A stretch of DNA of 64,000 nucleotides, from positions 9,017-73,016 of the forward strand of contig JAUYBG010000005.1 in NCBI GenBank assembly GCA_030693205.1. Reading direction: 5' to 3'. The notes beneath the pieces were generated by a model that worked only from the letters and a program-made list of their open reading frames with translations, did not search any database and was not told the origin of the DNA. The translations under genes were made by a program, and so were the position numbers. The first letter of the stretch is position 1. Each line of letters begins with the position of its first letter. Below are positions 1-64,000 of this stretch, piece by piece. Origin of the DNA: a bacterium. Lineage in GTDB: Bacteria; Patescibacteriota; Minisyncoccia; JAHIHE01.

Positions 1-898
1 CTTCGGCGTAAATATTAAAAGTGGGGTAATTTCCTTTCCAGGTGTTTTTGTCGGCGAAGTTGGCTGTTACTTTGAATTTTTTATCAGTGGCGGCAACACA
101 GGAAGATAATTTAGTTTTGTTTACACTTGCTTTCGTAAGACAGGTTGCCGAGTCTCCGCTTGTGCTTTCAATAAAACATTTTAAATAGTTATTAAATTTT
201 GCGGGTTCGTTTGTTTTGATGCAGTATTGGCTAAGCTCTTCCTGTAATTCTTTTTCCCCATGCATGGCATAATCAGTGAATTTAATATCAAAGTTTATTT
301 TATTTCCAAGAGCGCTGACTACAGGAAGAATTCCTTTTTCAATTTGCGTGCCATAAGGGCAGTGGCTCATAACAAAGAGCTCCACTTCCGGTTTGTCGCT
401 TTTTACCAATTCGGTTTGAGCGGCAGAATTAGATTGAGCCGCGTTTTTTTTATCATTTTCCGTTTTTTCTATATCCACGGCTTGAGGAAAAAATATTTTT
501 CCGTCCTTGGTCATGTAAGCGTCAATATCGTTTCCCGAACCGGTATTGACGGCGATTTTGTAAAGGCCGTTTTTTTCCTCAGCTCCTTTTATCGTGATTT
601 TGCTTCCCGGAGCCATAAGATTTTTGTTAATAAAAGTTTCAGCTTTTATTTTGGCTTGTTCCAATGTGATGGGATTTTTTATTGATCCGTTTTTAATAAG
701 AGGGGATAGTTTTAAGGAAACTATTCCGGTCGCCAAAATAGCCATGATAAAGAAACCCGCCAAAAATCCTTTGGAAAAGCTTTTATTGTCGAATAATTTT
801 TTCTTTTTTTTCTCAAGGGTTAATTCGAACACTGTTTCATCTGTCCTTTTGTGTGTTTCGTGACCGACACTTTTATGGTTTTCTTTCTTTGTTTCCAT
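1..898 (-). CDS. Thioredoxin/DsbA-like fold protein with N-terminal membrane anchor (CxxG active-site variant); 3' end runs off the window
   Basis: Own translation of the minus strand: ATG at 898, open to position 1 (about 299 codons, no stop). Begins METKKENHKS..., has a TM segment FLAGFFIMAILATGIV, and the motif ELFVMSHCPYGTQ resembles a CPxC thiol-disulfide oxidoreductase site with the second Cys replaced by Gly. Missing from the ORF track because the stop lies outside the window. Plus-strand ORFs 260-685 and 594-863 are antisense artefacts. Confidence 0.45.
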   Translation of the reverse strand, partial: METKKENHKSVGHETHKRTDETVFELTLEKKKKKLFDNKSFSKGFLAGFFIMAILATGIVSLKLSPLIKNGSIKNPITLEQAKIKAETFINKNLMAPGSKITIKGAEEKNGLYKIAVNTGSGNDIDAYMTKDGKIFFPQAVDIEKTENDKKNAAQSNSAAQTELVKSDKPEVELFVMSHCPYGTQIEKGILPVVSALGNKINFDIKFTDYAMHGEKELQEELSQYCIKTNEPAKFNNYLKCFIESTSGDSATCLTKASVNKTKLSSCVAATDKKFKVTANFADKNTWKGNYPTFNIYAE

Positions 899-989
899 AT
901 TTTTTATTTTATTTTTTTTATAACCGATAATGCATAGATTATAGCACAAAGCTTTTTTTTTGAAAAGATTTCGGTTTTTTAAAAAAACT

Positions 990-1019
990 AAAAAGCCCTT
1001 CCTTAGGAAGGGCTTTTTA
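990..1019. terminator. Intrinsic terminator hairpin (perfect 9-bp stem AGCCCTTCC/GGAAGGGCT, loop TTA) flanked by A5 and T5; can act in both directions; sits right after the helicase stop
   Basis: Sequence aaaaAGCCCTTCCttaGGAAGGGCTtttt at 990-1019, immediately downstream of the stop of the minus-strand helicase gene (1033). Confidence 0.65.
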
Positions 1020-1032
1020 TATGGAGTAAGTT

Positions 1033-2370
1033 CTACCATTTTTTAGTTTTAAATTTAAATTTGGATCTTTTGCGGTGATTTCCAAAATTTTCAAAAGATT
1101 TTGATGGTTCTTGCGATCCGCCATGAGATCTGCCTCGTGATTTGCCCCAGGGTTTTGCGCTTTGTTTTTCTTGCGAAGCAAAAGGATGCGTCTGAATGCG
1201 TGTTGCTCCGGTTTGCCGGAAGCTTCCCTGAAATCCGCCAGGCTGAGCTTGAGGTCTCGGTAAATTCGGCAGAGGAGAAACTGGCAATTGTTTTTTGATA
1301 AGGCGTTCAATGGTTTTAATATCAAATCTTTGGTTGGGCGTGGCAAAAGAGATCGCGTGTCCCGAATGTCCGGCGCGTCCGGTGCGGCCGATGCGGTGCA
1401 CATAGTCTTCGGGATTTTCCGGCAAGTCAAAGTTTACCACCAGTTCAATATTGGTGACATCAATGCCGCGGGCGGCAATGTCGGTAGCCACTAAAACTCG
1501 GAAAGCTCCGGTTTTAAATCCGGACAGCGCTTTCAGTCTCTGGCTCAGGCTGCGATTAGAATGAATTTCAGCCGCGGTGTGTCCCATGCCTCTGATGGTA
1601 TAAGCGATTTTTTTCGCGCCATGTTTTGTCCGGGAAAAAACCAGAGTGCTTCCTTTATGTTCTTTTAAAACCGTTTCCAATAAAGATAATTTTGATTCTT
1701 TTTGGACAAAGAAAATTTCATGCGTGACGTTGGTTGCCGCCGTGCCTTGAGGAGCCACCTCGACTCTTATCGGGAGCTTCATGTAAGAATTAGCCAGAGC
1801 GACGATCTTTGGCGGCATGGTCGCGGAAAAAAGCATGGTTTGCCGATCGCGCGGCACAGTCTGCAATATCTTGTTTATCTGCGGCGCAAATCCGATATCC
1901 AGCATATGATCAGCTTCATCGAGCACTAAAATTACCACATTGTTCAGGCTGACCGTTCTTTGTTCAAGGTGATCAATAAGCCGGCCGGGGGTGGCGATAA
2001 TAATATGAGGATCCCGGCTCAAGGCCCGGTTTTGGTGGAACATTTTTTCTCCGCCGATCAATACCGCGGTTCTTAAACTTAAAGGCCTGCCAATTTTATC
2101 AATCGCTTCATTTACTTGCAAAGCCAGCTCTCTGGTCGGAAGCAAGATAAGCCCTTTACCTTTTAAAGTTGCCAGCCGCTGGATCATTGGAATGCCAAAA
2201 GCCAGAGTTTTGCCGGTTCCGGTTTGAGCAATACCTACGATATCTTTTCCCGTCAGCGCGGGAGGGATAGATTGAAATTGTATCGGAGTTGGCGCGGTAA
2301 ATTTTAGCGCATCCAATATTTCTAAAATTTTTGGCGCAATGCCAAGTCCGTCGAATGTTGTTGGTGTCAT
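1033..2370 (-). CDS. DEAD-box ATP-dependent RNA helicase
   Basis: Motif I AQTGTGKT, motif II VLDEADHML (DEAD), SAT, HRIGRTGRAG; Arg-rich C-terminal tail typical of CsdA/DeaD-type helicases. Confidence 0.9.
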   Translation of the reverse strand: MTPTTFDGLGIAPKILEILDALKFTAPTPIQFQSIPPALTGKDIVGIAQTGTGKTLAFGIPMIQRLATLKGKGLILLPTRELALQVNEAIDKIGRPLSLRTAVLIGGEKMFHQNRALSRDPHIIIATPGRLIDHLEQRTVSLNNVVILVLDEADHMLDIGFAPQINKILQTVPRDRQTMLFSATMPPKIVALANSYMKLPIRVEVAPQGTAATNVTHEIFFVQKESKLSLLETVLKEHKGSTLVFSRTKHGAKKIAYTIRGMGHTAAEIHSNRSLSQRLKALSGFKTGAFRVLVATDIAARGIDVTNIELVVNFDLPENPEDYVHRIGRTGRAGHSGHAISFATPNQRFDIKTIERLIKKQLPVSPLPNLPRPQAQPGGFQGSFRQTGATRIQTHPFASQEKQSAKPWGKSRGRSHGGSQEPSKSFENFGNHRKRSKFKFKTKKW

Positions 2371-2778
2371 ATATTTATAAAAAATTCTGACCCATTCAAA
2401 GTCAGAAATATATACCTAAATATAAGCTGAGAAAGATGAGTCTGTTAATTAGAAACTACACTATATCATATCTAAATAGGTTTGTCAAGTCCATTAATAA
2501 TTTTATTTTGAATGGAATTTTGGTCTTGCCGGAAGATAATATAGTTTTTGTTATCATGGGAGCCGTTTTCATATCATATATTTGATTTTAGTGTGTTTAA
2601 TAAAGTTTACCCCGTACGATATTTTATATTCATTTGTGTTGCAAAATAATATTATTTATTTGTTTTGGCGATTTTAATTTTTATTCTTAGCTTATTGTAA
2701 ATTATCGTTTGGAGTTTACTTTTTACACAATTTATGTTATATTTTATATTAAGCAGTTAATAATTAATAAATAAAAAT

Positions 2779-3330
2779 ATGATCGAATATGTATTTTTAG
2801 TAGCGGTATTAGCGATAATTTTGTGGGCTGTTGGCATTTATAATGGCCTTGTAACCTTGAAAAACAGGGTAGACGAAGCCTGGAGCGATATTGATGTTCA
2901 GTTAAAAAGACGGTATGATTTGATCCCGAATCTTATCAATACAGTTAAGGGATATGCGACGCACGAAAAAGAGCTTTTTGAAAAAGTAACTCAAGCTAGA
3001 GCGAATGCGATGAACGCGCAGAGTCCTGAGCAAAAAGCTGGAGCGGAAAATATGCTTACGGGCGCACTTAAGAGCCTGTTCGCGGTTTCGGAAAATTACC
3101 CTCAACTTCGAGCTAGCGAGAATTTCTTGGAATTACAGCGCGAGCTGACTGATACGGAAGACAAAGTTCAGGCTTCCCGCCGATTCTATAACGGTAATGT
3201 GCGCGATTTCAATATCAAGCTTGAAGTTTTTCCGGATATGATTGTGGCCAATATGCTGGCTTATAAGAAGAGGGAATTCTTCGAGATTGCCAACGTGGCG
3301 GAAAAAGAACCGGTGCAAGTGAAATTCTAG
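2779..3330 (+). CDS. lemA: LemA family membrane protein
   Basis: N-terminal TM followed by conserved LemA core (GLVTLKNRVDEAWSDIDVQLKRRYDLIPNLI...RFYNGNVRDFN). Confidence 0.85.
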   Translation: MIEYVFLVAVLAIILWAVGIYNGLVTLKNRVDEAWSDIDVQLKRRYDLIPNLINTVKGYATHEKELFEKVTQARANAMNAQSPEQKAGAENMLTGALKSLFAVSENYPQLRASENFLELQRELTDTEDKVQASRRFYNGNVRDFNIKLEVFPDMIVANMLAYKKREFFEIANVAEKEPVQVKF

Positions 3331-3505
3331 TATTCGCTAGTTGCGAAATATGCTGTTTTGTCATTTCGAATTCGCCATCAGGCGAAGAGAAATCCCTTAT
3401 TCTTGTTATTTTGTATGTTCAAGGGATTCCTCGTGGAGTTTATCCTGAGGAACCGAAGGGCTCGGAATGACAAAAAGAGAGTATTTCGTGTTTAGAATTA
3501 AAATT

Positions 3506-4756
3506 ATGCCAACTTTATATACCCAATTAGATAAAAATACTCATAATCGTTATATTTTGGGTGTTTTTATTTTTTTATTTTTATTTTTTCAACCGCTGTC
3601 TCTCGATTCATCTTTTTCTGAGACGAAGACTTTCGGCATTAATATAGCAAAAGCGGCTTGTCCGACGGGGTTTGCGGATTGTGATGGAAATTCATTAAAT
3701 GCATGCGAAGTTGATTTATTAACTGATAAAAATAATTGCGGATATTGCGGAGTAAAATGCAATGGCGCCTGTACAAATGGCCAGTGTTTAAAGATTGCGG
3801 GAGGACTTATTTCTTGCGGCAGACTTTCCGATAATTGCGTTACTCCAATCGACGAATCTGCTCCTTGCGGCCTTTGTGCTTTATTTTATATGCTGAAAAA
3901 CATCATTAATTTTGTTATGACCTTGACAATCGGCGTCGGAGTATTTATCCTTGTCATCACCGGACTTCTCTATGCTTTTTCCGCCGGAAATTCTCGAAAG
4001 ATCGAATTGGCTAAATCAGCCGTCACCAGTGCAATTACTGGAATAGCCATTGTTTTTATTGCTTGGCTTGTTATCGCGGTAATTTTGCAAGGAATGGGAT
4101 ACGCTAATATGGCTACATGGAATCAGGTGAATTGTAATATGCCAAGCGCAACCGTAACTTGTGTTTGCGGTGATGGTATTTGGGATCCGGAATTGGGAGA
4201 AAGTTGTGATGGATTGAGCGGGGTAGCTCGCTCGCCGGAAGAAAGTTCCCCTTCTCACCAATATGCTTGTACCGCTAGCTGTACTCCTACTGGCGGATAT
4301 GCCGGGGATGGCATAGTGAACGGACCGGAAATTTGCGATCAAAATAGTCCTATTACAAATGATTGTTCAGGTATATATACGACAGGGCTTCCGGCATGGT
4401 GTACGGGTGTACCGGTTGCGGGGACGCAAACCTGCAACAGCACTAGCACGGATTGGGGCGCTTGTACTGTTTCAGAACCGCTTCCTGTAGGTAGTTCTTC
4501 TACCGCGTGCTCCAGCACAAGTCCGCAAATGAATGATTACGCTTGTTGCGAGCTAGTAAGTTGCACGAAAGACGGATGTGATTGCTGCGGGAGACCTGCG
4601 GGCGCCGCAATACCAGGCGGTTATACAAATGTTCAAAGCTTAAGTCCGTGCGGAACCAGCAATAATAGTTGCAGGTTGAATCAAAGCATTGCTATCCCTA
4701 GAAACTGGACGATAACCACAAATCATACAACAGCCGCTTTTAGATGTTGGGAATAA
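3506..4756 (+). CDS. Secreted Cys-rich protein containing a TrbC/VirB2-type pilin domain (CPR-type pilin-like surface protein)
   Basis: Central double-TM segment NIINFVMTLTIGVGVFILVITGLLYAFSAGNSRKIELAKSAVTSAITGIAIVFIAWLVIAVIL matches the CPR TrbC/VirB2 pilin motif. Flanked by Cys-rich modules (CPTGFADCDGNSLNACEV..., CGYCGVKCNGACTNGQC, ...CCELVSCTKDGCDCCG). Start chosen at the ATG at 3506 (MPTLYTQLDKN...), not the track start 3467, because this N-terminus parallels the HtpX N-terminus. Confidence 0.55.
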   Translation: MPTLYTQLDKNTHNRYILGVFIFLFLFFQPLSLDSSFSETKTFGINIAKAACPTGFADCDGNSLNACEVDLLTDKNNCGYCGVKCNGACTNGQCLKIAGGLISCGRLSDNCVTPIDESAPCGLCALFYMLKNIINFVMTLTIGVGVFILVITGLLYAFSAGNSRKIELAKSAVTSAITGIAIVFIAWLVIAVILQGMGYANMATWNQVNCNMPSATVTCVCGDGIWDPELGESCDGLSGVARSPEESSPSHQYACTASCTPTGGYAGDGIVNGPEICDQNSPITNDCSGIYTTGLPAWCTGVPVAGTQTCNSTSTDWGACTVSEPLPVGSSSTACSSTSPQMNDYACCELVSCTKDGCDCCGRPAGAAIPGGYTNVQSLSPCGTSNNSCRLNQSIAIPRNWTITTNHTTAAFRCWE

Positions 4757-4771
4757 AATAAACCCAGGTTT

Positions 4772-5563
4772 ATGTTTAATAAAACAATAAAAATTATTAT
4801 AGGAATTATAATATTGGCTTTAGTAGCTTTTGCAATTTTTTTATTTAAAGATACCGAAAACAACAACGGGAACGGGGGGTCAGAAAATATTGTAAATAGA
4901 TTGCCGGAAAGTGAAAATATTGCCAGTATTTTAGAGGAGTTAAAAAATAATCATCCGGAATTTAGCGCTTCGCAATTAGAATTTTATCGCGAAACAGCAA
5001 AGAGCGATAAAGAAATTATTAAACTATGTAAGGGGAGAGGCGATGAAAATGATTGTATCGCTTCGGTAGCTTTTATTAAAGGTGAAAGCGCCGTTTGCGG
5101 CGAAATTGAAAATTCAAAAATACGAATTGAATGCGCGAATGCAATCTTGCAAAGATTGGGCGTGGAAAAGATTGATAAATGTTGGTCTTTTGACGGCTAT
5201 GATCTTATGCACTGTTTGAGGAACATTTTTGTAATGTATGATAAGCCGGAAGATTGTTTAAATTTAAAATCTGAAAAAACGCAGCAAGTGTGCGAAAGCG
5301 TTTTTTATTACGAGATAGCTTTTATACAACATGACGGGGAATTGTGTAAAAAGATTACAAACGAGAAATTAAATCAATATTGCTTTGAAAATGCAGGCGG
5401 TAAATTTCCGGATAGCGATAACGATGGATTAACTGATTATGAAGAAATAAATAAATATCATACCGATCCAGCTAATCCCGATACAGACGGCGATGGCTAT
5501 ACCGACGGCGACGAAGTTAAAAATGGTTTTAATCCATTAGGGGAAGGCAAATTAAAATTCTAA
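4772..5563 (+). CDS. Secreted protein with N-terminal TM anchor and C-terminal thrombospondin type-3-like calcium-binding repeats
   Basis: TM segment IIIGIIILALVAFAIFLF; C-terminus DSDNDGLTDYEEINKYHTDPANPDTDGDGYTDGDEV matches DxDxDG TSP3 repeats. Confidence 0.55.
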   Translation: MFNKTIKIIIGIIILALVAFAIFLFKDTENNNGNGGSENIVNRLPESENIASILEELKNNHPEFSASQLEFYRETAKSDKEIIKLCKGRGDENDCIASVAFIKGESAVCGEIENSKIRIECANAILQRLGVEKIDKCWSFDGYDLMHCLRNIFVMYDKPEDCLNLKSEKTQQVCESVFYYEIAFIQHDGELCKKITNEKLNQYCFENAGGKFPDSDNDGLTDYEEINKYHTDPANPDTDGDGYTDGDEVKNGFNPLGEGKLKF

Positions 5564-5623
5564 TTTGTAGTTGGTAGGAAAATTTTGTTCCTGCTACTCA
5601 CTACAACCTACTCACTACTTACT

Positions 5624-6523
5624 ATGCCTACTTTATACAATCAAGCTGATAAAAATATACGAAACTCTTATCTGTTAATTACAGCTTTTTTGATATTCGC
5701 GATAGGAGTGGGCTGGGTTTTCAGCCGGGCAATGGATAGCCCCGGCATTTTGGTTTTTGCCGTGATATTCAGCATGATAATGAGTATCAGCAGCTATTGG
5801 TTTTCCGATAAAATTGTTTTGGCCATGAGCGGGGCCAAAGAAATTGATCACGACAGCAATCGCGAGCTTTATCATATCGTGGAAAATCTTTGCATTACGG
5901 CCGGACTTCCTGTGCCGAAAATTTATATTATTGACGACACGGCGCCGAACGCGTTTGCCACCGGCCGCGATCCCCAGCATGCAGTCATCGCGGTAACAAC
6001 AGGAATTTTGCAGAAACTCGAAAAATCCGAACTGGAAGGAGTATTGGCTCACGAATTAAGCCATGTAGGAAACCGCGATATTTTATTTTCCACGATCGTG
6101 GTGATTTTGGTGGGTTTTATTACTTTGCTGGCTGATATGTTTTGGCGATCGTCTTTATTCGGAGGCGGGCGCAGAAACAGGGAAGGCGGCGGGGCGATTA
6201 TGATTATCGCGCTTGTTTTGACAATTTTGGCGCCGATCGTGGCGACTTTGATTCAGTTGGCGATTTCCCGGAAGCGCGAGTTTTTGGCTGATGCCAGTGC
6301 CGCGCTTTTGACACGACATCCCGAAGGATTGGCCAGAGCGCTCGAAAAAATCTCCGGCGACACTGAACCGCTGGAAGTGGCGAACAAAGCCACGGCGCAT
6401 ATGTATATCGTGAATCCTCTGAAAGGCAACGGTAGCGGCCGGAGCTGGTTTGCCAATATGTTTTCCACTCATCCGGCCGTAGAGGAGCGAATTGCGGCGC
6501 TGAGAGGATTGGAAATAAAATAA
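5624..6523 (+). CDS. htpX: Zinc metalloprotease HtpX (peptidase M48)
   Basis: HEXXH motif AHELSHVGNRD, four TM segments, C-terminal FSTHPAVEERIAALR. Start moved to the ATG at 5624 (MPTLYNQADKNIRNSYLL...), typical of an HtpX N-terminus; the track start at 5585 adds 13 unlikely residues. Confidence 0.85.
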   Translation: MPTLYNQADKNIRNSYLLITAFLIFAIGVGWVFSRAMDSPGILVFAVIFSMIMSISSYWFSDKIVLAMSGAKEIDHDSNRELYHIVENLCITAGLPVPKIYIIDDTAPNAFATGRDPQHAVIAVTTGILQKLEKSELEGVLAHELSHVGNRDILFSTIVVILVGFITLLADMFWRSSLFGGGRRNREGGGAIMIIALVLTILAPIVATLIQLAISRKREFLADASAALLTRHPEGLARALEKISGDTEPLEVANKATAHMYIVNPLKGNGSGRSWFANMFSTHPAVEERIAALRGLEIK

Positions 6524-6549
6524 TTTATTAATTTTTTAAATACAAAAAT

Positions 6550-7431
6550 ATGAAAATAATAGAGAATATCAAATCCAGTATTTACAACTCCGCCTATTAC
6601 AGCGAAATTTTGAATAAGCCGTTTTCTTATTCACTAAAATATTTTTTATCCTTGATATGCTTGATCGCCTTGGTTTCCACTATTATTTTTACTTTTTCAA
6701 CATTGCCGAAAATCAATAAAGTCTTCGACGAGATCGGTTCCAATGTTTTAAATTATTATCCTGAAGAATTGGAAATAACCGTAAAAAATGGAATAATTTC
6801 AACTAATGTTTCGGAGCCGTACTTTATAAAAGCGCCGGCCGAGTTTAAAAATGACAGCAAAAGATCGGACAATAAAACAATAAAAGATGAAATTGATAAT
6901 TTATTGGTTATTGATACCCAGTCGCCTTTGAACCTGGACGCGTTTAAAGATTATAAAACCTTTGTTCTTATAAGCCGCGACAGTATTGCTTATCGCGACT
7001 CGAACGAAGCTATTAAGATCCAATTTTTAAATCAAGAGTTCAATGGAGTTATTACCAAAACGAAAATTTCCTCGGCGCTGAACAAAATTATGCCATATTT
7101 AAAAGTTATACCGCTTGTTTTGGTGCCGCTGGTTTTTGTCGGATCAATTTTAGGCGCTACTATTAAATATCTTATTTATTTGATCTTTGGCGCGCTTGTT
7201 ATCTGGATTATGGCTAAAGCGATGAAAAGGAATTTGAGATTTGGTAAAAGCTATCAGATCGGTATTCACGCGATAACGCTCGGAGTGATCTTGGAAGCGA
7301 CAGTTTTCCGATTTTATCCGAATTTGGAATTTCCTTTATTTTTTACGCTTTTAATGTTTGCGATCGTCTGGATAAATCTTAAATTTTTGCCTAGTGTAAG
7401 CATTCCCATACCGACATTGAAAAAAGATTAA
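6550..7431 (+). CDS. DUF1189-like multi-pass membrane protein
   Basis: N-terminus IKSSIYNSAYYSEILNKPFSYSLKYFLSL plus TM-rich C-terminal half resemble the DUF1189 (YqgC-like) family. Confidence 0.4.
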   Translation: MKIIENIKSSIYNSAYYSEILNKPFSYSLKYFLSLICLIALVSTIIFTFSTLPKINKVFDEIGSNVLNYYPEELEITVKNGIISTNVSEPYFIKAPAEFKNDSKRSDNKTIKDEIDNLLVIDTQSPLNLDAFKDYKTFVLISRDSIAYRDSNEAIKIQFLNQEFNGVITKTKISSALNKIMPYLKVIPLVLVPLVFVGSILGATIKYLIYLIFGALVIWIMAKAMKRNLRFGKSYQIGIHAITLGVILEATVFRFYPNLEFPLFFTLLMFAIVWINLKFLPSVSIPIPTLKKD

Positions 7432-7479
7432 CTTAAAGCGTTAATTTTTAAAAACTAATTTTGAACGGAGGTGATAAAA

Positions 7480-7842
7480 ATGGAAACTCAACAAATGCCG
7501 CCGCAAAATACGCCGCCGGTAGCGCCGCAAGCGCCGCTGACTGACGAGCAGGATATCCAGCAGAATAAAATCTGGGCGCTTTTGAGCTATTTGGGAATTT
7601 TGTTTTTAATTCCGCTTTTAGCTAAAAAGGACAGCAAATTCGCTCAATTTCACGCAAAACAGGGAGTGATTTTGTTTGTTATATCGTTTGTTAGCGTTAT
7701 ACCGATAATCGGATGGATGTTATCACCTTTAGTGATATTTGTATTATTTATCGTATCCGTGATTGGTATAATAAATGTTTTGCAGGGTAAATATTGGAAA
7801 ATTCCGGTGATTGGAGATTACGCGGAGAAGATAAATATATAA
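7480..7842 (+). CDS. DUF4870 (TM2-like) small membrane protein
   Basis: Pro-rich N-terminus then KIWALLSYLGILFLIPLLAKKDSKFAQFHAKQGVILFVISFV, the classic DUF4870 core. GGAGG ribosome-binding site 8 nt upstream of the ATG at 7480; the track start 7471 is GTG. Confidence 0.7.
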   Translation: METQQMPPQNTPPVAPQAPLTDEQDIQQNKIWALLSYLGILFLIPLLAKKDSKFAQFHAKQGVILFVISFVSVIPIIGWMLSPLVIFVLFIVSVIGIINVLQGKYWKIPVIGDYAEKINI

Positions 7843-7875
7843 AATTTAATAAAATCTATTGATTCTAATACCGCG

Positions 7876-7906
7876 ATATGAAACCCGCGGTATTTTGTTG
7901 TAAAAT
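7876..7906 (+). terminator. Intrinsic terminator after the DUF4870 gene
   Basis: ACCGCG-atatgaaac-CCGCGGT hairpin followed by ATTTTGTTG. Confidence 0.45.
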
Positions 7907-7950
7907 TAAAAGAATATGATATGATTTAAGTAAAGACAATCAAAAACAAA

Positions 7951-8106
7951 GCGATAAAATATTTGATTTTGAAGCACATTTTATCGCCCTTTGTAAAAAC
8001 TTTTAATAAATTCATTTTTGGGCGATAAAATCTGAGCGAGGTGGAGTTGATGTAGCTATCTGGTATAATTGCGGCCGAGCGTCTGAAAAATTAAGTATTT
8101 TATCGC
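7951..8106. promoter_or_regulatory. Promoter region with four copies of a GCGATAAAAT motif arranged as two inverted pairs around an extended -10 promoter (TTGATG ... TGGTATAAT) upstream of the DUF2207 gene
   Basis: Motif copies at 7951-7960 (+), 7978-7987 (inverted), 8022-8031 (+), 8097-8106 (inverted). TGGTATAAT at 8061-8069 with TTGATG at 8049-8054, spacer 8055-8062. Confidence 0.5.
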
Positions 8107-8140
8107 TTTGTATAAAATCTGTAGAATTATAAGAAATTTT

Positions 8141-10138
8141 ATGCTTCACTCCATTGCTAAAATTTTTAGTAAAAGATTTATTGCACTTCCCGCTATTTTT
8201 ATTTTCGGTTTTTTATTGTCTTTCCAAGCAGCGGAAGCGAAAAGTTACTCTTATGATTTAATTGATGTAAAAATCAATATAAATCAAGATTCCACTTTTG
8301 ACGCGGAAGAACAGCAGACTTTTAATTATATCGGCGAGTATCATTCGGGCTGGCGGAGCATTTTGCTTAATAAAACCGATGGAATTTCAGATATTGAAGT
8401 TGTCGATGGTCAAACAGGGCAAAAATTGGCGTATAGCAGAAAAAGATTGGATAAATTGGATTCGGCAAGCTGGGGGCGCTTCACTTATTTCAAGGAAAAT
8501 GGCGCTGAAAATATCGAATGGTATTATAATTTGGCGGATACAACCTATAAGTGGATCATTAAATATAAAGTTCATGGCGGTATTGGTTTTTTCCCTGATT
8601 ATGACGAGTTGTATTGGAATGTTTTTACTGATTACGAAATGCCGGTAAAAGAAGCGACAGCGCAAATAATGCTTCCCGAAGAGGTTAATTACAGTAATGT
8701 GATTTTTAAAGCCTATAGAACCGATGTTTATCAGGAATATTTTATCGATAAGTCTCCTTTGCCTGACAAAAAAAGTTTTCTTTTTGAAGCTAAAAATTTT
8801 AAATCCAAAGAAGCGTTCACCGTCCAGCTGGATTGGCCCAAAGGCATAGTGAGCCAGTCCGCTTACTGGCAGGATTTTTTAAGGATTTATTTATTTTATC
8901 TTTTGGCAGGACTTATTACGTTTGCCAATTTGATTTTTATATTTGTTCACTGGTATTGGCGGGAAGTGCGGCCAAAAGGCAGGGGAACGATCATTCCGCA
9001 ATACGCGCCGCCGGAAAATCTGCGTCCGGCAATGGCGGAAATATTGATCAAAGAAAGGGTGACGGATAAAGGCTGGTCGGCGACGGTAATTGATCTCGCG
9101 GTAAGGGGATATGTCAGGATTAAAGAAGATACTGCGGATTGGATGGATACCGCTAGAAATATTTTTCCGATCATTCCTATTATATTAATCTTGCTGATAT
9201 TTATCACTCAGATCGTAAGATTTTCTGCTTATAAAAATTTTTGGTTTGCTGTTAGTTTTGGCGGCATATTCATGTGGCTTATTTTTATGTTCGTTAAACC
9301 TTTATGGGCATTGTTAAAAAACGGCTTAAAAGATTTTTTTGTTCCCAAAAATTATATATTGGAAGAAGTGGAAGACGCTGATAGGTCATCGCTGGAAGAC
9401 TATGAAATTTTATTTTTAAGCGTGATTTTTGGGGAGACAAAAACTTTTTCAACTAAGGCAATGAAACACGCCAGTAATGCAAGAAAAAGAGAATTATTTG
9501 AAGCGATGGAAAAATTGAAAGAAAAATTATACAGCGAAACCACTATTGATACCGGGGCTTTTGAGATCGGGGTTGAAAAAGAAAAAACCGGGTGCGGGAT
9601 TTTAGCCGTTGCTTTTATTGCGGTTATTCTTATTTTTGCCTTTTTCCAAACCATCGTGGCATCATTTGCGATTTTTTTAGGCGCTGTTTTTTTAAACGGG
9701 ATACTTATCTACATTTATCTTAATTACGAGGCCCGGCTTTCTAAAAAAGGATTTATCCTGAAAGAAGACTGGCTGGGATTTAAAATGTATTTGGAAACCG
9801 CGGAGCGGTATCGGATGCAGAATTTGACGCCGGAAACTTTTGAAAAATATTTGCCGTATGCCATAATTTTCGGTATTGAGAAAAAATGGGGCAAAGCTTT
9901 TGAGGCTTCTAATATACAAAATCCTTCCTGGTATATCGGCGTTTATGTCGGGGGTGGAATTCACTCCGGTGGATTTTCCCAAGGCGGCGGATTTTCGCCT
10001 GCCGGTTTTTCCGCGTCTTTCAGTTCCAGTTTTTCCTCGGCATTTTCTTCGGCGGGTGGCGTGGGAAGCGCTGGCGGAGGCGGAGGCGGTGGCGCGGGAA
10101 GCGCTGGCGGGGGCGGTGGCGGGGGAGGAGCGGGGTAG
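8141..10138 (+). CDS. DUF2207 family membrane protein with a Gly/Ser-rich C-terminal tail
   Basis: Signal peptide MLHSIAKIFSKRFIALPAIFIFGFLLSFQAAEA, beta-rich N-domain, TM segments, and a C-terminal GGGFSQGGGFSP...GGGGGGAGSAGGGGGGGG tail typical of DUF2207. True start is probably the ATG at 8141; the track start 8108 is TTG. Confidence 0.7.
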   Translation: MLHSIAKIFSKRFIALPAIFIFGFLLSFQAAEAKSYSYDLIDVKININQDSTFDAEEQQTFNYIGEYHSGWRSILLNKTDGISDIEVVDGQTGQKLAYSRKRLDKLDSASWGRFTYFKENGAENIEWYYNLADTTYKWIIKYKVHGGIGFFPDYDELYWNVFTDYEMPVKEATAQIMLPEEVNYSNVIFKAYRTDVYQEYFIDKSPLPDKKSFLFEAKNFKSKEAFTVQLDWPKGIVSQSAYWQDFLRIYLFYLLAGLITFANLIFIFVHWYWREVRPKGRGTIIPQYAPPENLRPAMAEILIKERVTDKGWSATVIDLAVRGYVRIKEDTADWMDTARNIFPIIPIILILLIFITQIVRFSAYKNFWFAVSFGGIFMWLIFMFVKPLWALLKNGLKDFFVPKNYILEEVEDADRSSLEDYEILFLSVIFGETKTFSTKAMKHASNARKRELFEAMEKLKEKLYSETTIDTGAFEIGVEKEKTGCGILAVAFIAVILIFAFFQTIVASFAIFLGAVFLNGILIYIYLNYEARLSKKGFILKEDWLGFKMYLETAERYRMQNLTPETFEKYLPYAIIFGIEKKWGKAFEASNIQNPSWYIGVYVGGGIHSGGFSQGGGFSPAGFSASFSSSFSSAFSSAGGVGSAGGGGGGGAGSAGGGGGGGGAG

Positions 10139-10227
10139 GCTGTGCACTTTTTACGAATTGGCGAAAATATGGTATTATATATACATAGGTAAAATATTCT
10201 CTATTTTTTAAATACAAAAATAATTTT

Positions 10228-12747
10228 ATGCAAAATAATCAACTTCTCGCGCCTCCTCATAATCTGATCAATGACCATAAGCATAATGGCAAAGACAAAA
10301 GCAAAGAATTAATTCTTTGGTTTTCCGATGTCGGTATCGGGGATGTCGGGCTGGTCGGCGGGAAAAATGCCAGCCTGGGCGAGATGTATCAGAATCTTGC
10401 CGCAAAAGGGGTAAGCGTTCCGAATGGCTTTGCGACCACAGCTTACGCTTATCGATATTTTTTAGAACAAAGCGGATTGAAAGATAAAATTAAAAAAATA
10501 TTAAAAGGGTTAAATACTCATGACATCAGGAATCTGGCGAAGCGCGGTGCCGCGGTGAGAAAAGCAGTCTTGGCGGTGGAACTTCCTAAAGATTTTAAAA
10601 AAGAAATTCTTGAGGCGTATTATCAACTTGGCGCCAAATACGGCAGCCATAATATCGATGTCGCAGTAAGAAGTTCGGCGACAGCCGAGGATTTGCCGGA
10701 TGCTTCTTTTGCCGGCCAGCAGGAATCTTATTTGAATGTTCACGGTGAGAAAGCGCTTTTTAAAGCAGTGAGAGATTGCGTGTCTTCTTTGTTCACTAAT
10801 CGGGCGATTTCTTACCGTGTGGATAAGGGTTTTGATCATTTTTCCATCGCGCTTTCGGTCGGCGTGCAAAAAATGGTGCGAAGCGATTTGGCCACGAGCG
10901 GAGTGATGTTTTCCTGCGATCCGGATTCCGGATTTGCCGATGTTACCGTAATTAATGCCGCTTATGGATTGGGAGAAAATGTGGTCAAAGGCCGGGTAAA
11001 CCCCGATGAATATTGGATTTTTGAGCCGTTTTTAAAAGAAGGAAAAAATTCGATCATCGAAAAAACGATCGGCAGCAAAGAATGGAGAATGATTTATTCC
11101 GGCAGCGCGAATTCAACTAAAAATACTAAAGTTTCTCAGTCGGATAAGAAAAAATTCGTATTGACTGATAAAGAAATTATTCAGCTGGCTAAATGGTCGG
11201 TAATCATAGAAAATCATTATAAGCGGCCGATGGATATTGAATGGGCTAAGGATGGCAAAACGAATAAATTGTATATTGTCCAGGCGCGGCCTGAAACCGC
11301 TCATCAGAGCAAGCGCGATGTAAATATGCTGGAAGTTTATAAATTAACCGTACCCAAGACCGGACTGCAAGTGGTTTCAGTCGGAGTAAGCGTGGGCGCT
11401 AAGATCGGAGTTGGAAAAGCTAATGTGATAAAAAGCGTAAAGCAGATTAATAATTTCAAGCCCGGACAGGTTTTGGTGACAAAAATGACCGATCCCGACT
11501 GGGAGCCGATCATGAAGATCGCTTCGGCTATCGTGACCGATGCCGGAGGCAGGACTTGCCACGCGGCGATCATTTCCCGGGAACTCGGAATTCCGGCCGT
11601 GGTGGGCACGAAAAACGGCACCGCTACAATAAAAAATAATTCAGACGTTACGGTGGATTGCTCTCAAGGAGAGACCGGTTATATTTATAAAGGAATTATT
11701 CCGATAAAGGTGGAAAAAACCGATCTGGGCGCAATTCCCGCGCTTCCGGTGAAAATTCTTATTAATTTGGGCGAGCCTGATCAGGCGTTCAAATATTCTT
11801 TCTTGCCGCAAAGCGGGATCGGCTTGGCGCGTGAAGAATTTATCATTAATAATTACATTAAGATCCATCCGTTAGCCCTGATCAATTATAAATTTAAAAA
11901 AGGCGGAGTGAAGCTCGACAGGCAAACAATTAATAAAATCGATGAATTAACCGTCGGCTACACCGACAAAGTCCAGTTTTATGTGGATAAATTAGCCGAG
12001 GGAGTGGCGAAGCTGGCGGCCGCTTTTTATCCGAAAGAAATAATTGTCCGTTTTTCTGACTTTAAGACCAACGAATACGCGAATCTTGTCGGCGGCGCAT
12101 ATTTTGAGCCGAAAGAAGAAAATCCGATGATCGGCTGGCGCGGCGCTTCCCGATATTATGATAAAAAATTCAAGGAAGCGTTTAGACTGGAATGCCGGGC
12201 GATCAAAAAAGTTCGCGATACTTTCGGATTCACTAATGTCATTGTAATGATCCCGTTTTGCCGGACCGTCGAGGAAGGAAAAAAAGTTTTGGAAATTATG
12301 GCCGGCGAAGGATTGAAGCAAGGCGACAACGGCTTCAAGGTGTACGTGATGGCGGAAATTCCCGCGAATATTATTTTGGCCGAAGAATTCGCCAAGATTT
12401 TCGACGGATTCTCGATCGGCAGCAATGATCTGACTCAATTGACCCTTGGGCTTGATCGCGATAATGGCACTTTGGCGCATATCGGCAACGAAAAAAACGA
12501 AGCGGTAAAAATATTGATCAGGCAATTGATCAAAGTGGCGCACAAATATAATCGTAAAGTCGGCATTTGCGGCCAGGCGCCAAGCGACTTCCCGGATTTT
12601 GCGGAGTTTTTGGTACAGGAAGGCATAGATAGTATTTCTCTTAATCCGGATACGGTATTGAAGACGACAATAATGTTGGGAAAAATGGCAAAATCGGCTA
12701 AAAAATCTTCAATGTTCGCGGGACTTATCGGGTTGATCGGGTTATAA
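10228..12747 (+). CDS. ppsA: Phosphoenolpyruvate synthase (pyruvate, water dikinase)
   Basis: ATP-grasp N-domain (VGGKNASLGEMY), phosphohistidine domain TDAGGRTCHAAIISRELGIPAVVG, C-terminal PEP-utilising TIM barrel (GICGQAPSD). Confidence 0.92.
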   Translation: MQNNQLLAPPHNLINDHKHNGKDKSKELILWFSDVGIGDVGLVGGKNASLGEMYQNLAAKGVSVPNGFATTAYAYRYFLEQSGLKDKIKKILKGLNTHDIRNLAKRGAAVRKAVLAVELPKDFKKEILEAYYQLGAKYGSHNIDVAVRSSATAEDLPDASFAGQQESYLNVHGEKALFKAVRDCVSSLFTNRAISYRVDKGFDHFSIALSVGVQKMVRSDLATSGVMFSCDPDSGFADVTVINAAYGLGENVVKGRVNPDEYWIFEPFLKEGKNSIIEKTIGSKEWRMIYSGSANSTKNTKVSQSDKKKFVLTDKEIIQLAKWSVIIENHYKRPMDIEWAKDGKTNKLYIVQARPETAHQSKRDVNMLEVYKLTVPKTGLQVVSVGVSVGAKIGVGKANVIKSVKQINNFKPGQVLVTKMTDPDWEPIMKIASAIVTDAGGRTCHAAIISRELGIPAVVGTKNGTATIKNNSDVTVDCSQGETGYIYKGIIPIKVEKTDLGAIPALPVKILINLGEPDQAFKYSFLPQSGIGLAREEFIINNYIKIHPLALINYKFKKGGVKLDRQTINKIDELTVGYTDKVQFYVDKLAEGVAKLAAAFYPKEIIVRFSDFKTNEYANLVGGAYFEPKEENPMIGWRGASRYYDKKFKEAFRLECRAIKKVRDTFGFTNVIVMIPFCRTVEEGKKVLEIMAGEGLKQGDNGFKVYVMAEIPANIILAEEFAKIFDGFSIGSNDLTQLTLGLDRDNGTLAHIGNEKNEAVKILIRQLIKVAHKYNRKVGICGQAPSDFPDFAEFLVQEGIDSISLNPDTVLKTTIMLGKMAKSAKKSSMFAGLIGLIGL

Positions 12748-12781
12748 CTTCGCGATAAATATAAAATAGTTGAGTTATCAT

Positions 12782-12810
12782 TGCGGCGGAGCTACGAGCT
12801 CCGCCGCTTT
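12782..12810 (+). terminator. Intrinsic terminator after ppsA (11-bp stem GCGGCGGAGCT/AGCTCCGCCGC)
   Basis: tGCGGCGGAGCTacgAGCTCCGCCGCttt directly downstream of the ppsA stop. Confidence 0.6.
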
Positions 12811-12874
12811 AGCGCTATTGAAAAAATAACCATATTGTGGTAAATTTAGTAAGCTAAGTCGTTAATCTATATTT

Positions 12875-13405
12875 ATGAAATGTCCAAAATGTTCAGCAGA
12901 TCTCGGGGAGTTTTCTTCTCAAGATCTAAAACTTGCCAGGTGTTTTACCTGTCATGGCATTTGGTTCGACAAAAATGAATTAAAAAAAGTCATTGATGAG
13001 CGGGATATGGATCTTGCCTGGATGCATTTTAATCTGTGGAGCGATAAAGATAAGTTTAATGCCGTTTCCGGGAAAAAAATATGTCCAAAATGCAAAAAAA
13101 CGATGGCAGTGCTTAAATATGATAAGAGCGAAGTGGAAGTGGATGTTTGCGCGGATTGCGGCGGAATGTGGCTTGATAGTGGAGAGTTCACGAAAATCGT
13201 TGATTTTTTGGAAAAAGCATTATTGAAAAAAGATGTGCCGGGATATATCGCAGAGCTCGCGAAAGAAGGGGAGCGGGTTATCTTGGATCCCGCGCATGGC
13301 GCGGTGGAAGCCAGACATTTTTTAATTCTGACAAAATTGTTGCAATATCGCATTCTGGCCGAGAATACATTCATTGCCAGTATTATTTCCGCGCTTCCGA
13401 AATAG
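12875..13405 (+). CDS. Zinc-ribbon protein with two TFIIB-type zinc ribbons (zf-TFIIB-like)
   Basis: Two CPKC...C..C.G.WLD modules (CPKCSADL...CFTCHGIWFD and CPKCKKTM...CADCGGMWLD). Confidence 0.6.
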   Translation: MKCPKCSADLGEFSSQDLKLARCFTCHGIWFDKNELKKVIDERDMDLAWMHFNLWSDKDKFNAVSGKKICPKCKKTMAVLKYDKSEVEVDVCADCGGMWLDSGEFTKIVDFLEKALLKKDVPGYIAELAKEGERVILDPAHGAVEARHFLILTKLLQYRILAENTFIASIISALPK

Positions 13406-13442
13406 AAAATAATAAGTATTAGTTTCCGCCAATCGGCGGTTT

Positions 13443-13527
13443 GGAGAGGTCGCATAGTGGCCGAGTGCGTCCGCTTGGAAAGCGGATATACCGAAAGGTA
13501 TCGAGGGTTCGACTCCCTCCCTCTCCG
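13443..13527 (+). tRNA. tRNA-Ser (anticodon GGA)
   Basis: Manual fold: acceptor GGAGAGG/CCTCTCC, anticodon loop TTGGAAA (GGA), long variable arm TATACCGAAAGGTATC, T-arm GAGGGTTCGACTCCCTC, discriminator G. Confidence 0.85.
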
Positions 13528-13533
13528 CAGGTA

Positions 13534-13562
13534 TTGACATTAATGCTTTAATCGTTTATAAT
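13534..13562 (+). promoter_or_regulatory. Consensus sigma70-type promoter (TTGACA, 17-nt spacer, TATAAT) driving the RRM protein gene through a long 5' UTR
   Basis: TTGACA at 13534-13539, spacer 17 nt, TATAAT at 13557-13562; the ATG of the downstream gene is at 13706. Confidence 0.6.
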
Positions 13563-13705
13563 TGTTTTTGTAAGTTTCGAAGGGTTTTCTTTCCTTATAT
13601 AAAACAATTAAGTATAAGTTAAGTTGAGCCGTTTGGCTCCTGAAAGCAAATCCCAGAGAAGTAGTCGACTTGCAAAATTAATTAGTTTATATAAGGAAAA
13701 AACAC

Positions 13706-14044
13706 ATGGCAAAGAAATTATATGTGGGCAGCTTATCATATAGCACCACAGATGACGCTTTGAAAGCGACTTTTTCCGCAGCTGGAACAGTAACATCAGC
13801 CTCAATTATCATCGATAAGATGAGTGGCCGATCAAAAGGTTTTGGTTTCGTGGAAATGAGCTCCGACGAAGAAGCAGTCAAAGCTATTGAAATGTTCAAT
13901 GGCAAAGAAGTTGATGGCAGAACCATTATCGTTAACGAAGCGAGACCGATGACCGAGAGACCACCCCGCGCAGGCGGACGTGGCGGATTCGGCGGCGGTA
14001 ATCGCGGCGGCGGACGAGGTTTTGGCGGAAACGACAGATTCTAA
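13706..14044 (+). CDS. Glycine-rich RNA-binding protein (single RRM)
   Basis: RNP-2 LYVGSL and RNP-1 KGFGFVEM motifs; C-terminal RAGGRGGFGGGNRGGGRGFGG tail. Confidence 0.85.
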   Translation: MAKKLYVGSLSYSTTDDALKATFSAAGTVTSASIIIDKMSGRSKGFGFVEMSSDEEAVKAIEMFNGKEVDGRTIIVNEARPMTERPPRAGGRGGFGGGNRGGGRGFGGNDRF

Positions 14045-14229
14045 TTATAAAAATATTTAGAAAACAAGAAGACGGCTTTCGGGCCGTTTTTTTGTTTTTA
14101 GTTGAACAAAAGCGTTTTTTTTGATAAAATTAAAGGATGTTAGCGTTAATGACAAATTTTCAATGTCAAATGACAATTCAATATCAAAGCTCAAATATCA
14201 AAAGTAATAAATAAATTAAGGAATAATTC

Positions 14230-14928
14230 ATGGATTCTAAAAAAATAATCGCAAAATTAAAATCACAAAGAAATCCAAAAAATATCGCCGGAATGGCGCG
14301 ATTTGGAATTAGCGCGAAAAACACTTTGGGCGTAAGTATGCCGTATTTGAGAAGTTTGGCAAAAGAAATCAGGAAAGAGGCTAAGACAGATAAAAAAGGC
14401 GCGGAAAATCGCCATAAATTAGCGATAATGCTTTGGAAGTCAAAAATTCACGAAGCGCGGATTTTGGCGGCGTTGATCGATGAGCCGGAAATGGTTGGCG
14501 AAAAGCAAATGGAAAATTGGGCGAAGGATTTTGATTCGTGGGACGTGTGTGATCATGTCTGTATGAATCTTTTTGATAAAACAGAGATTGCCTGGCAAAA
14601 AGCGGCTGATTGGAGCAGGCGAAAAGAGGAATTTGTCAAAAGAGCCGGCTTTGCTCTTGTGGCGGCGCTGGCTTTTCACGATAAAAAAGCCGATAATAAA
14701 AAATTCATTGAATTTTTCCCGCATATTAAGCGTGAGGCGGTTGATGGGCGAAATTTTGTCCGCAAAGCCGTAAATTGGGCGCTTCGCCAGACCGGCAAAA
14801 GAAATAAATCTTTATGTGTGGCGGCTTTGAAAACGGCGCGGGAAATTCAATCAAAAAACCCCGAGAATAAAACCGCTAAATGGATCGCTTCCGACGCGAT
14901 CAGAGAATTGGAAAAGAAAAAGTTCTAG
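14230..14928 (+). CDS. DNA alkylation repair protein (AlkD/AlkC-like HEAT-repeat glycosylase family)
   Basis: N-terminus KLKSQRNPKNIAGMARFGISAKNTLGVSMPYLRSLAKEI and W..D.CD motif characteristic of the DNA alkylation repair enzyme family. Confidence 0.65.
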   Translation: MDSKKIIAKLKSQRNPKNIAGMARFGISAKNTLGVSMPYLRSLAKEIRKEAKTDKKGAENRHKLAIMLWKSKIHEARILAALIDEPEMVGEKQMENWAKDFDSWDVCDHVCMNLFDKTEIAWQKAADWSRRKEEFVKRAGFALVAALAFHDKKADNKKFIEFFPHIKREAVDGRNFVRKAVNWALRQTGKRNKSLCVAALKTAREIQSKNPENKTAKWIASDAIRELEKKKF

Positions 14929-14985
14929 CACCGCTTGTTATTAGGTTCGGCGTCTATAAAAAATTAATAAATTAATTTAAAAATT

Positions 14986-15336
14986 ATGACAATGAAGGTT
15001 GAGTACAATCCAGGTCTTGCTTTGAGAAATATTTCGGAATTTAAGAATGGAAATCGGAGAATCGAGGAATGCATTCCGGAAAATCTTGAAGTGGGTAAGA
15101 CCTATCCTTTTTTGAAAAAAGACCAGAGAAATTTTTGGCTTTACGGAGAAGTTCCTTTGGCTGAAACAAAAGGCAGCGAGATAATTTCGAGTTCGAAAGC
15201 AAGCATTCTGATCCTTGAAGCGACGCATTATATGGAAAATAATGAAATTTATACGAAAGGAATTTATAAGGTTTTGGAAATATGCAACGGGAAGGATAAT
15301 TGCAGGGTTTTTAACAGGATCGGGTTAAAAAAATAG
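14986..15336 (+). CDS. Hypothetical protein
   Basis: ORF only; no recognisable motif. Confidence 0.3.
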   Translation: MTMKVEYNPGLALRNISEFKNGNRRIEECIPENLEVGKTYPFLKKDQRNFWLYGEVPLAETKGSEIISSSKASILILEATHYMENNEIYTKGIYKVLEICNGKDNCRVFNRIGLKK

Positions 15337-15404
15337 TTAATAGCTGAATAGTCTTGCTTACGGCAGGGCTATTTTTTTTGGTTTAAATATGATAAAATAC
15401 ACTT

Positions 15405-16418
15405 ATGGTTAATATGGGCAAAGTTGTAAAAGATATAAAATCCATTAAAATTCAAGGTGCCACTAATATTGCGAAAGCATCGATTGGCGCGCTTTTGGAT
15501 TTCAGCAAAGATTTTAAGATCGGAGCTCTGCCAAAAATATCAAATGGCAAAATTTGCAATTTTTTAAGAGCCACAGAGATTAATGCCAATAAATTGGCCT
15601 GGGCCAGGCCTGACGAGCCGCTGAACCAAAATCTTCTGAATTTAATAATGGCGCAGCTCGCGCGGGATAAAAATAAAAATGTCAAGAAAAAGATTGCTAA
15701 TTTTCAAAAGTCGTGCCTGGAAACGCTCGATTTGATTCAAAAAAATGAGGCACGGATAACCGCTAATGGAATAAGTTTGGTCAAAAAAATCTATAAAAAA
15801 AAGAAGAAACCGGTTTTGGTTTTTACTCACTGCAATTCTTCGTCGGTGTTTAAGATACTGATCGGCGCGCGCAAGGAAAAAATACGGTTTAAGGTCTATA
15901 ATTCTGAAACCCGGCCAAGATTTCAAGGGAGGATCATGGCAAAAAATCTTGTTAAAAAAGGGATTGACGTGACGATGATGACTGACAGTGCGGCGCCGTT
16001 CGTGATCTCCAAAAATGATCCGGACAAGATCAATATTGACTTGGTGATCATCGGAGCGGACGTGGTCGGTATGGACGGTTCAGTACTGAATAAGATCGGC
16101 AGCTATTCTTTATCTCTCGCGGCTAAAAGCGCCGGTGTGCCTTTTTATGTGGCTGCCAGCCTTTTGAAAGCTAGGAAGGATATAGACTCTTACAGGGAAA
16201 TAGAAATTGAAAAAAGAGATCCAACTGAACTTTGGCCATCCTTCGCCAAGGCTACGGATGGCAAGCAAAAAGGAATTAAAGCGATCAATTACGCTTTTGA
16301 TACCGTGCCGCCGGAATACACCAAGAAATTAATTACGGAATTCGGGATTTTAAAGCCGGGGAAGGTCAAAAAAGCGGCGATGAAGAACTATAAGGAGATT
16401 TTTAAAAATAAACATTAA
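15405..16418 (+). CDS. eIF-2B alpha/beta/delta-family isomerase, probably ribose-1,5-bisphosphate isomerase (e2b2) of the AMP salvage pathway
   Basis: Family core LVIIGADVVGMDGSVLNKIGSYSLSLAAKSAGVPFYVAAS. Sits directly upstream of a RuBisCO fragment and near the AMP phosphorylase gene. Confidence 0.7.
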   Translation: MVNMGKVVKDIKSIKIQGATNIAKASIGALLDFSKDFKIGALPKISNGKICNFLRATEINANKLAWARPDEPLNQNLLNLIMAQLARDKNKNVKKKIANFQKSCLETLDLIQKNEARITANGISLVKKIYKKKKKPVLVFTHCNSSSVFKILIGARKEKIRFKVYNSETRPRFQGRIMAKNLVKKGIDVTMMTDSAAPFVISKNDPDKINIDLVIIGADVVGMDGSVLNKIGSYSLSLAAKSAGVPFYVAASLLKARKDIDSYREIEIEKRDPTELWPSFAKATDGKQKGIKAINYAFDTVPPEYTKKLITEFGILKPGKVKKAAMKNYKEIFKNKH

Positions 16419-16436
16419 ATTTCTCAAATAATTTTT

Positions 16437-16841
16437 ATGTCTAAATTATTCTATCTGTGTCTTGGCGCGGAAATCGATAAAACCAAGCATATTATTGCGA
16501 CCTTTAGAATTGAGTCGAGTTTGCCGCTTGAAGAAGCCGCCGGTGAAATTGCGGCGGAATCATCGATTGGCACTTGGACCAAGGTAGGAACTTTAAGCGA
16601 AGAAACTTTTGATCGCTTAGCGGCAAAAGTTTTTGATATTAAAAAGATTATTGGCGATTGTAGCGCTGATATTAGCGAGCTATTCTGGTATTTTTCCAAA
16701 AAAGGAAAGCCGCCGATCAACAGGGGGATCGTGAAAATTGCTTACCCTTTGGATTTATTCGAATTTGGCAATATTCCGCAATTGCTCTCATCGGTAGCGG
16801 GAAATATTTTCGGAATGAAAAAAACAAATTATCAGGCTTAG
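16437..16841 (+). pseudogene. RuBisCO large-subunit (form II/III-like) N-terminal fragment, truncated after about 134 aa
   Basis: IIATFRIESSLPLEEAAGEIAAESSIGTWT ... IVKIAYPLDLFEFGNIPQLLSSVAGNIFGMKK aligns to the archaeal type III RuBisCO N-domain (AAESSTGTWTT ... IAYP...AGNIFGMK). The stop follows immediately and the catalytic TIM-barrel C-domain is absent. An A7 tract (16818-16824) lies at the truncation point; a -1/+2 frame reads ...KLSGLEDACFV (compare RuBisCO GLRLEDLYFP) for a few residues only. Confidence 0.75.
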
Positions 16842-16867
16842 AGGATGCGTGTTTCGTAAATTTTATT

Positions 16868-17047
16868 ATGTCCACCGAACAACAAAAAATAAGATTGGCG
16901 AAAATCGCTTTTGAAAGATTTTTACAAAAAATCATTCTTTTGCTTGGTGAAGAAAAACAATTATTTGAACGGATTATGGGGAAAATCGAGCAAAGAAAAA
17001 TAAATGAATGCCGGGGAAAAATTTGCGAGATCTACAAAAATAAATAA
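16868..17047 (+). CDS. Small hypothetical ORF (59 aa) occupying the position where the RuBisCO C-domain would be
   Basis: ATG at 16868 to TAA at 17045-17047; MSTEQQKIRLAKIAFERFLQKIILLLGEEKQLFERIMGKIEQRKINECRGKICEIYKNK. No homology recognised; may be non-coding debris. Confidence 0.2.
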   Translation: MSTEQQKIRLAKIAFERFLQKIILLLGEEKQLFERIMGKIEQRKINECRGKICEIYKNK

Positions 17048-17064
17048 TTGATAATTTTAAAAAT

Positions 17065-17952
17065 ATGAGCGATGAAAAAGAAATAAAAAAACCAATAGAT
17101 CCGGAAAAAGAAAAAGCTGGCGAGATTAGAGGTGAAGCGCCGGAAAAAGAGCCAAAAACCTTAGAAGAGGAAATTAAGAGAGACGCGGTTGAAATAGAAA
17201 ACGCGAAAGCGGCTATTACAGAACAACAAGAAAAAGATGAGAAAACTTTGGCGATCAACGATGCGGACGAGTCAAATAAGGAAGAATTTAATAATGGGAA
17301 AAAAGTGATCGGTGAAAAAGTAAAAGCGGCGGAAGGCGAGTATGGGGAAGAAGTTAACAAAATACGGGGCGATGTTGCTAATAAAATAATTTATAATGAT
17401 AATAATATGGAAAATAAAGAAGGAGCAAGCCAAAATTTATCAAAAGAAGAAATAGGGGTAAAAGTGACAAAAATCAATGAACAATTAGATAGTGCGAGAT
17501 TAAGCCCTAGACAAATCACTGAATTAAAAAAAGAGAGAGAAGTATTGTTAAATATGCTTCCAGAGTATCAGGGAGATTGGGGAAAAGGACCGGGAGCGGA
17601 GAATGAGATTACCGATCTTGATGATAATAAAACAATAAAATCGACAGATAGAGAAAGTAAAACTAAAGAAGAACCGAAGGAATTTAAACAAACAACCTTG
17701 GATAAGATTGAGAAATTAATGAGAGACCCTAGCTCTGAACTTTTTATAATCAATAAAGCTGTAAATTTTGAAGAGGAAAAGATACCAAAGCTTGAATTTG
17801 AGCTTGCTGACACGGAGTCGTCGAAAAATAACATACAAAAGGAAGAAAGAATTAAATTCACAAAAGCTAACATTAGAGAACATAAAAAAATATTGGAAAA
17901 TTTAAAAATCAAGGTTAAAGAAATATTAAATAAGCTTGAAACGGAGGATTAA
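17065..17952 (+). CDS. Lys/Glu-rich coiled-coil hypothetical protein
   Basis: Highly charged low-complexity sequence (MSDEKEIKKPIDPEKEKAGEIRGE...), no TM, no catalytic motif. Confidence 0.4.
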   Translation: MSDEKEIKKPIDPEKEKAGEIRGEAPEKEPKTLEEEIKRDAVEIENAKAAITEQQEKDEKTLAINDADESNKEEFNNGKKVIGEKVKAAEGEYGEEVNKIRGDVANKIIYNDNNMENKEGASQNLSKEEIGVKVTKINEQLDSARLSPRQITELKKEREVLLNMLPEYQGDWGKGPGAENEITDLDDNKTIKSTDRESKTKEEPKEFKQTTLDKIEKLMRDPSSELFIINKAVNFEEEKIPKLEFELADTESSKNNIQKEERIKFTKANIREHKKILENLKIKVKEILNKLETED

Positions 17953-17994
17953 GCCGAATATTTATTAATAAAATAAAAATTAGAAATTTTAACT

Positions 17995-19494
17995 ATGCCA
18001 TATTTTAAAGCTAGAAAATTAGATTTTGAGTCAGGGCATCGTCCGGAGGTGGTATTGCGGGAAGAAGAGGCGCGGCGTTATGGGATCAGAAAAGCCGATA
18101 TTTTGAAAATAGTTTGGAAAAATAAAAGTTTTTTCGCCGCGGTTAATTATACTAATTCAAAAGTCGAGGAAGGAGAGATCGGGTTTTTCCGGGAAATTTG
18201 GCAGGATAGCAAGGGCAAAGCGATGAATAGCGCGGGGATAGTGGAAGTTTCTTTGATCAAAAGGCCGGATTCGATCAAAGCGATAAAGAAAAAATTATTA
18301 GGTTCCCCATTGAACTATAAAGAAATAAAATCCATTATCAAAGATATTAGTGACGGGCTTTTGGGCGACATTGAAACGACCTATTTCGTGGCTTCAAGCT
18401 TTCGGGGTAATTTTTCCGATACGGAATTATATTATCTCACCAAAGCGATGGTTGAAACAGGGGATCGGATGAAGTTTAAAGGAATAGTTGTCGACAAGCA
18501 TTCGGTAGGCGGACTTCCGGGGAATCGAGTGACGCCGATTTTAGTTGCCATTATGGCCAGCTTGGGTTTTACTATTCCTAAAACTTCTTCGCGGGCGGTT
18601 ACTTCCCCTGCCGGCACGGCGGACACGGTTGAAGTTTTTATGCCGGTATGCCTCGAAACGTGTGATATTAAAAGAGTGGTTGAAAAAACGGGAGGATGTT
18701 TGGTGTGGGGCGGCGCGCTTCGAATCGCTCCGGCTGACGATAAGATCATAAAAGTTTCTTATCCGCTGGTGATGGAGCCTTATAATAAAATGATCGTTTC
18801 AATTATGGCTAAAAAAGTCGCCATGGGCATAAAATATCTGATTATCGATATGCCGATTGGAAGAAATACCAAAATAAAAGACAAAAAAGCCGCTGATATG
18901 ATCGAAAGAAAAATGCAGTATATTGCGGGCAAGTTTGGCATAAAATTGAAAGTTATGGTTTCTCGGGTAATTGATCCTTCCGGCCGCGGGATTGGCCCGG
19001 CTCTTGAAGCGAGGGATATACTGAGAGTTTGGCAGCAAAAAAAGGATCGGCCGATGGATCTAGAAAAGAAAGCGTTGAAAATAACTTCCGCTTTATTGGC
19101 TTTAACCGGAAAATTCAGCGAAGTTGAAGCGCAGAAAGCCGCTCGAGAAAATCTTCGGTCTTTGAAAGCTTGGGATAAAGCAAAAGAGATAATCAAGGCT
19201 CAAGGCGGGAATCCTAATATCAATTCCGAGAAAATTAAATTAGGCGCGTATCGGCACAAAGTTAAAGCCGTGAAAAATGGGCGGATCGCTATGTATGACA
19301 ATAAAGCGATCATTGAATTTTGCCGGATTTTGGGAGCGCCGTCGATCAAGCAAGCTGGCATATATTTGGATAAAGTGATCGGCAATAAGTTTAAAAAAGG
19401 CGAAACGCTTTTTACGTTGTTTGCCGATAGTCCGGATCGTCTTGATTTGGCCAAAGCGGCTTTAAAAAAAGGAAATATTTTGAAGATAGTTTAG
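17995..19494 (+). CDS. AMP phosphorylase (archaeal-type DeoA; thymidine phosphorylase family with N-terminal extension)
   Basis: DKHSVGGLPGNRVTPILVAIMASLGFTIPKTSSRAVTSPAGTADTVEVF...VEKTGGCLVWGGALRIAPADDKIIKV aligns closely with Thermococcus AMP phosphorylase; the N-terminal roughly 90-aa extension is present. Confidence 0.85.
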   Translation: MPYFKARKLDFESGHRPEVVLREEEARRYGIRKADILKIVWKNKSFFAAVNYTNSKVEEGEIGFFREIWQDSKGKAMNSAGIVEVSLIKRPDSIKAIKKKLLGSPLNYKEIKSIIKDISDGLLGDIETTYFVASSFRGNFSDTELYYLTKAMVETGDRMKFKGIVVDKHSVGGLPGNRVTPILVAIMASLGFTIPKTSSRAVTSPAGTADTVEVFMPVCLETCDIKRVVEKTGGCLVWGGALRIAPADDKIIKVSYPLVMEPYNKMIVSIMAKKVAMGIKYLIIDMPIGRNTKIKDKKAADMIERKMQYIAGKFGIKLKVMVSRVIDPSGRGIGPALEARDILRVWQQKKDRPMDLEKKALKITSALLALTGKFSEVEAQKAARENLRSLKAWDKAKEIIKAQGGNPNINSEKIKLGAYRHKVKAVKNGRIAMYDNKAIIEFCRILGAPSIKQAGIYLDKVIGNKFKKGETLFTLFADSPDRLDLAKAALKKGNILKIV

Positions 19495-19699
19495 AAGACA
19501 ATGTTTCTTTGACACTATAACCGAATATAATTTAATTTTTATACTGCGGGGATTAGTCATTGATTTTTTATTACAATATATAAATTGTTTTGGCAATTGA
19601 GCGTGTGTTCATTGGTTATGTTTTTTACTCACTAATCCATGTCCTCGTAAAAAAATTAAAATATATTCGGTTTTTTTAATTATTTATTAAAAAATTAAT

Positions 19700-20233
19700 A
19701 TGACAAATTTTATAGTTCCGATTCTGGGAATTTCGGCATTATCCTTGTTCGCTTTTTGTTATTTTATTTTTACTTTTTTATTTGTTTATGCGTTGCTTTT
19801 TGGGGCGCCATATGTGCCAATTCCGAAATACGGTCTTGATAAAATGATCGAATATGCTAATGTTAAGTTTGGCCAGAAAGCGGTGGATCTGGGGAGCGGC
19901 GACGGAAGGATTATGATCGCTTTGGCCAAAGTCGGCGCAGTTGTGCATGGCTATGAAATCAATCCTTTATTGGTTTTATGGACTAAATGGAAAATTAAGA
20001 AAGAGGGGCTGGAAGGCAGAGCCTTCGTGCACTTGAAGAGTTTTTGGGATACAGACCTGTCCTCTTTTGATATTGTGACTCTTTTTGGTGTCAGAAAAAT
20101 TATGGGACGGCTCGAGGAAAAATTAAATAAAGAATTAAAGCCTGGCGCGAAGATCATTTCTTTTGGATTTTCTTTTTACGGCTGGGAATATTTAAAAAAA
20201 GAGCAGGCGACGTTTTTGTATGAGAAAAAATAA
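19700..20233 (+). CDS. Small class I SAM-dependent methyltransferase with N-terminal TM segment
   Basis: Motif I VDLGSGDGRIMIALAK, followed by the acidic GYEINP motif. Confidence 0.6.
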   Translation: MTNFIVPILGISALSLFAFCYFIFTFLFVYALLFGAPYVPIPKYGLDKMIEYANVKFGQKAVDLGSGDGRIMIALAKVGAVVHGYEINPLLVLWTKWKIKKEGLEGRAFVHLKSFWDTDLSSFDIVTLFGVRKIMGRLEEKLNKELKPGAKIISFGFSFYGWEYLKKEQATFLYEKK

Positions 20234-20235
20234 TT

Positions 20236-21192
20236 ATGGAAAACTTCTGGAAAAAATTAAAGCATCCGATAATTGCTTTGGCGCCGATGGCGGGAATTAC
20301 CGATCAGCCCTTCCGGCAGATTTGCAGGGGCTATGGCGCGGATGTGGTATATTCGGAAATGGCCAGTACGAGTGCGATTTTCTACAATAAGAAAAAAACC
20401 ATCGGTATTACGCGTTTTAACAGCAAAAAAGAAAGTCCGTATGTGGTACAGCTCTTCGGCGATAAACCGGAGCATTTTTTGTTTGCGGCAAAAATTATCG
20501 CCAAGCAGATCAGGCCTGACGGAATTGATATAAATTTCGGCTGTCCGGCGCGGAAAATCATCGCTTGCGGGTCGGGCGCGGTTTTGATGGATAATATAAA
20601 ATTGGCCCGTGAAATAATCGAGGCTACACTGGAAGGCGTGGCCGGAAAAATCCCGGTTTCAATAAAGATTCGCGCCGGTGTGAAAAAAACTACAGCGTTG
20701 GATTTTATAAAAAAAATCAAGGATTTGCCGATTAGCGCGATTATGATCCACGGCCGGACATTGGAGCAGGGCTTTACTGGAACGCCGGATTATGAGATGA
20801 TAAGAAAAATTAAAGAGGCGGTGGATATTCCGGTTTTAGCCAATGGAGGGATTTTGAAGCCGGAAGACGCGAAAAATATGCTTGAAAAGACCGGAGCGGA
20901 CGGAATTGGCCTTGCCCAGGGAGTTTTAGGCAAGCCATGGCTTTTTAAACAAGTGAAAGATTATTTGACCAAAGGTTCGTATGCCGAATTTGAATTATCG
21001 GAAATAAAAAAAGTGGCGATCAAGCATGCTGAGATGATGTATAAAAAACGAGGCAAGCAAGGGGTGATCGAAATGCGAAAACACTTAGCCTGGTATTTTA
21101 AAGGATTTTCCGGCGCCAGCGAGCTGAGGCAGAAATTAGTGCATGTAAAAACAATTAGTGAAATTAAAAAAATACTAAATACTATTTTATGA
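20236..21192 (+). CDS. dus: tRNA-dihydrouridine synthase
   Basis: IALAPMAGITDQPFR, INFGCPARK, catalytic Cys and FMN-binding TIM-barrel motifs. Confidence 0.88.
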   Translation: MENFWKKLKHPIIALAPMAGITDQPFRQICRGYGADVVYSEMASTSAIFYNKKKTIGITRFNSKKESPYVVQLFGDKPEHFLFAAKIIAKQIRPDGIDINFGCPARKIIACGSGAVLMDNIKLAREIIEATLEGVAGKIPVSIKIRAGVKKTTALDFIKKIKDLPISAIMIHGRTLEQGFTGTPDYEMIRKIKEAVDIPVLANGGILKPEDAKNMLEKTGADGIGLAQGVLGKPWLFKQVKDYLTKGSYAEFELSEIKKVAIKHAEMMYKKRGKQGVIEMRKHLAWYFKGFSGASELRQKLVHVKTISEIKKILNTIL

Positions 21193-22151
21193 TCATTGAT
21201 GAAGTGAAAATCAAGATTTCAGCCGGAAAAGGCGGCGACGGCATGGTGGCTTTTGATCGCAGTAAATTCAGCCAAGGGCCAAGCGGCTCCAAAGGCGGCG
21301 ACGGCGGAAGTGTTTATCTGGAAGGAGTTTCCAATCTCAACGCTCTGAGCCAGTTTCGTTTTACGAAAGATTTTGCCGCCAAAGACGGAGAAGGTGGAAA
21401 ATCTCGCCGGCTGGACGGTGCGCGCGGCGAAGAACTGGTGCTAAAAGCTCCGGTAGGTACTATTGCGCATAATCTTACAACAGGGAAAGATATGGAAGTT
21501 GTTGAGGTCGGACAGCGGTTGCTTTTAGCGCGCGGGGGAAAAGGCGGAAGAGGCAATTGGTATTTCCGTTCTTCTACCAATGTTACTCCGAAAGAGTTTG
21601 AGAGGGGAACGCTGGGAGAGAATTTTGATATAGTTTTGGAGTTGCAGCTTATAGCCGACGTAGGATTGATTGGTTTGCCCAATGCCGGTAAGTCCAGCCT
21701 GATAAATCTTTTAACCAGAGCGGGGTCAAAAGTTGCTCCTTATGCTTTTACCACTCTCGAACCGGTTCTTGGCGCTTTTTTTGATATTGTTATTGCGGAT
21801 ATTCCCGGTTTAATTGAAGGAGCGGCGGCGGGAAAAGGCTTGGGCATAAAATTTTTGCGCCATATTAAGCGGACAAAAGTTTTATTCCATTGTATTTCTT
21901 CGGAGTCGGAAAATTTAACTCGAGATTATAAGACCATAAGAGAAGAATTGCAAAAATACGATTCCGATTTGGCGAAAAAACAAGAATATGTTTTACTGAC
22001 CAAGACAGATCTGGTTGATGCGAAGGAAGTAACTAAAAAAATAAAGGAATTAAAAAAAGTCAATCCCGAAGTGCATCCTCTTTCAATTTATGACGAAAAA
22101 AGCATTGAAAAAATAAAGAATTTATTGAGTAAGATAAAAATACAAAAATAA
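21189..22151 (+). CDS. obg: GTPase Obg/CgtA
   Basis: Obg fold N-domain with GGDGG repeats (AGKGGDGMVAF...GGDGGSV) plus G-domain GLPNAGKSSL; 4-bp overlap with dus. Confidence 0.9.
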   Translation: MIIDEVKIKISAGKGGDGMVAFDRSKFSQGPSGSKGGDGGSVYLEGVSNLNALSQFRFTKDFAAKDGEGGKSRRLDGARGEELVLKAPVGTIAHNLTTGKDMEVVEVGQRLLLARGGKGGRGNWYFRSSTNVTPKEFERGTLGENFDIVLELQLIADVGLIGLPNAGKSSLINLLTRAGSKVAPYAFTTLEPVLGAFFDIVIADIPGLIEGAAAGKGLGIKFLRHIKRTKVLFHCISSESENLTRDYKTIREELQKYDSDLAKKQEYVLLTKTDLVDAKEVTKKIKELKKVNPEVHPLSIYDEKSIEKIKNLLSKIKIQK

Positions 22152-22285
22152 AATTTTCAGCCACTTGCTAATAATTGTATAAATAAGTATAATACCTCTA
22201 TACATTATATTTTTAAGAATTAAATATTTTTAAAATTTAGCATTTTTATTAAAATGTTAAATTGTTAAAATATTGAAACGGGTTT

Positions 22286-22477
22286 ATGAGAATTAAAATT
22301 GATCGGGAACTTTGCATCGGCGACGGCTCCTGCGCCTCAATCGCCCCAAAAACTTTTAAATTGGATTTGGAAGGTAAAGCGGTAGTGATCGATGATTACG
22401 GCGATGATGACGAAACAATTAAAATGGCCATTGAGTCATGTCCGGTGCAGGCGATTGTCATAGAAGATGAAAAATAA
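22286..22477 (+). CDS. Small ferredoxin (single Fe-S cluster)
   Basis: CIGDGSCASIAP...CPVQAI cysteine pattern of small 3Fe-4S/4Fe-4S ferredoxins. Confidence 0.7.
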   Translation: MRIKIDRELCIGDGSCASIAPKTFKLDLEGKAVVIDDYGDDDETIKMAIESCPVQAIVIEDEK

Positions 22478-22596
22478 GCAAAACGCAGAATTTGTCGTTG
22501 ACTTATCGGTTTATTTGGGTTTTTAAAGCAAATCCAAGTGTTTTTTCGCCAAAGCTATTGACTAAATATAGATTATAGGGTAATATTTAATAATCA

Positions 22597-22625
22597 TCCG
22601 CCAATGGGCGGACTGATTTTAATTT
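22597..22625 (+). terminator. Hairpin TCCGCC-aatg-GGCGGA followed by a T-rich run
   Basis: Seen between the ferredoxin and typA genes; weak U-tract. Confidence 0.3.
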
Positions 22626-22666
22626 TAGTTTAAAGTAGAGAAAAAAGAACAGAAAGTGCATTTATT

Positions 22667-24490
22667 ATGACCATTAAAACCACACAACCAAATATCCGCA
22701 ATGTTGCCATTATCGCTCACGTTGATCATGGTAAAACCACCCTGGTAGACGGTTTGCTCAAACAAACCGGGACTTTTCGCGTTGGGCAGGAAGTGGCTGA
22801 ATGTATTATGGATTCCAATGTGCTGGAGCGTGAGCGCGGGATCACTATTTTGGCCAAAAATGCGGCGGTGAATTATAAAGGCGTAAAAATAAATATTATT
22901 GATACTCCGGGACATGCGGATTTTTCCAGCGAAGTGGAAAGAGTTTTAAAAATGGCGGAAGGTGTCTTGCTTTTGGTCGACGCGGCCGAAGGTCCTTTGG
23001 CGCAGACAAGATTTGTTTTAAGCAAAGCGCTTCAACTAGGACTTCAGCCAATCGTGGTAATAAATAAAATTGACAGAAAAGATGCCAGAGTTGAAGAAAC
23101 CCTGGATCTGATCTATGAATTATTCATGGATTTGGGAGCAAACGACAAACAGCTGGAGTTTCCAATTATTTATGCGATCGCGCGCGAAGGAATTGCCAAG
23201 ACCTCAATGACCGAAGATTCCAAAGACTTAACCCCTCTTTTAGACAAGCTTATAGAATATATACCAGCGCCGCAAGTATCAGATGAAGGTCCTTTGCAAG
23301 TTATGATCACGGGACTGGATTATAATGATTTTGTCGGCAGGATCGGTATTGGTAAAGTTGTGCGCGGAAAGATCAAGGCCGGAGAAAAAGTCGCTTTGAT
23401 CAATATTAAAGGCGAGATAAAAAATTATCCGATAACCAAGCTTTATTCTTTTGATAAAATGGGAAAATGCGAAGTGCCGGAAGTATCGGCGGGCGATTTA
23501 ATGGCTTTGGCCGGTATTGGGGAAATATCAATCGGCGATACAGTGGCGAGTGTTGAAAAGCCGGAAGCGCTGGAACGAATTAAAGTGGAAGATCCGACGA
23601 TCACTATGGATTTTATAACTAATGATGGTCCGTTTGCCGGCCGCGAAGGAAAACTTATTACTTCCAGGCACTTACGAGACAGACTAACGAAAGAACTGGA
23701 AAGCAATGTCGGATTGAAAGTGGAAGAAACTGATTCGGCCAAAGCATATAAGGTTTCCGGCCGGGGAGTATTGCATTTGGGAGTATTGGTTGAGAATATG
23801 CGCCGCGAAGGCTATGAAGTGGCGCTTTCCAAACCGCAAGTTATTTATAAGGAAGTAAACGGCGAGAAACTGGAGCCAATGGAGGAGCTTCACGTCAATG
23901 TACTTGACCCGGATGCGGGAAAAGTTATCGAGCTTGTCGGAAAAAGAAGAGGCGAGATGAGCAATATGAAATCGCATTTGGGGCATACGGATCTGAATTT
24001 TACGATCAGTTCGCGCGGACTTATCGGGTTTCGCTCGGAATTTATTATGATCACTCATGGTACCGGTACGATGGATCACAGGTTTACCGAATATGGAAAA
24101 GTAAAAGGCGATATTCCTTTCCGGACGAACGGCGTAATGGTTTCGATGACCGGCGGAAAGGTTTTGGCCTATGCTCTGGATCTACTGCAACAGCGGGGAA
24201 AGATGTTCGTGAAACCGGGAGACGAAGTTTATGAGGGTTTAATTGTCGGTTTGCGGCCGGAATCCGGCGACCTGGCAGTCAATCCTTGCAAAGCAAAACA
24301 TGTTTCAAATGTCCGAAAATCAGGCGGCGAAGAGGCGATCGTGCTGGTTCCGCCGGAAGAAATGACGCTGGAAAAAGCCATTGAATTCATTGATGACGAT
24401 GAGTTGGTGGAAGTAACGCCGAAAAGCATTAGATTAAGAAAAAAATTGCTTACCGATAACGCGAGAAGAAGGCAGGAAAAAGAACAATAG
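22667..24490 (+). CDS. typA: Translational GTPase TypA/BipA
   Basis: AIIAHVDHGKTTLVDGLLKQTGTF, DTPGHADF, NKIDR; EF-G-like domain architecture; 607 aa. Confidence 0.92.
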   Translation: MTIKTTQPNIRNVAIIAHVDHGKTTLVDGLLKQTGTFRVGQEVAECIMDSNVLERERGITILAKNAAVNYKGVKINIIDTPGHADFSSEVERVLKMAEGVLLLVDAAEGPLAQTRFVLSKALQLGLQPIVVINKIDRKDARVEETLDLIYELFMDLGANDKQLEFPIIYAIAREGIAKTSMTEDSKDLTPLLDKLIEYIPAPQVSDEGPLQVMITGLDYNDFVGRIGIGKVVRGKIKAGEKVALINIKGEIKNYPITKLYSFDKMGKCEVPEVSAGDLMALAGIGEISIGDTVASVEKPEALERIKVEDPTITMDFITNDGPFAGREGKLITSRHLRDRLTKELESNVGLKVEETDSAKAYKVSGRGVLHLGVLVENMRREGYEVALSKPQVIYKEVNGEKLEPMEELHVNVLDPDAGKVIELVGKRRGEMSNMKSHLGHTDLNFTISSRGLIGFRSEFIMITHGTGTMDHRFTEYGKVKGDIPFRTNGVMVSMTGGKVLAYALDLLQQRGKMFVKPGDEVYEGLIVGLRPESGDLAVNPCKAKHVSNVRKSGGEEAIVLVPPEEMTLEKAIEFIDDDELVEVTPKSIRLRKKLLTDNARRRQEKEQ

Positions 24491-24507
24491 AATTTTGAAT
24501 AATATAA

Positions 24508-24536
24508 AAGAGCGGCGGATCCGCTTTTTTATTATT
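24508..24536 (+). terminator. Intrinsic terminator after typA
   Basis: AGCGG-cggat-CCGCT followed by TTTTTTATT. Confidence 0.6.
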
Positions 24537-24541
24537 TATTA

Positions 24542-24569
24542 TTGACATTTGTATAATATCTGCTATAAT
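24542..24569 (+). promoter_or_regulatory. Sigma70-type promoter (TTGACA, 16-nt spacer, TATAAT)
   Basis: TTGACA at 24542-24547, TATAAT at 24564-24569, upstream of the CDS at 24628. Confidence 0.5.
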
Positions 24570-24627
24570 GAAAAGTCTTTCAAAACGATCATAAAATTGT
24601 AATTTAAAAGACAAAACAGGAGGGAAT

Positions 24628-25002
24628 TTGGTGAGAAAAAAGAATGGGTATAAGTATAGGCCACTATCGACACATGTACTATTTGATGAAGCGACTGTCG
24701 TCGCAATCGGTCAGATGTTTAATGAGGAGGATCCCGATCAAATAAAATTTTTTGAGAAAAATATTCGCGCGTATTATTCAGAGCAAGATTGTCCTCTTGT
24801 GCTGGAAGCAATGCAAGAAGTAAAAAATGAAACAAAGGGAACAGATATAAAGAGAGTGGAATTTATTGCAAGCGTGAATAGGCGGTATGAAAAAAAGCTT
24901 GAAAAAAGGATAAAAGAAAGAAATAGAAGAAAAAATTTAAAAAAACGCAGAGCAAAGAAGAGAAAAGGCGGGGCAAAAAGCCTCAGTAGTCAAAACCTTT
25001 GA
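24628..25002 (+). CDS. Hypothetical protein with a strongly basic C-terminal tail
   Basis: GTG start preceded by AGGAGGG; C-terminus RIKERNRRKNLKKRRAKKRKGG. Confidence 0.4.
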   Translation: MVRKKNGYKYRPLSTHVLFDEATVVAIGQMFNEEDPDQIKFFEKNIRAYYSEQDCPLVLEAMQEVKNETKGTDIKRVEFIASVNRRYEKKLEKRIKERNRRKNLKKRRAKKRKGGAKSLSSQNL

Positions 25003-25093
25003 TCTTCTTTTTTATTTTGACACCTTAACAAATTATTGCTACCATATAATAAAATCATACTTTTTTATTATATTTAAGACATAACACAAAACT

Positions 25094-26416
25094 ATGCTCG
25101 ATATAAGATTTATCAGAGAAAACAAAGAAGAAATCAAAAAAGCGGCAAAGAATAAGCATGTTGATTTGGATTTGAAGCGGCTTTTGGCGCTTGATGATAA
25201 ACGTTTGAAAGCTATGCAAGAAGTTGAAGGCTTGCAGGCGGAAAAGAACAAGATCAATGATTCCATTCGCTCGGCGAAAAATAAGAACGAGAGGGCTAAA
25301 ATTATCGCAGGGGGAAAGAAAATTAAAAGCAAGATTGATCTGGTGGAGCCGGATTATAATAAGATTTTAAGCGAATACAATTCCTTAATGATAAAAGTTC
25401 CGACTATTCCTTCAGCTGATACGCCGATAGGAAAGGGCGAAGAGGATAATAAGGAAGTTTATGTTTGGGGAGAGAAGCCAAAATTCGACTTCAAGCCGAA
25501 AGACCATATTGAGATCGGAAAAAACCTGGATCTTTTAGATTTGGAGCGCGGCAAGAAGGTGGCCGGTTATCGGGGTTATTACTTGAAAAACGAAGGCGCG
25601 CTTTTGGCGATGGGGCTTATGATGTACGCGCTTAAAAAAATGGTTCAAAGTGGATATACGCCGATAATCCCACCGACTCTAGTGAAAGGCGGAGCGCTTT
25701 TTGGCAGCGGGTATTTCAAAGGATTGGAATATAGTGATGAAGTAGATGAAATATATCAGATTGCCAGTCAGGATAAAGAGGTGGATGGTGCAGCTAGCAA
25801 AGAAAGGAAATTTTTAGTGGGTACATCAGAGCCGTCGCTTTTGGCATATTATGGGGGAGAGGTTTTGGAGGAGAAAAATTTACCGCTTAAAATGACAGGC
25901 TATAGTCAATGTTATCGAAGCGAGATAGGAAGTTATGGCCGGGATACGAAAGGAATTTATCGCGTTCATGAATTTATGAAAGTAGAACAGGTGGTATTTT
26001 GCAAGGCTGATAAAAAAGAGGCGGAGAAATTACAAGATGAAATGTTGGGTATTTCTCAGGAAATCTTGGAAGACTTGGGCTTGCCGTATCGAAAAATTAT
26101 TATTTGCACCGGGGATCTGAGTGCCGGCAAGTATCGGCAATACGATCTGGAAGTGTGGCTGGCGGCGAATAGCTGGTATCGGGAGAGCGGTTCGGCAAGT
26201 ATTTTTCTGGACTGGCAGTCGCGCCGTTTGGACGTGAAGTATAAGGATGCGAATGATAAAAAGCAATATGTTTATATGCTGAATAACACCGCCATTGCCA
26301 CGCCGCGTGTTTTGATTGGGATTTTGGAAAATTATCAGCAGAAAGATGGAACGGTGCGGGTGCCGAAAGCGCTCGTGGAATATGTGGGGAAAGAGATAAT
26401 AAGGCCGAGAAAATAA
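25094..26416 (+). CDS. serS: Seryl-tRNA synthetase
   Basis: N-terminal coiled-coil arm (MLDIRFIRENKEEIKKAAKNK...), class II motifs, 440 aa. Confidence 0.9.
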   Translation: MLDIRFIRENKEEIKKAAKNKHVDLDLKRLLALDDKRLKAMQEVEGLQAEKNKINDSIRSAKNKNERAKIIAGGKKIKSKIDLVEPDYNKILSEYNSLMIKVPTIPSADTPIGKGEEDNKEVYVWGEKPKFDFKPKDHIEIGKNLDLLDLERGKKVAGYRGYYLKNEGALLAMGLMMYALKKMVQSGYTPIIPPTLVKGGALFGSGYFKGLEYSDEVDEIYQIASQDKEVDGAASKERKFLVGTSEPSLLAYYGGEVLEEKNLPLKMTGYSQCYRSEIGSYGRDTKGIYRVHEFMKVEQVVFCKADKKEAEKLQDEMLGISQEILEDLGLPYRKIIICTGDLSAGKYRQYDLEVWLAANSWYRESGSASIFLDWQSRRLDVKYKDANDKKQYVYMLNNTAIATPRVLIGILENYQQKDGTVRVPKALVEYVGKEIIRPRK

Positions 26417-26420
26417 GAAT

Positions 26421-27008
26421 TTGATTCTAATAAATAATCTTACAAATATGGAACAATTCGAAACTTTTCTAAGCAATTTTTTAAAAAACTACGGAAACGG
26501 AATTTTTTGGATTTTGATTCTGATAATTTTTGACAGAGTTTTTTTAAAGATAGCGGTGAAGCGGTTAGTTAAGCTGATTATTAAATTTGATTTTAGTAAA
26601 AACGGCGCGAAAGAAAAATTAGAGATGAAAATGAAAACACTGGGAGGCGTGGCGGTTAATACAGGGAATATGCTGATTCTGTTTGCCATTGTTTTGATTT
26701 TACTGCGGATGTTCAAAGTTGACACGGGACCGGTTTTGGCAGGAGCCGGCATTATCGGATTGGTTATAGGTTTTGGAACCCAATCCTTAATCAAGGACTT
26801 CGTGTCGGGACTTTTTATTTTAATAGAGAATCAATATAATGTCGGCGATCGGGTGAAAATCGGGACATTTGAAGGCAAGGTTAAAAAAATCACGATACGC
26901 TCCACGATTTTAGAAGATAATGAAGGCAGGATTATTTATTTGCCTAACGGAATCATTACCACGGTTATAAATTATTCACAAGGTTTGCCGCCCGGGAAAA
27001 CGGCTTAA
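26421..27008 (+). CDS. Small-conductance mechanosensitive channel (MscS family)
   Basis: TM3-beta domain motif GAGIIGLVIGFGTQSLIKDFVSGLFILIENQYNVGDRVKI. Confidence 0.8.
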   Translation: MILINNLTNMEQFETFLSNFLKNYGNGIFWILILIIFDRVFLKIAVKRLVKLIIKFDFSKNGAKEKLEMKMKTLGGVAVNTGNMLILFAIVLILLRMFKVDTGPVLAGAGIIGLVIGFGTQSLIKDFVSGLFILIENQYNVGDRVKIGTFEGKVKKITIRSTILEDNEGRIIYLPNGIITTVINYSQGLPPGKTA

Positions 27009-27012
27009 TTTT

Positions 27013-27990
27013 ATGATTTGGCTTTACATCCTAATTTTTATAATTTCTTGCATTCTGCTTTATTTTTCCGGAGAACTTTTAGTTGGAAGCCTGACAAGAA
27101 TAGCCAAATTCATGGGCTGGAAGGAATTCGTAGTCGCTTTTTTATTAATGGCTTTTGCAAGTTCCCTGCCTAATCTTTTTGTTGGTGTTTTTTCGGCTTT
27201 GCACGGAGTCCCCCAGCTTTCTTTCGGCGATGTTTTGGGAAATAATATGGTAGCTATGACCTTGGCCGTAGGTTTGGCAGCTTTCTTTTCCCATACCGGA
27301 ATTCCAGGCAATAGCCAAACGATTCAAACAACGGCGGTTTTCGTTTTAGTCTCTGCGATTCTGCCTTTGCTTTTGTCGGCGGACGGAATCCTTTCAAGGG
27401 TTGATGGCGTTTTACTCATATCTTTTTTTGTGTTTTACCTTTATTGGCTCTTTTCAAAAAAAGAAAGATTTTCACGAGTTTATAACGGCGAACATAGCGC
27501 TTGTATTTACTCAAAGGTTTTAAGTATTTACAAAGACTTGGGCAGGGTAATTATAGCGGCAGTTTTCATAATAATTGCGGCCGAAGGAATCGTAAAATCA
27601 GCTGCTTTTTTTTCCTTTACTTTTAATTTGCCGCTGATTTTAATCGGAATTTTTATTACCGGACTGGGAAATGCCTTGCCGGAAATATATTTTACCGTAG
27701 CTTTGGCTAAGAAAGGGCATAACTGGATGATTTTGGGAACTTTGATGGGTGCTGTTATAATACCCGCTACTTTAGTTTTAGGAATTGTCTCTTTAATACA
27801 TCCGATTGAAATTATTAATTCTTCATACGGAGTTATCGCAAGATTATTTTTAATTATTGCGTCTTTATTCTTCTTTTTCTCGGTGCTAACCGGAAAAAGA
27901 ATTACGAAAAAGGAAGCTTTGGTTTTACTGGGACTCTACTTTATTTTTATCTTAGTCGCAATCGCCGTAGGAACATATGAAAATATTTAA
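27013..27990 (+). CDS. Sodium/calcium exchanger family membrane protein (CaCA, YrbG-like)
   Basis: Two alpha-repeat signatures GNNMVAMTLAVG and GNALPEIYFTVALAKKG. Confidence 0.8.
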   Translation: MIWLYILIFIISCILLYFSGELLVGSLTRIAKFMGWKEFVVAFLLMAFASSLPNLFVGVFSALHGVPQLSFGDVLGNNMVAMTLAVGLAAFFSHTGIPGNSQTIQTTAVFVLVSAILPLLLSADGILSRVDGVLLISFFVFYLYWLFSKKERFSRVYNGEHSACIYSKVLSIYKDLGRVIIAAVFIIIAAEGIVKSAAFFSFTFNLPLILIGIFITGLGNALPEIYFTVALAKKGHNWMILGTLMGAVIIPATLVLGIVSLIHPIEIINSSYGVIARLFLIIASLFFFFSVLTGKRITKKEALVLLGLYFIFILVAIAVGTYENI

Positions 27991-29332
27991 TAGCGCTAAG
28001 ACAGAGCGTTTTATCTGCGATTTTCACATTCATTCCAAATATTCCCGCGCTACCAGCCGCGATATGGAGCCCGAAGCGTTGGCTTATTGGGCCGCGATTA
28101 AAGGCATTAAAGTAGTGGGAACCGGGGATTTTACGCATCCGGTTTGGATCAAGGAATTGAAAGAGAAACTGGAGCCGGCGGAAAAGGGGCTTTATAAATT
28201 GAAAGACGCGAAGCTTGCGATAAAAAATAATTTTAATAATGCTAAAATTCCCGCGGAAGTAGTTTCGAAGATCCAAGCTTCCGCTCTTGGCGAGATAAGA
28301 TTTATTCTGACCGCGGAGATTTCCAGTATTTATTCGAAGGGCGGCAAAGTGCGGCGGGTTCATAATATTGTTTTTGCGCCTTCTTTTGAAATAGCCGATA
28401 AGATAAACGAGAAATTGAACACTATTGGAAATTTGCATTCGGACGGACGGCCGATCTTGGGACTAGACTCGAAGGATCTTTTAAAAATTATTTTAAATAT
28501 TTCCACTTCCGCGGTGCTGGTTCCCGCGCATGCCTGGACTCCTTGGTTTTCGGTTTTCGGTTCCAAATCCGGTTTTGATTCACTGGAAGAATGTTTTGAC
28601 GAATACACAAAATTTATTTTTGCCGTTGAAACCGGATTATCCAGCGATCCGGCGATGAATTGGCGCTTGAGCAAGCTTGATAATATTTCGTTGATCTCCA
28701 ATTCCGACGCGCATTCTCCGGAAAATTTGGGACGAGAAGCCAATATTTTTGAAGGAGAGGTGGTCGATTATTATTCAATAATGAGCGCGATAAAGAATAA
28801 AGGGGAATCTGACGTTAAAAAAACCTTACCGTTGAAATTTGTTTCGACTGTCGAGTTTTTTTCCGAGGAAGGGAAATATCATTATGACGGTCATCGGCTT
28901 TGCAAGATTTCCATGAGTCCCGAGGAAACCAAAAAGGCGAAAGGCATTTGTCCGGTTTGCGGAAAACCGCTGACCATAGGCGTGATGTACCGGGTGGATG
29001 AATTAGCTGATAGAGCGATTGGCGGAAAACCGGCTAAATTCGTGCCTTATAAAAATTTAATTCCGCTGAAGGAGATCATTGCGGATGCTATGGGCGTGGC
29101 CAAAGGCGCAAAAAAAGTAAATGAAGAATATTTTAAACTAATAAGCCATTTCGAGACAGAGTTTGCCATTCTGCTTGACGTTGATATTAAAGAGATAGCC
29201 AAAAATACGACTTCTTTGATTGCGGAAGGAATTGAGAAAATGAGAGCCGGACATGTGCAGCTTGTACCAGGTTTTGACGGAGAGTATGGAAAAATCAAGA
29301 TTTTTGACGGTAAGAAAAAGGAAAAACAATAA
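27977..29332 (+). CDS. PHP-domain nuclease with C-terminal zinc ribbon, endonuclease Q-like
   Basis: N-terminal PHP signature DFHIHSKYSRATSRDM...GTGDFTHP (compare EndoQ DLHIHS...GTGD); C-terminal CPVCGKPLTIGV Zn-binding motif; size about 450 aa. Confidence 0.5.
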   Translation: MKIFNSAKTERFICDFHIHSKYSRATSRDMEPEALAYWAAIKGIKVVGTGDFTHPVWIKELKEKLEPAEKGLYKLKDAKLAIKNNFNNAKIPAEVVSKIQASALGEIRFILTAEISSIYSKGGKVRRVHNIVFAPSFEIADKINEKLNTIGNLHSDGRPILGLDSKDLLKIILNISTSAVLVPAHAWTPWFSVFGSKSGFDSLEECFDEYTKFIFAVETGLSSDPAMNWRLSKLDNISLISNSDAHSPENLGREANIFEGEVVDYYSIMSAIKNKGESDVKKTLPLKFVSTVEFFSEEGKYHYDGHRLCKISMSPEETKKAKGICPVCGKPLTIGVMYRVDELADRAIGGKPAKFVPYKNLIPLKEIIADAMGVAKGAKKVNEEYFKLISHFETEFAILLDVDIKEIAKNTTSLIAEGIEKMRAGHVQLVPGFDGEYGKIKIFDGKKKEKQ

Positions 29333-29364
29333 AGTTTGGTATAAAGCATAAATCCGCGCAGGGC

Positions 29365-29393
29365 TTGACAAGAAAATTAATTATTGCTATACT
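29365..29393 (+). promoter_or_regulatory. Consensus promoter (TTGACA, 17-nt spacer, TATACT)
   Basis: TTGACA at 29365-29370, TATACT at 29388-29393. Confidence 0.55.
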
Positions 29394-29399
29394 TTTTAA

Positions 29400-29500
29400 C
29401 GCTAACCACTTAGTAATCACAAAGGTAATCACAGGTGGCTTACTGCTTAGTTTTTGGCAGGTTCTTCCGCCAACACTCCTCCCTTTGTGATTCTTTTTTA
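29400..29500 (+). ncRNA. Candidate small RNA or leader: long-range stem (AATCACAAAGG / CCTTTGTGATT) enclosing a sub-hairpin, ending in a U-tract
   Basis: Transcript predicted from the promoter above; 11-bp complementary arms at 29415-29425 and 29482-29492, followed by TCTTTTTTAAAA. Confidence 0.35.
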
Positions 29501-29536
29501 AAATCAAGCTTAAATAAGCTTGGTGTGTGGTCAGGT

Positions 29537-29613
29537 GGGCGATAGTTCGTAATTTCTAATGATACTTTGCCGGGATGCAAAGATTAAGATACGAACTATA
29601 CGCCCTTTTAATT
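29537..29613 (+). ncRNA. Second structured element: long imperfect stem GGGCGATAGTTCGTA / TACGAACTATACGCCC with internal CTTTGC/GCAAAG hairpin, then TTTTAATTTT
   Basis: Seen directly in the sequence between the first structure and tRNA-Arg. Confidence 0.3.
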
Positions 29614-29654
29614 TTGCCAAAAAAGCTTAAAATGGTAGAATTGATGTTAGAGAA

Positions 29655-29729
29655 AGCTCTCGTAGTTCAATGGATAGAATGCGAGCCTCCGAAGCTTGTG
29701 ATACAGGTTCGATTCCTGTCGAGAGCACC
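29655..29729 (+). tRNA. tRNA-Arg (anticodon CCG), CCA encoded
   Basis: Manual fold: acceptor GCTCTCG/CGAGAGC, anticodon loop CTCCGAA (CCG), T-arm ACAGGTTCGATTCCTGT, discriminator A, then CCA. Confidence 0.85.
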
Positions 29730-29745
29730 AATTAAATAATTTTTA

Positions 29746-30738
29746 ATGACCGATTTTATGCAAATTATTAAACCAAAAAAACTTCAAAAAGGCGATATGG
29801 TGGCAATTGTTTCGCCGTCCGGAGGAGTGTCAGAAGAATTAAAAAATCAATTTAATAGTGGCATTAAATTTCTGGAAAATTTGGGTTTAAAAGTAAAAAT
29901 TAGCAAGAATGCTTTAGGTAGATATTATTATTCTTCAGGAACGACAGAAGCGCGATTGAGTGATTTTCACGAAGCATTTAGGGATAAAGAGGTTAAGGCG
30001 GTAATAATGTCTATTGGAGGAACAACAGCTAATAATCTTTTGGACGGATTGGATTTTGATTTGATCAGAAGAAACCCAAAAATATTTTTAGGGATCAGTG
30101 ATGGTACAACCTTATTGAATCCGATATTTTCTAAAACAGGTTTAATTACTTATCATGGGCCTGATCTAATTTTTACTTTCGGCTTGCCAGTGTCGCCGGT
30201 AATCAAAGAAAACTTAGTTAAAACTTTATTTGAAGGAAAAGGAGGGCAATTATCGCCGAATCCGGAATGGAAGGGTCTGGATAAACTGAATGAAAATGAA
30301 AAGTATCAAGGGTGGCGAACAGTGCGGCCGGGCAAAGCGAATGGGCGATTAATCGGCGGGAATATTGCTTGTCTTGAAAATTTGGATAATACCGAATTTA
30401 GACCGGATTATAAAAAAGTGATTTTGTTTTTGGAAGCGTATATGGTTAAAATCGAAGATATTGATATGACACTTACGCACTTTCGCCAGGCGAAAATTTT
30501 TGATGAAATCAGTGGTTTGATTCTTGGTCAATTTTATGGTTCGCATATGGCGGACAAAAAGCAAGACAGGGAAGTGCGGGATGTAATTTTAGAAGTTACA
30601 AAAAACTATTTTTTTCCGATTTTGGAAGTCGGAGAAATTGGGCATAATGTAGAAAATTATATTATACCTATCGGTTGCCGGGCAACTGTTGATGCCGAGC
30701 GGAAATATTTTTCAATTGACGAAGAAACGGTTATATAA
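29746..30738 (+). CDS. LD-carboxypeptidase (peptidase S66; LdcA/MccF family)
   Basis: KGDMVAIVSPSGGV, catalytic Ser region ILGISDGTTLL, C-terminal His/Glu region; 330 aa. Confidence 0.8.
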   Translation: MTDFMQIIKPKKLQKGDMVAIVSPSGGVSEELKNQFNSGIKFLENLGLKVKISKNALGRYYYSSGTTEARLSDFHEAFRDKEVKAVIMSIGGTTANNLLDGLDFDLIRRNPKIFLGISDGTTLLNPIFSKTGLITYHGPDLIFTFGLPVSPVIKENLVKTLFEGKGGQLSPNPEWKGLDKLNENEKYQGWRTVRPGKANGRLIGGNIACLENLDNTEFRPDYKKVILFLEAYMVKIEDIDMTLTHFRQAKIFDEISGLILGQFYGSHMADKKQDREVRDVILEVTKNYFFPILEVGEIGHNVENYIIPIGCRATVDAERKYFSIDEETVI

Positions 30739-30762
30739 GCAAATAGTTTAAACAATAAATCT

Positions 30763-31302
30763 ATGGCGGGAAAAATCAAAAAAATATCTTCAGAAGTAGA
30801 TTATAAGACCCCATATTTTAAAATTGTTAAAAGCGGTTTTTTGATTCCTGGGCAAAAAAAGCCGATTTATTGGTATCTTTTGAAACGCGCAAGTTACGCC
30901 GCGATTTTAGCGAAGGAGGGAAATTATTTTTATATGGTGGAGACATATAGGTTTGCGGTGGAGAAAAAAATGCTGGAATTTCCGGCAGGAGTTATTGAAA
31001 AAGGAGAAACGCCGCGGGTGGCGGCAAAAAGAGAGCTTGGCGAAGAAGCCGGCATTGTTGCCAAAAAATTTACTTTTTTGGGCTGGTATTACGCTTTTGT
31101 CGGAATGTCAGATAGCAAATCTTATGTTTTTTTGGCTGAAAATTTAAGTTTTACAAAACAAAAACTGGACGAAAGCGAATATGGTATGAAAGTGAAAAAA
31201 ATAAAAATTTCCGATGTGGAAAATTTAATAAGAAAAGGAAAAATCCGGGGCGAGCATAGTATAAATAGTTTTTATATTTATAAGCTAAAAAATAAAAAAT
31301 AA
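30763..31302 (+). CDS. NUDIX hydrolase
   Basis: Nudix box FPAGVIEKGETPRVAAKRELGEEAGI. Confidence 0.8.
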   Translation: MAGKIKKISSEVDYKTPYFKIVKSGFLIPGQKKPIYWYLLKRASYAAILAKEGNYFYMVETYRFAVEKKMLEFPAGVIEKGETPRVAAKRELGEEAGIVAKKFTFLGWYYAFVGMSDSKSYVFLAENLSFTKQKLDESEYGMKVKKIKISDVENLIRKGKIRGEHSINSFYIYKLKNKK

Positions 31303-31318
31303 GCCGAATGGTTTCGGC

Positions 31319-33031
31319 TTATAGATTTTTTACCATATATTCATCTTTTAGTCTATAACTCAATTTTCTGTAATAATCGCGCACTCCAATTCCGGAGATG
31401 ACCGCGATTTTTTTTATGCCAAATTCTTCGCGCACGATCCGTTCGGCTTCGGCGATCAATTGTTTGCCCAATCCGATATGTTGAGCGTTCCTTGTGCCTT
31501 TTTCCGCGATTGGCACAAGTTGGCCGTAAGTATGCACTTCTCGGATAATTGCCGCGTTTTGCAATGCTGGAATAAAATGTTTACCCTCCGAAGCCTTGGC
31601 GAAGGGGGGCTTTTTGCGTGATAATACTTTCGAAGGTATTCTCAGGCGCAAAAGCGCGAATAGTTTATCTTGTTTGGTGTCCTCAAAAGATAAGAAAATT
31701 TCTTTTCCGCCCGATGCCGGATAATCCATTCTTTTTAATTTTAGATTTTTAGGCGCGAATGTTTTATCTTTGATCTCGCGGCAGCGGATGCATCGGCAAT
31801 GCAGAATATCTTGGCGAGTTTTTTGCTCGATTATTTGGCGCAGGTTGGAAATCTTACTTCCGGCGATAATGCTTTGCGAAGGGATATCGCGCACAAGGCG
31901 CATAATTCGGACATAGGGCGGAATATCTTTTTTTATATCAATCAAAAGATTCAGCAGTTGCTTGTCGGAGTATGGCTTGTATTTACCTCGTTTCCACCAT
32001 TGATAAAGCTCGGAATTTTTTACCACTACGGTCGGATAAATTTTTAAAATATCCGGCTGGAAGTTTTTGTTGCTGAAAATCTCTCGAAACATTTTTTTAT
32101 CGCGGCTTATGCTGGATCCGGGAAGATTCGGCATCATATGGTAATTGATCTTTAGCCCGGCGTCTTTCAGAAGTTTTGTAGCTTGAATGGTTTGGGAAAT
32201 ATTGTGTCCGCGTTTATTTAATTTTAAGACATCGTCATAAATGCTTTGTACGCCGAGCTCTACCCGAGTTACGCCGAGTTCGCGCAGTTTCAAAACTTCT
32301 TTTTCATTAATATAGTCTGGCCGGGTCTCAATAGTAATACCGACAAGACGATGTTTAGATTTCTCGTTTATTTTTTTAATTTGTTTTAAAGTTTGTGTTT
32401 TGGAATTTTTGATTTGTTTGGGATTTGGGATTTGGGATTTGGGATTTGTGGCAAAAGTATTTGCCGCTTGGTAGCATCTTTTAATAAATTCGTATCTATA
32501 CTTATCCGGTATGGAACTAAAAGTCCCTCCAATAATAATTAATTCTATCTTGTCTGTAGGGTGGCCGGAATTTTCCAGTCCCTCAAGGCGCGTTTGGACT
32601 TGCCGGTATGGATCAAAGTCGTTGGCAATTGCCCGCATTACCGCCGGTTCGTTGGAAAGATAGCTTTTGGGCATGCCTTTTTCTGTGGGGCAATAAAGGC
32701 AATTGCCCGGACAGCCGAAGTCTTTGGTCAGCACCGCTACTACTGCTACGCCGGATTGGGAGCGCACTTTTCGAGTGCGGAGGAGGTTTTTTATCTCTTC
32801 TTGGCGGCTCAAAGAGGGCTTAAGCGCGCCGCTTTTTATCATTGTATTATACTCTTTAAGGAGTATAATATTTGTAGGCGTTTTAAGGTATTTTTTGCCG
32901 AATTTCCGCTTCAAAACGGAAAGAGCGTCAGGATTATTGACGTTGTTTTTAATGATTAATCTAATAAGCTGTTGGTTAATTGTCATCCCGTTTTTATTTA
33001 TTATTGCAAGATATGGATATTCAATACGCAA
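31319..33031 (-). CDS. Elp3-like radical SAM / GNAT acetyltransferase (tRNA wobble-uridine modification enzyme homolog)
   Basis: Radical SAM motif AVLTKDFGCPGNCLYCP (Cx4Cx2C) in an Elp3-like context; C-terminal GNAT region (HIGLGKQLIAEAERIVREEFGIKKIAVISGIGVRDYYRKL); 570 aa. Contains a low-complexity insert encoded by a 7-bp microsatellite. Confidence 0.65.
   Translation of the reverse strand: MRIEYPYLAIINKNGMTINQQLIRLIIKNNVNNPDALSVLKRKFGKKYLKTPTNIILLKEYNTMIKSGALKPSLSRQEEIKNLLRTRKVRSQSGVAVVAVLTKDFGCPGNCLYCPTEKGMPKSYLSNEPAVMRAIANDFDPYRQVQTRLEGLENSGHPTDKIELIIIGGTFSSIPDKYRYEFIKRCYQAANTFATNPKSQIPNPKQIKNSKTQTLKQIKKINEKSKHRLVGITIETRPDYINEKEVLKLRELGVTRVELGVQSIYDDVLKLNKRGHNISQTIQATKLLKDAGLKINYHMMPNLPGSSISRDKKMFREIFSNKNFQPDILKIYPTVVVKNSELYQWWKRGKYKPYSDKQLLNLLIDIKKDIPPYVRIMRLVRDIPSQSIIAGSKISNLRQIIEQKTRQDILHCRCIRCREIKDKTFAPKNLKLKRMDYPASGGKEIFLSFEDTKQDKLFALLRLRIPSKVLSRKKPPFAKASEGKHFIPALQNAAIIREVHTYGQLVPIAEKGTRNAQHIGLGKQLIAEAERIVREEFGIKKIAVISGIGVRDYYRKLSYRLKDEYMVKNL
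32417..32450. repeat. 7-bp microsatellite (TTTGGGA, about 4.7 copies) inside the Elp3-like coding sequence
   Basis: TTTGGGATTTGGGATTTGGGATTTGGGATTTGTGG; encodes the PNPKSQIPNPKQIK linker on the minus strand. Confidence 0.8.
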
Positions 33032-33744
33032 AATTTTTAATGGAAAAAACCAAGCGAGATTACGATGAAATTGCCGAGGAATTTTCGGCTACTCGGAAGT
33101 CTATGTGGCCGGAGCTCGGGGATTTGGATAAATACGCGGAAGAAGGCGATAGTGTTCTTGACATCGGCTGCGGAAACGGCAAACTTTTCGGATTTTTGGC
33201 GGAGAAAAGAAAAAATTTTTCGTATGTCGGTTTGGATATTTCGGAAAATCTTATAAATATTGCGAAACAGAATTTTAAAGCGGAAAATGCCGAATTTAAG
33301 GTTTTTGACGGAATCGAAATTCCATATGCTGAAAATAGCTTTGATATTATTTATTGTCTCGCCACATTGCCTCATCTTCCTGGCCGCGAAATGCAGATAA
33401 ACTTCTTGGAAAATGTCCGAAAAATTGCGAAACCCGGGGCAAAACTGATCATAACTTGCTGGAATCTTTGGCAGTTTAAGTTTATCAAATATCAAGCAAA
33501 AATGATAGTTAATTGTATCACAGATAAGATTTTAGGCAAGGATGAGTATGATTGGGGTGATTTGTATATTCCTTGGAAAAAACGCGGAGTTCCGCCGATT
33601 TTTCGCTTTTATCATGCTTTTACACTTGCTGAATTAAATAGTATTTTGAAAAAAGCGGGATGGGAAGTGGAAGAAATCGGTTATAAAAATCGCAACGGGA
33701 AGAAAAATTTCAATCTTTTCGCAGTGGCAAGAAAACCGATATAG
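32980..33744 (+). CDS. Class I SAM-dependent methyltransferase (Methyltransf_11-like)
   Basis: Motif I VLDIGCGNGKLFGFLAE, motif II/III present; its 5' end overlaps the convergent Elp3 gene by about 50 nt on the opposite strand. Confidence 0.7.
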   Translation: MSSRFYLLLQDMDIQYAKFLMEKTKRDYDEIAEEFSATRKSMWPELGDLDKYAEEGDSVLDIGCGNGKLFGFLAEKRKNFSYVGLDISENLINIAKQNFKAENAEFKVFDGIEIPYAENSFDIIYCLATLPHLPGREMQINFLENVRKIAKPGAKLIITCWNLWQFKFIKYQAKMIVNCITDKILGKDEYDWGDLYIPWKKRGVPPIFRFYHAFTLAELNSILKKAGWEVEEIGYKNRNGKKNFNLFAVARKPI

Positions 33745-33861
33745 TTAAAGTATGTTAAAAAGCAGGGTATTTCGCTCCGCTTTTTAAAATAGTGTTTTTA
33801 GTTGATTTTAAGCGGGTTTTGGGGTAAAATTAGGTAATAGTTGAATTTAAGGAAAATAATT

Positions 33862-36570
33862 ATGCAAGAACAAGCGAAAGAAAAAATAAAAGCGCTGGTG
33901 GAAAAATACGAGAAAATCAAGAGTTCGGGGAAATTAAAATCATATACCGAAGAAGAAACCAAGAAAGATCTAATCCTTCCTCTTTTGGAAGCGCTGGGCT
34001 GGAATGTTTTCGACAAAAACGAAGTTTCAGCCGAAGAACATATCATTTCTTCTGGCAGGGTTGATTACGGGATCTATCTTAACGGCAGGGCTAAATTTTA
34101 TCTGGAAGCAAAAAAGCTTAGCGCGGATTTGCAGCGAGAGGATTTTGCCAACCAATCAATTCGCTATTCGTGGAACAAAGGCGTGACTTGGGCCGTTTTG
34201 ACCGATTTTGAAAGTTTTAAAGTATTCAATGCTCAAGAAATTGATAAATCGCTGGCGGATAAATTGCTTTTTGAAATCCCTTATACCCAATATCTTGAAC
34301 GTTTTGACGAACAATTAAGCCTTCTTTCCAAAGAAGCGTTTGAAAAAGGCCTGATTGATAAATACGCCGAGGAACACGGCAAAAAACTGCAAAAAATATC
34401 CGTAAGCGCGCTTTTATACAAAGATTTGCAAAAAGCCAGAGATATTCTTACTAAAAGTCTGGCGGCGTGGAATGAAAAAGTTCCCAAAGACCTGCTTGAC
34501 GAAGGCGTGCAAAAATTGCTTGATCGCCTTATATTTCTTAGAGTAGCCGAAGATCGCGGCGTTGAGCCGCCGACATTGATTCCGATGATTAGGCAGTGGC
34601 AGGCCAGAAGCAAACAAGAACGCATTTACAAATCAATGATTGAGAAATTTCGGGAATTCGATAAGATTTATAATTCCAATTTATTCTCGCCGCATCCTTT
34701 TGAAGAGTGGGAAGAATACGACGACTCGACTGAAAAGGTGATTAATATTCTCTATGGTAAAAAAGGATATTATGAATACGATTTCAGCGCGATGCCGGCC
34801 GATGTGTTGGGTAGCGTTTACGAGAATTATCTGGGCTATCGGCTTTCACAGTCCAAAAAAGGAATGACTGTTGATAAGGATGCCAAAAAGCGCAAAGAGC
34901 AAGGTATTTATTACACGCCGACTTTTGTGGTTGATTATATTGTCAAAAACGCTTTGGGTCCGGTTTTGGCTGAATGTAAAAGCATCACCGATCTTAAAAA
35001 AATCAAGGTTCTTGATCCGGCTTGCGGTTCGGGCTCGTTTCTTGTCAAGGCTTTGGAAGCGATAAATGATAAATATAAGGATTTCGGCGCTGACGGCGGG
35101 GTTTATACCAAGCTTCAGATTTTAACCGAAAATATCTACGGGGTTGATCTTGACGAACAGGCGGTGGAAATCGCCAGATTGAATTTGTTGATTAACGCTT
35201 TGGATAGCAAGATTAAACTGCCGTCGCTCGCGAAAAATATTAAAAATGGTAATTCACTGATCTCCGACACCGACGAAGAATTAAAAAAATATTTTGGCAA
35301 AAATTTCAGGGACAAAAAGCCATTTAATTGGCAGGAAGAATTTCCAGAAGTTTTCGCGCAAGGCGGTTTTGATGTGATTATTGGCAATCCGCCGTATATT
35401 TTTGCTCGTGGCGGTAATTTTGATGAAAATGAAAAGAAATATTATTATGATAACTTTAAATTGCAGCAGTATCAACTAAATACTTTTTTGCTTTTTATAG
35501 AGCAAGGTTATAATTTATTAAAACAAAACGGCGAGTTTGGTTTTATTGTTCCCAATAATTGGTTGACTATAAATTCATTTTCAAAACTGAGAGAATTTTT
35601 GCTAAAAAATGTTGCTGATTTAAAAATTATTAACGCTATCGAAACTGTTTTTGATCAAGCTAGTGTGGATACAGGCCTTTTGTTATTTCAAAAATCAAAA
35701 CCGACAGAAATTCAACTTGGGGAATTGAAAGAGGGTAATATGCTCGATTTAACTACCTATAAACCAGAAAATTTCTATCAAAATGATTTTATTATTAATA
35801 TTTCAAAATCTAAGAATGTTAACGATAACAATATTTTGAGTAAATTTGAAAAATGTGTTCAACTTAATGAAATTGCGATTGTAAAATCTGGGCTAAAAGC
35901 ATACGAAGTCGGAAAAGGTATTCCTGCTCAAACTAAACAAATGAAGGATGATAGAGTTTATCATTCAAAAACAAAAATTGATCAAAATTATTTTCCCTAC
36001 TTAGAAGGTAAAAATGTTCAAAGGTTTAAAATAAACTGGAGTGGTTGGTATTTGAAATACGGAAAATGCCTTGCTGCCTCCCGAGAAGAAAAGTTATTTA
36101 AAAGTGAAAGAATTTTAGTTAGGCAAATTCCGTCTCCTTTTCCTAGTTGTATAAACGGTGTATTTACCAATAAAGATTATTTAAACGATATAAACAGCAT
36201 GATAATTTATGCTTCTACTAAAGAGTATAATCTTAAATATATTTTAGGGGTTATAAACTCTAGATTAATTTCTTATTGGTTTGTAAAGACTTTTGATAAA
36301 TTTCAGAGAAAGATATTTCCGCAATTTAAGGTTAATGAGCTTGCAAAATTTCCTATTTATCCAGCCAACAGGAAGCAACAGATGACTGTTGTAAATTTAG
36401 TTAATAAAATGCTTGCGTTTAACGAGGAGCTTTTAGAAGCTCCCAAAAATTCCAATAAATGGAATTCGATAAAAGAGGAAATTGAGAAGACGGATAGAAA
36501 AATAGACAAGGAAGTTTATGAGCTTTATGGATTGAGGGAGGAGGAAATTAGGATCGTGGAAAATATATGA
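33862..36570 (+). CDS. Single-chain Type IIG restriction-modification enzyme (N-terminal PD-(D/E)xK nuclease, gamma-class N6-adenine methyltransferase, C-terminal target-recognition domain)
   Basis: N-terminal HsdR_N-like nuclease motif (GRVDYGIYLNGRAKFYLEAKK); methyltransferase motif I VLDPACGSGSFLV and motif IV GNPPYI; long C-terminal specificity domain. Start set to the ATG at 33862; the track start is TTG. Confidence 0.75.
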   Translation: MQEQAKEKIKALVEKYEKIKSSGKLKSYTEEETKKDLILPLLEALGWNVFDKNEVSAEEHIISSGRVDYGIYLNGRAKFYLEAKKLSADLQREDFANQSIRYSWNKGVTWAVLTDFESFKVFNAQEIDKSLADKLLFEIPYTQYLERFDEQLSLLSKEAFEKGLIDKYAEEHGKKLQKISVSALLYKDLQKARDILTKSLAAWNEKVPKDLLDEGVQKLLDRLIFLRVAEDRGVEPPTLIPMIRQWQARSKQERIYKSMIEKFREFDKIYNSNLFSPHPFEEWEEYDDSTEKVINILYGKKGYYEYDFSAMPADVLGSVYENYLGYRLSQSKKGMTVDKDAKKRKEQGIYYTPTFVVDYIVKNALGPVLAECKSITDLKKIKVLDPACGSGSFLVKALEAINDKYKDFGADGGVYTKLQILTENIYGVDLDEQAVEIARLNLLINALDSKIKLPSLAKNIKNGNSLISDTDEELKKYFGKNFRDKKPFNWQEEFPEVFAQGGFDVIIGNPPYIFARGGNFDENEKKYYYDNFKLQQYQLNTFLLFIEQGYNLLKQNGEFGFIVPNNWLTINSFSKLREFLLKNVADLKIINAIETVFDQASVDTGLLLFQKSKPTEIQLGELKEGNMLDLTTYKPENFYQNDFIINISKSKNVNDNNILSKFEKCVQLNEIAIVKSGLKAYEVGKGIPAQTKQMKDDRVYHSKTKIDQNYFPYLEGKNVQRFKINWSGWYLKYGKCLAASREEKLFKSERILVRQIPSPFPSCINGVFTNKDYLNDINSMIIYASTKEYNLKYILGVINSRLISYWFVKTFDKFQRKIFPQFKVNELAKFPIYPANRKQQMTVVNLVNKMLAFNEELLEAPKNSNKWNSIKEEIEKTDRKIDKEVYELYGLREEEIRIVENI

Positions 36571-37166
36571 ATGTAAAAGATAAACAAATTTTAAAAGATT
36601 CAATTGATGTTATTATTTCAAATATTCCAGCATTGAATATTGCTTGGGGGTTAAGTAGAGCACTTTATGGAGCGGGGTTGAAATTACGGGAACAAAGAGC
36701 TTTGGAGTGGGTGGAGATGGTAAGGGATAATCCAGAAGTTTTTACTCAGGAAATATTGCAACAGGAAGAGTTTCAGGACGGATTTGTGTTTTCTCTTGAA
36801 AAGTATTTAACATCACGAAACGAAGAAAAACGTAGATATTTTCGGAATATATTTTTAGGATATTCTAAAAATGATAATAAATACGAGTTTGAATTGGAAA
36901 GATTTGTTCATGTTTTGTCGCAACTAAGTTTAGAAGATATAGATGTTCTTAAATATGTTAATGTTAAAACTCGCAATAGTTACCAAGTTTTTGACGATTC
37001 AAAGTGCTTATCAAGCATTTATCATTTGATTAATTTAGGTATTTTATACAATGATCCTTCGTCTCGAGTTGGTCCTATTGAATTTCCGTTTGTTTATACT
37101 TCGACACTCGGGATAAATTTTATTAAATACCTTAAAAATGAAAAATGTTTGGCCAATAAAAAATAG
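36567..37166 (+). CDS. Hypothetical protein translationally coupled (ATGA overlap) to the Type IIG RM gene
   Basis: 4-nt start/stop overlap with the upstream gene; no recognisable domain. Confidence 0.5.
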   Translation: MNVKDKQILKDSIDVIISNIPALNIAWGLSRALYGAGLKLREQRALEWVEMVRDNPEVFTQEILQQEEFQDGFVFSLEKYLTSRNEEKRRYFRNIFLGYSKNDNKYEFELERFVHVLSQLSLEDIDVLKYVNVKTRNSYQVFDDSKCLSSIYHLINLGILYNDPSSRVGPIEFPFVYTSTLGINFIKYLKNEKCLANKK

Positions 37167-37175
37167 GAGAAATAT

Positions 37176-38639
37176 ATGAATGATAACGATTTATTAAAAA
37201 TATTTTTAGCCGCGCAAGAATGGCAAACATTCGAATGCAAAAGAGCTGCCATTAAACCTGCTGATTTATTAGAAACAGCGGTTGCTTTTGCAAATGCCGA
37301 TGGCGGTCTTGTTGTTATAGGTCTTGAAGATTCCATGAAGGCTCAAGGAGAAAAAAGGTTTATTGGAATTAGTGAGAACGCGAGTAATGTTTCTGACTTT
37401 TTGAAACTGCTAGAAAAAGAAATCGAACCGCCGCTTATGTTGTGGGGAAAGTTTGAGCTTGATATTACAAACACGCAAGGCAAGGCGGATAAGCTTGTGG
37501 TAATAAATATTAAAAAGAGCAATGATGTGCACTCGCTTAAAAGAGGCGATACTTTCGTGAGGAAAGGCCATCAAAATGTTAAAATTGGCTCTACGGAAAT
37601 AATACGGCTTAAATATGAAAAAGGCGCCATAAAGTTTGAAAATGAAAAATCCGATATTGGCCAGCTTAATGATTTAAACCGCGACCTTTTTGAACAGTAT
37701 AAAAAAGATACATCATCCAGCGGTTTAGATGACTGGCAATTCTTGAAAGACAACGGATTAGCTCTAAATGAGGGTGGCAAATATGAATTAACTAAGGCGG
37801 GAATACTTCTTTTTGGTAAAAATCCGTCTGTTATTCTTAAAAGTAAGTGCGGAATAAAAATTTCTCATTACTATGGAACAAAGCCAACATATACCGATAA
37901 ACCGAATTTTGTAAATCGACCGTTTACGATAGAAGGACCGCTAATAAAGCAAATAGAACAAGCCATTGAATATTTTAGCAGTGTTGTTAAAAAGTCTCCG
38001 CCAAAGTTAATTGGCGCTTCTTTTGTTCCGACCTTTTTAATACCGGAATGGGCATTTCAAGAAGCAATAACTAATGCGGTTATCCATCGCAATTATTTTG
38101 TGCAAGACGATATTCAGGTTAGATTTTTTGATGATCGGGTTGAAATAGAAAGTCCAGGCACATACCCTGGTCATATTACAGTTGACAATATTAGATCGGA
38201 AAGATTTTCAAGAAACCCCTTGATTTTAAGAACACTAAATCGTTTTCAGATTGCTCCTAATTTGGATATTGGTGAGGGCGTTGATCGCATGTTTAAGGTA
38301 ATGAAAGAACAAAATTTATATGAACCGTTGTATTTTCCGCCGACCTTAAGGCCAAATTCCGTATTATTGATTTTATTAAATTTACACAAAGTCCAATATT
38401 GGGATACTGTCAGTAAATACGTAGACGAGAATTATCGAATTACAAACAAGAAAGCTCGCGAAATAACCGGTTTAAATGATGTGTTAAAAATGTCTAGGCT
38501 TTTAAAGGCATGGGTTGATAAAGGATTACTTGAAAAAATTGGATTGGCAAAAAAAGATAGCTATTATAGAAAGCCGGGTCAAGAAATACCTAAGCGTTTA
38601 TTTTCAACAGGTATTGATAATAAAATAAAAAATAGGTAA
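37176..38639 (+). CDS. AlbA_2 (Schlafen-like) DNA-binding domain protein with C-terminal HATPase_c_4-like domain and wHTH
   Basis: N-terminus LLKIFLAAQEWQTFECKRAAIKPADLLETAVAFANADGGLVVIGLED is the AlbA_2/divergent AAA-4 signature; C-terminal ITNAVIHRNY...VEIESPG resembles HATPase_c_4; terminal wHTH-like segment. Confidence 0.6.
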   Translation: MNDNDLLKIFLAAQEWQTFECKRAAIKPADLLETAVAFANADGGLVVIGLEDSMKAQGEKRFIGISENASNVSDFLKLLEKEIEPPLMLWGKFELDITNTQGKADKLVVINIKKSNDVHSLKRGDTFVRKGHQNVKIGSTEIIRLKYEKGAIKFENEKSDIGQLNDLNRDLFEQYKKDTSSSGLDDWQFLKDNGLALNEGGKYELTKAGILLFGKNPSVILKSKCGIKISHYYGTKPTYTDKPNFVNRPFTIEGPLIKQIEQAIEYFSSVVKKSPPKLIGASFVPTFLIPEWAFQEAITNAVIHRNYFVQDDIQVRFFDDRVEIESPGTYPGHITVDNIRSERFSRNPLILRTLNRFQIAPNLDIGEGVDRMFKVMKEQNLYEPLYFPPTLRPNSVLLILLNLHKVQYWDTVSKYVDENYRITNKKAREITGLNDVLKMSRLLKAWVDKGLLEKIGLAKKDSYYRKPGQEIPKRLFSTGIDNKIKNR

Positions 38640-38881
38640 TTATCCTTTGTTTATGCAGGTTTTCTTTAATGTCATTTTCACAGCTTTTAAAATTCAAATT
38701 CTCCAAAAAGCTAGGCTTTTTAAAATAATTTTATACGGATACAAAATTTTCAAAAGATTCAATCAAACCCAAAATCGCGGAAATTTTTGAGCAATATTTC
38801 GCAAAAATCGGACATTGTAATATCTCGACTGAATTTTCTTGCCATGGCATAAATTTTCAGTTACAGTAATTTATTTTTAAA

Positions 38882-39487
38882 ATGATTTTACCTAAAATTT
38901 TTAAAAAGAAAGATATTGAGAAGCCAAACGCAATATATGTGTTTATTGATGCGTCGAATTTATGGCAGGCGCAAAAGGCCAAAGGAAAAATGTTTGATTA
39001 TCAGAAGTTGAAAATATTTTTGAAAATAAAATTTGGCGCTTCCGAGATTCAAGTATTTTATTATACCGCCTATCCCGCCAAAGGAACGCGAGATTACTGC
39101 CTTGACGGCAGACATAAGTTTTTTACCTATTTAAAGAAAGGGCTTGGATTTATTGTGAGAAAGAAAGAATTAAAAAGAATAACAACCCATAGCGATGAAC
39201 TTGGCGATTCAATTCAGGAAAAAGGAAATATGGATGTCGAAATGACGATTGATGTAATTCATCATATGAAAAAGTATGATGTTGCTGTATTATTTACGGG
39301 CGATTCTGATTTTCTTGAGTTGGTAACTTATGTAAAAAATGGAGGCAAAAAAGTTTATATCTTTTCTTCAAAGAATAATATTTCCCAAGAATTGCGAACA
39401 GGCGGGGATGGTTATTTTGATGTACTTAATATTGGAGAAGATATTTGGGGCAGAGAATTAAAGCGTAGGGAGAATATGCCGAAATAA
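38882..39487 (+). CDS. NYN/LabA-like (PIN-fold) domain protein, putative ribonuclease
   Basis: VFIDASNLW...GNMDVEMTIDVI...DVAVLFTGDSDF acidic catalytic pattern of NYN/LabA domains. Confidence 0.6.
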   Translation: MILPKIFKKKDIEKPNAIYVFIDASNLWQAQKAKGKMFDYQKLKIFLKIKFGASEIQVFYYTAYPAKGTRDYCLDGRHKFFTYLKKGLGFIVRKKELKRITTHSDELGDSIQEKGNMDVEMTIDVIHHMKKYDVAVLFTGDSDFLELVTYVKNGGKKVYIFSSKNNISQELRTGGDGYFDVLNIGEDIWGRELKRRENMPK

Positions 39488-39659
39488 AAAGCAACCCTCC
39501 TCGCGGAAGGTTGCCCTTGGATGTAAAACCCTATCAGTTTATGGAAAACCAATAGATACTTATAATATACTCTTTCTAAATTTAAAGTCAATAGTCTATC
39601 CACATAATCAATAAAATTAAAATTTTCCAAAGATCTAATCAAAGAATAAGATAAATATT

Positions 39660-40033
39660 ATGGAAACTACAAAAATAGCTTTATTTAAAGGAAAAAAAAT
39701 TAGACGAATTATTTTTAAAAATGAGTGGTATTTTTCAGTTGTTGATATTATTGAGGCGTTAACGGATAGCGTTCAGCCGAGTAAATATTGGACCGCAATG
39801 AAAGCAAGGGTTAATTTGGAAGATGAAGTTCAGTTATCTACAATTTGTAGACGACTGAAATTCATCGCCAAGAAAATTCAGAAGGCATACCAAAATTAAA
39901 GCAAGATGCCGGCAGGGGAGGGAAGATAGCCGGAAACGCCAGAAAAGAACTGGAAAAAGAATTAGGCAGACCAATTGTGTCTAAAAAGAATTATTTGCAA
40001 AAACCGAAAAATAAAAAGTTATTAGATAAATAA
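39660..40033 (+). pseudogene. Decayed DinD / Bro-N family gene (N-terminal roughly 79 aa in frame 0, C-terminal tail in the -1 frame, middle deleted)
   Basis: N fragment KKIRRIIFKNEWYFSVVDIIEALTDSVQPSKYWTAMKARV parallels the DinD N-terminus (GQEFWSARELAPLLDYRDWRNFQKVLARA). From 39851 a different frame reads ...EGIPKLKQDAGRGGKIAGNARKELEKELGRPIVSKKNYL, matching the DinD C-terminus (...HFDVGRKVRQTIQELGGTMPEEL). A full-length homolog would be about 270 aa. Confidence 0.55.
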
Positions 40034-40147
40034 TATGAACTTAAAAATCTTAAAAATCAATTCATATTGAAAATCTGAACACAAAATTTTCAAAAGATTT
40101 AATTAAAGGACAAGATAAATATTTGGCGCTTTTCAAGAGTATAATTT

Positions 40148-41407
40148 ATGAAAACAAAAACAAAAGAAAATGATCTATGGGATGTCGTGGTGATCGGCGG
40201 AGGGCCGGCGGGAATGATGGCGGCGGGAAGGGCGGCGGAGCGCGGTTTGTCAGTTTTACTCTTGGAAAAAAATGCGGTACTCGGAAAAAAACTTCTGCTT
40301 ACTGGCGGCGGGCGGTGCAATTTAACTAATAATATTTCCGATATTCGCTTGTTGTCAGCGAAGTATAAAAAAAGCGGCAAGTTTTTATTGTCGGCTTTTT
40401 CACAGTTTGGCGTTGAGGAAACGCTTGAGTTTTTCAATAGCCGGGGAATGGCGACGAAAGAAGAAGACGACGAAAGAATTTTTCCTGTTTCCAATCAGGC
40501 GCAATCGGTTTTAGATGTGCTGATTCGCTATATGAAAAAAGGCGGAGTAAAAATTGAGACTAATTCTGAAGTTAACGATTTGACGATTGGCGCGAAAAAA
40601 AAGCATTTTAACATTCGGATCAAGGACGGAAAAGAGTTAAAAGCGAAATCATGTATTGTCGCGACCGGAGGCACTGCGCTTTCTGTTACCGGTTCCACCG
40701 GCGATGGATTTATTTGGCTTAAAAAACTTGGACATGCTATTGCCGAAAATAATCTCGCGCTTGTGCCGGTCGCGTTGAAAGATATTTGGGCGAAAAAATT
40801 AAGCGGAATAATTCTTGAAGATATTAAGCTTACGATATTTCAGAATGGCCGCAAATACGGAGCGGAAAAAGGCAAGATGCTTTTTGCCCATTTTGGGATT
40901 ACCGGACCGCTAGTGCTTAATATGAGCAGGGAAATCGGCGAGCTGATAAAGAATGGCGAAGTTATTATATCGCTTGATCTTTTTCCGGGCCTTGATCAAA
41001 ATGCATTGAGTAAAAAATTTCTGGAACTTCTCCAAAACGAGAGTAATAAAAAATTGAAAAATACATTAAGCCTTTTTATTCCTTCGGCGCTTGCTTTAGA
41101 AGTTTTAGAGATGGCGAGTATTGATGGCGAAACTTTTAACCATAGTTTAAAAAGCGAAGAACGGGTGAAATTACTTGCGATGTTAAAAAATATTACTCTT
41201 AATGTCCGGGGCTTGCTTGGAGCGGATAAAGCGATTGCTTCTTCGGGCGGTGTTGAGCTCCGAGACGTAGACTTTAAGACAATGCAGTCGCGTCTTGTGC
41301 CTCGCTTGTATATTATCGGAGACGCGTTAAATATTGATCGCGCTTCCGGCGGCTACAGCCTGCAGCTTTGTTGGACGACCGGTTTTGTGGCGGGAGATAA
41401 TTGCTGA
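40148..41407 (+). CDS. HI0933-like (aminoacetone oxidase family) FAD-dependent flavoprotein
   Basis: Dinucleotide-binding motif DVVVIGGGPAGMMAAGRAAERG and GGGRCNLTN signature. Confidence 0.8.
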   Translation: MKTKTKENDLWDVVVIGGGPAGMMAAGRAAERGLSVLLLEKNAVLGKKLLLTGGGRCNLTNNISDIRLLSAKYKKSGKFLLSAFSQFGVEETLEFFNSRGMATKEEDDERIFPVSNQAQSVLDVLIRYMKKGGVKIETNSEVNDLTIGAKKKHFNIRIKDGKELKAKSCIVATGGTALSVTGSTGDGFIWLKKLGHAIAENNLALVPVALKDIWAKKLSGIILEDIKLTIFQNGRKYGAEKGKMLFAHFGITGPLVLNMSREIGELIKNGEVIISLDLFPGLDQNALSKKFLELLQNESNKKLKNTLSLFIPSALALEVLEMASIDGETFNHSLKSEERVKLLAMLKNITLNVRGLLGADKAIASSGGVELRDVDFKTMQSRLVPRLYIIGDALNIDRASGGYSLQLCWTTGFVAGDNC

Positions 41408-41521
41408 AGGCTATAAAGACTTTATTTGCTTCTCATACCGGGCGCAAAACCCGGTTTTTAATTTTATGGCAGATTTACAGGGTTTGTGATATAATTAAAC
41501 AAAATAGCTTAGAATAATCTT

Positions 41522-41848
41522 ATGTTTAGTCCCGTTATTAATTTTTTTTACGGCTGGTATATTGATGATACGAGAAATTTTTGGAATTGGCTCGGCAAGC
41601 TTTTAAAAACCCTTGATCGCGACATAGGATTAGTTGGTAATTTGCAAAACTGGGCAAGTCCTCTTTATGGAGACTATACTTATGTTGGGATAGTGATAGG
41701 GCCGATCCTAAGGACTATGAGGATTTTTTTTGGTCTGGCTTTTTACTCGGTAATAGCTTTTTTTTCGTTGATGGTTTATTTATTTTGGATAGCTTTGCCA
41801 ATGGTGGCAATTATAATGGTATTTTTAAATTTATTTGATAAAAGATAA
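41522..41848 (+). CDS. Small membrane protein (2 TM), hypothetical
   Basis: ORF with two hydrophobic segments; no motif. Confidence 0.35.
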   Translation: MFSPVINFFYGWYIDDTRNFWNWLGKLLKTLDRDIGLVGNLQNWASPLYGDYTYVGIVIGPILRTMRIFFGLAFYSVIAFFSLMVYLFWIALPMVAIIMVFLNLFDKR

Positions 41849-41850
41849 TA

Positions 41851-44586
41851 ATGGCGGGGATCAATGTCAATAAAAACAAGGATAGTATGGAAATTATAAC
41901 TTGCTCTGTTTGCGGCGGCTTGGGAATTGTTGTCGCTCGTCAATCGGAAGCAAAAAGCCAAACGTGCCAAGAATGCGGCGGCGCGGGAGTGTGGCTCGCA
42001 AAAGGCAATGAAAAATATTTTTGGCAGCCGCAAAACAAAATAGGTTCGTCCTTATCCCGATGGCTAAAGACCGTTGTAGCTGTTGCTATTAAGATTTTGG
42101 CGATTTTTTTTATCATTTCTTCTTATGACAAAGCGATTGTTTTTCTGGAATCTTCCGATGATATTTTTGCTTTGTTCACTCAAAAAGGCGTCGAACCTTT
42201 TCTTTTTTGGGCATCAACGCTTGTTTTGGTTTACTGGATCTATCTTTTGCGGGCGGCGGCAAAAAAAGAGCGCGAACAAGATTTTGATATTTTTAAAATA
42301 GTATTCGGTGTGTTTGATAAAGCGGAAACAAATCGGGGAAGCGGGTTCAATATTGAGCCGCTTTTGGATTCTTCGGCCAAGGGAAAAATTTACGAAGCCG
42401 GAGCGATTGCCGAAGGATCAAAAAACCAGGTTGGCGTTTGGCATTTACTGAAAGCGCTGTTTAGTGATCGGGATATTGAACGGATCATTGCTATGCTTGA
42501 AGTCAGCCAAAAAGAAATGATCGAATTAATAAATAATAAGATCAAAGAAACCGCCGAGCCGATCTTAGGAGAGCAAAAAGTTCAATTCAATGCCGATATT
42601 AAGAAAGCCGTGATCGGTTCTTTGCTGGAAGCGGTAAAAATGGGTAGGAAAGATATTGATAAAATAAGCCTTTTTTCTTCGGTGGCGATAAATCTTAAGG
42701 ATGTTAATTTTTTCTTGCAGGGATCGGGGATCAACGCGGAGAATCTTCATACGGGAGTATTGTGGTCTCAAAAGGAAAATAACGGAGGATTCTTACAAAA
42801 GTTATTTATAAAAAAAGGGCTCAGAAGAGTAACGATCAAGCATCGGATAATGAATAGCGCGTGGACAGCCAGGCCGACGCCGACTCTTGATAAATTCAGC
42901 TACGACATAACCGATTATGCGGCGGCGGGGGTTTTGCCTCCGATCGTGGGCAGAGAAAAGGAGATCAGCGAAGTAATGAGAATTTTGGAGAGAAACAGCA
43001 AGAATAATGTGCTTTTGATCGGCGAGACAGGGAGCGGCAGAAGATCTATCGTTAACGCGATCGGCAGATTAATGGCTAGTGATAAATGTTTGTCAAAACT
43101 TAGAGACAAGCGTCTGGTTTCTCTTGATGCTTCATTGGTAGTTTCCGGAGTGACGGCAGGCGGTGAGCTTGAGGAGAGAATACAAGATATTTTGCAGGAA
43201 ATCCAATTGGCGGGGAATATTATTTTTTTTATTCCCGATATTCATAATTTAGCCGACTCGGGCGCTGAGCATGGTTTTGATGTTTCGGAAATCCTAACTC
43301 CGGTTTTCAGACAAAGCTATTTACAGGTAATTGGTACGACAACTTTTTTTGATTATCACCAGACGATCGAGAAGCGCGGCGATTTTGCCGATACTTTTGA
43401 TATAGTTAAGGTGGAAGAGGTTACTCCCGATGTTGCTTTGGAAATTTTATCAAGGGAATCATACGGAATAGAGGAAAAAGAAGAAGTTCGGTTTACTTTT
43501 AATGCTCTTAAAAAAGCGGTTGATCTTTCCCAAAGGTACATTTTTAACAAGCTTTTGCCCGCCAAGGCTGTGGATCTATTAAGCGAGGCTGCGGTTATGG
43601 TGAAAGTGCGATCGGGAAAAGATTCTTTGGTAAAGAGCGAAGACATCATGGCTTTGGTGACCGAAAAGACAGGGGTGCCGGTTATTGATATTACAAGCAA
43701 GGAAGCGAATATATTAAATAATCTTGAATCAGAGATTCACAAAAGAATGATCGGCCAGGATTTGGCGGTTAAAGCGATTTCCGAAGCGATCAAAAGAATG
43801 CGAGTGGGTTTGAAGAACGAGAAAAAACCTATGGGTGTGTTTCTTTTTTTGGGGCCGACGGGAGTGGGGAAAACAGAGCTGGCTAAGACTCTGGCTGAGG
43901 TTTATTTCGGTTCGGAAAAATTAATGGTGCGCCTGGATATGAGCGAGTTTCAGTCGGTGCAAAGCATTGAAAAACTGATCGGTTCTCCGGACGGAGTTGT
44001 CAGCGGCCAGTTGACCGAGGCGGTAAAAAAGAAGCCGTTTTCGCTTGTCTTGCTTGATGAGTTTGAAAAAGCGCATCCCAATGTTCTAAATTTATTTTTG
44101 CAGGTTTTTGACGATGGCCGCCTTACGGACAGTTTGGGCCGGTTGGTGGATTTTACCAATACTATTATTATTGCCACATCCAATGCCGGATCGAAGATCA
44201 TTCAGGAGCGGCTAAGGGAAGGAAAAACCATACCGGAATTCCAGGCGGAATTCGAAAAGAATTTATTGGAATATTTCAAACCGGAACTTTTGAATCGTTT
44301 TAACGCGCAGATCATATTCAAGACTTTATCCGAGGACGATATTACTCAGATCGCGAAGCTGCAGATCAAGAATCTTTCCAAGCGCATGGAGAAGGCTCAG
44401 GGCATTGAAATAAAGATCACAGATGAGGCGGTGGCAAAAATTTCAAGAATAGGATATAATCCTTTTTTTGGCGCTCGTAATTTGCAGAGGGTGATCACAG
44501 AAAAGATCGAAAACGTTATTGCCGATAAGTTTTTGAAAGGGGAGATCAAGCGCGGACAGGTTTATACGGTTAAAGATATAGAATAA
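41851..44586 (+). CDS. Clp/Hsp100-family two-ring AAA+ ATPase (ClpC/ClpB-like) with N-terminal zinc ribbon and two TM segments
   Basis: N-terminus CSVCGG...CQECGG (Zn ribbon) then TM segments (VVAVAIKILAIFFIISSY, LFWASTLVLVYWIYLL); a Clp_N-like repeat; D1 with atypical Walker A GETGSGRRS (Lys replaced by Arg); D2 with canonical GPTGVGKTELAKTLA, sensor and ClpB_D2-small motifs. No IGF/LGF ClpP-docking loop noticed. Confidence 0.75.
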   Translation: MAGINVNKNKDSMEIITCSVCGGLGIVVARQSEAKSQTCQECGGAGVWLAKGNEKYFWQPQNKIGSSLSRWLKTVVAVAIKILAIFFIISSYDKAIVFLESSDDIFALFTQKGVEPFLFWASTLVLVYWIYLLRAAAKKEREQDFDIFKIVFGVFDKAETNRGSGFNIEPLLDSSAKGKIYEAGAIAEGSKNQVGVWHLLKALFSDRDIERIIAMLEVSQKEMIELINNKIKETAEPILGEQKVQFNADIKKAVIGSLLEAVKMGRKDIDKISLFSSVAINLKDVNFFLQGSGINAENLHTGVLWSQKENNGGFLQKLFIKKGLRRVTIKHRIMNSAWTARPTPTLDKFSYDITDYAAAGVLPPIVGREKEISEVMRILERNSKNNVLLIGETGSGRRSIVNAIGRLMASDKCLSKLRDKRLVSLDASLVVSGVTAGGELEERIQDILQEIQLAGNIIFFIPDIHNLADSGAEHGFDVSEILTPVFRQSYLQVIGTTTFFDYHQTIEKRGDFADTFDIVKVEEVTPDVALEILSRESYGIEEKEEVRFTFNALKKAVDLSQRYIFNKLLPAKAVDLLSEAAVMVKVRSGKDSLVKSEDIMALVTEKTGVPVIDITSKEANILNNLESEIHKRMIGQDLAVKAISEAIKRMRVGLKNEKKPMGVFLFLGPTGVGKTELAKTLAEVYFGSEKLMVRLDMSEFQSVQSIEKLIGSPDGVVSGQLTEAVKKKPFSLVLLDEFEKAHPNVLNLFLQVFDDGRLTDSLGRLVDFTNTIIIATSNAGSKIIQERLREGKTIPEFQAEFEKNLLEYFKPELLNRFNAQIIFKTLSEDDITQIAKLQIKNLSKRMEKAQGIEIKITDEAVAKISRIGYNPFFGARNLQRVITEKIENVIADKFLKGEIKRGQVYTVKDIE

Positions 44587-44680
44587 TTTTTAAGTTATAA
44601 AGTTATAAAGTGAAAAGTTATAAAGTAAATTAAATTACGACCTTACAACTTTAAGAACTTTATAAACTTTTTACTAATTC

Positions 44681-44815
44681 ATGGGTGTTATTGAAAATAA
44701 TTCCAAGTGGTTTTTTAAGAGGACGCTCTTTCTTTGGCTGCCATTTGCCGCGATCATTTTACTTATTCAAAAATGGCGAGAGGAAAGAAAGAAAAAAGAA
44801 GAGGAAGAAAAATGA
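44681..44815 (+). CDS. Possible 44-aa single-TM micro-protein upstream of the permease
   Basis: ATG at 44681 to TGA at 44813-44815: MGVIENNSKWFFKRTLFLWLPFAAIILLIQKWREERKKKEEEEK; coding status unproven. Confidence 0.2.
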   Translation: MGVIENNSKWFFKRTLFLWLPFAAIILLIQKWREERKKKEEEEK

Positions 44816-44841
44816 TCAGTTTATAAATTTTTTACCGGGAC

Positions 44842-45984
44842 ATGCTTAATGCCAGATTTTTCAATGCTCTTGCGATGCTCGTCGGCACTATTATCGGCGC
44901 CGGTATTTTTGGTTTGCCATATGTCGCGGCAAAAACGGGCTTGGTTCCCACGGTGATTTATTTGACAGTGCTGACTTTTATCGTTTTGTTGATGCATCTT
45001 TTGTACGGAGAAGTCGTTTTGAGGACCAAAGGCAAGCATCGCTTGGTGGGTTACGCCGAGATCTATCTGGGAAAATGGGGGAAAAGGGTCGCGACTTTAT
45101 CCGTTGTTTTGGGCGGTTACGCCGGCCTTTTGATCTATATAATCTTAAGCGGCGTTTTTTTATCCAATCTTTTGGGAGAATTTTTTGGCCATGATCCGCG
45201 GCCTTATAGCATAATCGTATTTTTTGTCTCTTTTATTTTTATTGCCGGCGGGCTCAAAGTTGTTTCGTGGGTAGAGTCATTTTTGTCTTTTTTGCTTGTT
45301 GCCGCTATTTTTCTTTTTTTAGCAAAAGGATCTTCTTCAATCAGCCTTTCCAGTTTTACAGAGAGTATTAATTGGTCCGAAATTTTCTTGCCCTACGGGG
45401 TGCTTCTTTTTGCTTTGACCGGCGGTTCGATCATTCCAGATTTGATATCGGTTTTGGAAAAAAAAGAAAATTTGATCAAAAAAACAATCATTATCGGCAC
45501 TTTGATCCCCGCCGTTATTTATTTTTTATTTATCGTAATAATTTTTGGAATTACCGGAGAAGCTACTACGCCGGACGCGATAACGGGATTAAAAAATTTT
45601 TATGGCGACGGGTTCGTGAAGATCGGCGCGCTAGTCGGATTTTTGGCGGTGATCACTTCGTTTTTGGCTTTTGGCATCAATTTGAAAAAAACCCTACAGC
45701 ATGATTATAAATTTTCCAAAGCTTTATCTCTGGTGCTGGCGCTATTTGTTCCGTTCTTGATATTTTCAACCGGCTTTAACGATTTTATCCGCGTGATCGG
45801 ATTTTCGGGAGCGGTAATGGGTGGCATTGACGGCGTCTTGATAATTTTGATGTATCAGAAAGCCGATCGCGAAGGCAAAGGCACAAGAAAGCCGGAGTAT
45901 GATATTCCAACTTCAAAAGCTTTGGAATATTTGCTAGTTGTTGTTTTTGCGTTGGGAATTATTTATGCGATTTTAAATCCATAA
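44842..45984 (+). CDS. Amino acid permease (aromatic amino acid / HAAAP-like transporter family)
   Basis: N-terminus FNALAMLVGTIIGAGIFGLPYVAAKTGL and about 11 TM segments. Confidence 0.65.
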   Translation: MLNARFFNALAMLVGTIIGAGIFGLPYVAAKTGLVPTVIYLTVLTFIVLLMHLLYGEVVLRTKGKHRLVGYAEIYLGKWGKRVATLSVVLGGYAGLLIYIILSGVFLSNLLGEFFGHDPRPYSIIVFFVSFIFIAGGLKVVSWVESFLSFLLVAAIFLFLAKGSSSISLSSFTESINWSEIFLPYGVLLFALTGGSIIPDLISVLEKKENLIKKTIIIGTLIPAVIYFLFIVIIFGITGEATTPDAITGLKNFYGDGFVKIGALVGFLAVITSFLAFGINLKKTLQHDYKFSKALSLVLALFVPFLIFSTGFNDFIRVIGFSGAVMGGIDGVLIILMYQKADREGKGTRKPEYDIPTSKALEYLLVVVFALGIIYAILNP

Positions 45985-45997
45985 AACAAAGTTTTGC

Positions 45998-46378
45998 TTG
46001 AAAAATATTTATATGAATTTTAAAGATAAAAATATTTTGAATTGGATATTGCTCATTTTTTGGATGGGAGTTATTTTTTATTTTTCCAATCAGCTGGATC
46101 TGAAATCCGGATTTGAAAGCCGGCTGGATTTTATTTTGCGAAAAGCTGCGCATATTGCCGAATACGCGATTTTGACATATTTGGCCTGGCAGGCGATAGG
46201 CGACGGGGTGAAAAGTAAAAAATATTTGATCTATGCCGTGATTTTTTCCATATTATACGCGATTGGCGATGAATATCATCAGACATTTGTGCGCTCAAGG
46301 ATCGGAAGTCCCATTGATGTTTTAGTTGATAGTGTGGGAATAACTCTGGCCGGGTTGATAATTTGGAAAAGAAAATAA
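45998..46378 (+). CDS. VanZ-like family membrane protein
   Basis: KAAHIAEYAILTYLAW ... DEYHQTFVRSRIGSPIDVLVDSVG. Confidence 0.75.
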   Translation: MKNIYMNFKDKNILNWILLIFWMGVIFYFSNQLDLKSGFESRLDFILRKAAHIAEYAILTYLAWQAIGDGVKSKKYLIYAVIFSILYAIGDEYHQTFVRSRIGSPIDVLVDSVGITLAGLIIWKRK

Positions 46379-46395
46379 AACAGGTTATAATAAAA

Positions 46396-46420
46396 ACTGC
46401 CGTAAAGGGCAGTTTTTATT
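46396..46420. terminator. Bidirectional terminator hairpin ACTGCC-gtaaag-GGCAGT between the convergent VanZ and rplT genes
   Basis: aaaaACTGCCgtaaagGGCAGTttttatttt. Confidence 0.6.
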
Positions 46421-46441
46421 TTTACAGAAATATGCTTTAAC

Positions 46442-46789
46442 TTATTTTCGCGCCGTTTCCACTATTGTTTTGAAAACTTCGGGATTTTTGACGGCCAATT
46501 CCGATAATACTTTCCGATTTAATTTGATATTGGCTTTTTTAAGTCCGCCCATGAATTTGCTGTATGAAAAATCATAAGGCATCAATGCGGCGGAAATTCT
46601 GATATTCCAAAGCGCGCGGAAATCGCGTTTTTTAAGCCGTCGGCCGATCCAGGCGTATTTGCCGGCTTTGAGCAGAGCTTCATTGGCCGCGCGGAAAGTC
46701 GTGCTTCTTCTGCCAAGAAATCCTTTGGCTCGTTTTAATATTTTTTTGTGGCGCTTTCTGGTTATTACGCCTCTTTTTACTCTGGTCAT
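46442..46789 (-). CDS. rplT: 50S ribosomal protein L20
   Basis: MTRVKRGVITRKRHKKILKRAKGF... Confidence 0.95.
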   Translation of the reverse strand: MTRVKRGVITRKRHKKILKRAKGFLGRRSTTFRAANEALLKAGKYAWIGRRLKKRDFRALWNIRISAALMPYDFSYSKFMGGLKKANIKLNRKVLSELAVKNPEVFKTIVETARK

Positions 46790-46844
46790 AGGTTTAAATT
46801 TTTAATTTCTAATTTTGTGATTTTAAAATTTCGTTCGGTAAAAA

Positions 46845-47039
46845 TTACTTATACGGCATCATTTTTTTAATGCCTCTTTCGTATTTTGGCAATAGGTCGG
46901 AATCTTTTCTTTTTGATCTGGTAGTTTTGCCGGTTTCTCCGGCGTTGAAATGATCCTGTCCAGCCTTGCGATGGCGAAGCTTGTTGGTCGGCGTGATCTT
47001 AAATCTTTTTGCTACCGCTTTTATTGTCTTTAATTTCAT
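46845..47039 (-). CDS. rpmI: 50S ribosomal protein L35
   Basis: MKLKTIKAVAKRFKITPTNKLRHRKAGQDH... Confidence 0.93.
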   Translation of the reverse strand: MKLKTIKAVAKRFKITPTNKLRHRKAGQDHFNAGETGKTTRSKRKDSDLLPKYERGIKKMMPYK

Positions 47040-47043
47040 AAAT

Positions 47044-47574
47044 TTATTTTTTAGCTTTTGATATTATTGCGATCAATCCCCATGATTGGCGTTTTGGCCT
47101 TTGTTCCATTATTATTTTTCCCGTAAATTTCGGATTGGAGTTTATTATTTGCAAGAATTCATTTACTTTTTTTTCAGCCAGATCGGCATGCGCTTTTTCG
47201 CGGCCTTTCATCAGGAGGTCGATCTTGATTTTTGATCCTTCATCCATAAATTTTTCGGCTTGCCTGGCTTTGGTTTCCATATCGTGCAGACTGATGCGCG
47301 GACTCAATCTTATTCCTTTCGTCTCGATCGTTTTTTGTTTTGCTTTGTGCTGGCGTTCCTGCTTGGCGATCTTATATAAATATTTTCCGAAATCCATTAT
47401 CTTGCATATCGGGGGAATGGTTTTTGGCGAGACTTCGATCAGATCCAGCCCTTGCGCCTTGGCAAGGTTGATCGCTTCCAGAGTGTTCATTGGACCGAGA
47501 TTTTTCCCCTCGCTGTCGATCACCGAAACTTCAGGAACTCTAATTTGTTCATTTATTCTAAATTTTTTTGCTAT
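47044..47574 (-). CDS. infC: Translation initiation factor IF-3, probably with a non-AUG (AUA) start
   Basis: Conserved FRINEQIRVPEVSVIDSEGKNLG...EVSP...CKIMDFGKYLY. The conserved RINEQIRV segment lies upstream of the track's GTG start (47523), so the start must be at 47559 or higher. The only in-frame candidate after the upstream TAA is ATA at 47574 (xAKKFRINEQ...), consistent with the atypical AUU/AUA starts known for infC. Confidence 0.8.
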   Translation of the reverse strand: MAKKFRINEQIRVPEVSVIDSEGKNLGPMNTLEAINLAKAQGLDLIEVSPKTIPPICKIMDFGKYLYKIAKQERQHKAKQKTIETKGIRLSPRISLHDMETKARQAEKFMDEGSKIKIDLLMKGREKAHADLAEKKVNEFLQIINSNPKFTGKIIMEQRPKRQSWGLIAIISKAKK

Positions 47575-47595
47575 ATTTTTAAAATTAATTATTAG

Positions 47596-48026
47596 GGGTG
47601 GAGATGGCGGGAATTGAACCCGCGTCTAGAAAGAAAACCTTAAAATTATCTACTGATGTAGTCTGTTCGTTGTTTTTCGGATCTTTGGTTAGTGAACAAA
47701 CAAGAATACAAAGATCTTATGCTCGGTCTTTTCGGTGAAAGCTCGGAGCCGGGAGAATCCACCTATCCTAATTAATGACACCAGATAACCGACTATTAGG
47801 AGTTATCGGTCTGATGGGTCGTGAACCTTCAACTTGGCTTGTGGCCGAGTAATATTAGGCTACGGCGGCAGCAAAGCTAGGAACTGCAAAAGCTTGCGCT
47901 ACTGCAGACTTAACTTTACCAATAAGTGTTTTGGCACTTAAGTTTGATTCTAAAAGTTTTACGAGGTTTTAGAATACTCGATCAGCAATTTTAAGTTTCA
48001 GCTTCCTATCGAAGCCGGTCATCCCC
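47596..48026 (-). ncRNA. ssrA: tmRNA (SsrA)
   Basis: 5' end GGGGAUGACCGGCUUCGAUAGG (minus strand from 48026). tRNA-like 3' domain with T-arm CGGGTTCAATTCCCG and acceptor CAUCUCC-A-CC giving a G3:U70 pair (the Ala identity element). Internal tag ORF reading ...GCA GUU CCU AGC UUU GCU GCC GCC GUA GCC UAA (AVPSFAAAVA*). Located immediately downstream of smpB. Confidence 0.8.
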
Positions 48027-48045
48027 AAGCGCTGCGAACAAAGCG

Positions 48046-48495
48046 TCACTTTCCGCGCAAGGCTCGCTGGATATTTCTTTTGGATTCTCGTTCACCAATC
48101 GCCGCGCGCTTGTCGAACTGCTTCTTTCCGCGCGCTACAGCAAAGGAAACTTTAATTTTTCCTATTGTGTTAGTATATACCGAAAGTGGTATCAGTGTCA
48201 AGCCTTTTTCCTTGGATTCTCCAATTAAACGGTTGATCTGATTTTTATGGAGAAGGAGCTTTCTGGTGCGGGTCGGCTCGTAGTTCAGAGGCATATTTTT
48301 GGGCTGATAATGCGAAATATGGGCGTTTAAAAGAAAGGCTTCGCCGCCGATGATGACGACGTAAGCGCCTTTTAGGCTGATATGGCCCAGTCTCGCGGCT
48401 TTTACTTCATACCCGGCCAATACCAAACCAGCCTCGAATTTATCCAGGATCTCATAATCAAATGTCGCTCGTTTGTTGGTGGCTAGTGTTGGCAT
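48046..48495 (-). CDS. smpB: SsrA-binding protein SmpB
   Basis: ATFDYEILDKFEAGLVLAGYEVKAARLG...; basic C-terminal tail; adjacent to the tmRNA. Confidence 0.92.
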   Translation of the reverse strand: MPTLATNKRATFDYEILDKFEAGLVLAGYEVKAARLGHISLKGAYVVIIGGEAFLLNAHISHYQPKNMPLNYEPTRTRKLLLHKNQINRLIGESKEKGLTLIPLSVYTNTIGKIKVSFAVARGKKQFDKRAAIGERESKRNIQRALRGK

Positions 48496-48654
48496 ATAGT
48501 TTTTTAATTACTTTAATACTACCGTAAAAAAGCGATTTTGACAATTAAATATTAAGGCACTGAATTGAATTTTTCTTTTAGTTTCATTGACGTTTCACTC
48601 AAAAAATGTTAAATTTAACATAGGAGTTGTCTATAAATTCTTAATTCTAAACCT

Positions 48655-49857
48655 ATGCGCATTGGCATTGACGCTCGCACAATTTTAAATCCCGAGCTTG
48701 GCGAAGCGATCGGGATCGGCCACTATACTTTTATGCTGATCCGCCATTTATTGAAAATGGACGCGGATTTTAAAAATGGAAAAAATGAATACGTTTTATT
48801 TTTTGATAATCGCGTAAGGAAAAAAGATATTGAACGGTTTAAGATTACCGGAGTAAAGATCGTTAACTTTCCTTTTTCTTCGTACCGAAGGTATTTGCCG
48901 GGAGTTTATTCGGAAATTTTGGTTAACGCGATGTTTTCGCGCGAGAAGCTGGACATTCTTCATTCACCCGGCGGTTCAATCCCGTTGTCTTATCGTGGCA
49001 AGACAGTAGTGACGGAATCCGGCATCGGTATTCGCAAATTCAGCGATATGTTTCCGCCTTATCAGAGGTTGAGTGCGTCTTTCGCCAAATCTATTTTAGT
49101 CAAAACAAATCATATCATTGTTAATTCCTGGGCGGCGAAAAAAGACACGATTGATTGCTTTGGCATTAAAGCGGAAAAAATAACCCCGATATATAAAGGC
49201 GTTGATCAGAGGTTTTTCGATAAGGTTAGTCAAAATGAAATTGCCAGAGTAAAAGAAAAATATAAGATCAAAGGCAGATATTTCTTGTTTTTGAGCACTA
49301 TCAAGCCGATCAATAATTTGGTTGGGTTAGTCAGGTCTTTTGCCGAAGTGCGCGGAAAAATTCTCAAAGACGCGAAGGATACGCATTTTGCGCTGGAGAA
49401 CGATTGCTCCAACTGCCAGTTGGTTTTAGCCGGCAAGGAAGGGTGGCTGAGCGCCGAAGAAGTGGCGGAAACGGCCAAAGAACTGCAAATTGAAAAAGAT
49501 ATTATTTTAACCGGCTATGTTCCGCCGGAAGATCTGAATGGAATTATCCAGGGAGCGGATCTGTTTTTGTTCCCGCCATTTTATGAGGAATTCGGCGCGC
49601 CGGCCCTAGAAGCGATGGCTTCCGGAGTGCCGGTCATAGCTTCGAGAATTCCGTCGCTGGAAGAAATTTTGGGAAATGGCGCGATATTTATTGATCCGAA
49701 TAATACTGATCATTGGGCGCGAGAAATTGTTAGCCTGATCAATAACAAAAGCCGCCAGAGCGAACTTATCCGGCTTGGCGCGGCGCAAGCAAAAAAATAT
49801 ACTTGGGAAAAAACGGCGGAAGAAACGCTTAGGGTTTATAAAAATATTGTAAAGTAG
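48655..49857 (+). CDS. Glycosyltransferase family 4 (GT-B, glycosyl transferase group 1)
   Basis: C-terminal EX7E-type region EEFGAPALEAMASGVPVIASRIPSLEEILG. Confidence 0.8.
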   Translation: MRIGIDARTILNPELGEAIGIGHYTFMLIRHLLKMDADFKNGKNEYVLFFDNRVRKKDIERFKITGVKIVNFPFSSYRRYLPGVYSEILVNAMFSREKLDILHSPGGSIPLSYRGKTVVTESGIGIRKFSDMFPPYQRLSASFAKSILVKTNHIIVNSWAAKKDTIDCFGIKAEKITPIYKGVDQRFFDKVSQNEIARVKEKYKIKGRYFLFLSTIKPINNLVGLVRSFAEVRGKILKDAKDTHFALENDCSNCQLVLAGKEGWLSAEEVAETAKELQIEKDIILTGYVPPEDLNGIIQGADLFLFPPFYEEFGAPALEAMASGVPVIASRIPSLEEILGNGAIFIDPNNTDHWAREIVSLINNKSRQSELIRLGAAQAKKYTWEKTAEETLRVYKNIVK

Positions 49858-49884
49858 TTGTTTAAGCGGCTATTTTTTGCAACG

Positions 49885-50208
49885 ATGACAGAATTTTTAG
49901 AAAAAAACATAAAAAAACTTAAGAAAATTGCCGGATCCTCATTATTCGCGGCTCTGCCTCTAGAACCGGTTACGATGAAGCCGATGGCAAACTTGATCGA
50001 TTCGCTTCTTAATACTATTTTGGCAATAGTTGCCGGCCTTGGAATTTTGTTTTTGATCATCGGCGGCATAAGATACATCAGAAGCTGGGGAGATTCCGAC
50101 CAAATGGAAAAGGCGAAAAAAATGATCACTTATGTGATTATAGGTTTGGTAGTGATTTTAGTGTCTTATTCCGTGATAGCTACTTTGGATACGATAATTA
50201 ACGGATAG
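49885..50208 (+). CDS. TrbC/VirB2-family pilin-like protein
   Basis: Signal region then LNTILAIVAGLGILFLIIGGIRYIRSWGDSDQMEKAKKMITYVIIGLVVILVSYSVIA, the canonical CPR T4SS-pilin-like double-TM motif. Start set to the ATG at 49885; the track start 49858 is TTG. Confidence 0.7.
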   Translation: MTEFLEKNIKKLKKIAGSSLFAALPLEPVTMKPMANLIDSLLNTILAIVAGLGILFLIIGGIRYIRSWGDSDQMEKAKKMITYVIIGLVVILVSYSVIATLDTIING

Positions 50209-50303
50209 TTGACAAAATGCAAAATTAGTTTATGATTAATTTAAACAAATTACAGGAGGAATAAAGTATAAAAGGAAAAAATAACAATATTGTTTCTCCT
50301 ATT

Positions 50304-50567
50304 GTGGATAATGGGGGAAACGGAAGAAAAGTAGCATATTGTCCTCATCATGAAATGATATTATGCAATGAATTTATGGCAAAAAAAGGGTGTCTTAAAA
50401 ACTGCAATCATGTAATGACGGTAAAAAAGAAGTATATACATAAATTAAAAAAATATACAAGAACGACGGATATAGACACAAAACTGCGTGATCTGCAAAA
50501 TACCGTAAATAATGGCATAAAAGTGGATTATGATTATTGGAATGCAGTTCTGTATAGCAGGCATTGA
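50304..50567 (+). CDS. Small Cys/His-rich hypothetical protein
   Basis: GTG start; CPHHEMILCNEF...CLKNCNH pattern suggests metal binding; no family recognised. Confidence 0.3.
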   Translation: MDNGGNGRKVAYCPHHEMILCNEFMAKKGCLKNCNHVMTVKKKYIHKLKKYTRTTDIDTKLRDLQNTVNNGIKVDYDYWNAVLYSRH

Positions 50568-50702
50568 TTGTCTGCTTATTTTTTTTGACCAAATTGTTTT
50601 TTTCAGTTAAACTAAAAGAAGTATTAAAAGTAATTCACCCCGTTAAATAGGTTGCAATACAACCTAAAATTCTGAAGGATTTTATTTAACAGGGTAAAAT
50701 AT

Positions 50703-53700
50703 ATGAAAAATAAAGCGGAACAAAAGCAAAAATCTGAAGTGGCGCTTCGGGAAGAAGCGATTTTGAAATTTTGGGAGGAAAACAAGATTTTTCAAAAATC
50801 CGTCAATCAGCGTTCGGGATCAAAAGAATTCGTTTTTTATGAAGGTCCGCCGACTGCCAACGGGAAACCCGGAATTCATCATGTTTTGGCGAGGTCTTTC
50901 AAAGACATAGTCTGCCGTTATAAAACAATGCGGGGATATAGGGTTGAGCGGAAAGCCGGCTGGGATACGCATGGGCTTCCGGTAGAGCTTCAGGTGGAAA
51001 AAGAATTAAAAATTTCTTCTAAGCCTGAAATAGAAAAATATGGCATTGAAGAATTTAATAAGAAATGCAAAGCGTCGGTTTGGGAATACAAAGACGAGTG
51101 GGAACGCCTGACCAAGCGCATCGCTTTCTGGCTGGACTTGGAGCATCCTTACATAACTTATAGCAACGAGTATATTGAATCAGTTTGGTGGATTCTGTCG
51201 GAAATTTACAAAAAAGGCTTGCTTTACGAAGGCCACAAAGTTGTGCCGTATTGTTCGCGCTGCGGCACGGGGCTCTCGAGCCATGAAGTGGCGCAAGGAT
51301 ATAAAAAAATACCGGAAAAATCCGTATATGTGAAATTCAAAGTCAAAAGCCGGCTGGGCACGGGGATTGTCGTCGTCAACGAAAAAGGCGAGATATTGTT
51401 GGGGAAAAGGATCAAAACCGGTCAATGGACTTTGCCCGGAGGAAAAGTGGAAAAAGGCGAAACATACGAAGAAACGATCGTACGCGAGACCAAAGAAGAA
51501 ACAGGGATTGATATCGAGATCGTGAAAACTTTGGGATTGGCCGAAAGCATAATTGACGGCGCGCATTGGCGGTATCAGAATTTCATCGGCCGCGCAAAAG
51601 GCGGGGAATTGAAAGACGAAAAAGGAAAGATCGAAGGCTGGAAATGGATCGCGCCGGATAAATTGCCGGAAAATATTTACGAGCCGAGCGGAAAAACCTT
51701 GAAGCTTTTTTTGGCTGATAAAAAAGGGATTATAAGTGATGTCTTGGTGCATGAAAATGATTCCACATATTTTTTGGTTTGGACCACTACGCCGTGGACT
51801 TTGCCGGGAAATGTGGCACTGGCAGTAGGAAAGGATATTGATTATGTAATAATTAAGTATTTTGGCAATAAATCGTCCAGAAGTATCATTGGGAGCGGGA
51901 ATAGAAAAGAAGGATTAACTGAATCTACAATATTAGCTCCAGGTAATTATATAATAGCCAAAGATATTTTACAAAAAAACTTGGAATCAAATGCGGGGCT
52001 TATAGAAATCAGATATTTGTTCGGTAACATTGATGTGTTTAATGAGAATTTAAGGAAGCATCCTGCGCATCAAGATCTTGACGGTTTATTAAAAGCATAT
52101 AATTTTGATGTTATTAAAGGATCTGAACTTGTCGGTTTGGAATACAAACAATTATTTGATTTTGTAAAACCGGACCCGCTTTCTCCGTCAGTAGGCGGAT
52201 TCAGCGAGGCAAGTAAGCCTGCATTTCGAGTCGTGGCTGGGGATTTTGTGACCACGCAAGACGGTTCGGGCATAGTTCATATTGCGCCGGCGTTTGGCGA
52301 GGATGATATGCGAGTGGCAAAAGAAAATGATTTGCCGGTTTTGATGACTGTGAATTTGCAAGGCAAATTTATTCCGGAAATTACTCCATGGGCGGGAAAA
52401 TATGTGGCCAGAGAAGAAACCAATAAAGAGATTATTACCGAATTGGACAAGAGAAAAGTTTTATTCAAAACCGAAGATATAGAGCATGATTATCCTTTTT
52501 GCTGGCGATGCAATACGAAACTGATCTATTACGCCAAAAAATCTTGGTTTATTAAGATGTCTGATCCGAAAATCAAGAAAGCTTTGATCGAAAATAACGA
52601 AAAAATAAACTGGATACCGGAACATATCAAGAAAGGCCGGATGGGCGAGTGGCTCCGCGAAATAAAAGATTGGGCACTGAGCCGCGAGCGCTATTGGGGA
52701 ACGCCGCTGCCGATTTGGAAATGCGCCAAATGCGGAGATGATAAAATAATCGGTTCGATCGCGGAACTGGAAAAATTTGGCGGTAAGAAACTGGAAGACT
52801 TGCACAGACCGTTCATAGACAAAGTTATTTTTAAGTGCGATAAATGCGGCGGCGAAATGAAGAGGATCACGGACGTGATTGATTGCTGGTTTGATTCCGG
52901 CTCAATGCCTTTCAGTCAATGGCATTATCCTTTTGAAAACAAAGAATTAGTCGACCCTTCGACAGGCTCAGGGCAGGCTAAAGGCAAGAAATTTCCGGCT
53001 GATTATATTTCCGAAGCGATCGATCAGACAAGAGGGTGGTTCTATACTTTGCTGGCGATTGCCACGCTTTTGGGAAAAAGCGCGCCTTACAAGAATGTCA
53101 TAACTTACGGCCATATTCTGGACGCGAAAGGCCAAAAAATGAGCAAATCCAAAGGCAATGTCGTCAGTCCATGGGAAGTGGCTGATAAATATGGCATAGA
53201 TATTTTGCGCTGGTATTTTTATACGGTCGGCGGACCCGGAGAGCCGAAGCGTTTTGATTTCAAGGATCTTAATGAAGTGCAAAATAAATTTTATCGCACT
53301 TTATGGAATTCATATCAATTTTTTAAGACATACGCGGGCAAAGCCAAAAGCCAAAAGCCCACAGCCAAAAATCAAAATTTATTGGATAAGTGGATTGTTT
53401 CGCGGCTCAATGAAACGATTTTTGAAACGACAAAACTTTTGGATGATTATGATATTATTCGCTCGGCTCGTCTTATCGGCGATTTTACGGATGATCTGTC
53501 GAATTGGTATATCCGCCGCTCACGCGACAGGATGCGGGTTGAGGAATCCGCGGCCCTTTGGACGCTTTTGGCGGTCTTGAGCGAATTGACAAAGCTTGCC
53601 GCGCCTTTCGTGCCGTTTATTTCAGAAGAAATTTATCGAGATATTAAAACAGGCGGTTCTCCGGAAAGCATTCATCTTTCGGATTGGCCGAAAGCCGATG

Positions 53701-54266
53701 AAAAATTAATTGATAAGAAATTAAACGAGGAAATGAAATTAGTCCGTGAAATTGTTACTTTGGGTTTGGCCGCGCGCGCGAAATCAAAAATTAAAGTCAG
53801 GCAGCCTTTGGCCCTGCTGGAAGTTCAGGGAACGAAAGAAAAAATAAAAGCCGACTTGTTGGAATTAGTAAACGATGAATTGAATGTTAAAAAAGTAGCT
53901 TTTGTTTCTGAGGTTAGCGCAAAGAGCGGTTGGATATCGGAAACTAATGGCCGGATTGCAATTGCGCTTGATACAAAAATCACCGATGAACTTAAAGAAG
54001 AGGGAGTTGTTCGCGATATTGCGCGGCATATCCAGACAATGCGCAAAGACTTGGGTTTGACCAAGGAAGATTTGATCGAAGTTTTTTACGGAAAAAACGG
54101 AAGTGCGGGGAAAATTTTCGCCAATGCCAAATGGCAAAAATATATCAAAGAAAAAACCATTACGAAAAATATCGATAAATATGAAGAAGGCGGAAAATAC
54201 GATATGGAAAAAGATTTGGAGATCGAAGGCGAAAAAATTAAATTCGCGGTTAAGAAAGTGAAATAA
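50703..54266 (+). CDS. ileS: Isoleucyl-tRNA synthetase carrying an inserted NUDIX hydrolase domain (about aa 217-348)
   Basis: Class I signatures PPTANGKPGIHH (HIGH region) and KMSKSKGN; editing-domain hallmark LVWTTTPWTLPGN; anticodon-binding C-terminal region. Between SVYVKFKVKS and YFLVWTTTPWTLP sits a roughly 130-aa insert with a perfect Nudix box GGKVEKGETYEETIVRETKEETGI. Confidence 0.9.
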   Translation: MKNKAEQKQKSEVALREEAILKFWEENKIFQKSVNQRSGSKEFVFYEGPPTANGKPGIHHVLARSFKDIVCRYKTMRGYRVERKAGWDTHGLPVELQVEKELKISSKPEIEKYGIEEFNKKCKASVWEYKDEWERLTKRIAFWLDLEHPYITYSNEYIESVWWILSEIYKKGLLYEGHKVVPYCSRCGTGLSSHEVAQGYKKIPEKSVYVKFKVKSRLGTGIVVVNEKGEILLGKRIKTGQWTLPGGKVEKGETYEETIVRETKEETGIDIEIVKTLGLAESIIDGAHWRYQNFIGRAKGGELKDEKGKIEGWKWIAPDKLPENIYEPSGKTLKLFLADKKGIISDVLVHENDSTYFLVWTTTPWTLPGNVALAVGKDIDYVIIKYFGNKSSRSIIGSGNRKEGLTESTILAPGNYIIAKDILQKNLESNAGLIEIRYLFGNIDVFNENLRKHPAHQDLDGLLKAYNFDVIKGSELVGLEYKQLFDFVKPDPLSPSVGGFSEASKPAFRVVAGDFVTTQDGSGIVHIAPAFGEDDMRVAKENDLPVLMTVNLQGKFIPEITPWAGKYVAREETNKEIITELDKRKVLFKTEDIEHDYPFCWRCNTKLIYYAKKSWFIKMSDPKIKKALIENNEKINWIPEHIKKGRMGEWLREIKDWALSRERYWGTPLPIWKCAKCGDDKIIGSIAELEKFGGKKLEDLHRPFIDKVIFKCDKCGGEMKRITDVIDCWFDSGSMPFSQWHYPFENKELVDPSTGSGQAKGKKFPADYISEAIDQTRGWFYTLLAIATLLGKSAPYKNVITYGHILDAKGQKMSKSKGNVVSPWEVADKYGIDILRWYFYTVGGPGEPKRFDFKDLNEVQNKFYRTLWNSYQFFKTYAGKAKSQKPTAKNQNLLDKWIVSRLNETIFETTKLLDDYDIIRSARLIGDFTDDLSNWYIRRSRDRMRVEESAALWTLLAVLSELTKLAAPFVPFISEEIYRDIKTGGSPESIHLSDWPKADEKLIDKKLNEEMKLVREIVTLGLAARAKSKIKVRQPLALLEVQGTKEKIKADLLELVNDELNVKKVAFVSEVSAKSGWISETNGRIAIALDTKITDELKEEGVVRDIARHIQTMRKDLGLTKEDLIEVFYGKNGSAGKIFANAKWQKYIKEKTITKNIDKYEEGGKYDMEKDLEIEGEKIKFAVKKVK
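51351..51746 (+). other. NUDIX hydrolase domain inserted in-frame within ileS
   Basis: Nudix box Gx5Ex7REUxEExGU fully satisfied (G-KVEKG-E-TYEETIV-RE-T-K-EE-T-G-I); flanked on both sides by conserved IleRS segments in the same frame. Confidence 0.8.
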
Positions 54267-54267
54267 T

Positions 54268-54912
54268 ATGGAACTCCCTTATTCGCAGGAAGGTATAATT
54301 TTAGCCAGCGATTATTATAAAGACAGGGACAGGATACTGACTGTCTATACCAAGGATATAGGCAAGATCCGCGCTATTTGCCGCGGGTCAAGAAGCATTA
54401 CTTCAAAACTGGCGCCGCACTTGAAAGTGCTCGATTACGTGGATTTAATGCTATTTGACGGCAAGGCCTTGATCACTATTACTAAGGCATCCGAGATCAG
54501 ATCTTTCCGGAATTTAAAAAACGATTTTGAGCGATCCGCGATCGCGCTATACGCGGCGGAATTGGTTAATATTTCGACAATAGAAAGATTACCCGATCAA
54601 AAAATTTTCAACCTTTTATTGGATCTGTTCGAGTATTTAGATTCGAAAAGCATTGGTAAAAACGCAATACCTGCCAGTGAAGAAATAGTATTGGCGTTCA
54701 AGTTGAAGCTGCTGGATATTTTAGGATTGCGGCCGATGGAGATAGCGGAAGACCATAAAGATGGTTTAAGAATAATCGAGGAAGGTTTTTCATATTTGGA
54801 AAATATTGGCTGGCAAGCGATAGGGAAGGAGAAGCTGGGAAAGCTCTTGGATCATTCGCTGGAAGATATACTGAACAGGCAAGTGATGAGCTTTGGCAAG
54901 TTTATTTGTTGA
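54268..54912 (+). CDS. recO: DNA repair protein RecO
   Basis: N-terminal OB-fold GIILASDYYKDRDRILTVYTKDIGKIRAICRGSRS; 214 aa. Confidence 0.75.
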   Translation: MELPYSQEGIILASDYYKDRDRILTVYTKDIGKIRAICRGSRSITSKLAPHLKVLDYVDLMLFDGKALITITKASEIRSFRNLKNDFERSAIALYAAELVNISTIERLPDQKIFNLLLDLFEYLDSKSIGKNAIPASEEIVLAFKLKLLDILGLRPMEIAEDHKDGLRIIEEGFSYLENIGWQAIGKEKLGKLLDHSLEDILNRQVMSFGKFIC

Positions 54913-54985
54913 TAATTATTTTTTAAAAATAGAAGAAAGTGATATAATAAGTAATAGTTATAAAGCTTCTAAAGCAATAATAAAC

Positions 54986-56725
54986 ATGAAGAAAATCTTT
55001 TTAGGAATAGCGATTCTGGCTATCGTCGGTCTTATAGCGGGAGTGGCTTATCAAATTTTTTATAAGAATCAAAAAGCTTTTGCCGAATCCAATACCGTTG
55101 TGAAAATTTTTGGAACGGAAACTTTGGATGTAGGGGGAGAAACTGATATAGAGATTACCTATAAAAATGACAATCGGACAAATTTGAAAAATGCGGTTTT
55201 GTCTTTGAGTTATCCCGCGGAAGGGTTTAGCGATATTAAAGATAAATCCGGTTTTGGCAAGATAAAAGGTTCGCAGATAGTTTGGGAGCTGGGAGAAATT
55301 TCTGCCGGTTATGACGGATCGGTTAAAATTTCCGCAAAAATTACCGATGTTAACGCTAATGTGATATCCGCTTCGCTTGATTATGATCCGGAAAATTTTA
55401 ATTCCAGTTTTTCAGCCAAAGCCAATCATAGGTTTAACGTTAAAATAGCCAAAGTTTCTGTTAATTTATTTGCGCCCAAAGAAGCGGTCGCGGGCCAGGA
55501 AATTAAATATATTTTGACTTATACGAATGCCACGGCGATGGATTTTGAAATGATCAGGATAAAACTCAATTATCCTTCCAGTTTCGTATTTACAAGCAGC
55601 AATCCTTCCGCAACGCAAGCGCCGGATACTTGGGAAGTGTCTGGTTTTACTCGGGCTTCAAGCGGGCAGATAGAGATTATCGGGACATTAAATAGTTCGG
55701 AAGTGGAAACTAAAATAGTCGGGGCGGTGATCGAGCAGAGAAACAGAGACGGAAAATATATTTTTAATAATGAAATAAGCGCCAACACCAGCTTGATAGG
55801 TTCGCCTTTTGTTGTTGTTCAGACGGTCAATGACAAAGAGAATTATGCCGCCGATATCGGGGAAACATTGAATTATAAAATTAAGATCAGGAACTTAAGC
55901 AATACTAAGCAGGAAAATCTTATTATTAGCGCGGTTTTGGATGGTCAGGCATTGGATTTTACCTCTTTGGTTGCCGAAAACGCCAATCTTGATCGGGCGC
56001 TTCACACTATAATATGGGATAGCAAGGTAAGAAGCGATTTGGCGGCAGTTGATCCGAATAAAGAAATAGAAGTTGAATTTAGTGTAAAGACCAATGGAAG
56101 CATTACGATAATGGACGGCAACAGCAAGAATTTTCTGGTAAAAAATACCGTTACTATTAAAGATGGAAATATTTTTAATGCTGACGGATTAAATAAAGTA
56201 ATTGTTGCGGCCTCTTTTGAGACAAAGATCAACTCCAGTCCTGTTCTGTTTGTCAGAGGATATTTTAATGACGATGATCGCCTGAAAACTTCCGGGGTTA
56301 TTCCGCCGAAAGTCGGACAGACTACCGCTTACAATATCCATTGGCAAATTTTAAATACGGTCAATAAAATTAAAAATGTAAAAGTTACGGGGGTTTTGCC
56401 GGCCAATATCAAATGGACGGGAAATATTTTTCCTCTCGACGCCAAGATCTTTTACGATATAAATACCAGGACCATTACTTGGGAAGCGGGCGATATAGAA
56501 GTCGGCACCGGAATAATTTCGCCGTTGAAAGAGGTGTTATTCCAAGTAAGCGTTGCGCCGACTATCAGCGATGTCGGAAATTATTTAGTGCTGATCGATA
56601 AAAACTTCCTGAACGCTACTGATGAATTTACATTGAGTGAAATTGCGGTTACGGCCGAAGGCATAACTAGCCGTTTGCCGGATGATCTGAGCGTCACGCC
56701 CGAGGAAGGGAAAGTGGCGCTATAA
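54986..56725 (+). CDS. Large secreted/cell-surface protein with N-terminal signal anchor and repeated beta-sandwich (DUF11/CARDB-like) modules
   Basis: Signal anchor MKKIFLGIAILAIVGLIAGVAY, then Thr/Asn/Val-rich beta-strand repeats; start set to the ATG at 54986 rather than the track start that overlaps recO. Confidence 0.45.
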   Translation: MKKIFLGIAILAIVGLIAGVAYQIFYKNQKAFAESNTVVKIFGTETLDVGGETDIEITYKNDNRTNLKNAVLSLSYPAEGFSDIKDKSGFGKIKGSQIVWELGEISAGYDGSVKISAKITDVNANVISASLDYDPENFNSSFSAKANHRFNVKIAKVSVNLFAPKEAVAGQEIKYILTYTNATAMDFEMIRIKLNYPSSFVFTSSNPSATQAPDTWEVSGFTRASSGQIEIIGTLNSSEVETKIVGAVIEQRNRDGKYIFNNEISANTSLIGSPFVVVQTVNDKENYAADIGETLNYKIKIRNLSNTKQENLIISAVLDGQALDFTSLVAENANLDRALHTIIWDSKVRSDLAAVDPNKEIEVEFSVKTNGSITIMDGNSKNFLVKNTVTIKDGNIFNADGLNKVIVAASFETKINSSPVLFVRGYFNDDDRLKTSGVIPPKVGQTTAYNIHWQILNTVNKIKNVKVTGVLPANIKWTGNIFPLDAKIFYDINTRTITWEAGDIEVGTGIISPLKEVLFQVSVAPTISDVGNYLVLIDKNFLNATDEFTLSEIAVTAEGITSRLPDDLSVTPEEGKVAL

Positions 56726-57014
56726 ATTTGACAGATTTTTTATATATGCTAATATATTTATAGATTAGTGAAATTTATGAATTATACGCAAAACAACAAT
56801 TTCTTTTTCTTTTTTACACCGTCCTAAGGCAGGTTGTTTATGCGTATAAGTTAAAGAGAAAAAAGATTCAGAAGATTACGCGAACAAGCCTGTCGAGGGC
56901 TGTTTTTTTGTTGCCTCAAACGGAAGATTTTAGAAAAAAAAGTTTTCCGCCTGCGGCAAAAATCGCGGGATAAGATTATTGTCTTATCGATTAAGTATAA
57001 GGAGGAATTGAACC

Positions 57015-57194
57015 TTGAAAACAAATGTTAAAATAGAGTCTGAAGATGCAATAAAAAGCTTAGAAGCTATGGTAAAAAGGTTTTCACTAAAAGCCCAAAG
57101 AGCTGTAAAATTCAAAGATACAAGGTCGCAAAACTATAATACTAATAAAGTTGCGGGGCTGAAACTAAAAATCAAATACCTGAGAGATAAATAG
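57015..57194 (+). CDS. Possible small basic protein (59 aa, TTG start) with strong ribosome-binding site
   Basis: AAGGAGG 8 nt upstream of the TTG at 57015; MKTNVKIESEDAIKSLEAMVKRFSLKAQRAVKFKDTRSQNYNTNKVAGLKLKIKYLRDK; weak resemblance to the ribosomal protein S21 N-terminus (VKV..E....ALRRFKR). Confidence 0.3.
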   Translation: MKTNVKIESEDAIKSLEAMVKRFSLKAQRAVKFKDTRSQNYNTNKVAGLKLKIKYLRDK

Positions 57195-57341
57195 CAGGAG
57201 GACAAAATGGAAGAAATTATTATAGAGGTAAAAGAAAAAGAAGAAAAAATAAAAATAAAAATCGTGGAGCATAAATTTATGTCTTCTCTTTTTTTGCCAA
57301 AAAGCCGGAATTAGTATAATGTATTATGTATCGGGCATTAA

Positions 57342-58580
<1,239 letters not shown>

Positions 58581-58589
58581 AAGGTAGAT

Positions 58590-58622
58590 AAAAAAAAGAG
58601 CGGTTAAGCCGCTCTAAAATTT
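58590..58622. terminator. Bidirectional terminator hairpin AGAGCGG-ttaa-CCGCTCT between the convergent tgt and large minus-strand genes
   Basis: aaaaaaAGAGCGGttaaGCCGCTCTaaaatttt. Confidence 0.6.
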
Positions 58623-60950
58623 TAGAGATATTGTTTCTCCGTTTATTGTTATCACATCGAGCTTTGCCATAAAATCTAAGTATGGCGTGAGGGTGATATC
58701 CTTTATTCTAAATATTTCTCTTATTTTTCTCTTTTTTAAAGATCCTCCTGCGTCATTCAGCTTCTCCAATATTTCTTTTTGTTTATCACAAAGTTCGGGT
58801 GTGGCTTTGAGTTGCGCTAACGTTCTTTTAGGTTTTCCTGCGATATCTGTACCGTTTACATTGCTTTCATTTTGCAACTTTTCTCTCAGCTCATTCATCG
58901 TAACTATTTTTTCCTCCGGTTTTTCTTGCGGCGGCTTATCTTTTTCGAGCTCGCTCAAGAACTCTGTTTCACTCAATAGTTCGATCGTGCTATTTTCGAA
59001 ATCGTCTTCGTTAAGGCTGATTTTTATAGCTTTTATTCGGTCGTTTGGATTGTCGGTTTTTTTATTCATTGTTTTGACAATTGCCGAAATAAAAGTTTTT
59101 GCTTGATTTTTCTTAACGCCCGCCTTACTGCAAACAACAGACAAACTGATTTTTTCTCCTTTTTCCAGATAGTCATTTAAGTAGTCTTCCACTTGTTGTT
59201 TTCTATTATCTGGTAAGGAACTTAGCAAGCCGGGTTCTTTGTTTGTTAAAGAATCGGACAAGAGCAATAATTCAGCTTTTATTGTTTCGTTTGGCTCTGT
59301 TTTTGTTTCCGTCGATTTCGGCGGTTTTTGAACGATTTCCGGCTCTGCGATTTTTTCTTCCGGTTTTTTCTGTTCTGACGGTTGGCGCTGGCTATTCTCG
59401 TCTTTTTCTGGAGTTATTTCTGGTTTTGTCTGCTCCGTAGGTTTTATCATATCCGGAAGCTGGAGTCGGATTTGATCCACTTGAGCTGTTACTCTGGAAC
59501 GTATGCCCTCTTGCCTATTTTTAACCAAACCTTTTTCAGCCAGTGTTCTTACGGATAGGTTTACTCTGGTCTGGATAATGCGGGTTTTTTCGATTATTTC
59601 TTGTTGCAAAATACCAGCTTGTCCGTTTTCAATTATTACCCGCAAGACTTGCAAGTCTTTTAGAGACAGCTTTACGTCTGCCAAAGACTTTTTTTCTTTC
59701 GCAGGATTTTTTTCCGCAATTGTTTCATTTGACGTTTTTAGTTTTACCGAGTGTTTATGCTTTTCGGCGATTCCCAAAGTTTCCAGCTCTTTTGCCAAGC
59801 TACGGACAGTAGCGGTTGTGCATCGCATTCTTTCCGCCAGATCTGTTATTGTTGTTTGCTGCTGATCGCTGTTGATAATAATACCGACAGCGGCAGCTAA
59901 ACTGCTTACCCTTGTGTGATTTCTATTAAGATTGGCTTTCCGCAATTTTTCCTCTATCAGCTCCTGGATTTTTTTCATTTGTTCGTCTAGAGAACCGATC
60001 AGTTTTAGATCTATTATCTCTTTATAAAGATCGCCGGTTTCCGGTGCTGGTTCACTTGGTTTATCGGTTATTTTTGTCAGCTCGTTAACTTTTTGAGTTT
60101 TTTCGCCTAACAATAAACTGAGTTTGATTATTTCTCCATCGAGCCGTTTAATTGTCGCGTTGCGATCGGCGATTGTTTTTTGAGCTTCTTCAAGCCGCAG
60201 GTTTTTTTCATCAAGCCATTCTTTGAATTTGCCTTTTTCTTTTAACGCTTGATCGAGCCGTCTTTCTAATTCGGCAACTTGATTTAACAGTTCTTTGTCT
60301 GTCGGTAACCCTTTTTCCCGAGCTTCTCCGAGGGCTTTTTTAAGTCCTTCTATTTCAGTATAAGCCATTTGGCAAATTTCCTCGGATTTTTTAAGAGCTA
60401 TCGTCAGTTTCTTGATTTCTTTCTCGTCCGGTTTTGGGATTTCGGCAGAGTGGCCATTTCCTGTTAAATTTGTTAGCACGCTTCCGTTATTGGAAATACT
60501 GTAGAAGTCAGTATTTGTCTTGTCAATGCCGTTTACGAAACCCTTTTTAAGGAGAATTCCCGGCAAGCCGTCGCCGCTTGAAACCATCAAGGTAATAAGC
60601 GACAAGTGCATTTCTTTAAACGCGCACTCTTTGAAGCTTTCTATGGCGCTTGCGATCATTTCTTGGTTATTCCGCATCGATTTTTCAAAAGCGATGCTGA
60701 ATATCCCGAAGCTATTTTTAATAATCGTATGCGCCAGCACAACCCCGATGGCCGTTTGTTTTTGATCTTCGTTTTTTTCTATTATAAATACGCGTCCGCA
60801 GGTTGTTTCTTTCTGCAAGGTTTCATCGCAAAACGGCTTATCAATACAGACAGCCTCTGTTGAATTAATTATACTAAGTATGGCTGGGATCAATTTCTGA
60901 TCCGATGCGAACTTGCTCATTACTCTAATGCCTATTCCATCATTTCCCAT
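58614..60950 (-). CDS. Large hypothetical protein (about 778 aa): N-terminal globular domain, long coiled coil, two MarR-like winged-helix segments, Pro/Glu/Lys-rich linker, C-terminal domain
   Basis: Start placed at the ATG at 60950 (MGNDGIGIRVMSKFASDQK...), because the track's longer N-terminus overlaps the upstream HTH gene. The start has a GGGAAGTG ribosome-binding site and a TTGACA/TAATAT promoter. wH-like segments TTITDLAERMRCTTATVRSLAKELETLGI and LQVLRVIIENGQAGILQQEIIEKTRIIQTRVNLSVRTLAEKGLV. Confidence 0.5.
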   Translation of the reverse strand: MGNDGIGIRVMSKFASDQKLIPAILSIINSTEAVCIDKPFCDETLQKETTCGRVFIIEKNEDQKQTAIGVVLAHTIIKNSFGIFSIAFEKSMRNNQEMIASAIESFKECAFKEMHLSLITLMVSSGDGLPGILLKKGFVNGIDKTNTDFYSISNNGSVLTNLTGNGHSAEIPKPDEKEIKKLTIALKKSEEICQMAYTEIEGLKKALGEAREKGLPTDKELLNQVAELERRLDQALKEKGKFKEWLDEKNLRLEEAQKTIADRNATIKRLDGEIIKLSLLLGEKTQKVNELTKITDKPSEPAPETGDLYKEIIDLKLIGSLDEQMKKIQELIEEKLRKANLNRNHTRVSSLAAAVGIIINSDQQQTTITDLAERMRCTTATVRSLAKELETLGIAEKHKHSVKLKTSNETIAEKNPAKEKKSLADVKLSLKDLQVLRVIIENGQAGILQQEIIEKTRIIQTRVNLSVRTLAEKGLVKNRQEGIRSRVTAQVDQIRLQLPDMIKPTEQTKPEITPEKDENSQRQPSEQKKPEEKIAEPEIVQKPPKSTETKTEPNETIKAELLLLSDSLTNKEPGLLSSLPDNRKQQVEDYLNDYLEKGEKISLSVVCSKAGVKKNQAKTFISAIVKTMNKKTDNPNDRIKAIKISLNEDDFENSTIELLSETEFLSELEKDKPPQEKPEEKIVTMNELREKLQNESNVNGTDIAGKPKRTLAQLKATPELCDKQKEILEKLNDAGGSLKKRKIREIFRIKDITLTPYLDFMAKLDVITINGETISLKF

Positions 60951-61072
60951 AGTATCACTTCCCGCGCTTGAAGCGCTTTTGTTGTTCGTCCTTGTTTTTA
61001 ATTGTAAGGTACAGTGATTCCATATTAATATAAACAAGAATTTTGTCAATAAAAATAGCAGCCGATTTTGCG

Positions 61073-61390
61073 TTATGGCTGCTTTTTCTTTTTTATTTTT
61101 ATGTACCAGATTTCCAGCTTTCCTTCTGTTTCGGAAAATATTTCTATTTTCGTATCCGGGCTGCGGTAGTTGGCGCGCATATCCCATATTCCCCGTTCGC
61201 TAGTATCCATTATTTTAGCCGCTTCTTCCAGCGTGATCGCTTGATCTCTTCCGGTTAGTAAGGCCTCAAGCTCTTTAAGTTTTCCAACAATCAGGTTTTT
61301 TTCAGGGTTTTTCATCATTCTTTGCAGCCTTTCAAAATTTATCCGCTGTTGTTCCGGCGACACAGTTTTGGTTTTTTGATTTTTTGGCAC
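61073..61390 (-). CDS. Excisionase-family helix-turn-helix (HTH_17-like) DNA-binding protein
   Basis: GTG start with AAAGGAGG ribosome-binding site; C-terminal ITLEEAAKIMDTSERGIWDMRANYRSPD matches the excisionase/MerR-like HTH pattern (lt..EaAe.lgvs..tiy.l...g); own TTGACA-16-TAATAT promoter; hairpin terminator GCAGCC...GGCTGC after the stop. Confidence 0.55.
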   Translation of the reverse strand: MPKNQKTKTVSPEQQRINFERLQRMMKNPEKNLIVGKLKELEALLTGRDQAITLEEAAKIMDTSERGIWDMRANYRSPDTKIEIFSETEGKLEIWYIKIKKKKQP

Positions 61391-61512
61391 GGTTGATTCC
61401 TCCTTTAAAGTGCTTTTTGATAAATTTTATCTATATTAGCATATATCCACAGCTTGTCAATCGTGGTTGTTTATGATAAATTAAAAGAGTTAAACTACAT
61501 CAAATTATATTT

Positions 61513-62922
61513 ATGGCAGAAAAAAATACAGACAAAATGGAAAAAATCGTTTCGCTTTGCAAAAGACGGGGTTTTGTGTATCCGGGAAGCGAAATTTATG
61601 GCGGATTAGCCAATACTTGGGATTACGGTCCTTTGGGCGCAGAATTGAAAAATAATATTAAAAGGCTTTGGTGGAAGACGTTTGTTCAGCAAAGAGATGA
61701 TATGGTGGGAATTGACGCCAGTATTTTAATGAATCCGAAAGTCTGGGAAGCGTCCGGACATACGACCAGTTTTGCCGATGCGAAAATTGATTGTCTCGCG
61801 TGCAAAGCCAGGATCAGAGCGGATCATATGATCGAAGATGAGCTGAAAATAAGCGTGGAAGGGAAAAGCTTGGAAGATATCAATAAAATTATTTCTGACA
61901 ATAAATTAAAATGCCCGGTTTGTAAGTCCGTAAAATTGACCGAAGCGAGGAAGTTCAATTTGCTTTTCAAAACCCAAGTCGGATCGCTGGAAGACGCGAA
62001 GGCCGCGGTTTATCTTCGCGGCGAGACGGCTCAAGCAATGTTTGTAAATTTCAAAAATGTTTTGAATTCCAGCCGCAAGAAAATTCCTTTTGGTATCGCG
62101 CAGGTCGGAAAAGCTTTCCGGAACGAGATCACTCCGGGCAATTTTATTTTCCGCACTTTGGAATTCGAGCAGATGGAAATAGAATATTTTATCCGCGAGA
62201 AGGATTGGGAGAAAACTTTTGATTACTGGAAAGATGAAATGAAAAAATGGGCTACGAAAATTTTAGGGCTTAAAAAAGAAAACATTCGGGTGCGCGAGCA
62301 TGCCAAGGAAGAATTGTCGCATTATTCCCGGCGCACTGTTGATTTCGAGTTTAATTTTCCGTTCGGAGGATTCAAAGAATTATATGGTTTGGCATATCGC
62401 ACGGATTTTGACCTGACGGCGCATCAAAAAGCGAGCGGCGAGGATATGAGCTATTTTGACGAAGCAGCCAAAGAGAAATTTATTCCGCACGTGATCGAGC
62501 CGACTTTTGGAGTGGACAGAAGTATTTTGGCAGTGCTGGCCGACAGTTTCGAGGTTATTAAAGGCGGGCGAACGACAACTACGGAATCGATCAAGGAAGA
62601 AGAATTTGTTTTGCGTTTGGCTCCGCGCATCGCGCCGATCAAAGCCGCGATTCTGCCTTTGGTAAAAAAAGATCCGCTGAAAAAGCTGGCTGGGGAAATT
62701 TACAAAGACCTTCGCGAGCAGTGGATGGTGCAGTACGATGAAACCGGTTCGGTTGGCAAGCGATATCGCCGGCAAGACGAGATCGGCACGCCATTTTGCG
62801 TGACGGTGGATTTTGATTCGCTGGAAGACAATGCGGTCACGGTTCGCGACCGCGACACGATGAAACAAGAGAGAATAAAGATTGCCGAGCTCGCGGATTA
62901 TCTGGAAGAAAAATTAATTTAA
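61513..62922 (+). CDS. glyQS: Glycyl-tRNA synthetase (dimeric class II, GlyQS type)
   Basis: RRGFVYPGSEIYGGLANTWDYGPLG N-terminus, class II motifs, 469 aa. Confidence 0.92.
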   Translation: MAEKNTDKMEKIVSLCKRRGFVYPGSEIYGGLANTWDYGPLGAELKNNIKRLWWKTFVQQRDDMVGIDASILMNPKVWEASGHTTSFADAKIDCLACKARIRADHMIEDELKISVEGKSLEDINKIISDNKLKCPVCKSVKLTEARKFNLLFKTQVGSLEDAKAAVYLRGETAQAMFVNFKNVLNSSRKKIPFGIAQVGKAFRNEITPGNFIFRTLEFEQMEIEYFIREKDWEKTFDYWKDEMKKWATKILGLKKENIRVREHAKEELSHYSRRTVDFEFNFPFGGFKELYGLAYRTDFDLTAHQKASGEDMSYFDEAAKEKFIPHVIEPTFGVDRSILAVLADSFEVIKGGRTTTTESIKEEEFVLRLAPRIAPIKAAILPLVKKDPLKKLAGEIYKDLREQWMVQYDETGSVGKRYRRQDEIGTPFCVTVDFDSLEDNAVTVRDRDTMKQERIKIAELADYLEEKLI

Positions 62923-62926
62923 AAAG

Positions 62927-63883
62927 ATGACGATAAAAGAAATTTATAATTTGGCGATAAAGATGGGAATCGAATCCGATCTGCGCGGGAAAGAAAAAGT
63001 CCAGCGGCTTTTGAAGCGCGCAAAAGAACAATATGAGAAATTAAACAAAGAAGAAAAAGAAGAATTTGATGCGGAAAAATTAAGCAATCCTTATTCGGAT
63101 TCAAGAATACTTTTGACGGATTCGGATAAAAAAGTAAAAAAAATATTGGCGGGCATAGATATTGATACGGGAGAGGTGTTGCTGGCCGATAAGCTAGGGG
63201 TTGATTTAATTATTAGTCATCATCCAATGGGGAAAGCGCTGGCAAAACTTGATGACGTGATGCATTTGCAGGCAGAGGTGCTGAATATTAAATATGGCGT
63301 GCCGATAAACATTGCTCAAGGAGTGATTAGGGAAAAAATCAGTGAAGTGGGGCGTTCGGTTATTAGGGGGAATTATAATCAGTCAATTGATGCCGCTCGG
63401 CTGATTAAGCAAAGCATGATCTGTGTTCATACGCCTTGTGATAACTTGGTGGCAAAATTTCTTTGCGAAAATATTGAAAAAGAAAATTTTGAATATGTTG
63501 GTGATTTGCTTAAGTTTTTAAAAGAAATTTCTGAATATAAGGAAGCGATAAAATTAAATGCCGGACCGCGTCTTTTTGCCGGTTTGCCGGAAAATTATAC
63601 CGGAAAAATTGCCATAACGGAAATTACCGGAGGCACCGAAGGCGCGCCGCAAATTTACGAAAAAATGGCGCAAGCGGGAATTGGGACGATTATAGGCATG
63701 CATATGAGCGAAGAGCACAAAAAAGAGGCGGAAAAGGCGCATATCAATGTTGTAATTGCCGGCCATATGTCCAGTGATTCGCTCGGAATGAATTTATTTC
63801 TTGATGAATTGGAGAAAAAAGGAATTGAAGTTATCCCATGCTCGGGATTAATCAGGATTAAAAGGTTTTTAAAGAAATCATAA
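62927..63883 (+). CDS. Nif3-like dinuclear metal centre protein (YqfO/NIF3 family)
   Basis: DLIISHHP motif and C-terminal metal-binding His/Glu pattern (MSEEHKKEAEKAHINVVIAGHMSSD). Confidence 0.7.
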   Translation: MTIKEIYNLAIKMGIESDLRGKEKVQRLLKRAKEQYEKLNKEEKEEFDAEKLSNPYSDSRILLTDSDKKVKKILAGIDIDTGEVLLADKLGVDLIISHHPMGKALAKLDDVMHLQAEVLNIKYGVPINIAQGVIREKISEVGRSVIRGNYNQSIDAARLIKQSMICVHTPCDNLVAKFLCENIEKENFEYVGDLLKFLKEISEYKEAIKLNAGPRLFAGLPENYTGKIAITEITGGTEGAPQIYEKMAQAGIGTIIGMHMSEEHKKEAEKAHINVVIAGHMSSDSLGMNLFLDELEKKGIEVIPCSGLIRIKRFLKKS

Positions 63884-63902
63884 TCAACGTGAATTCAGAT
63901 TT

Positions 63903-64000
63903 ATGTATAAAAAAACCATTTTAAATAACGGGCTTCGCGTGATTATCGCGCCGATGGAAGGCACTAAAACCGCTACGGTTTTGGTAATGGTGGGGACCGG
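63903..64000 (+). CDS. M16-family zinc peptidase, N-terminal fragment (continues past the window end)
   Basis: MYKKTILNNGLRVIIAPMEGTKTATVLVMVGT, the typical insulinase-family N-terminus. Confidence 0.5.
   Translation, partial: MYKKTILNNGLRVIIAPMEGTKTATVLVMVGT

What the first reader, a model, noticed from the sequence alone, without database searches (positions are those of the whole stretch)
58614..61390. Two-gene module (excisionase-type HTH and a 778-aa coiled-coil / double winged-helix protein) wedged between tgt and glyQS on the opposite strand
Both genes have their own near-consensus promoters (TTGACA-16-TAATAT) and strong ribosome-binding sites, and hairpin terminators on both sides. 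The small protein has an excisionase/MerR-like HTH. The large one combines an unrecognised N-terminal globular domain, a roughly 200-aa coiled coil, two MarR-like wH segments, a Pro/Lys/Glu-rich linker and a C-terminal domain. This is not a known housekeeping architecture. The placement, antisense to the flanking tRNA-modification and aaRS genes, suggests an inserted element. Candidates include a remnant of a mobile element's regulatory or partition module, a nucleoid/segregation factor or an abortive-infection sensor.
Basis: inference. Interest (0 to 1): 0.55.

Follow-up and report, generated by a model that had tools for sequence, protein, structure and literature searches.

The report
Clade-specific pair of winged-helix DNA-binding genes
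Two real genes in a small Patescibacteria clade, one a small winged-helix protein and one a 778-aa protein with a probably inactive acetyltransferase-like domain, a coiled coil and four winged-helix units, sit at a fixed site between tgt and glyS, evolve fast, and show no sign of being a mobile element.

Summary
Two intact minus-strand genes (105 aa and 778 aa) each have a TTGACA-16-TAATAT promoter, and hairpin terminators follow both.

The interpretation needs correcting:
- The "unrecognised" N-terminal domain is a GNAT fold of the RimJ/RimL/SpeG/MccE type (profile against PDB, E 3.6e-8). Its acetyl-CoA loop is degenerate.
- The coiled coil covers about 80-120 aa, not 200.
- There are four winged-helix (wH) units, not two.
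- The small protein is a generic wH. No profile or fold match makes it an excisionase.

The family is tiny: 10 representatives among 1.84 billion proteins. Every recovered member with enough flanking DNA lies between glyS and tgt. The large protein is only 24-27% identical where TGT is 79-87%, and its domains are reshuffled between genomes.

In other CPR genomes tgt and glyS are adjacent on one strand. The module is therefore an old addition in this clade that is now fixed. It has no integrase, no flanking repeats, no GC shift and no viral relatives.

Best reading: separately transcribed (possibly self-regulated) DNA-binding regulators or DNA organisers. The function is inferred, not shown. 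Interest is moderate.

The parts
61433..61460 (-). Promoter of the small gene: TTGACA (61460-61455), 16 nt, TAATAT (61438-61433), with TG before the -10
   Evidence: 10 of 12 positions; sequence; conserved in L001, L005 and L007
61454..61482 (+). Likely glyS promoter, TTGTCA-17-TAAATT with TG. Its -35 overlaps the small gene's -35 back to back. It lies inside a stretch of about 60 nt that is nearly invariant among relatives
   Evidence: 9 of 12 positions; alignment. Promoter function is inferred
61419..61431 (.). Palindrome GATAAA-A-TTTATC immediately after the small gene's -10. Candidate operator
   Evidence: read; kept in L001 and L007 but not in L005. AT-rich, so chance cannot be excluded. 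Inference
61073..61390 (-). Small gene, 105 aa. Two N-terminal helices followed by a winged helix (strand 52-53, helices 54-60 and 65-74, beta hairpin 80-101). Basic, pI 9.6
61051..61082 (-). Terminator of the small gene: GCAGCC (61082-61077), 13-nt loop containing the stop codon, GGCTGC (61063-61058), then a T-run running into the next -35
   Evidence: read; conserved in L001. Missed by the scan because the loop exceeds 8 nt
61022..61049 (-). Promoter of the large gene, TTGACA-16-TAATAT
   Evidence: an equivalent promoter is present in L001, L005, L088, L090, L093 and L094
61003..61013 (-). Conserved box TGTACCTTACA (TGTA-N3-TACA) about 8-18 nt after the -10. It is present in every large-gene leader recovered. 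Candidate operator or start-site element
   Evidence: it is the only copy in the 64-kb window. Function is inferred
60964..60976 (-). GC-rich hairpin GCGCTTCAAGCGC directly 5' of the ribosome-binding site GGGAAG. A hairpin at the same place but with a different stem sequence occurs in L088, L090 and L093
   Evidence: -3.8 to -9.8 kcal/mol. RNAalifold found no consensus structure on the automatic alignment
58614..60950 (-). Large gene, 778 aa
60456..60950 (-). aa 1-165: GNAT-fold domain of the RimJ/RimL/SpeG/MccE type, subtype A, with a degenerate acetyl-CoA loop
60060..60425 (-). aa about 176-297: K/E/L-rich helical region. Heptad signal is strongest at aa 209-290. Contains the family motif KEKGKFKEWL
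   Evidence: in-house heptad score, not a calibrated predictor
59739..59918 (-). aa 345-404: winged helix 1, pI 9.1
   Evidence: pLDDT 80-90; weak Pfam HTH hits
59484..59663 (-). aa 430-489: winged helix 2, MarR-like. The best-conserved wH across the family, pI 10.8
   Evidence: MarR_2, 34.3 bits, above the cutoff; Lrs14, E 8.8e-7
59277..59441 (-). aa 504-558: disordered Glu/Lys/Pro-rich linker
   Evidence: pLDDT below 50
58941..59276 (-). aa 559-670: winged-helix-like middle module (family motif GSKCGVKK). Acidic, pI 4.9, so more likely a protein-contact module
   Evidence: (pLDDT 70-84)
58623..58787 (-). aa 722-776: C-terminal winged helix 4, pI 9.2
   Evidence: pLDDT about 90; weak MarR and Z-alpha profile hits
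58597..58615 (-). Hairpin AGAGCGGCTTAACCGCTCT plus T-run. Terminator of the large gene, positioned to serve the convergent tgt as well

Best explanation
This is a chromosomal, vertically inherited gene pair restricted to one small Patescibacteria clade. It encodes two separately transcribed winged-helix (wH) DNA-binding proteins.

The large protein is built like a one-component regulator or DNA organiser:
- A GNAT-fold N-terminal domain has lost the glycine-rich acetyl-CoA loop. It therefore probably acts as a ligand-binding, protein-binding or oligomerisation module rather than as an enzyme.
- A coiled coil dimerises the protein.
- Three basic wH units (wH1, wH2, wH4) contact nucleic acid.
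- One acidic wH-like unit sits among them, and flexible Glu/Lys/Pro linkers separate the later units. One dimer could therefore hold several DNA sites at once.

The small protein is a second, basic wH protein.

Each gene has a near-consensus promoter followed by a conserved or palindromic element at the transcription start. A hairpin also sits in front of the large gene's ribosome-binding site. This suggests tight self-regulation.

What is shown: the genes, promoter-consensus and terminator-like sequence motifs, the domain folds, positional conservation, mosaic fast evolution and purifying selection.

What is inferred: DNA binding, dimerisation, loss of acetyltransferase activity, self-regulation, and any target beyond its own locus.
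For: Domains:
- MarR_2 is above the Pfam cutoff, and wH hits recur in 5 of 10 relatives.
- The AlphaFold model shows four units with wH topology at pLDDT 70-90.
- Foldseek's best matches are WH arrays: TFIIIC tau138 at 1.2e-5, ScpB at 1.6e-3, plus Pol III C34 and SelB.
- wH1, wH2 and wH4 have pI 9.1-10.8.
- The N-terminal profile hits only GNAT structures: MccE 3.6e-8, SpeG about 1e-7, RimJ. This holds when only the window's own subtype is used: AAC(6') 7.5e-5, MccE 1e-3.
- In those alignments the family has non-glycine, often acidic residues where the templates have QGKG or SGKG. It has A, L or I where SpeG has the Tyr before GF.
- The small protein's model is a wH with a beta hairpin, and all of its fold hits are wH regulators.

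Fixed locus:
- The arrangement glyS, then the module on the opposite strand, then tgt is seen in L001, L003-L006, L088-L091 and L093.
- The genes are real and constrained: dN/dS 0.18-0.45.
- The leader box and the hairpin before the ribosome-binding site are conserved even where the proteins are about 25% identical.
Against: - No experimental or annotation link to any function exists. The family has only about a dozen members.
- Divergence is extreme (24-27% identity where TGT is 79-87%) and domains are swapped between genomes. This is unusual for a core regulator and fits conflict-type genes better.
- The partner gene varies: absent in L090, a 308-aa protein in L088, and a second paralogue-like gene in L093. 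The pair is therefore not an obligate two-component unit.
- The L005 homologue lacks the canonical wH2 yet keeps the leader box. This weakens the idea that wH2 binds the box.
- wH domains can bind RNA or protein instead of DNA.
- No second copy of the box was found in 64 kb, so no regulon is visible.
Confidence: 0.45

Rival explanations
1. It is a conflict or defence-type locus: a fast-evolving nucleic-acid sensor (wH array) with a decoy or sensor GNAT-like domain, sitting in a variable island of the chromosome.
For: - Mosaic domain swapping occurs: the N-terminal cassette is replaced between the window and L001 while the flanks are 80-86% identical in DNA, and P0002 combines a subtype-B N-terminus with a window-like C-terminus.
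- Divergence is far faster than in the neighbours, and dN/dS is relaxed.
- The tgt-glyS junction holds varied cargo across CPR genomes.
- In L003 an AAA_14/DUF4143 ATPase is inserted next door.
- Each gene has its own strong promoter.
Against: - No effector domain is present: no nuclease, TIR, toxin or membrane domain.
- PADLOC gives only sub-threshold wH matches, E at or above 0.003.
- The GNAT loop is degenerate.
- The gene occupies the same site in all relatives rather than being patchy.
- The 64-kb window does contain a clearer defence cluster elsewhere, a type IIG RM plus a Schlafen/AlbA_2 protein at 33.8-38.6 kb.
Confidence: 0.13
2. It is the remnant of an integrated mobile element's regulatory or partition module.
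For: - The strand is opposite to nearly all neighbours.
- tgt and glyS are adjacent in other CPR genomes, so the DNA was inserted at some point.
- There are weak PHROG hits to DnaD-like and replication-initiator wH regions, E 0.009-0.08.
Against: - No integrase, transposase or other mobile-element gene lies within 10 kb on either side.
- No flanking direct or inverted repeats exceed chance.
- GC is 0.395, identical to the window.
- The small protein has no viral-contig relatives.
- The location is the same in genomes whose TGT is only 67-87% identical.
- The genes are under purifying selection.
Confidence: 0.1
3. It is an active bifunctional acetyltransferase and regulator. The N-terminal GNAT acetylates a protein, polyamine or aminoacyl-nucleotide, and the wH array directs or reports that activity.
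For: - Homology to MccE, SpeG, RimJ and AAC(6') is significant.
- The invariant G and GF motif are kept.
- HTH plus GNAT fusions are commonly annotated in bacteria (own knowledge).
Against: - Motif A (Q/R-x-x-G-x-G/A) has no glycine at the pyrophosphate-binding position in any of the 12 members. Most carry Glu there.
- The Asn and Tyr of the N..A...Y..GF segment in SpeG-type enzymes are absent.
- The window's copy is also shortened after the GF motif.
Confidence: 0.1
4. It is a GNAT-type toxin-antitoxin pair (like TacAT, AtaRT or KacAT) acting on aminoacyl-tRNA, which would echo the tRNA-related neighbours.
For: - A small DNA-binding protein is encoded upstream of a GNAT-containing protein.
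- The neighbours are GlyRS and TGT.
Against: - The genes are not an operon. Each has its own promoter, and a terminator lies between them.
- The upstream protein is not an RHH/DUF1778 protein.
- The GNAT is fused to 600 further residues and lacks the acetyl-CoA loop.
- The upstream partner is absent in L090 and different in L088.
Confidence: 0.03

Closest known systems
Bifunctional HTH (MarR-type) / GNAT N-acetyltransferase fusion proteins (a common PGAP product name; recalled from memory, not tested here)
   Same: Combines a MarR-like winged helix with a GNAT-fold domain in one polypeptide.
   Different: - The usual fusions are about 300 aa, with one wH and an intact acetyl-CoA loop.
- Here the GNAT is N-terminal and degenerate. 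It is followed by a coiled coil, four wH units and two disordered linkers, 778 aa in total.
TrmB-type one-component regulators (wH, coiled-coil dimerisation helix, effector-binding domain)
   Same: - The logic is the same: sensor or effector domain, dimerising coiled coil, then wH DNA-binding.
- wH2 gives weak TrmB hits, E 1.2e-4.
   Different: - The domain order is reversed.
- The sensor is a GNAT fold, not a sugar-binding domain.
- There are extra wH units.
- The TrmB score is below the Pfam cutoff.
Winged-helix arrays: TFIIIC tau138 (B-block-binding subunit), Pol III C34, ScpB, SelB C-terminus
   Same: - It shares the beads-on-a-string series of wH domains.
- These are the best Foldseek matches, 1.2e-5 to 6e-2.
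- Relatives give weak B-block_TFIIIC Pfam hits.
   Different: - TM-scores are low (0.1-0.36), so only single domains superpose.
- There is no sequence-profile membership.
- No SMC/ScpA partner is nearby; the 1187-aa neighbour is IleRS, not SMC.
RimJ/RimL/SpeG/MccE subgroup of GNAT acetyltransferases (Pfam Acetyltransf_3)
   Same: - The N-terminal domain aligns over the whole GNAT core.
- It keeps the GF-x-EG segment and the strands that follow.
   Different: - The acetyl-CoA pyrophosphate loop and the Tyr/Asn of the alpha-4 segment are not conserved.
- No family member reaches the Pfam cutoff alone; the best is E 0.008.
Excisionase / MerR-like HTH_17 proteins
   Same: The small protein is short and basic, with an HTH followed by a beta-hairpin wing.
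   Different: - There is no profile match.
- Fold hits are MarR, ArsR, TFE and Z-alpha rather than Xis.
- It has an extra N-terminal helical hairpin with weak similarity to the UvrB UVR domain, E 0.004.
- There is no integrase or att site.

Membership tests
GNAT superfamily (fold) | Sequence-profile similarity across the conserved GNAT core (beta4-alpha3-beta5-alpha4-beta6) | tested here: met
   - Family profile against PDB: 25 GNAT chains at E below 1e-3, best MccE at 3.6e-8.
- The subtype-A-only profile also hits only GNATs at the top, best 7.5e-5.
GNAT superfamily (active enzyme) | Motif A, Q/R-x-x-G-x-G/A, the loop that binds the acetyl-CoA pyrophosphate | tested here: not met
   In the HMMER alignments the templates have QGKG or SGKG. 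The family has RNNQ (window), EGKS, VKEA or ESKE, with no Gly at the key position in any of the 12 members.
GNAT superfamily (active enzyme) | Catalytic general acid or base (for example the Tyr before GF in SpeG-type enzymes) | tested here: inconclusive
   The aligned position is A, L or I in the family. Catalytic residues differ among GNATs, so their absence is suggestive only.
GNAT superfamily (active enzyme) | Acetyl-CoA binding and acyl transfer | not testable with these tools
   Needs biochemistry.
MarR-family regulators | Winged HTH matching the MarR/MarR_2 profile | tested here: met
   MarR_2 scores 34.3 bits against a cutoff of 27 at aa 428-477. Relatives reach up to 48.7 bits.
MarR-family regulators | A protein of about 140-160 aa whose N- and C-terminal helices form the dimer interface around a single wH | tested here: not met
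   The wH is one of four units in a 778-aa protein. Flanking segments are disordered linkers.
Excisionase / HTH_17 (small protein) | Profile match to excisionase or MerR-type HTH families | tested here: not met
   Pfam, NCBIfam, PHROGs and PADLOC give nothing except DUF134 at E 0.02. The PDB profile search gives no excisionase.
Excisionase / HTH_17 (small protein) | Association with an integrase and attachment sites | tested here: not met
   No integrase lies in the flanks. No flanking repeats were found.
Type II GNAT toxin-antitoxin (TacAT/AtaRT/KacAT) | A co-transcribed antitoxin-toxin bicistron, with an RHH/DUF1778 antitoxin and a standalone toxin of about 170 aa | tested here: not met
   There are separate promoters and an intervening terminator. 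The upstream protein has a wH fold. The GNAT domain is part of a 778-aa protein.
Integrated mobile element | Recombinase gene, flanking repeats, compositional difference, patchy distribution among close relatives | tested here: not met
   The module is present at the same site in all recovered relatives. The only supporting point is that it is absent from distant CPR genomes where tgt and glyS abut.
ScpB-like tandem WH (condensin accessory) | Two tightly packed WH domains that bind the ScpA kleisin, with a genomic or functional link to SMC-ScpA | tested here: inconclusive
   Foldseek gives E 1.6e-3 but TM only 0.36 at most. wH1 and wH2 are separated by a 25-aa low-confidence linker. No scpA or smc gene is nearby.

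The most novel reading that the evidence does not exclude
The glyS-tgt junction of this Patescibacteria clade may host a previously undescribed class of hypervariable, cassette-shuffled proteins. Each would combine a pseudo-acetyltransferase, a coiled coil and an array of winged helices. Such proteins could act in genetic conflict, for example by sensing or silencing foreign DNA, or in contact with the host cell, rather than in ordinary gene regulation. The degenerate GNAT domain would serve as a decoy or a sensor.
Probability: 0.12. Interest if true: 0.65.

Novelty: new variant of a known kind. Interest (0 to 1): 0.38.

Why it matters
Patescibacteria have tiny genomes and few recognisable regulators or nucleoid proteins, and many of their proteins are unannotated orphans. 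This work turns two "hypothetical proteins" into a defined architecture: a degenerate GNAT fold, a coiled coil and four winged helices, plus a small winged-helix protein. It also maps candidate promoters and operators.

The locus stays at a fixed site while its protein evolves several times faster than its neighbours by swapping domains. That gives a concrete, testable candidate for either a clade-specific chromatin or regulatory factor, or a conflict gene. The practical importance is modest unless a function is demonstrated.

Tried and rejected
- **Word-indexed homologue searches.** The single-sequence search for the large protein found only itself and one relative. Repeating it with the 12-member alignment found nothing more, because low-complexity words filled the candidate cap. 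Only the exhaustive HMMER search recovered the family.
- **GTDB genome scan with GlyRS.** The best match was 63% identical, and none of the 80 loci carries the module. The scan was useful only for ancestral synteny.
- **Viral and metagenome scans.** With the small protein it found no relatives. The metagenome scan re-found one contig already in hand.
- **Rfam.** Nothing was found on the module or on L007.
- **Leader structure.** RNAalifold on the large-gene leaders gave no consensus structure. The hairpins were only seen by folding each sequence alone. A longer-range pairing of the 5' box with downstream sequence is not conserved in L001, so I dropped it.
- **Flanking repeats.** Only low-complexity chance matches were found.
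- **Regulon search.** No further copy of the TGTACCTTACA box exists in the window. The AT-rich palindrome is mildly over-represented, but its copies do not cluster at gene starts, so this is uninformative.
- **SMC link.** The 1187-aa neighbour is IleRS, not SMC.
- **Literature.** Two full-text searches found nothing relevant.
- **AFDB fold library.** It was unavailable.


Full report
**1. The observation**

The region holds two intact minus-strand ORFs. One runs 58614-60950 (778 aa from the ATG at 60950). The other runs 61073-61390 (105 aa, GTG start). They lie between tgt (57357-58580, Pfam TGT, E 2e-145) and a single-chain GlyRS (61513-62922). Both flanking genes are on the plus strand.

An NCBI MAG annotates both genes identically as hypothetical proteins of an unclassified "bacterium".

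- Each gene has a TTGACA-16-TAATAT promoter, at 61460-61433 and at 61049-61022. These are among the four best matches (10 of 12) in the 5-kb scan.
- The small gene has an AAGGAGG ribosome-binding site. The large gene has a weaker GGGAAG.
- A hairpin plus T-run follows the large gene at 58615-58597. Another lies between the two genes at 61082-61051.
- The two genes are therefore separate transcription units.
- Almost every other gene in the 64-kb window is on the plus strand, so the strand oddity is real.

**2. Domain anatomy of the large protein**

Pfam finds a MarR_2 winged helix above the curated cutoff at aa 428-477. A weaker HTH signal lies at aa 357-400. NCBIfam relates the first of these to archaeal Lrs14 and Sta1 regulators.

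The family profile of the N-terminal 165 aa, searched against PDB sequences, hits only GNAT acetyltransferases:

| Template | E-value |
|---|---|
| MccE | 3.6e-8 |
| SpeG-type diamine/spermidine N-acetyltransferases | about 1e-7 |
| AAC(6') | 1.5e-4 |
| RimJ | 3e-4 |

The result holds when only the window's own subtype is used.

In those alignments the acetyl-CoA loop of the templates (QGKG or SGKG) is replaced by residues without glycine, often Glu. The Tyr and Asn of the segment before GF are also missing. I infer from this that the domain is a non-catalytic GNAT fold.

A K/E/L-rich helical region follows. Heptad periodicity covers about aa 209-290, perhaps starting at aa 176. That makes it roughly 80-120 aa, not 200.

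An AlphaFold model of aa 300-778 was built on a 10-sequence alignment (mean pLDDT 70). It shows four units with winged-helix topology:

| Unit | Residues | pLDDT | pI |
|---|---|---|---|
| wH1 | 345-404 | 80-90 | 9.1 |
| wH2 | 430-489 | about 89 | 10.8 |
| wH3-like | 559-670 | 70-84 | 4.9 |
| wH4 | 722-776 | about 90 | 9.2 |

Disordered Glu/Lys/Pro-rich linkers lie at aa 504-558 and aa 671-705.

Foldseek's best PDB matches are winged-helix arrays such as TFIIIC tau138, ScpB, Pol III C34, ESCRT-II and SelB. TM-scores are low, so only single domains superpose.

**3. The small protein**

No profile library recognises it; the best hit is DUF134 at E 0.02.

A model built on seven homologues (pLDDT 71) shows two N-terminal helices. 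These are followed by strand-helix-helix and a beta hairpin. All fold matches are generic winged-helix regulators such as PefR/MarR, ArsR, TFE-alpha and Z-alpha. The best is E 0.076 at probability above 0.9.

The helical hairpin has a weak resemblance to the UvrB UVR domain, E 0.004. The "excisionase-type" label has no specific support.

**4. Relatives and genomic context**

The family is very small. The word-indexed search found one relative of the large protein and six of the small one among 5.8 billion clusters. The exhaustive HMMER search found ten representatives among 1.84 billion.

Members share a modular plan:
- a GNAT-like N-terminus in two subtypes;
- an optional coiled coil carrying the KEKGKFKEWL motif;
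- a MarR-like wH;
- a K/E/P-rich linker;
- a middle module with the GSKCGVKK motif;
- an optional C-terminal wH.

Wherever enough flanking DNA exists, the gene lies between a divergent glyS and a convergent tgt. This is the case in L001, L003-L006, L088/L089, L090/L091 and L093.

The partner gene varies:
- a wH protein of about 100 aa in the window, L001 and L003-L007;
- a 308-aa protein in L088;
- none in L090;
- a second gene with a similar layout (not detected by BLASTP) downstream in L093;
- in L007 the small gene is present, but the large gene is replaced by about 600 nt of apparently non-coding sequence.

**5. Rate and mode of evolution**

TGT in these loci is 67-87% identical to the window's. 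The large protein is only 24-27% identical in L088, L090 and L093.

Against L001, DNA identity is:

| Window segment | Identity to L001 |
|---|---|
| 61601-60933 | 86% |
| 60933-60285 (N-terminal domain and first coiled-coil half) | none detected |
| 60285-57554 | 80% |

The L001 protein's N-terminus is instead 54% identical to that of L005. Domains are therefore exchanged as cassettes.

The alignable parts are under purifying but relaxed selection. dN/dS is 0.18-0.45 for the large gene and 0.45 for the small gene, against 0.11 for tgt.

**6. Insertion or not?**

In 80 GTDB genomes fetched with GlyRS, none has the module. Several Patescibacteria show DUF11-tgt-glyS on one strand. tgt and glyS are 79-110 bp apart in L044 and L049. 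Other genomes carry unrelated cargo at this junction.

The module is therefore an addition in this clade at a junction that is variable across the phylum. Within the clade it is fixed. The evidence against a recent mobile origin is as follows:
- It shows no flanking repeats.
- Its GC is 0.395, identical to the window.
- Its flanks are housekeeping genes with no recombinase.
- The small protein has no relatives in viral contigs.

**7. Cis elements**

All large-gene leaders share two elements. One is a box, TGYACMTTACA, just after the -10 (61013-61003 in the window). The other is a short GC-rich hairpin immediately 5' of the ribosome-binding site (60976-60964). The hairpin's stem sequence differs between loci.

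The small gene's -10 is followed by the palindrome GATAAAATTTATC (61431-61419). It is conserved in L001 and L007.

The small gene's -35 overlaps, back to back, a likely glyS promoter, TTGTCA-17-TAAATT. This lies within a stretch of about 60 nt that is nearly invariant across loci.

These elements suggest self-regulation and possibly cross-talk with glyS. That is inference only. No further box copies occur in the window.

**8. Explanation and verdict**

The most likely reading is a clade-specific pair of DNA-binding proteins. The large one is a coiled-coil dimer with several DNA-contacting winged helices and a non-catalytic GNAT-fold sensor or oligomerisation domain. It would act as a regulator or DNA organiser and probably controls its own expression (confidence about 0.45).

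The fast, cassette-wise evolution keeps a conflict or defence role open (about 0.13). A mobile-element remnant (about 0.10), an active acetyltransferase-regulator (about 0.10) and a toxin-antitoxin pair (about 0.03) fit the evidence less well.

The architecture is not described in any library searched, but it is assembled from well-known domain kinds. I therefore class it as a new variant of a known kind, of moderate interest.

Noticed in passing
window 50703-54266 (+): A 1187-aa class-I aminoacyl-tRNA synthetase (IleRS-like: tRNA-synt_1, Anticodon_1, DUF5915) carries a NUDIX hydrolase domain inserted at aa 216-334. This is an unusual fusion.
   Followed up: no
window 61454-61540 and the matching parts of L001, L003/L005, L007, L088: About 60 nt covering the glyS start codon, 5' leader and likely promoter are almost identical among loci whose GlyRS proteins are only 48-61% identical overall. 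No obvious Shine-Dalgarno sequence precedes glyS. This may be a regulatory constraint or a recombination tract.
   Followed up: partly
L003 (GCA_018898755.1) versus window 61513-63883: On one contig NIF3 is 90% identical to the window's but the adjacent GlyRS is only 48%, and TGT in the sister contig L005 is 67%. An AAA_14/DUF4143 ATPase gene is inserted between NIF3 and glyS, flanked by two copies of the glyS 3' end. This suggests xenologous replacement or recombination around glyS.
   Followed up: partly
L007 1170-1807: Where relatives have the large gene, this contig has a consensus promoter, a 14-codon ORF and about 500 nt of GC-richer, apparently non-coding sequence. No Rfam match was found.
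   Followed up: partly
L093 2636-4060: A second 474-aa gene lies downstream of the family member P0016. It has a similar layout (globular N-terminus, acidic/proline linker, middle module, C-terminal wH) and the same leader box, but no BLAST-detectable similarity.
   Followed up: partly
L037 7524-7862: In a Parcubacteria genome a canonical 112-aa GNAT with an intact RGQGTG loop sits between tgt and glyS on the same strand as them. This may be coincidence, or a hint about where the family's N-terminal domain came from.
   Followed up: no
window 31319-33031 (-): A 570-aa radical-SAM protein with a Radical_SAM_C domain, similar in size and layout to Elp3. It is one of the few other minus-strand genes.
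   Followed up: no
window 33841-38639 (+): A type IIG restriction-modification enzyme (Eco57I/MmeI-like methylase plus TaqI_C) is followed, after a 199-aa ORF (36567-37166), by a Schlafen AlbA_2 / HATPase_c_4 protein. This is a likely defence cluster.
   Followed up: no
window 47596-48026 (-): tmRNA gene with tag peptide AKTLIGKVKSAVAQAFAVPSFAAAVA.
   Followed up: no
window 60964-60976 (+ strand reading): The hairpin in the large gene's leader reads on the plus strand as a terminator-like hairpin followed by TTTTGTTGTT. It could stop antisense transcripts reading through from tgt.
   Followed up: no
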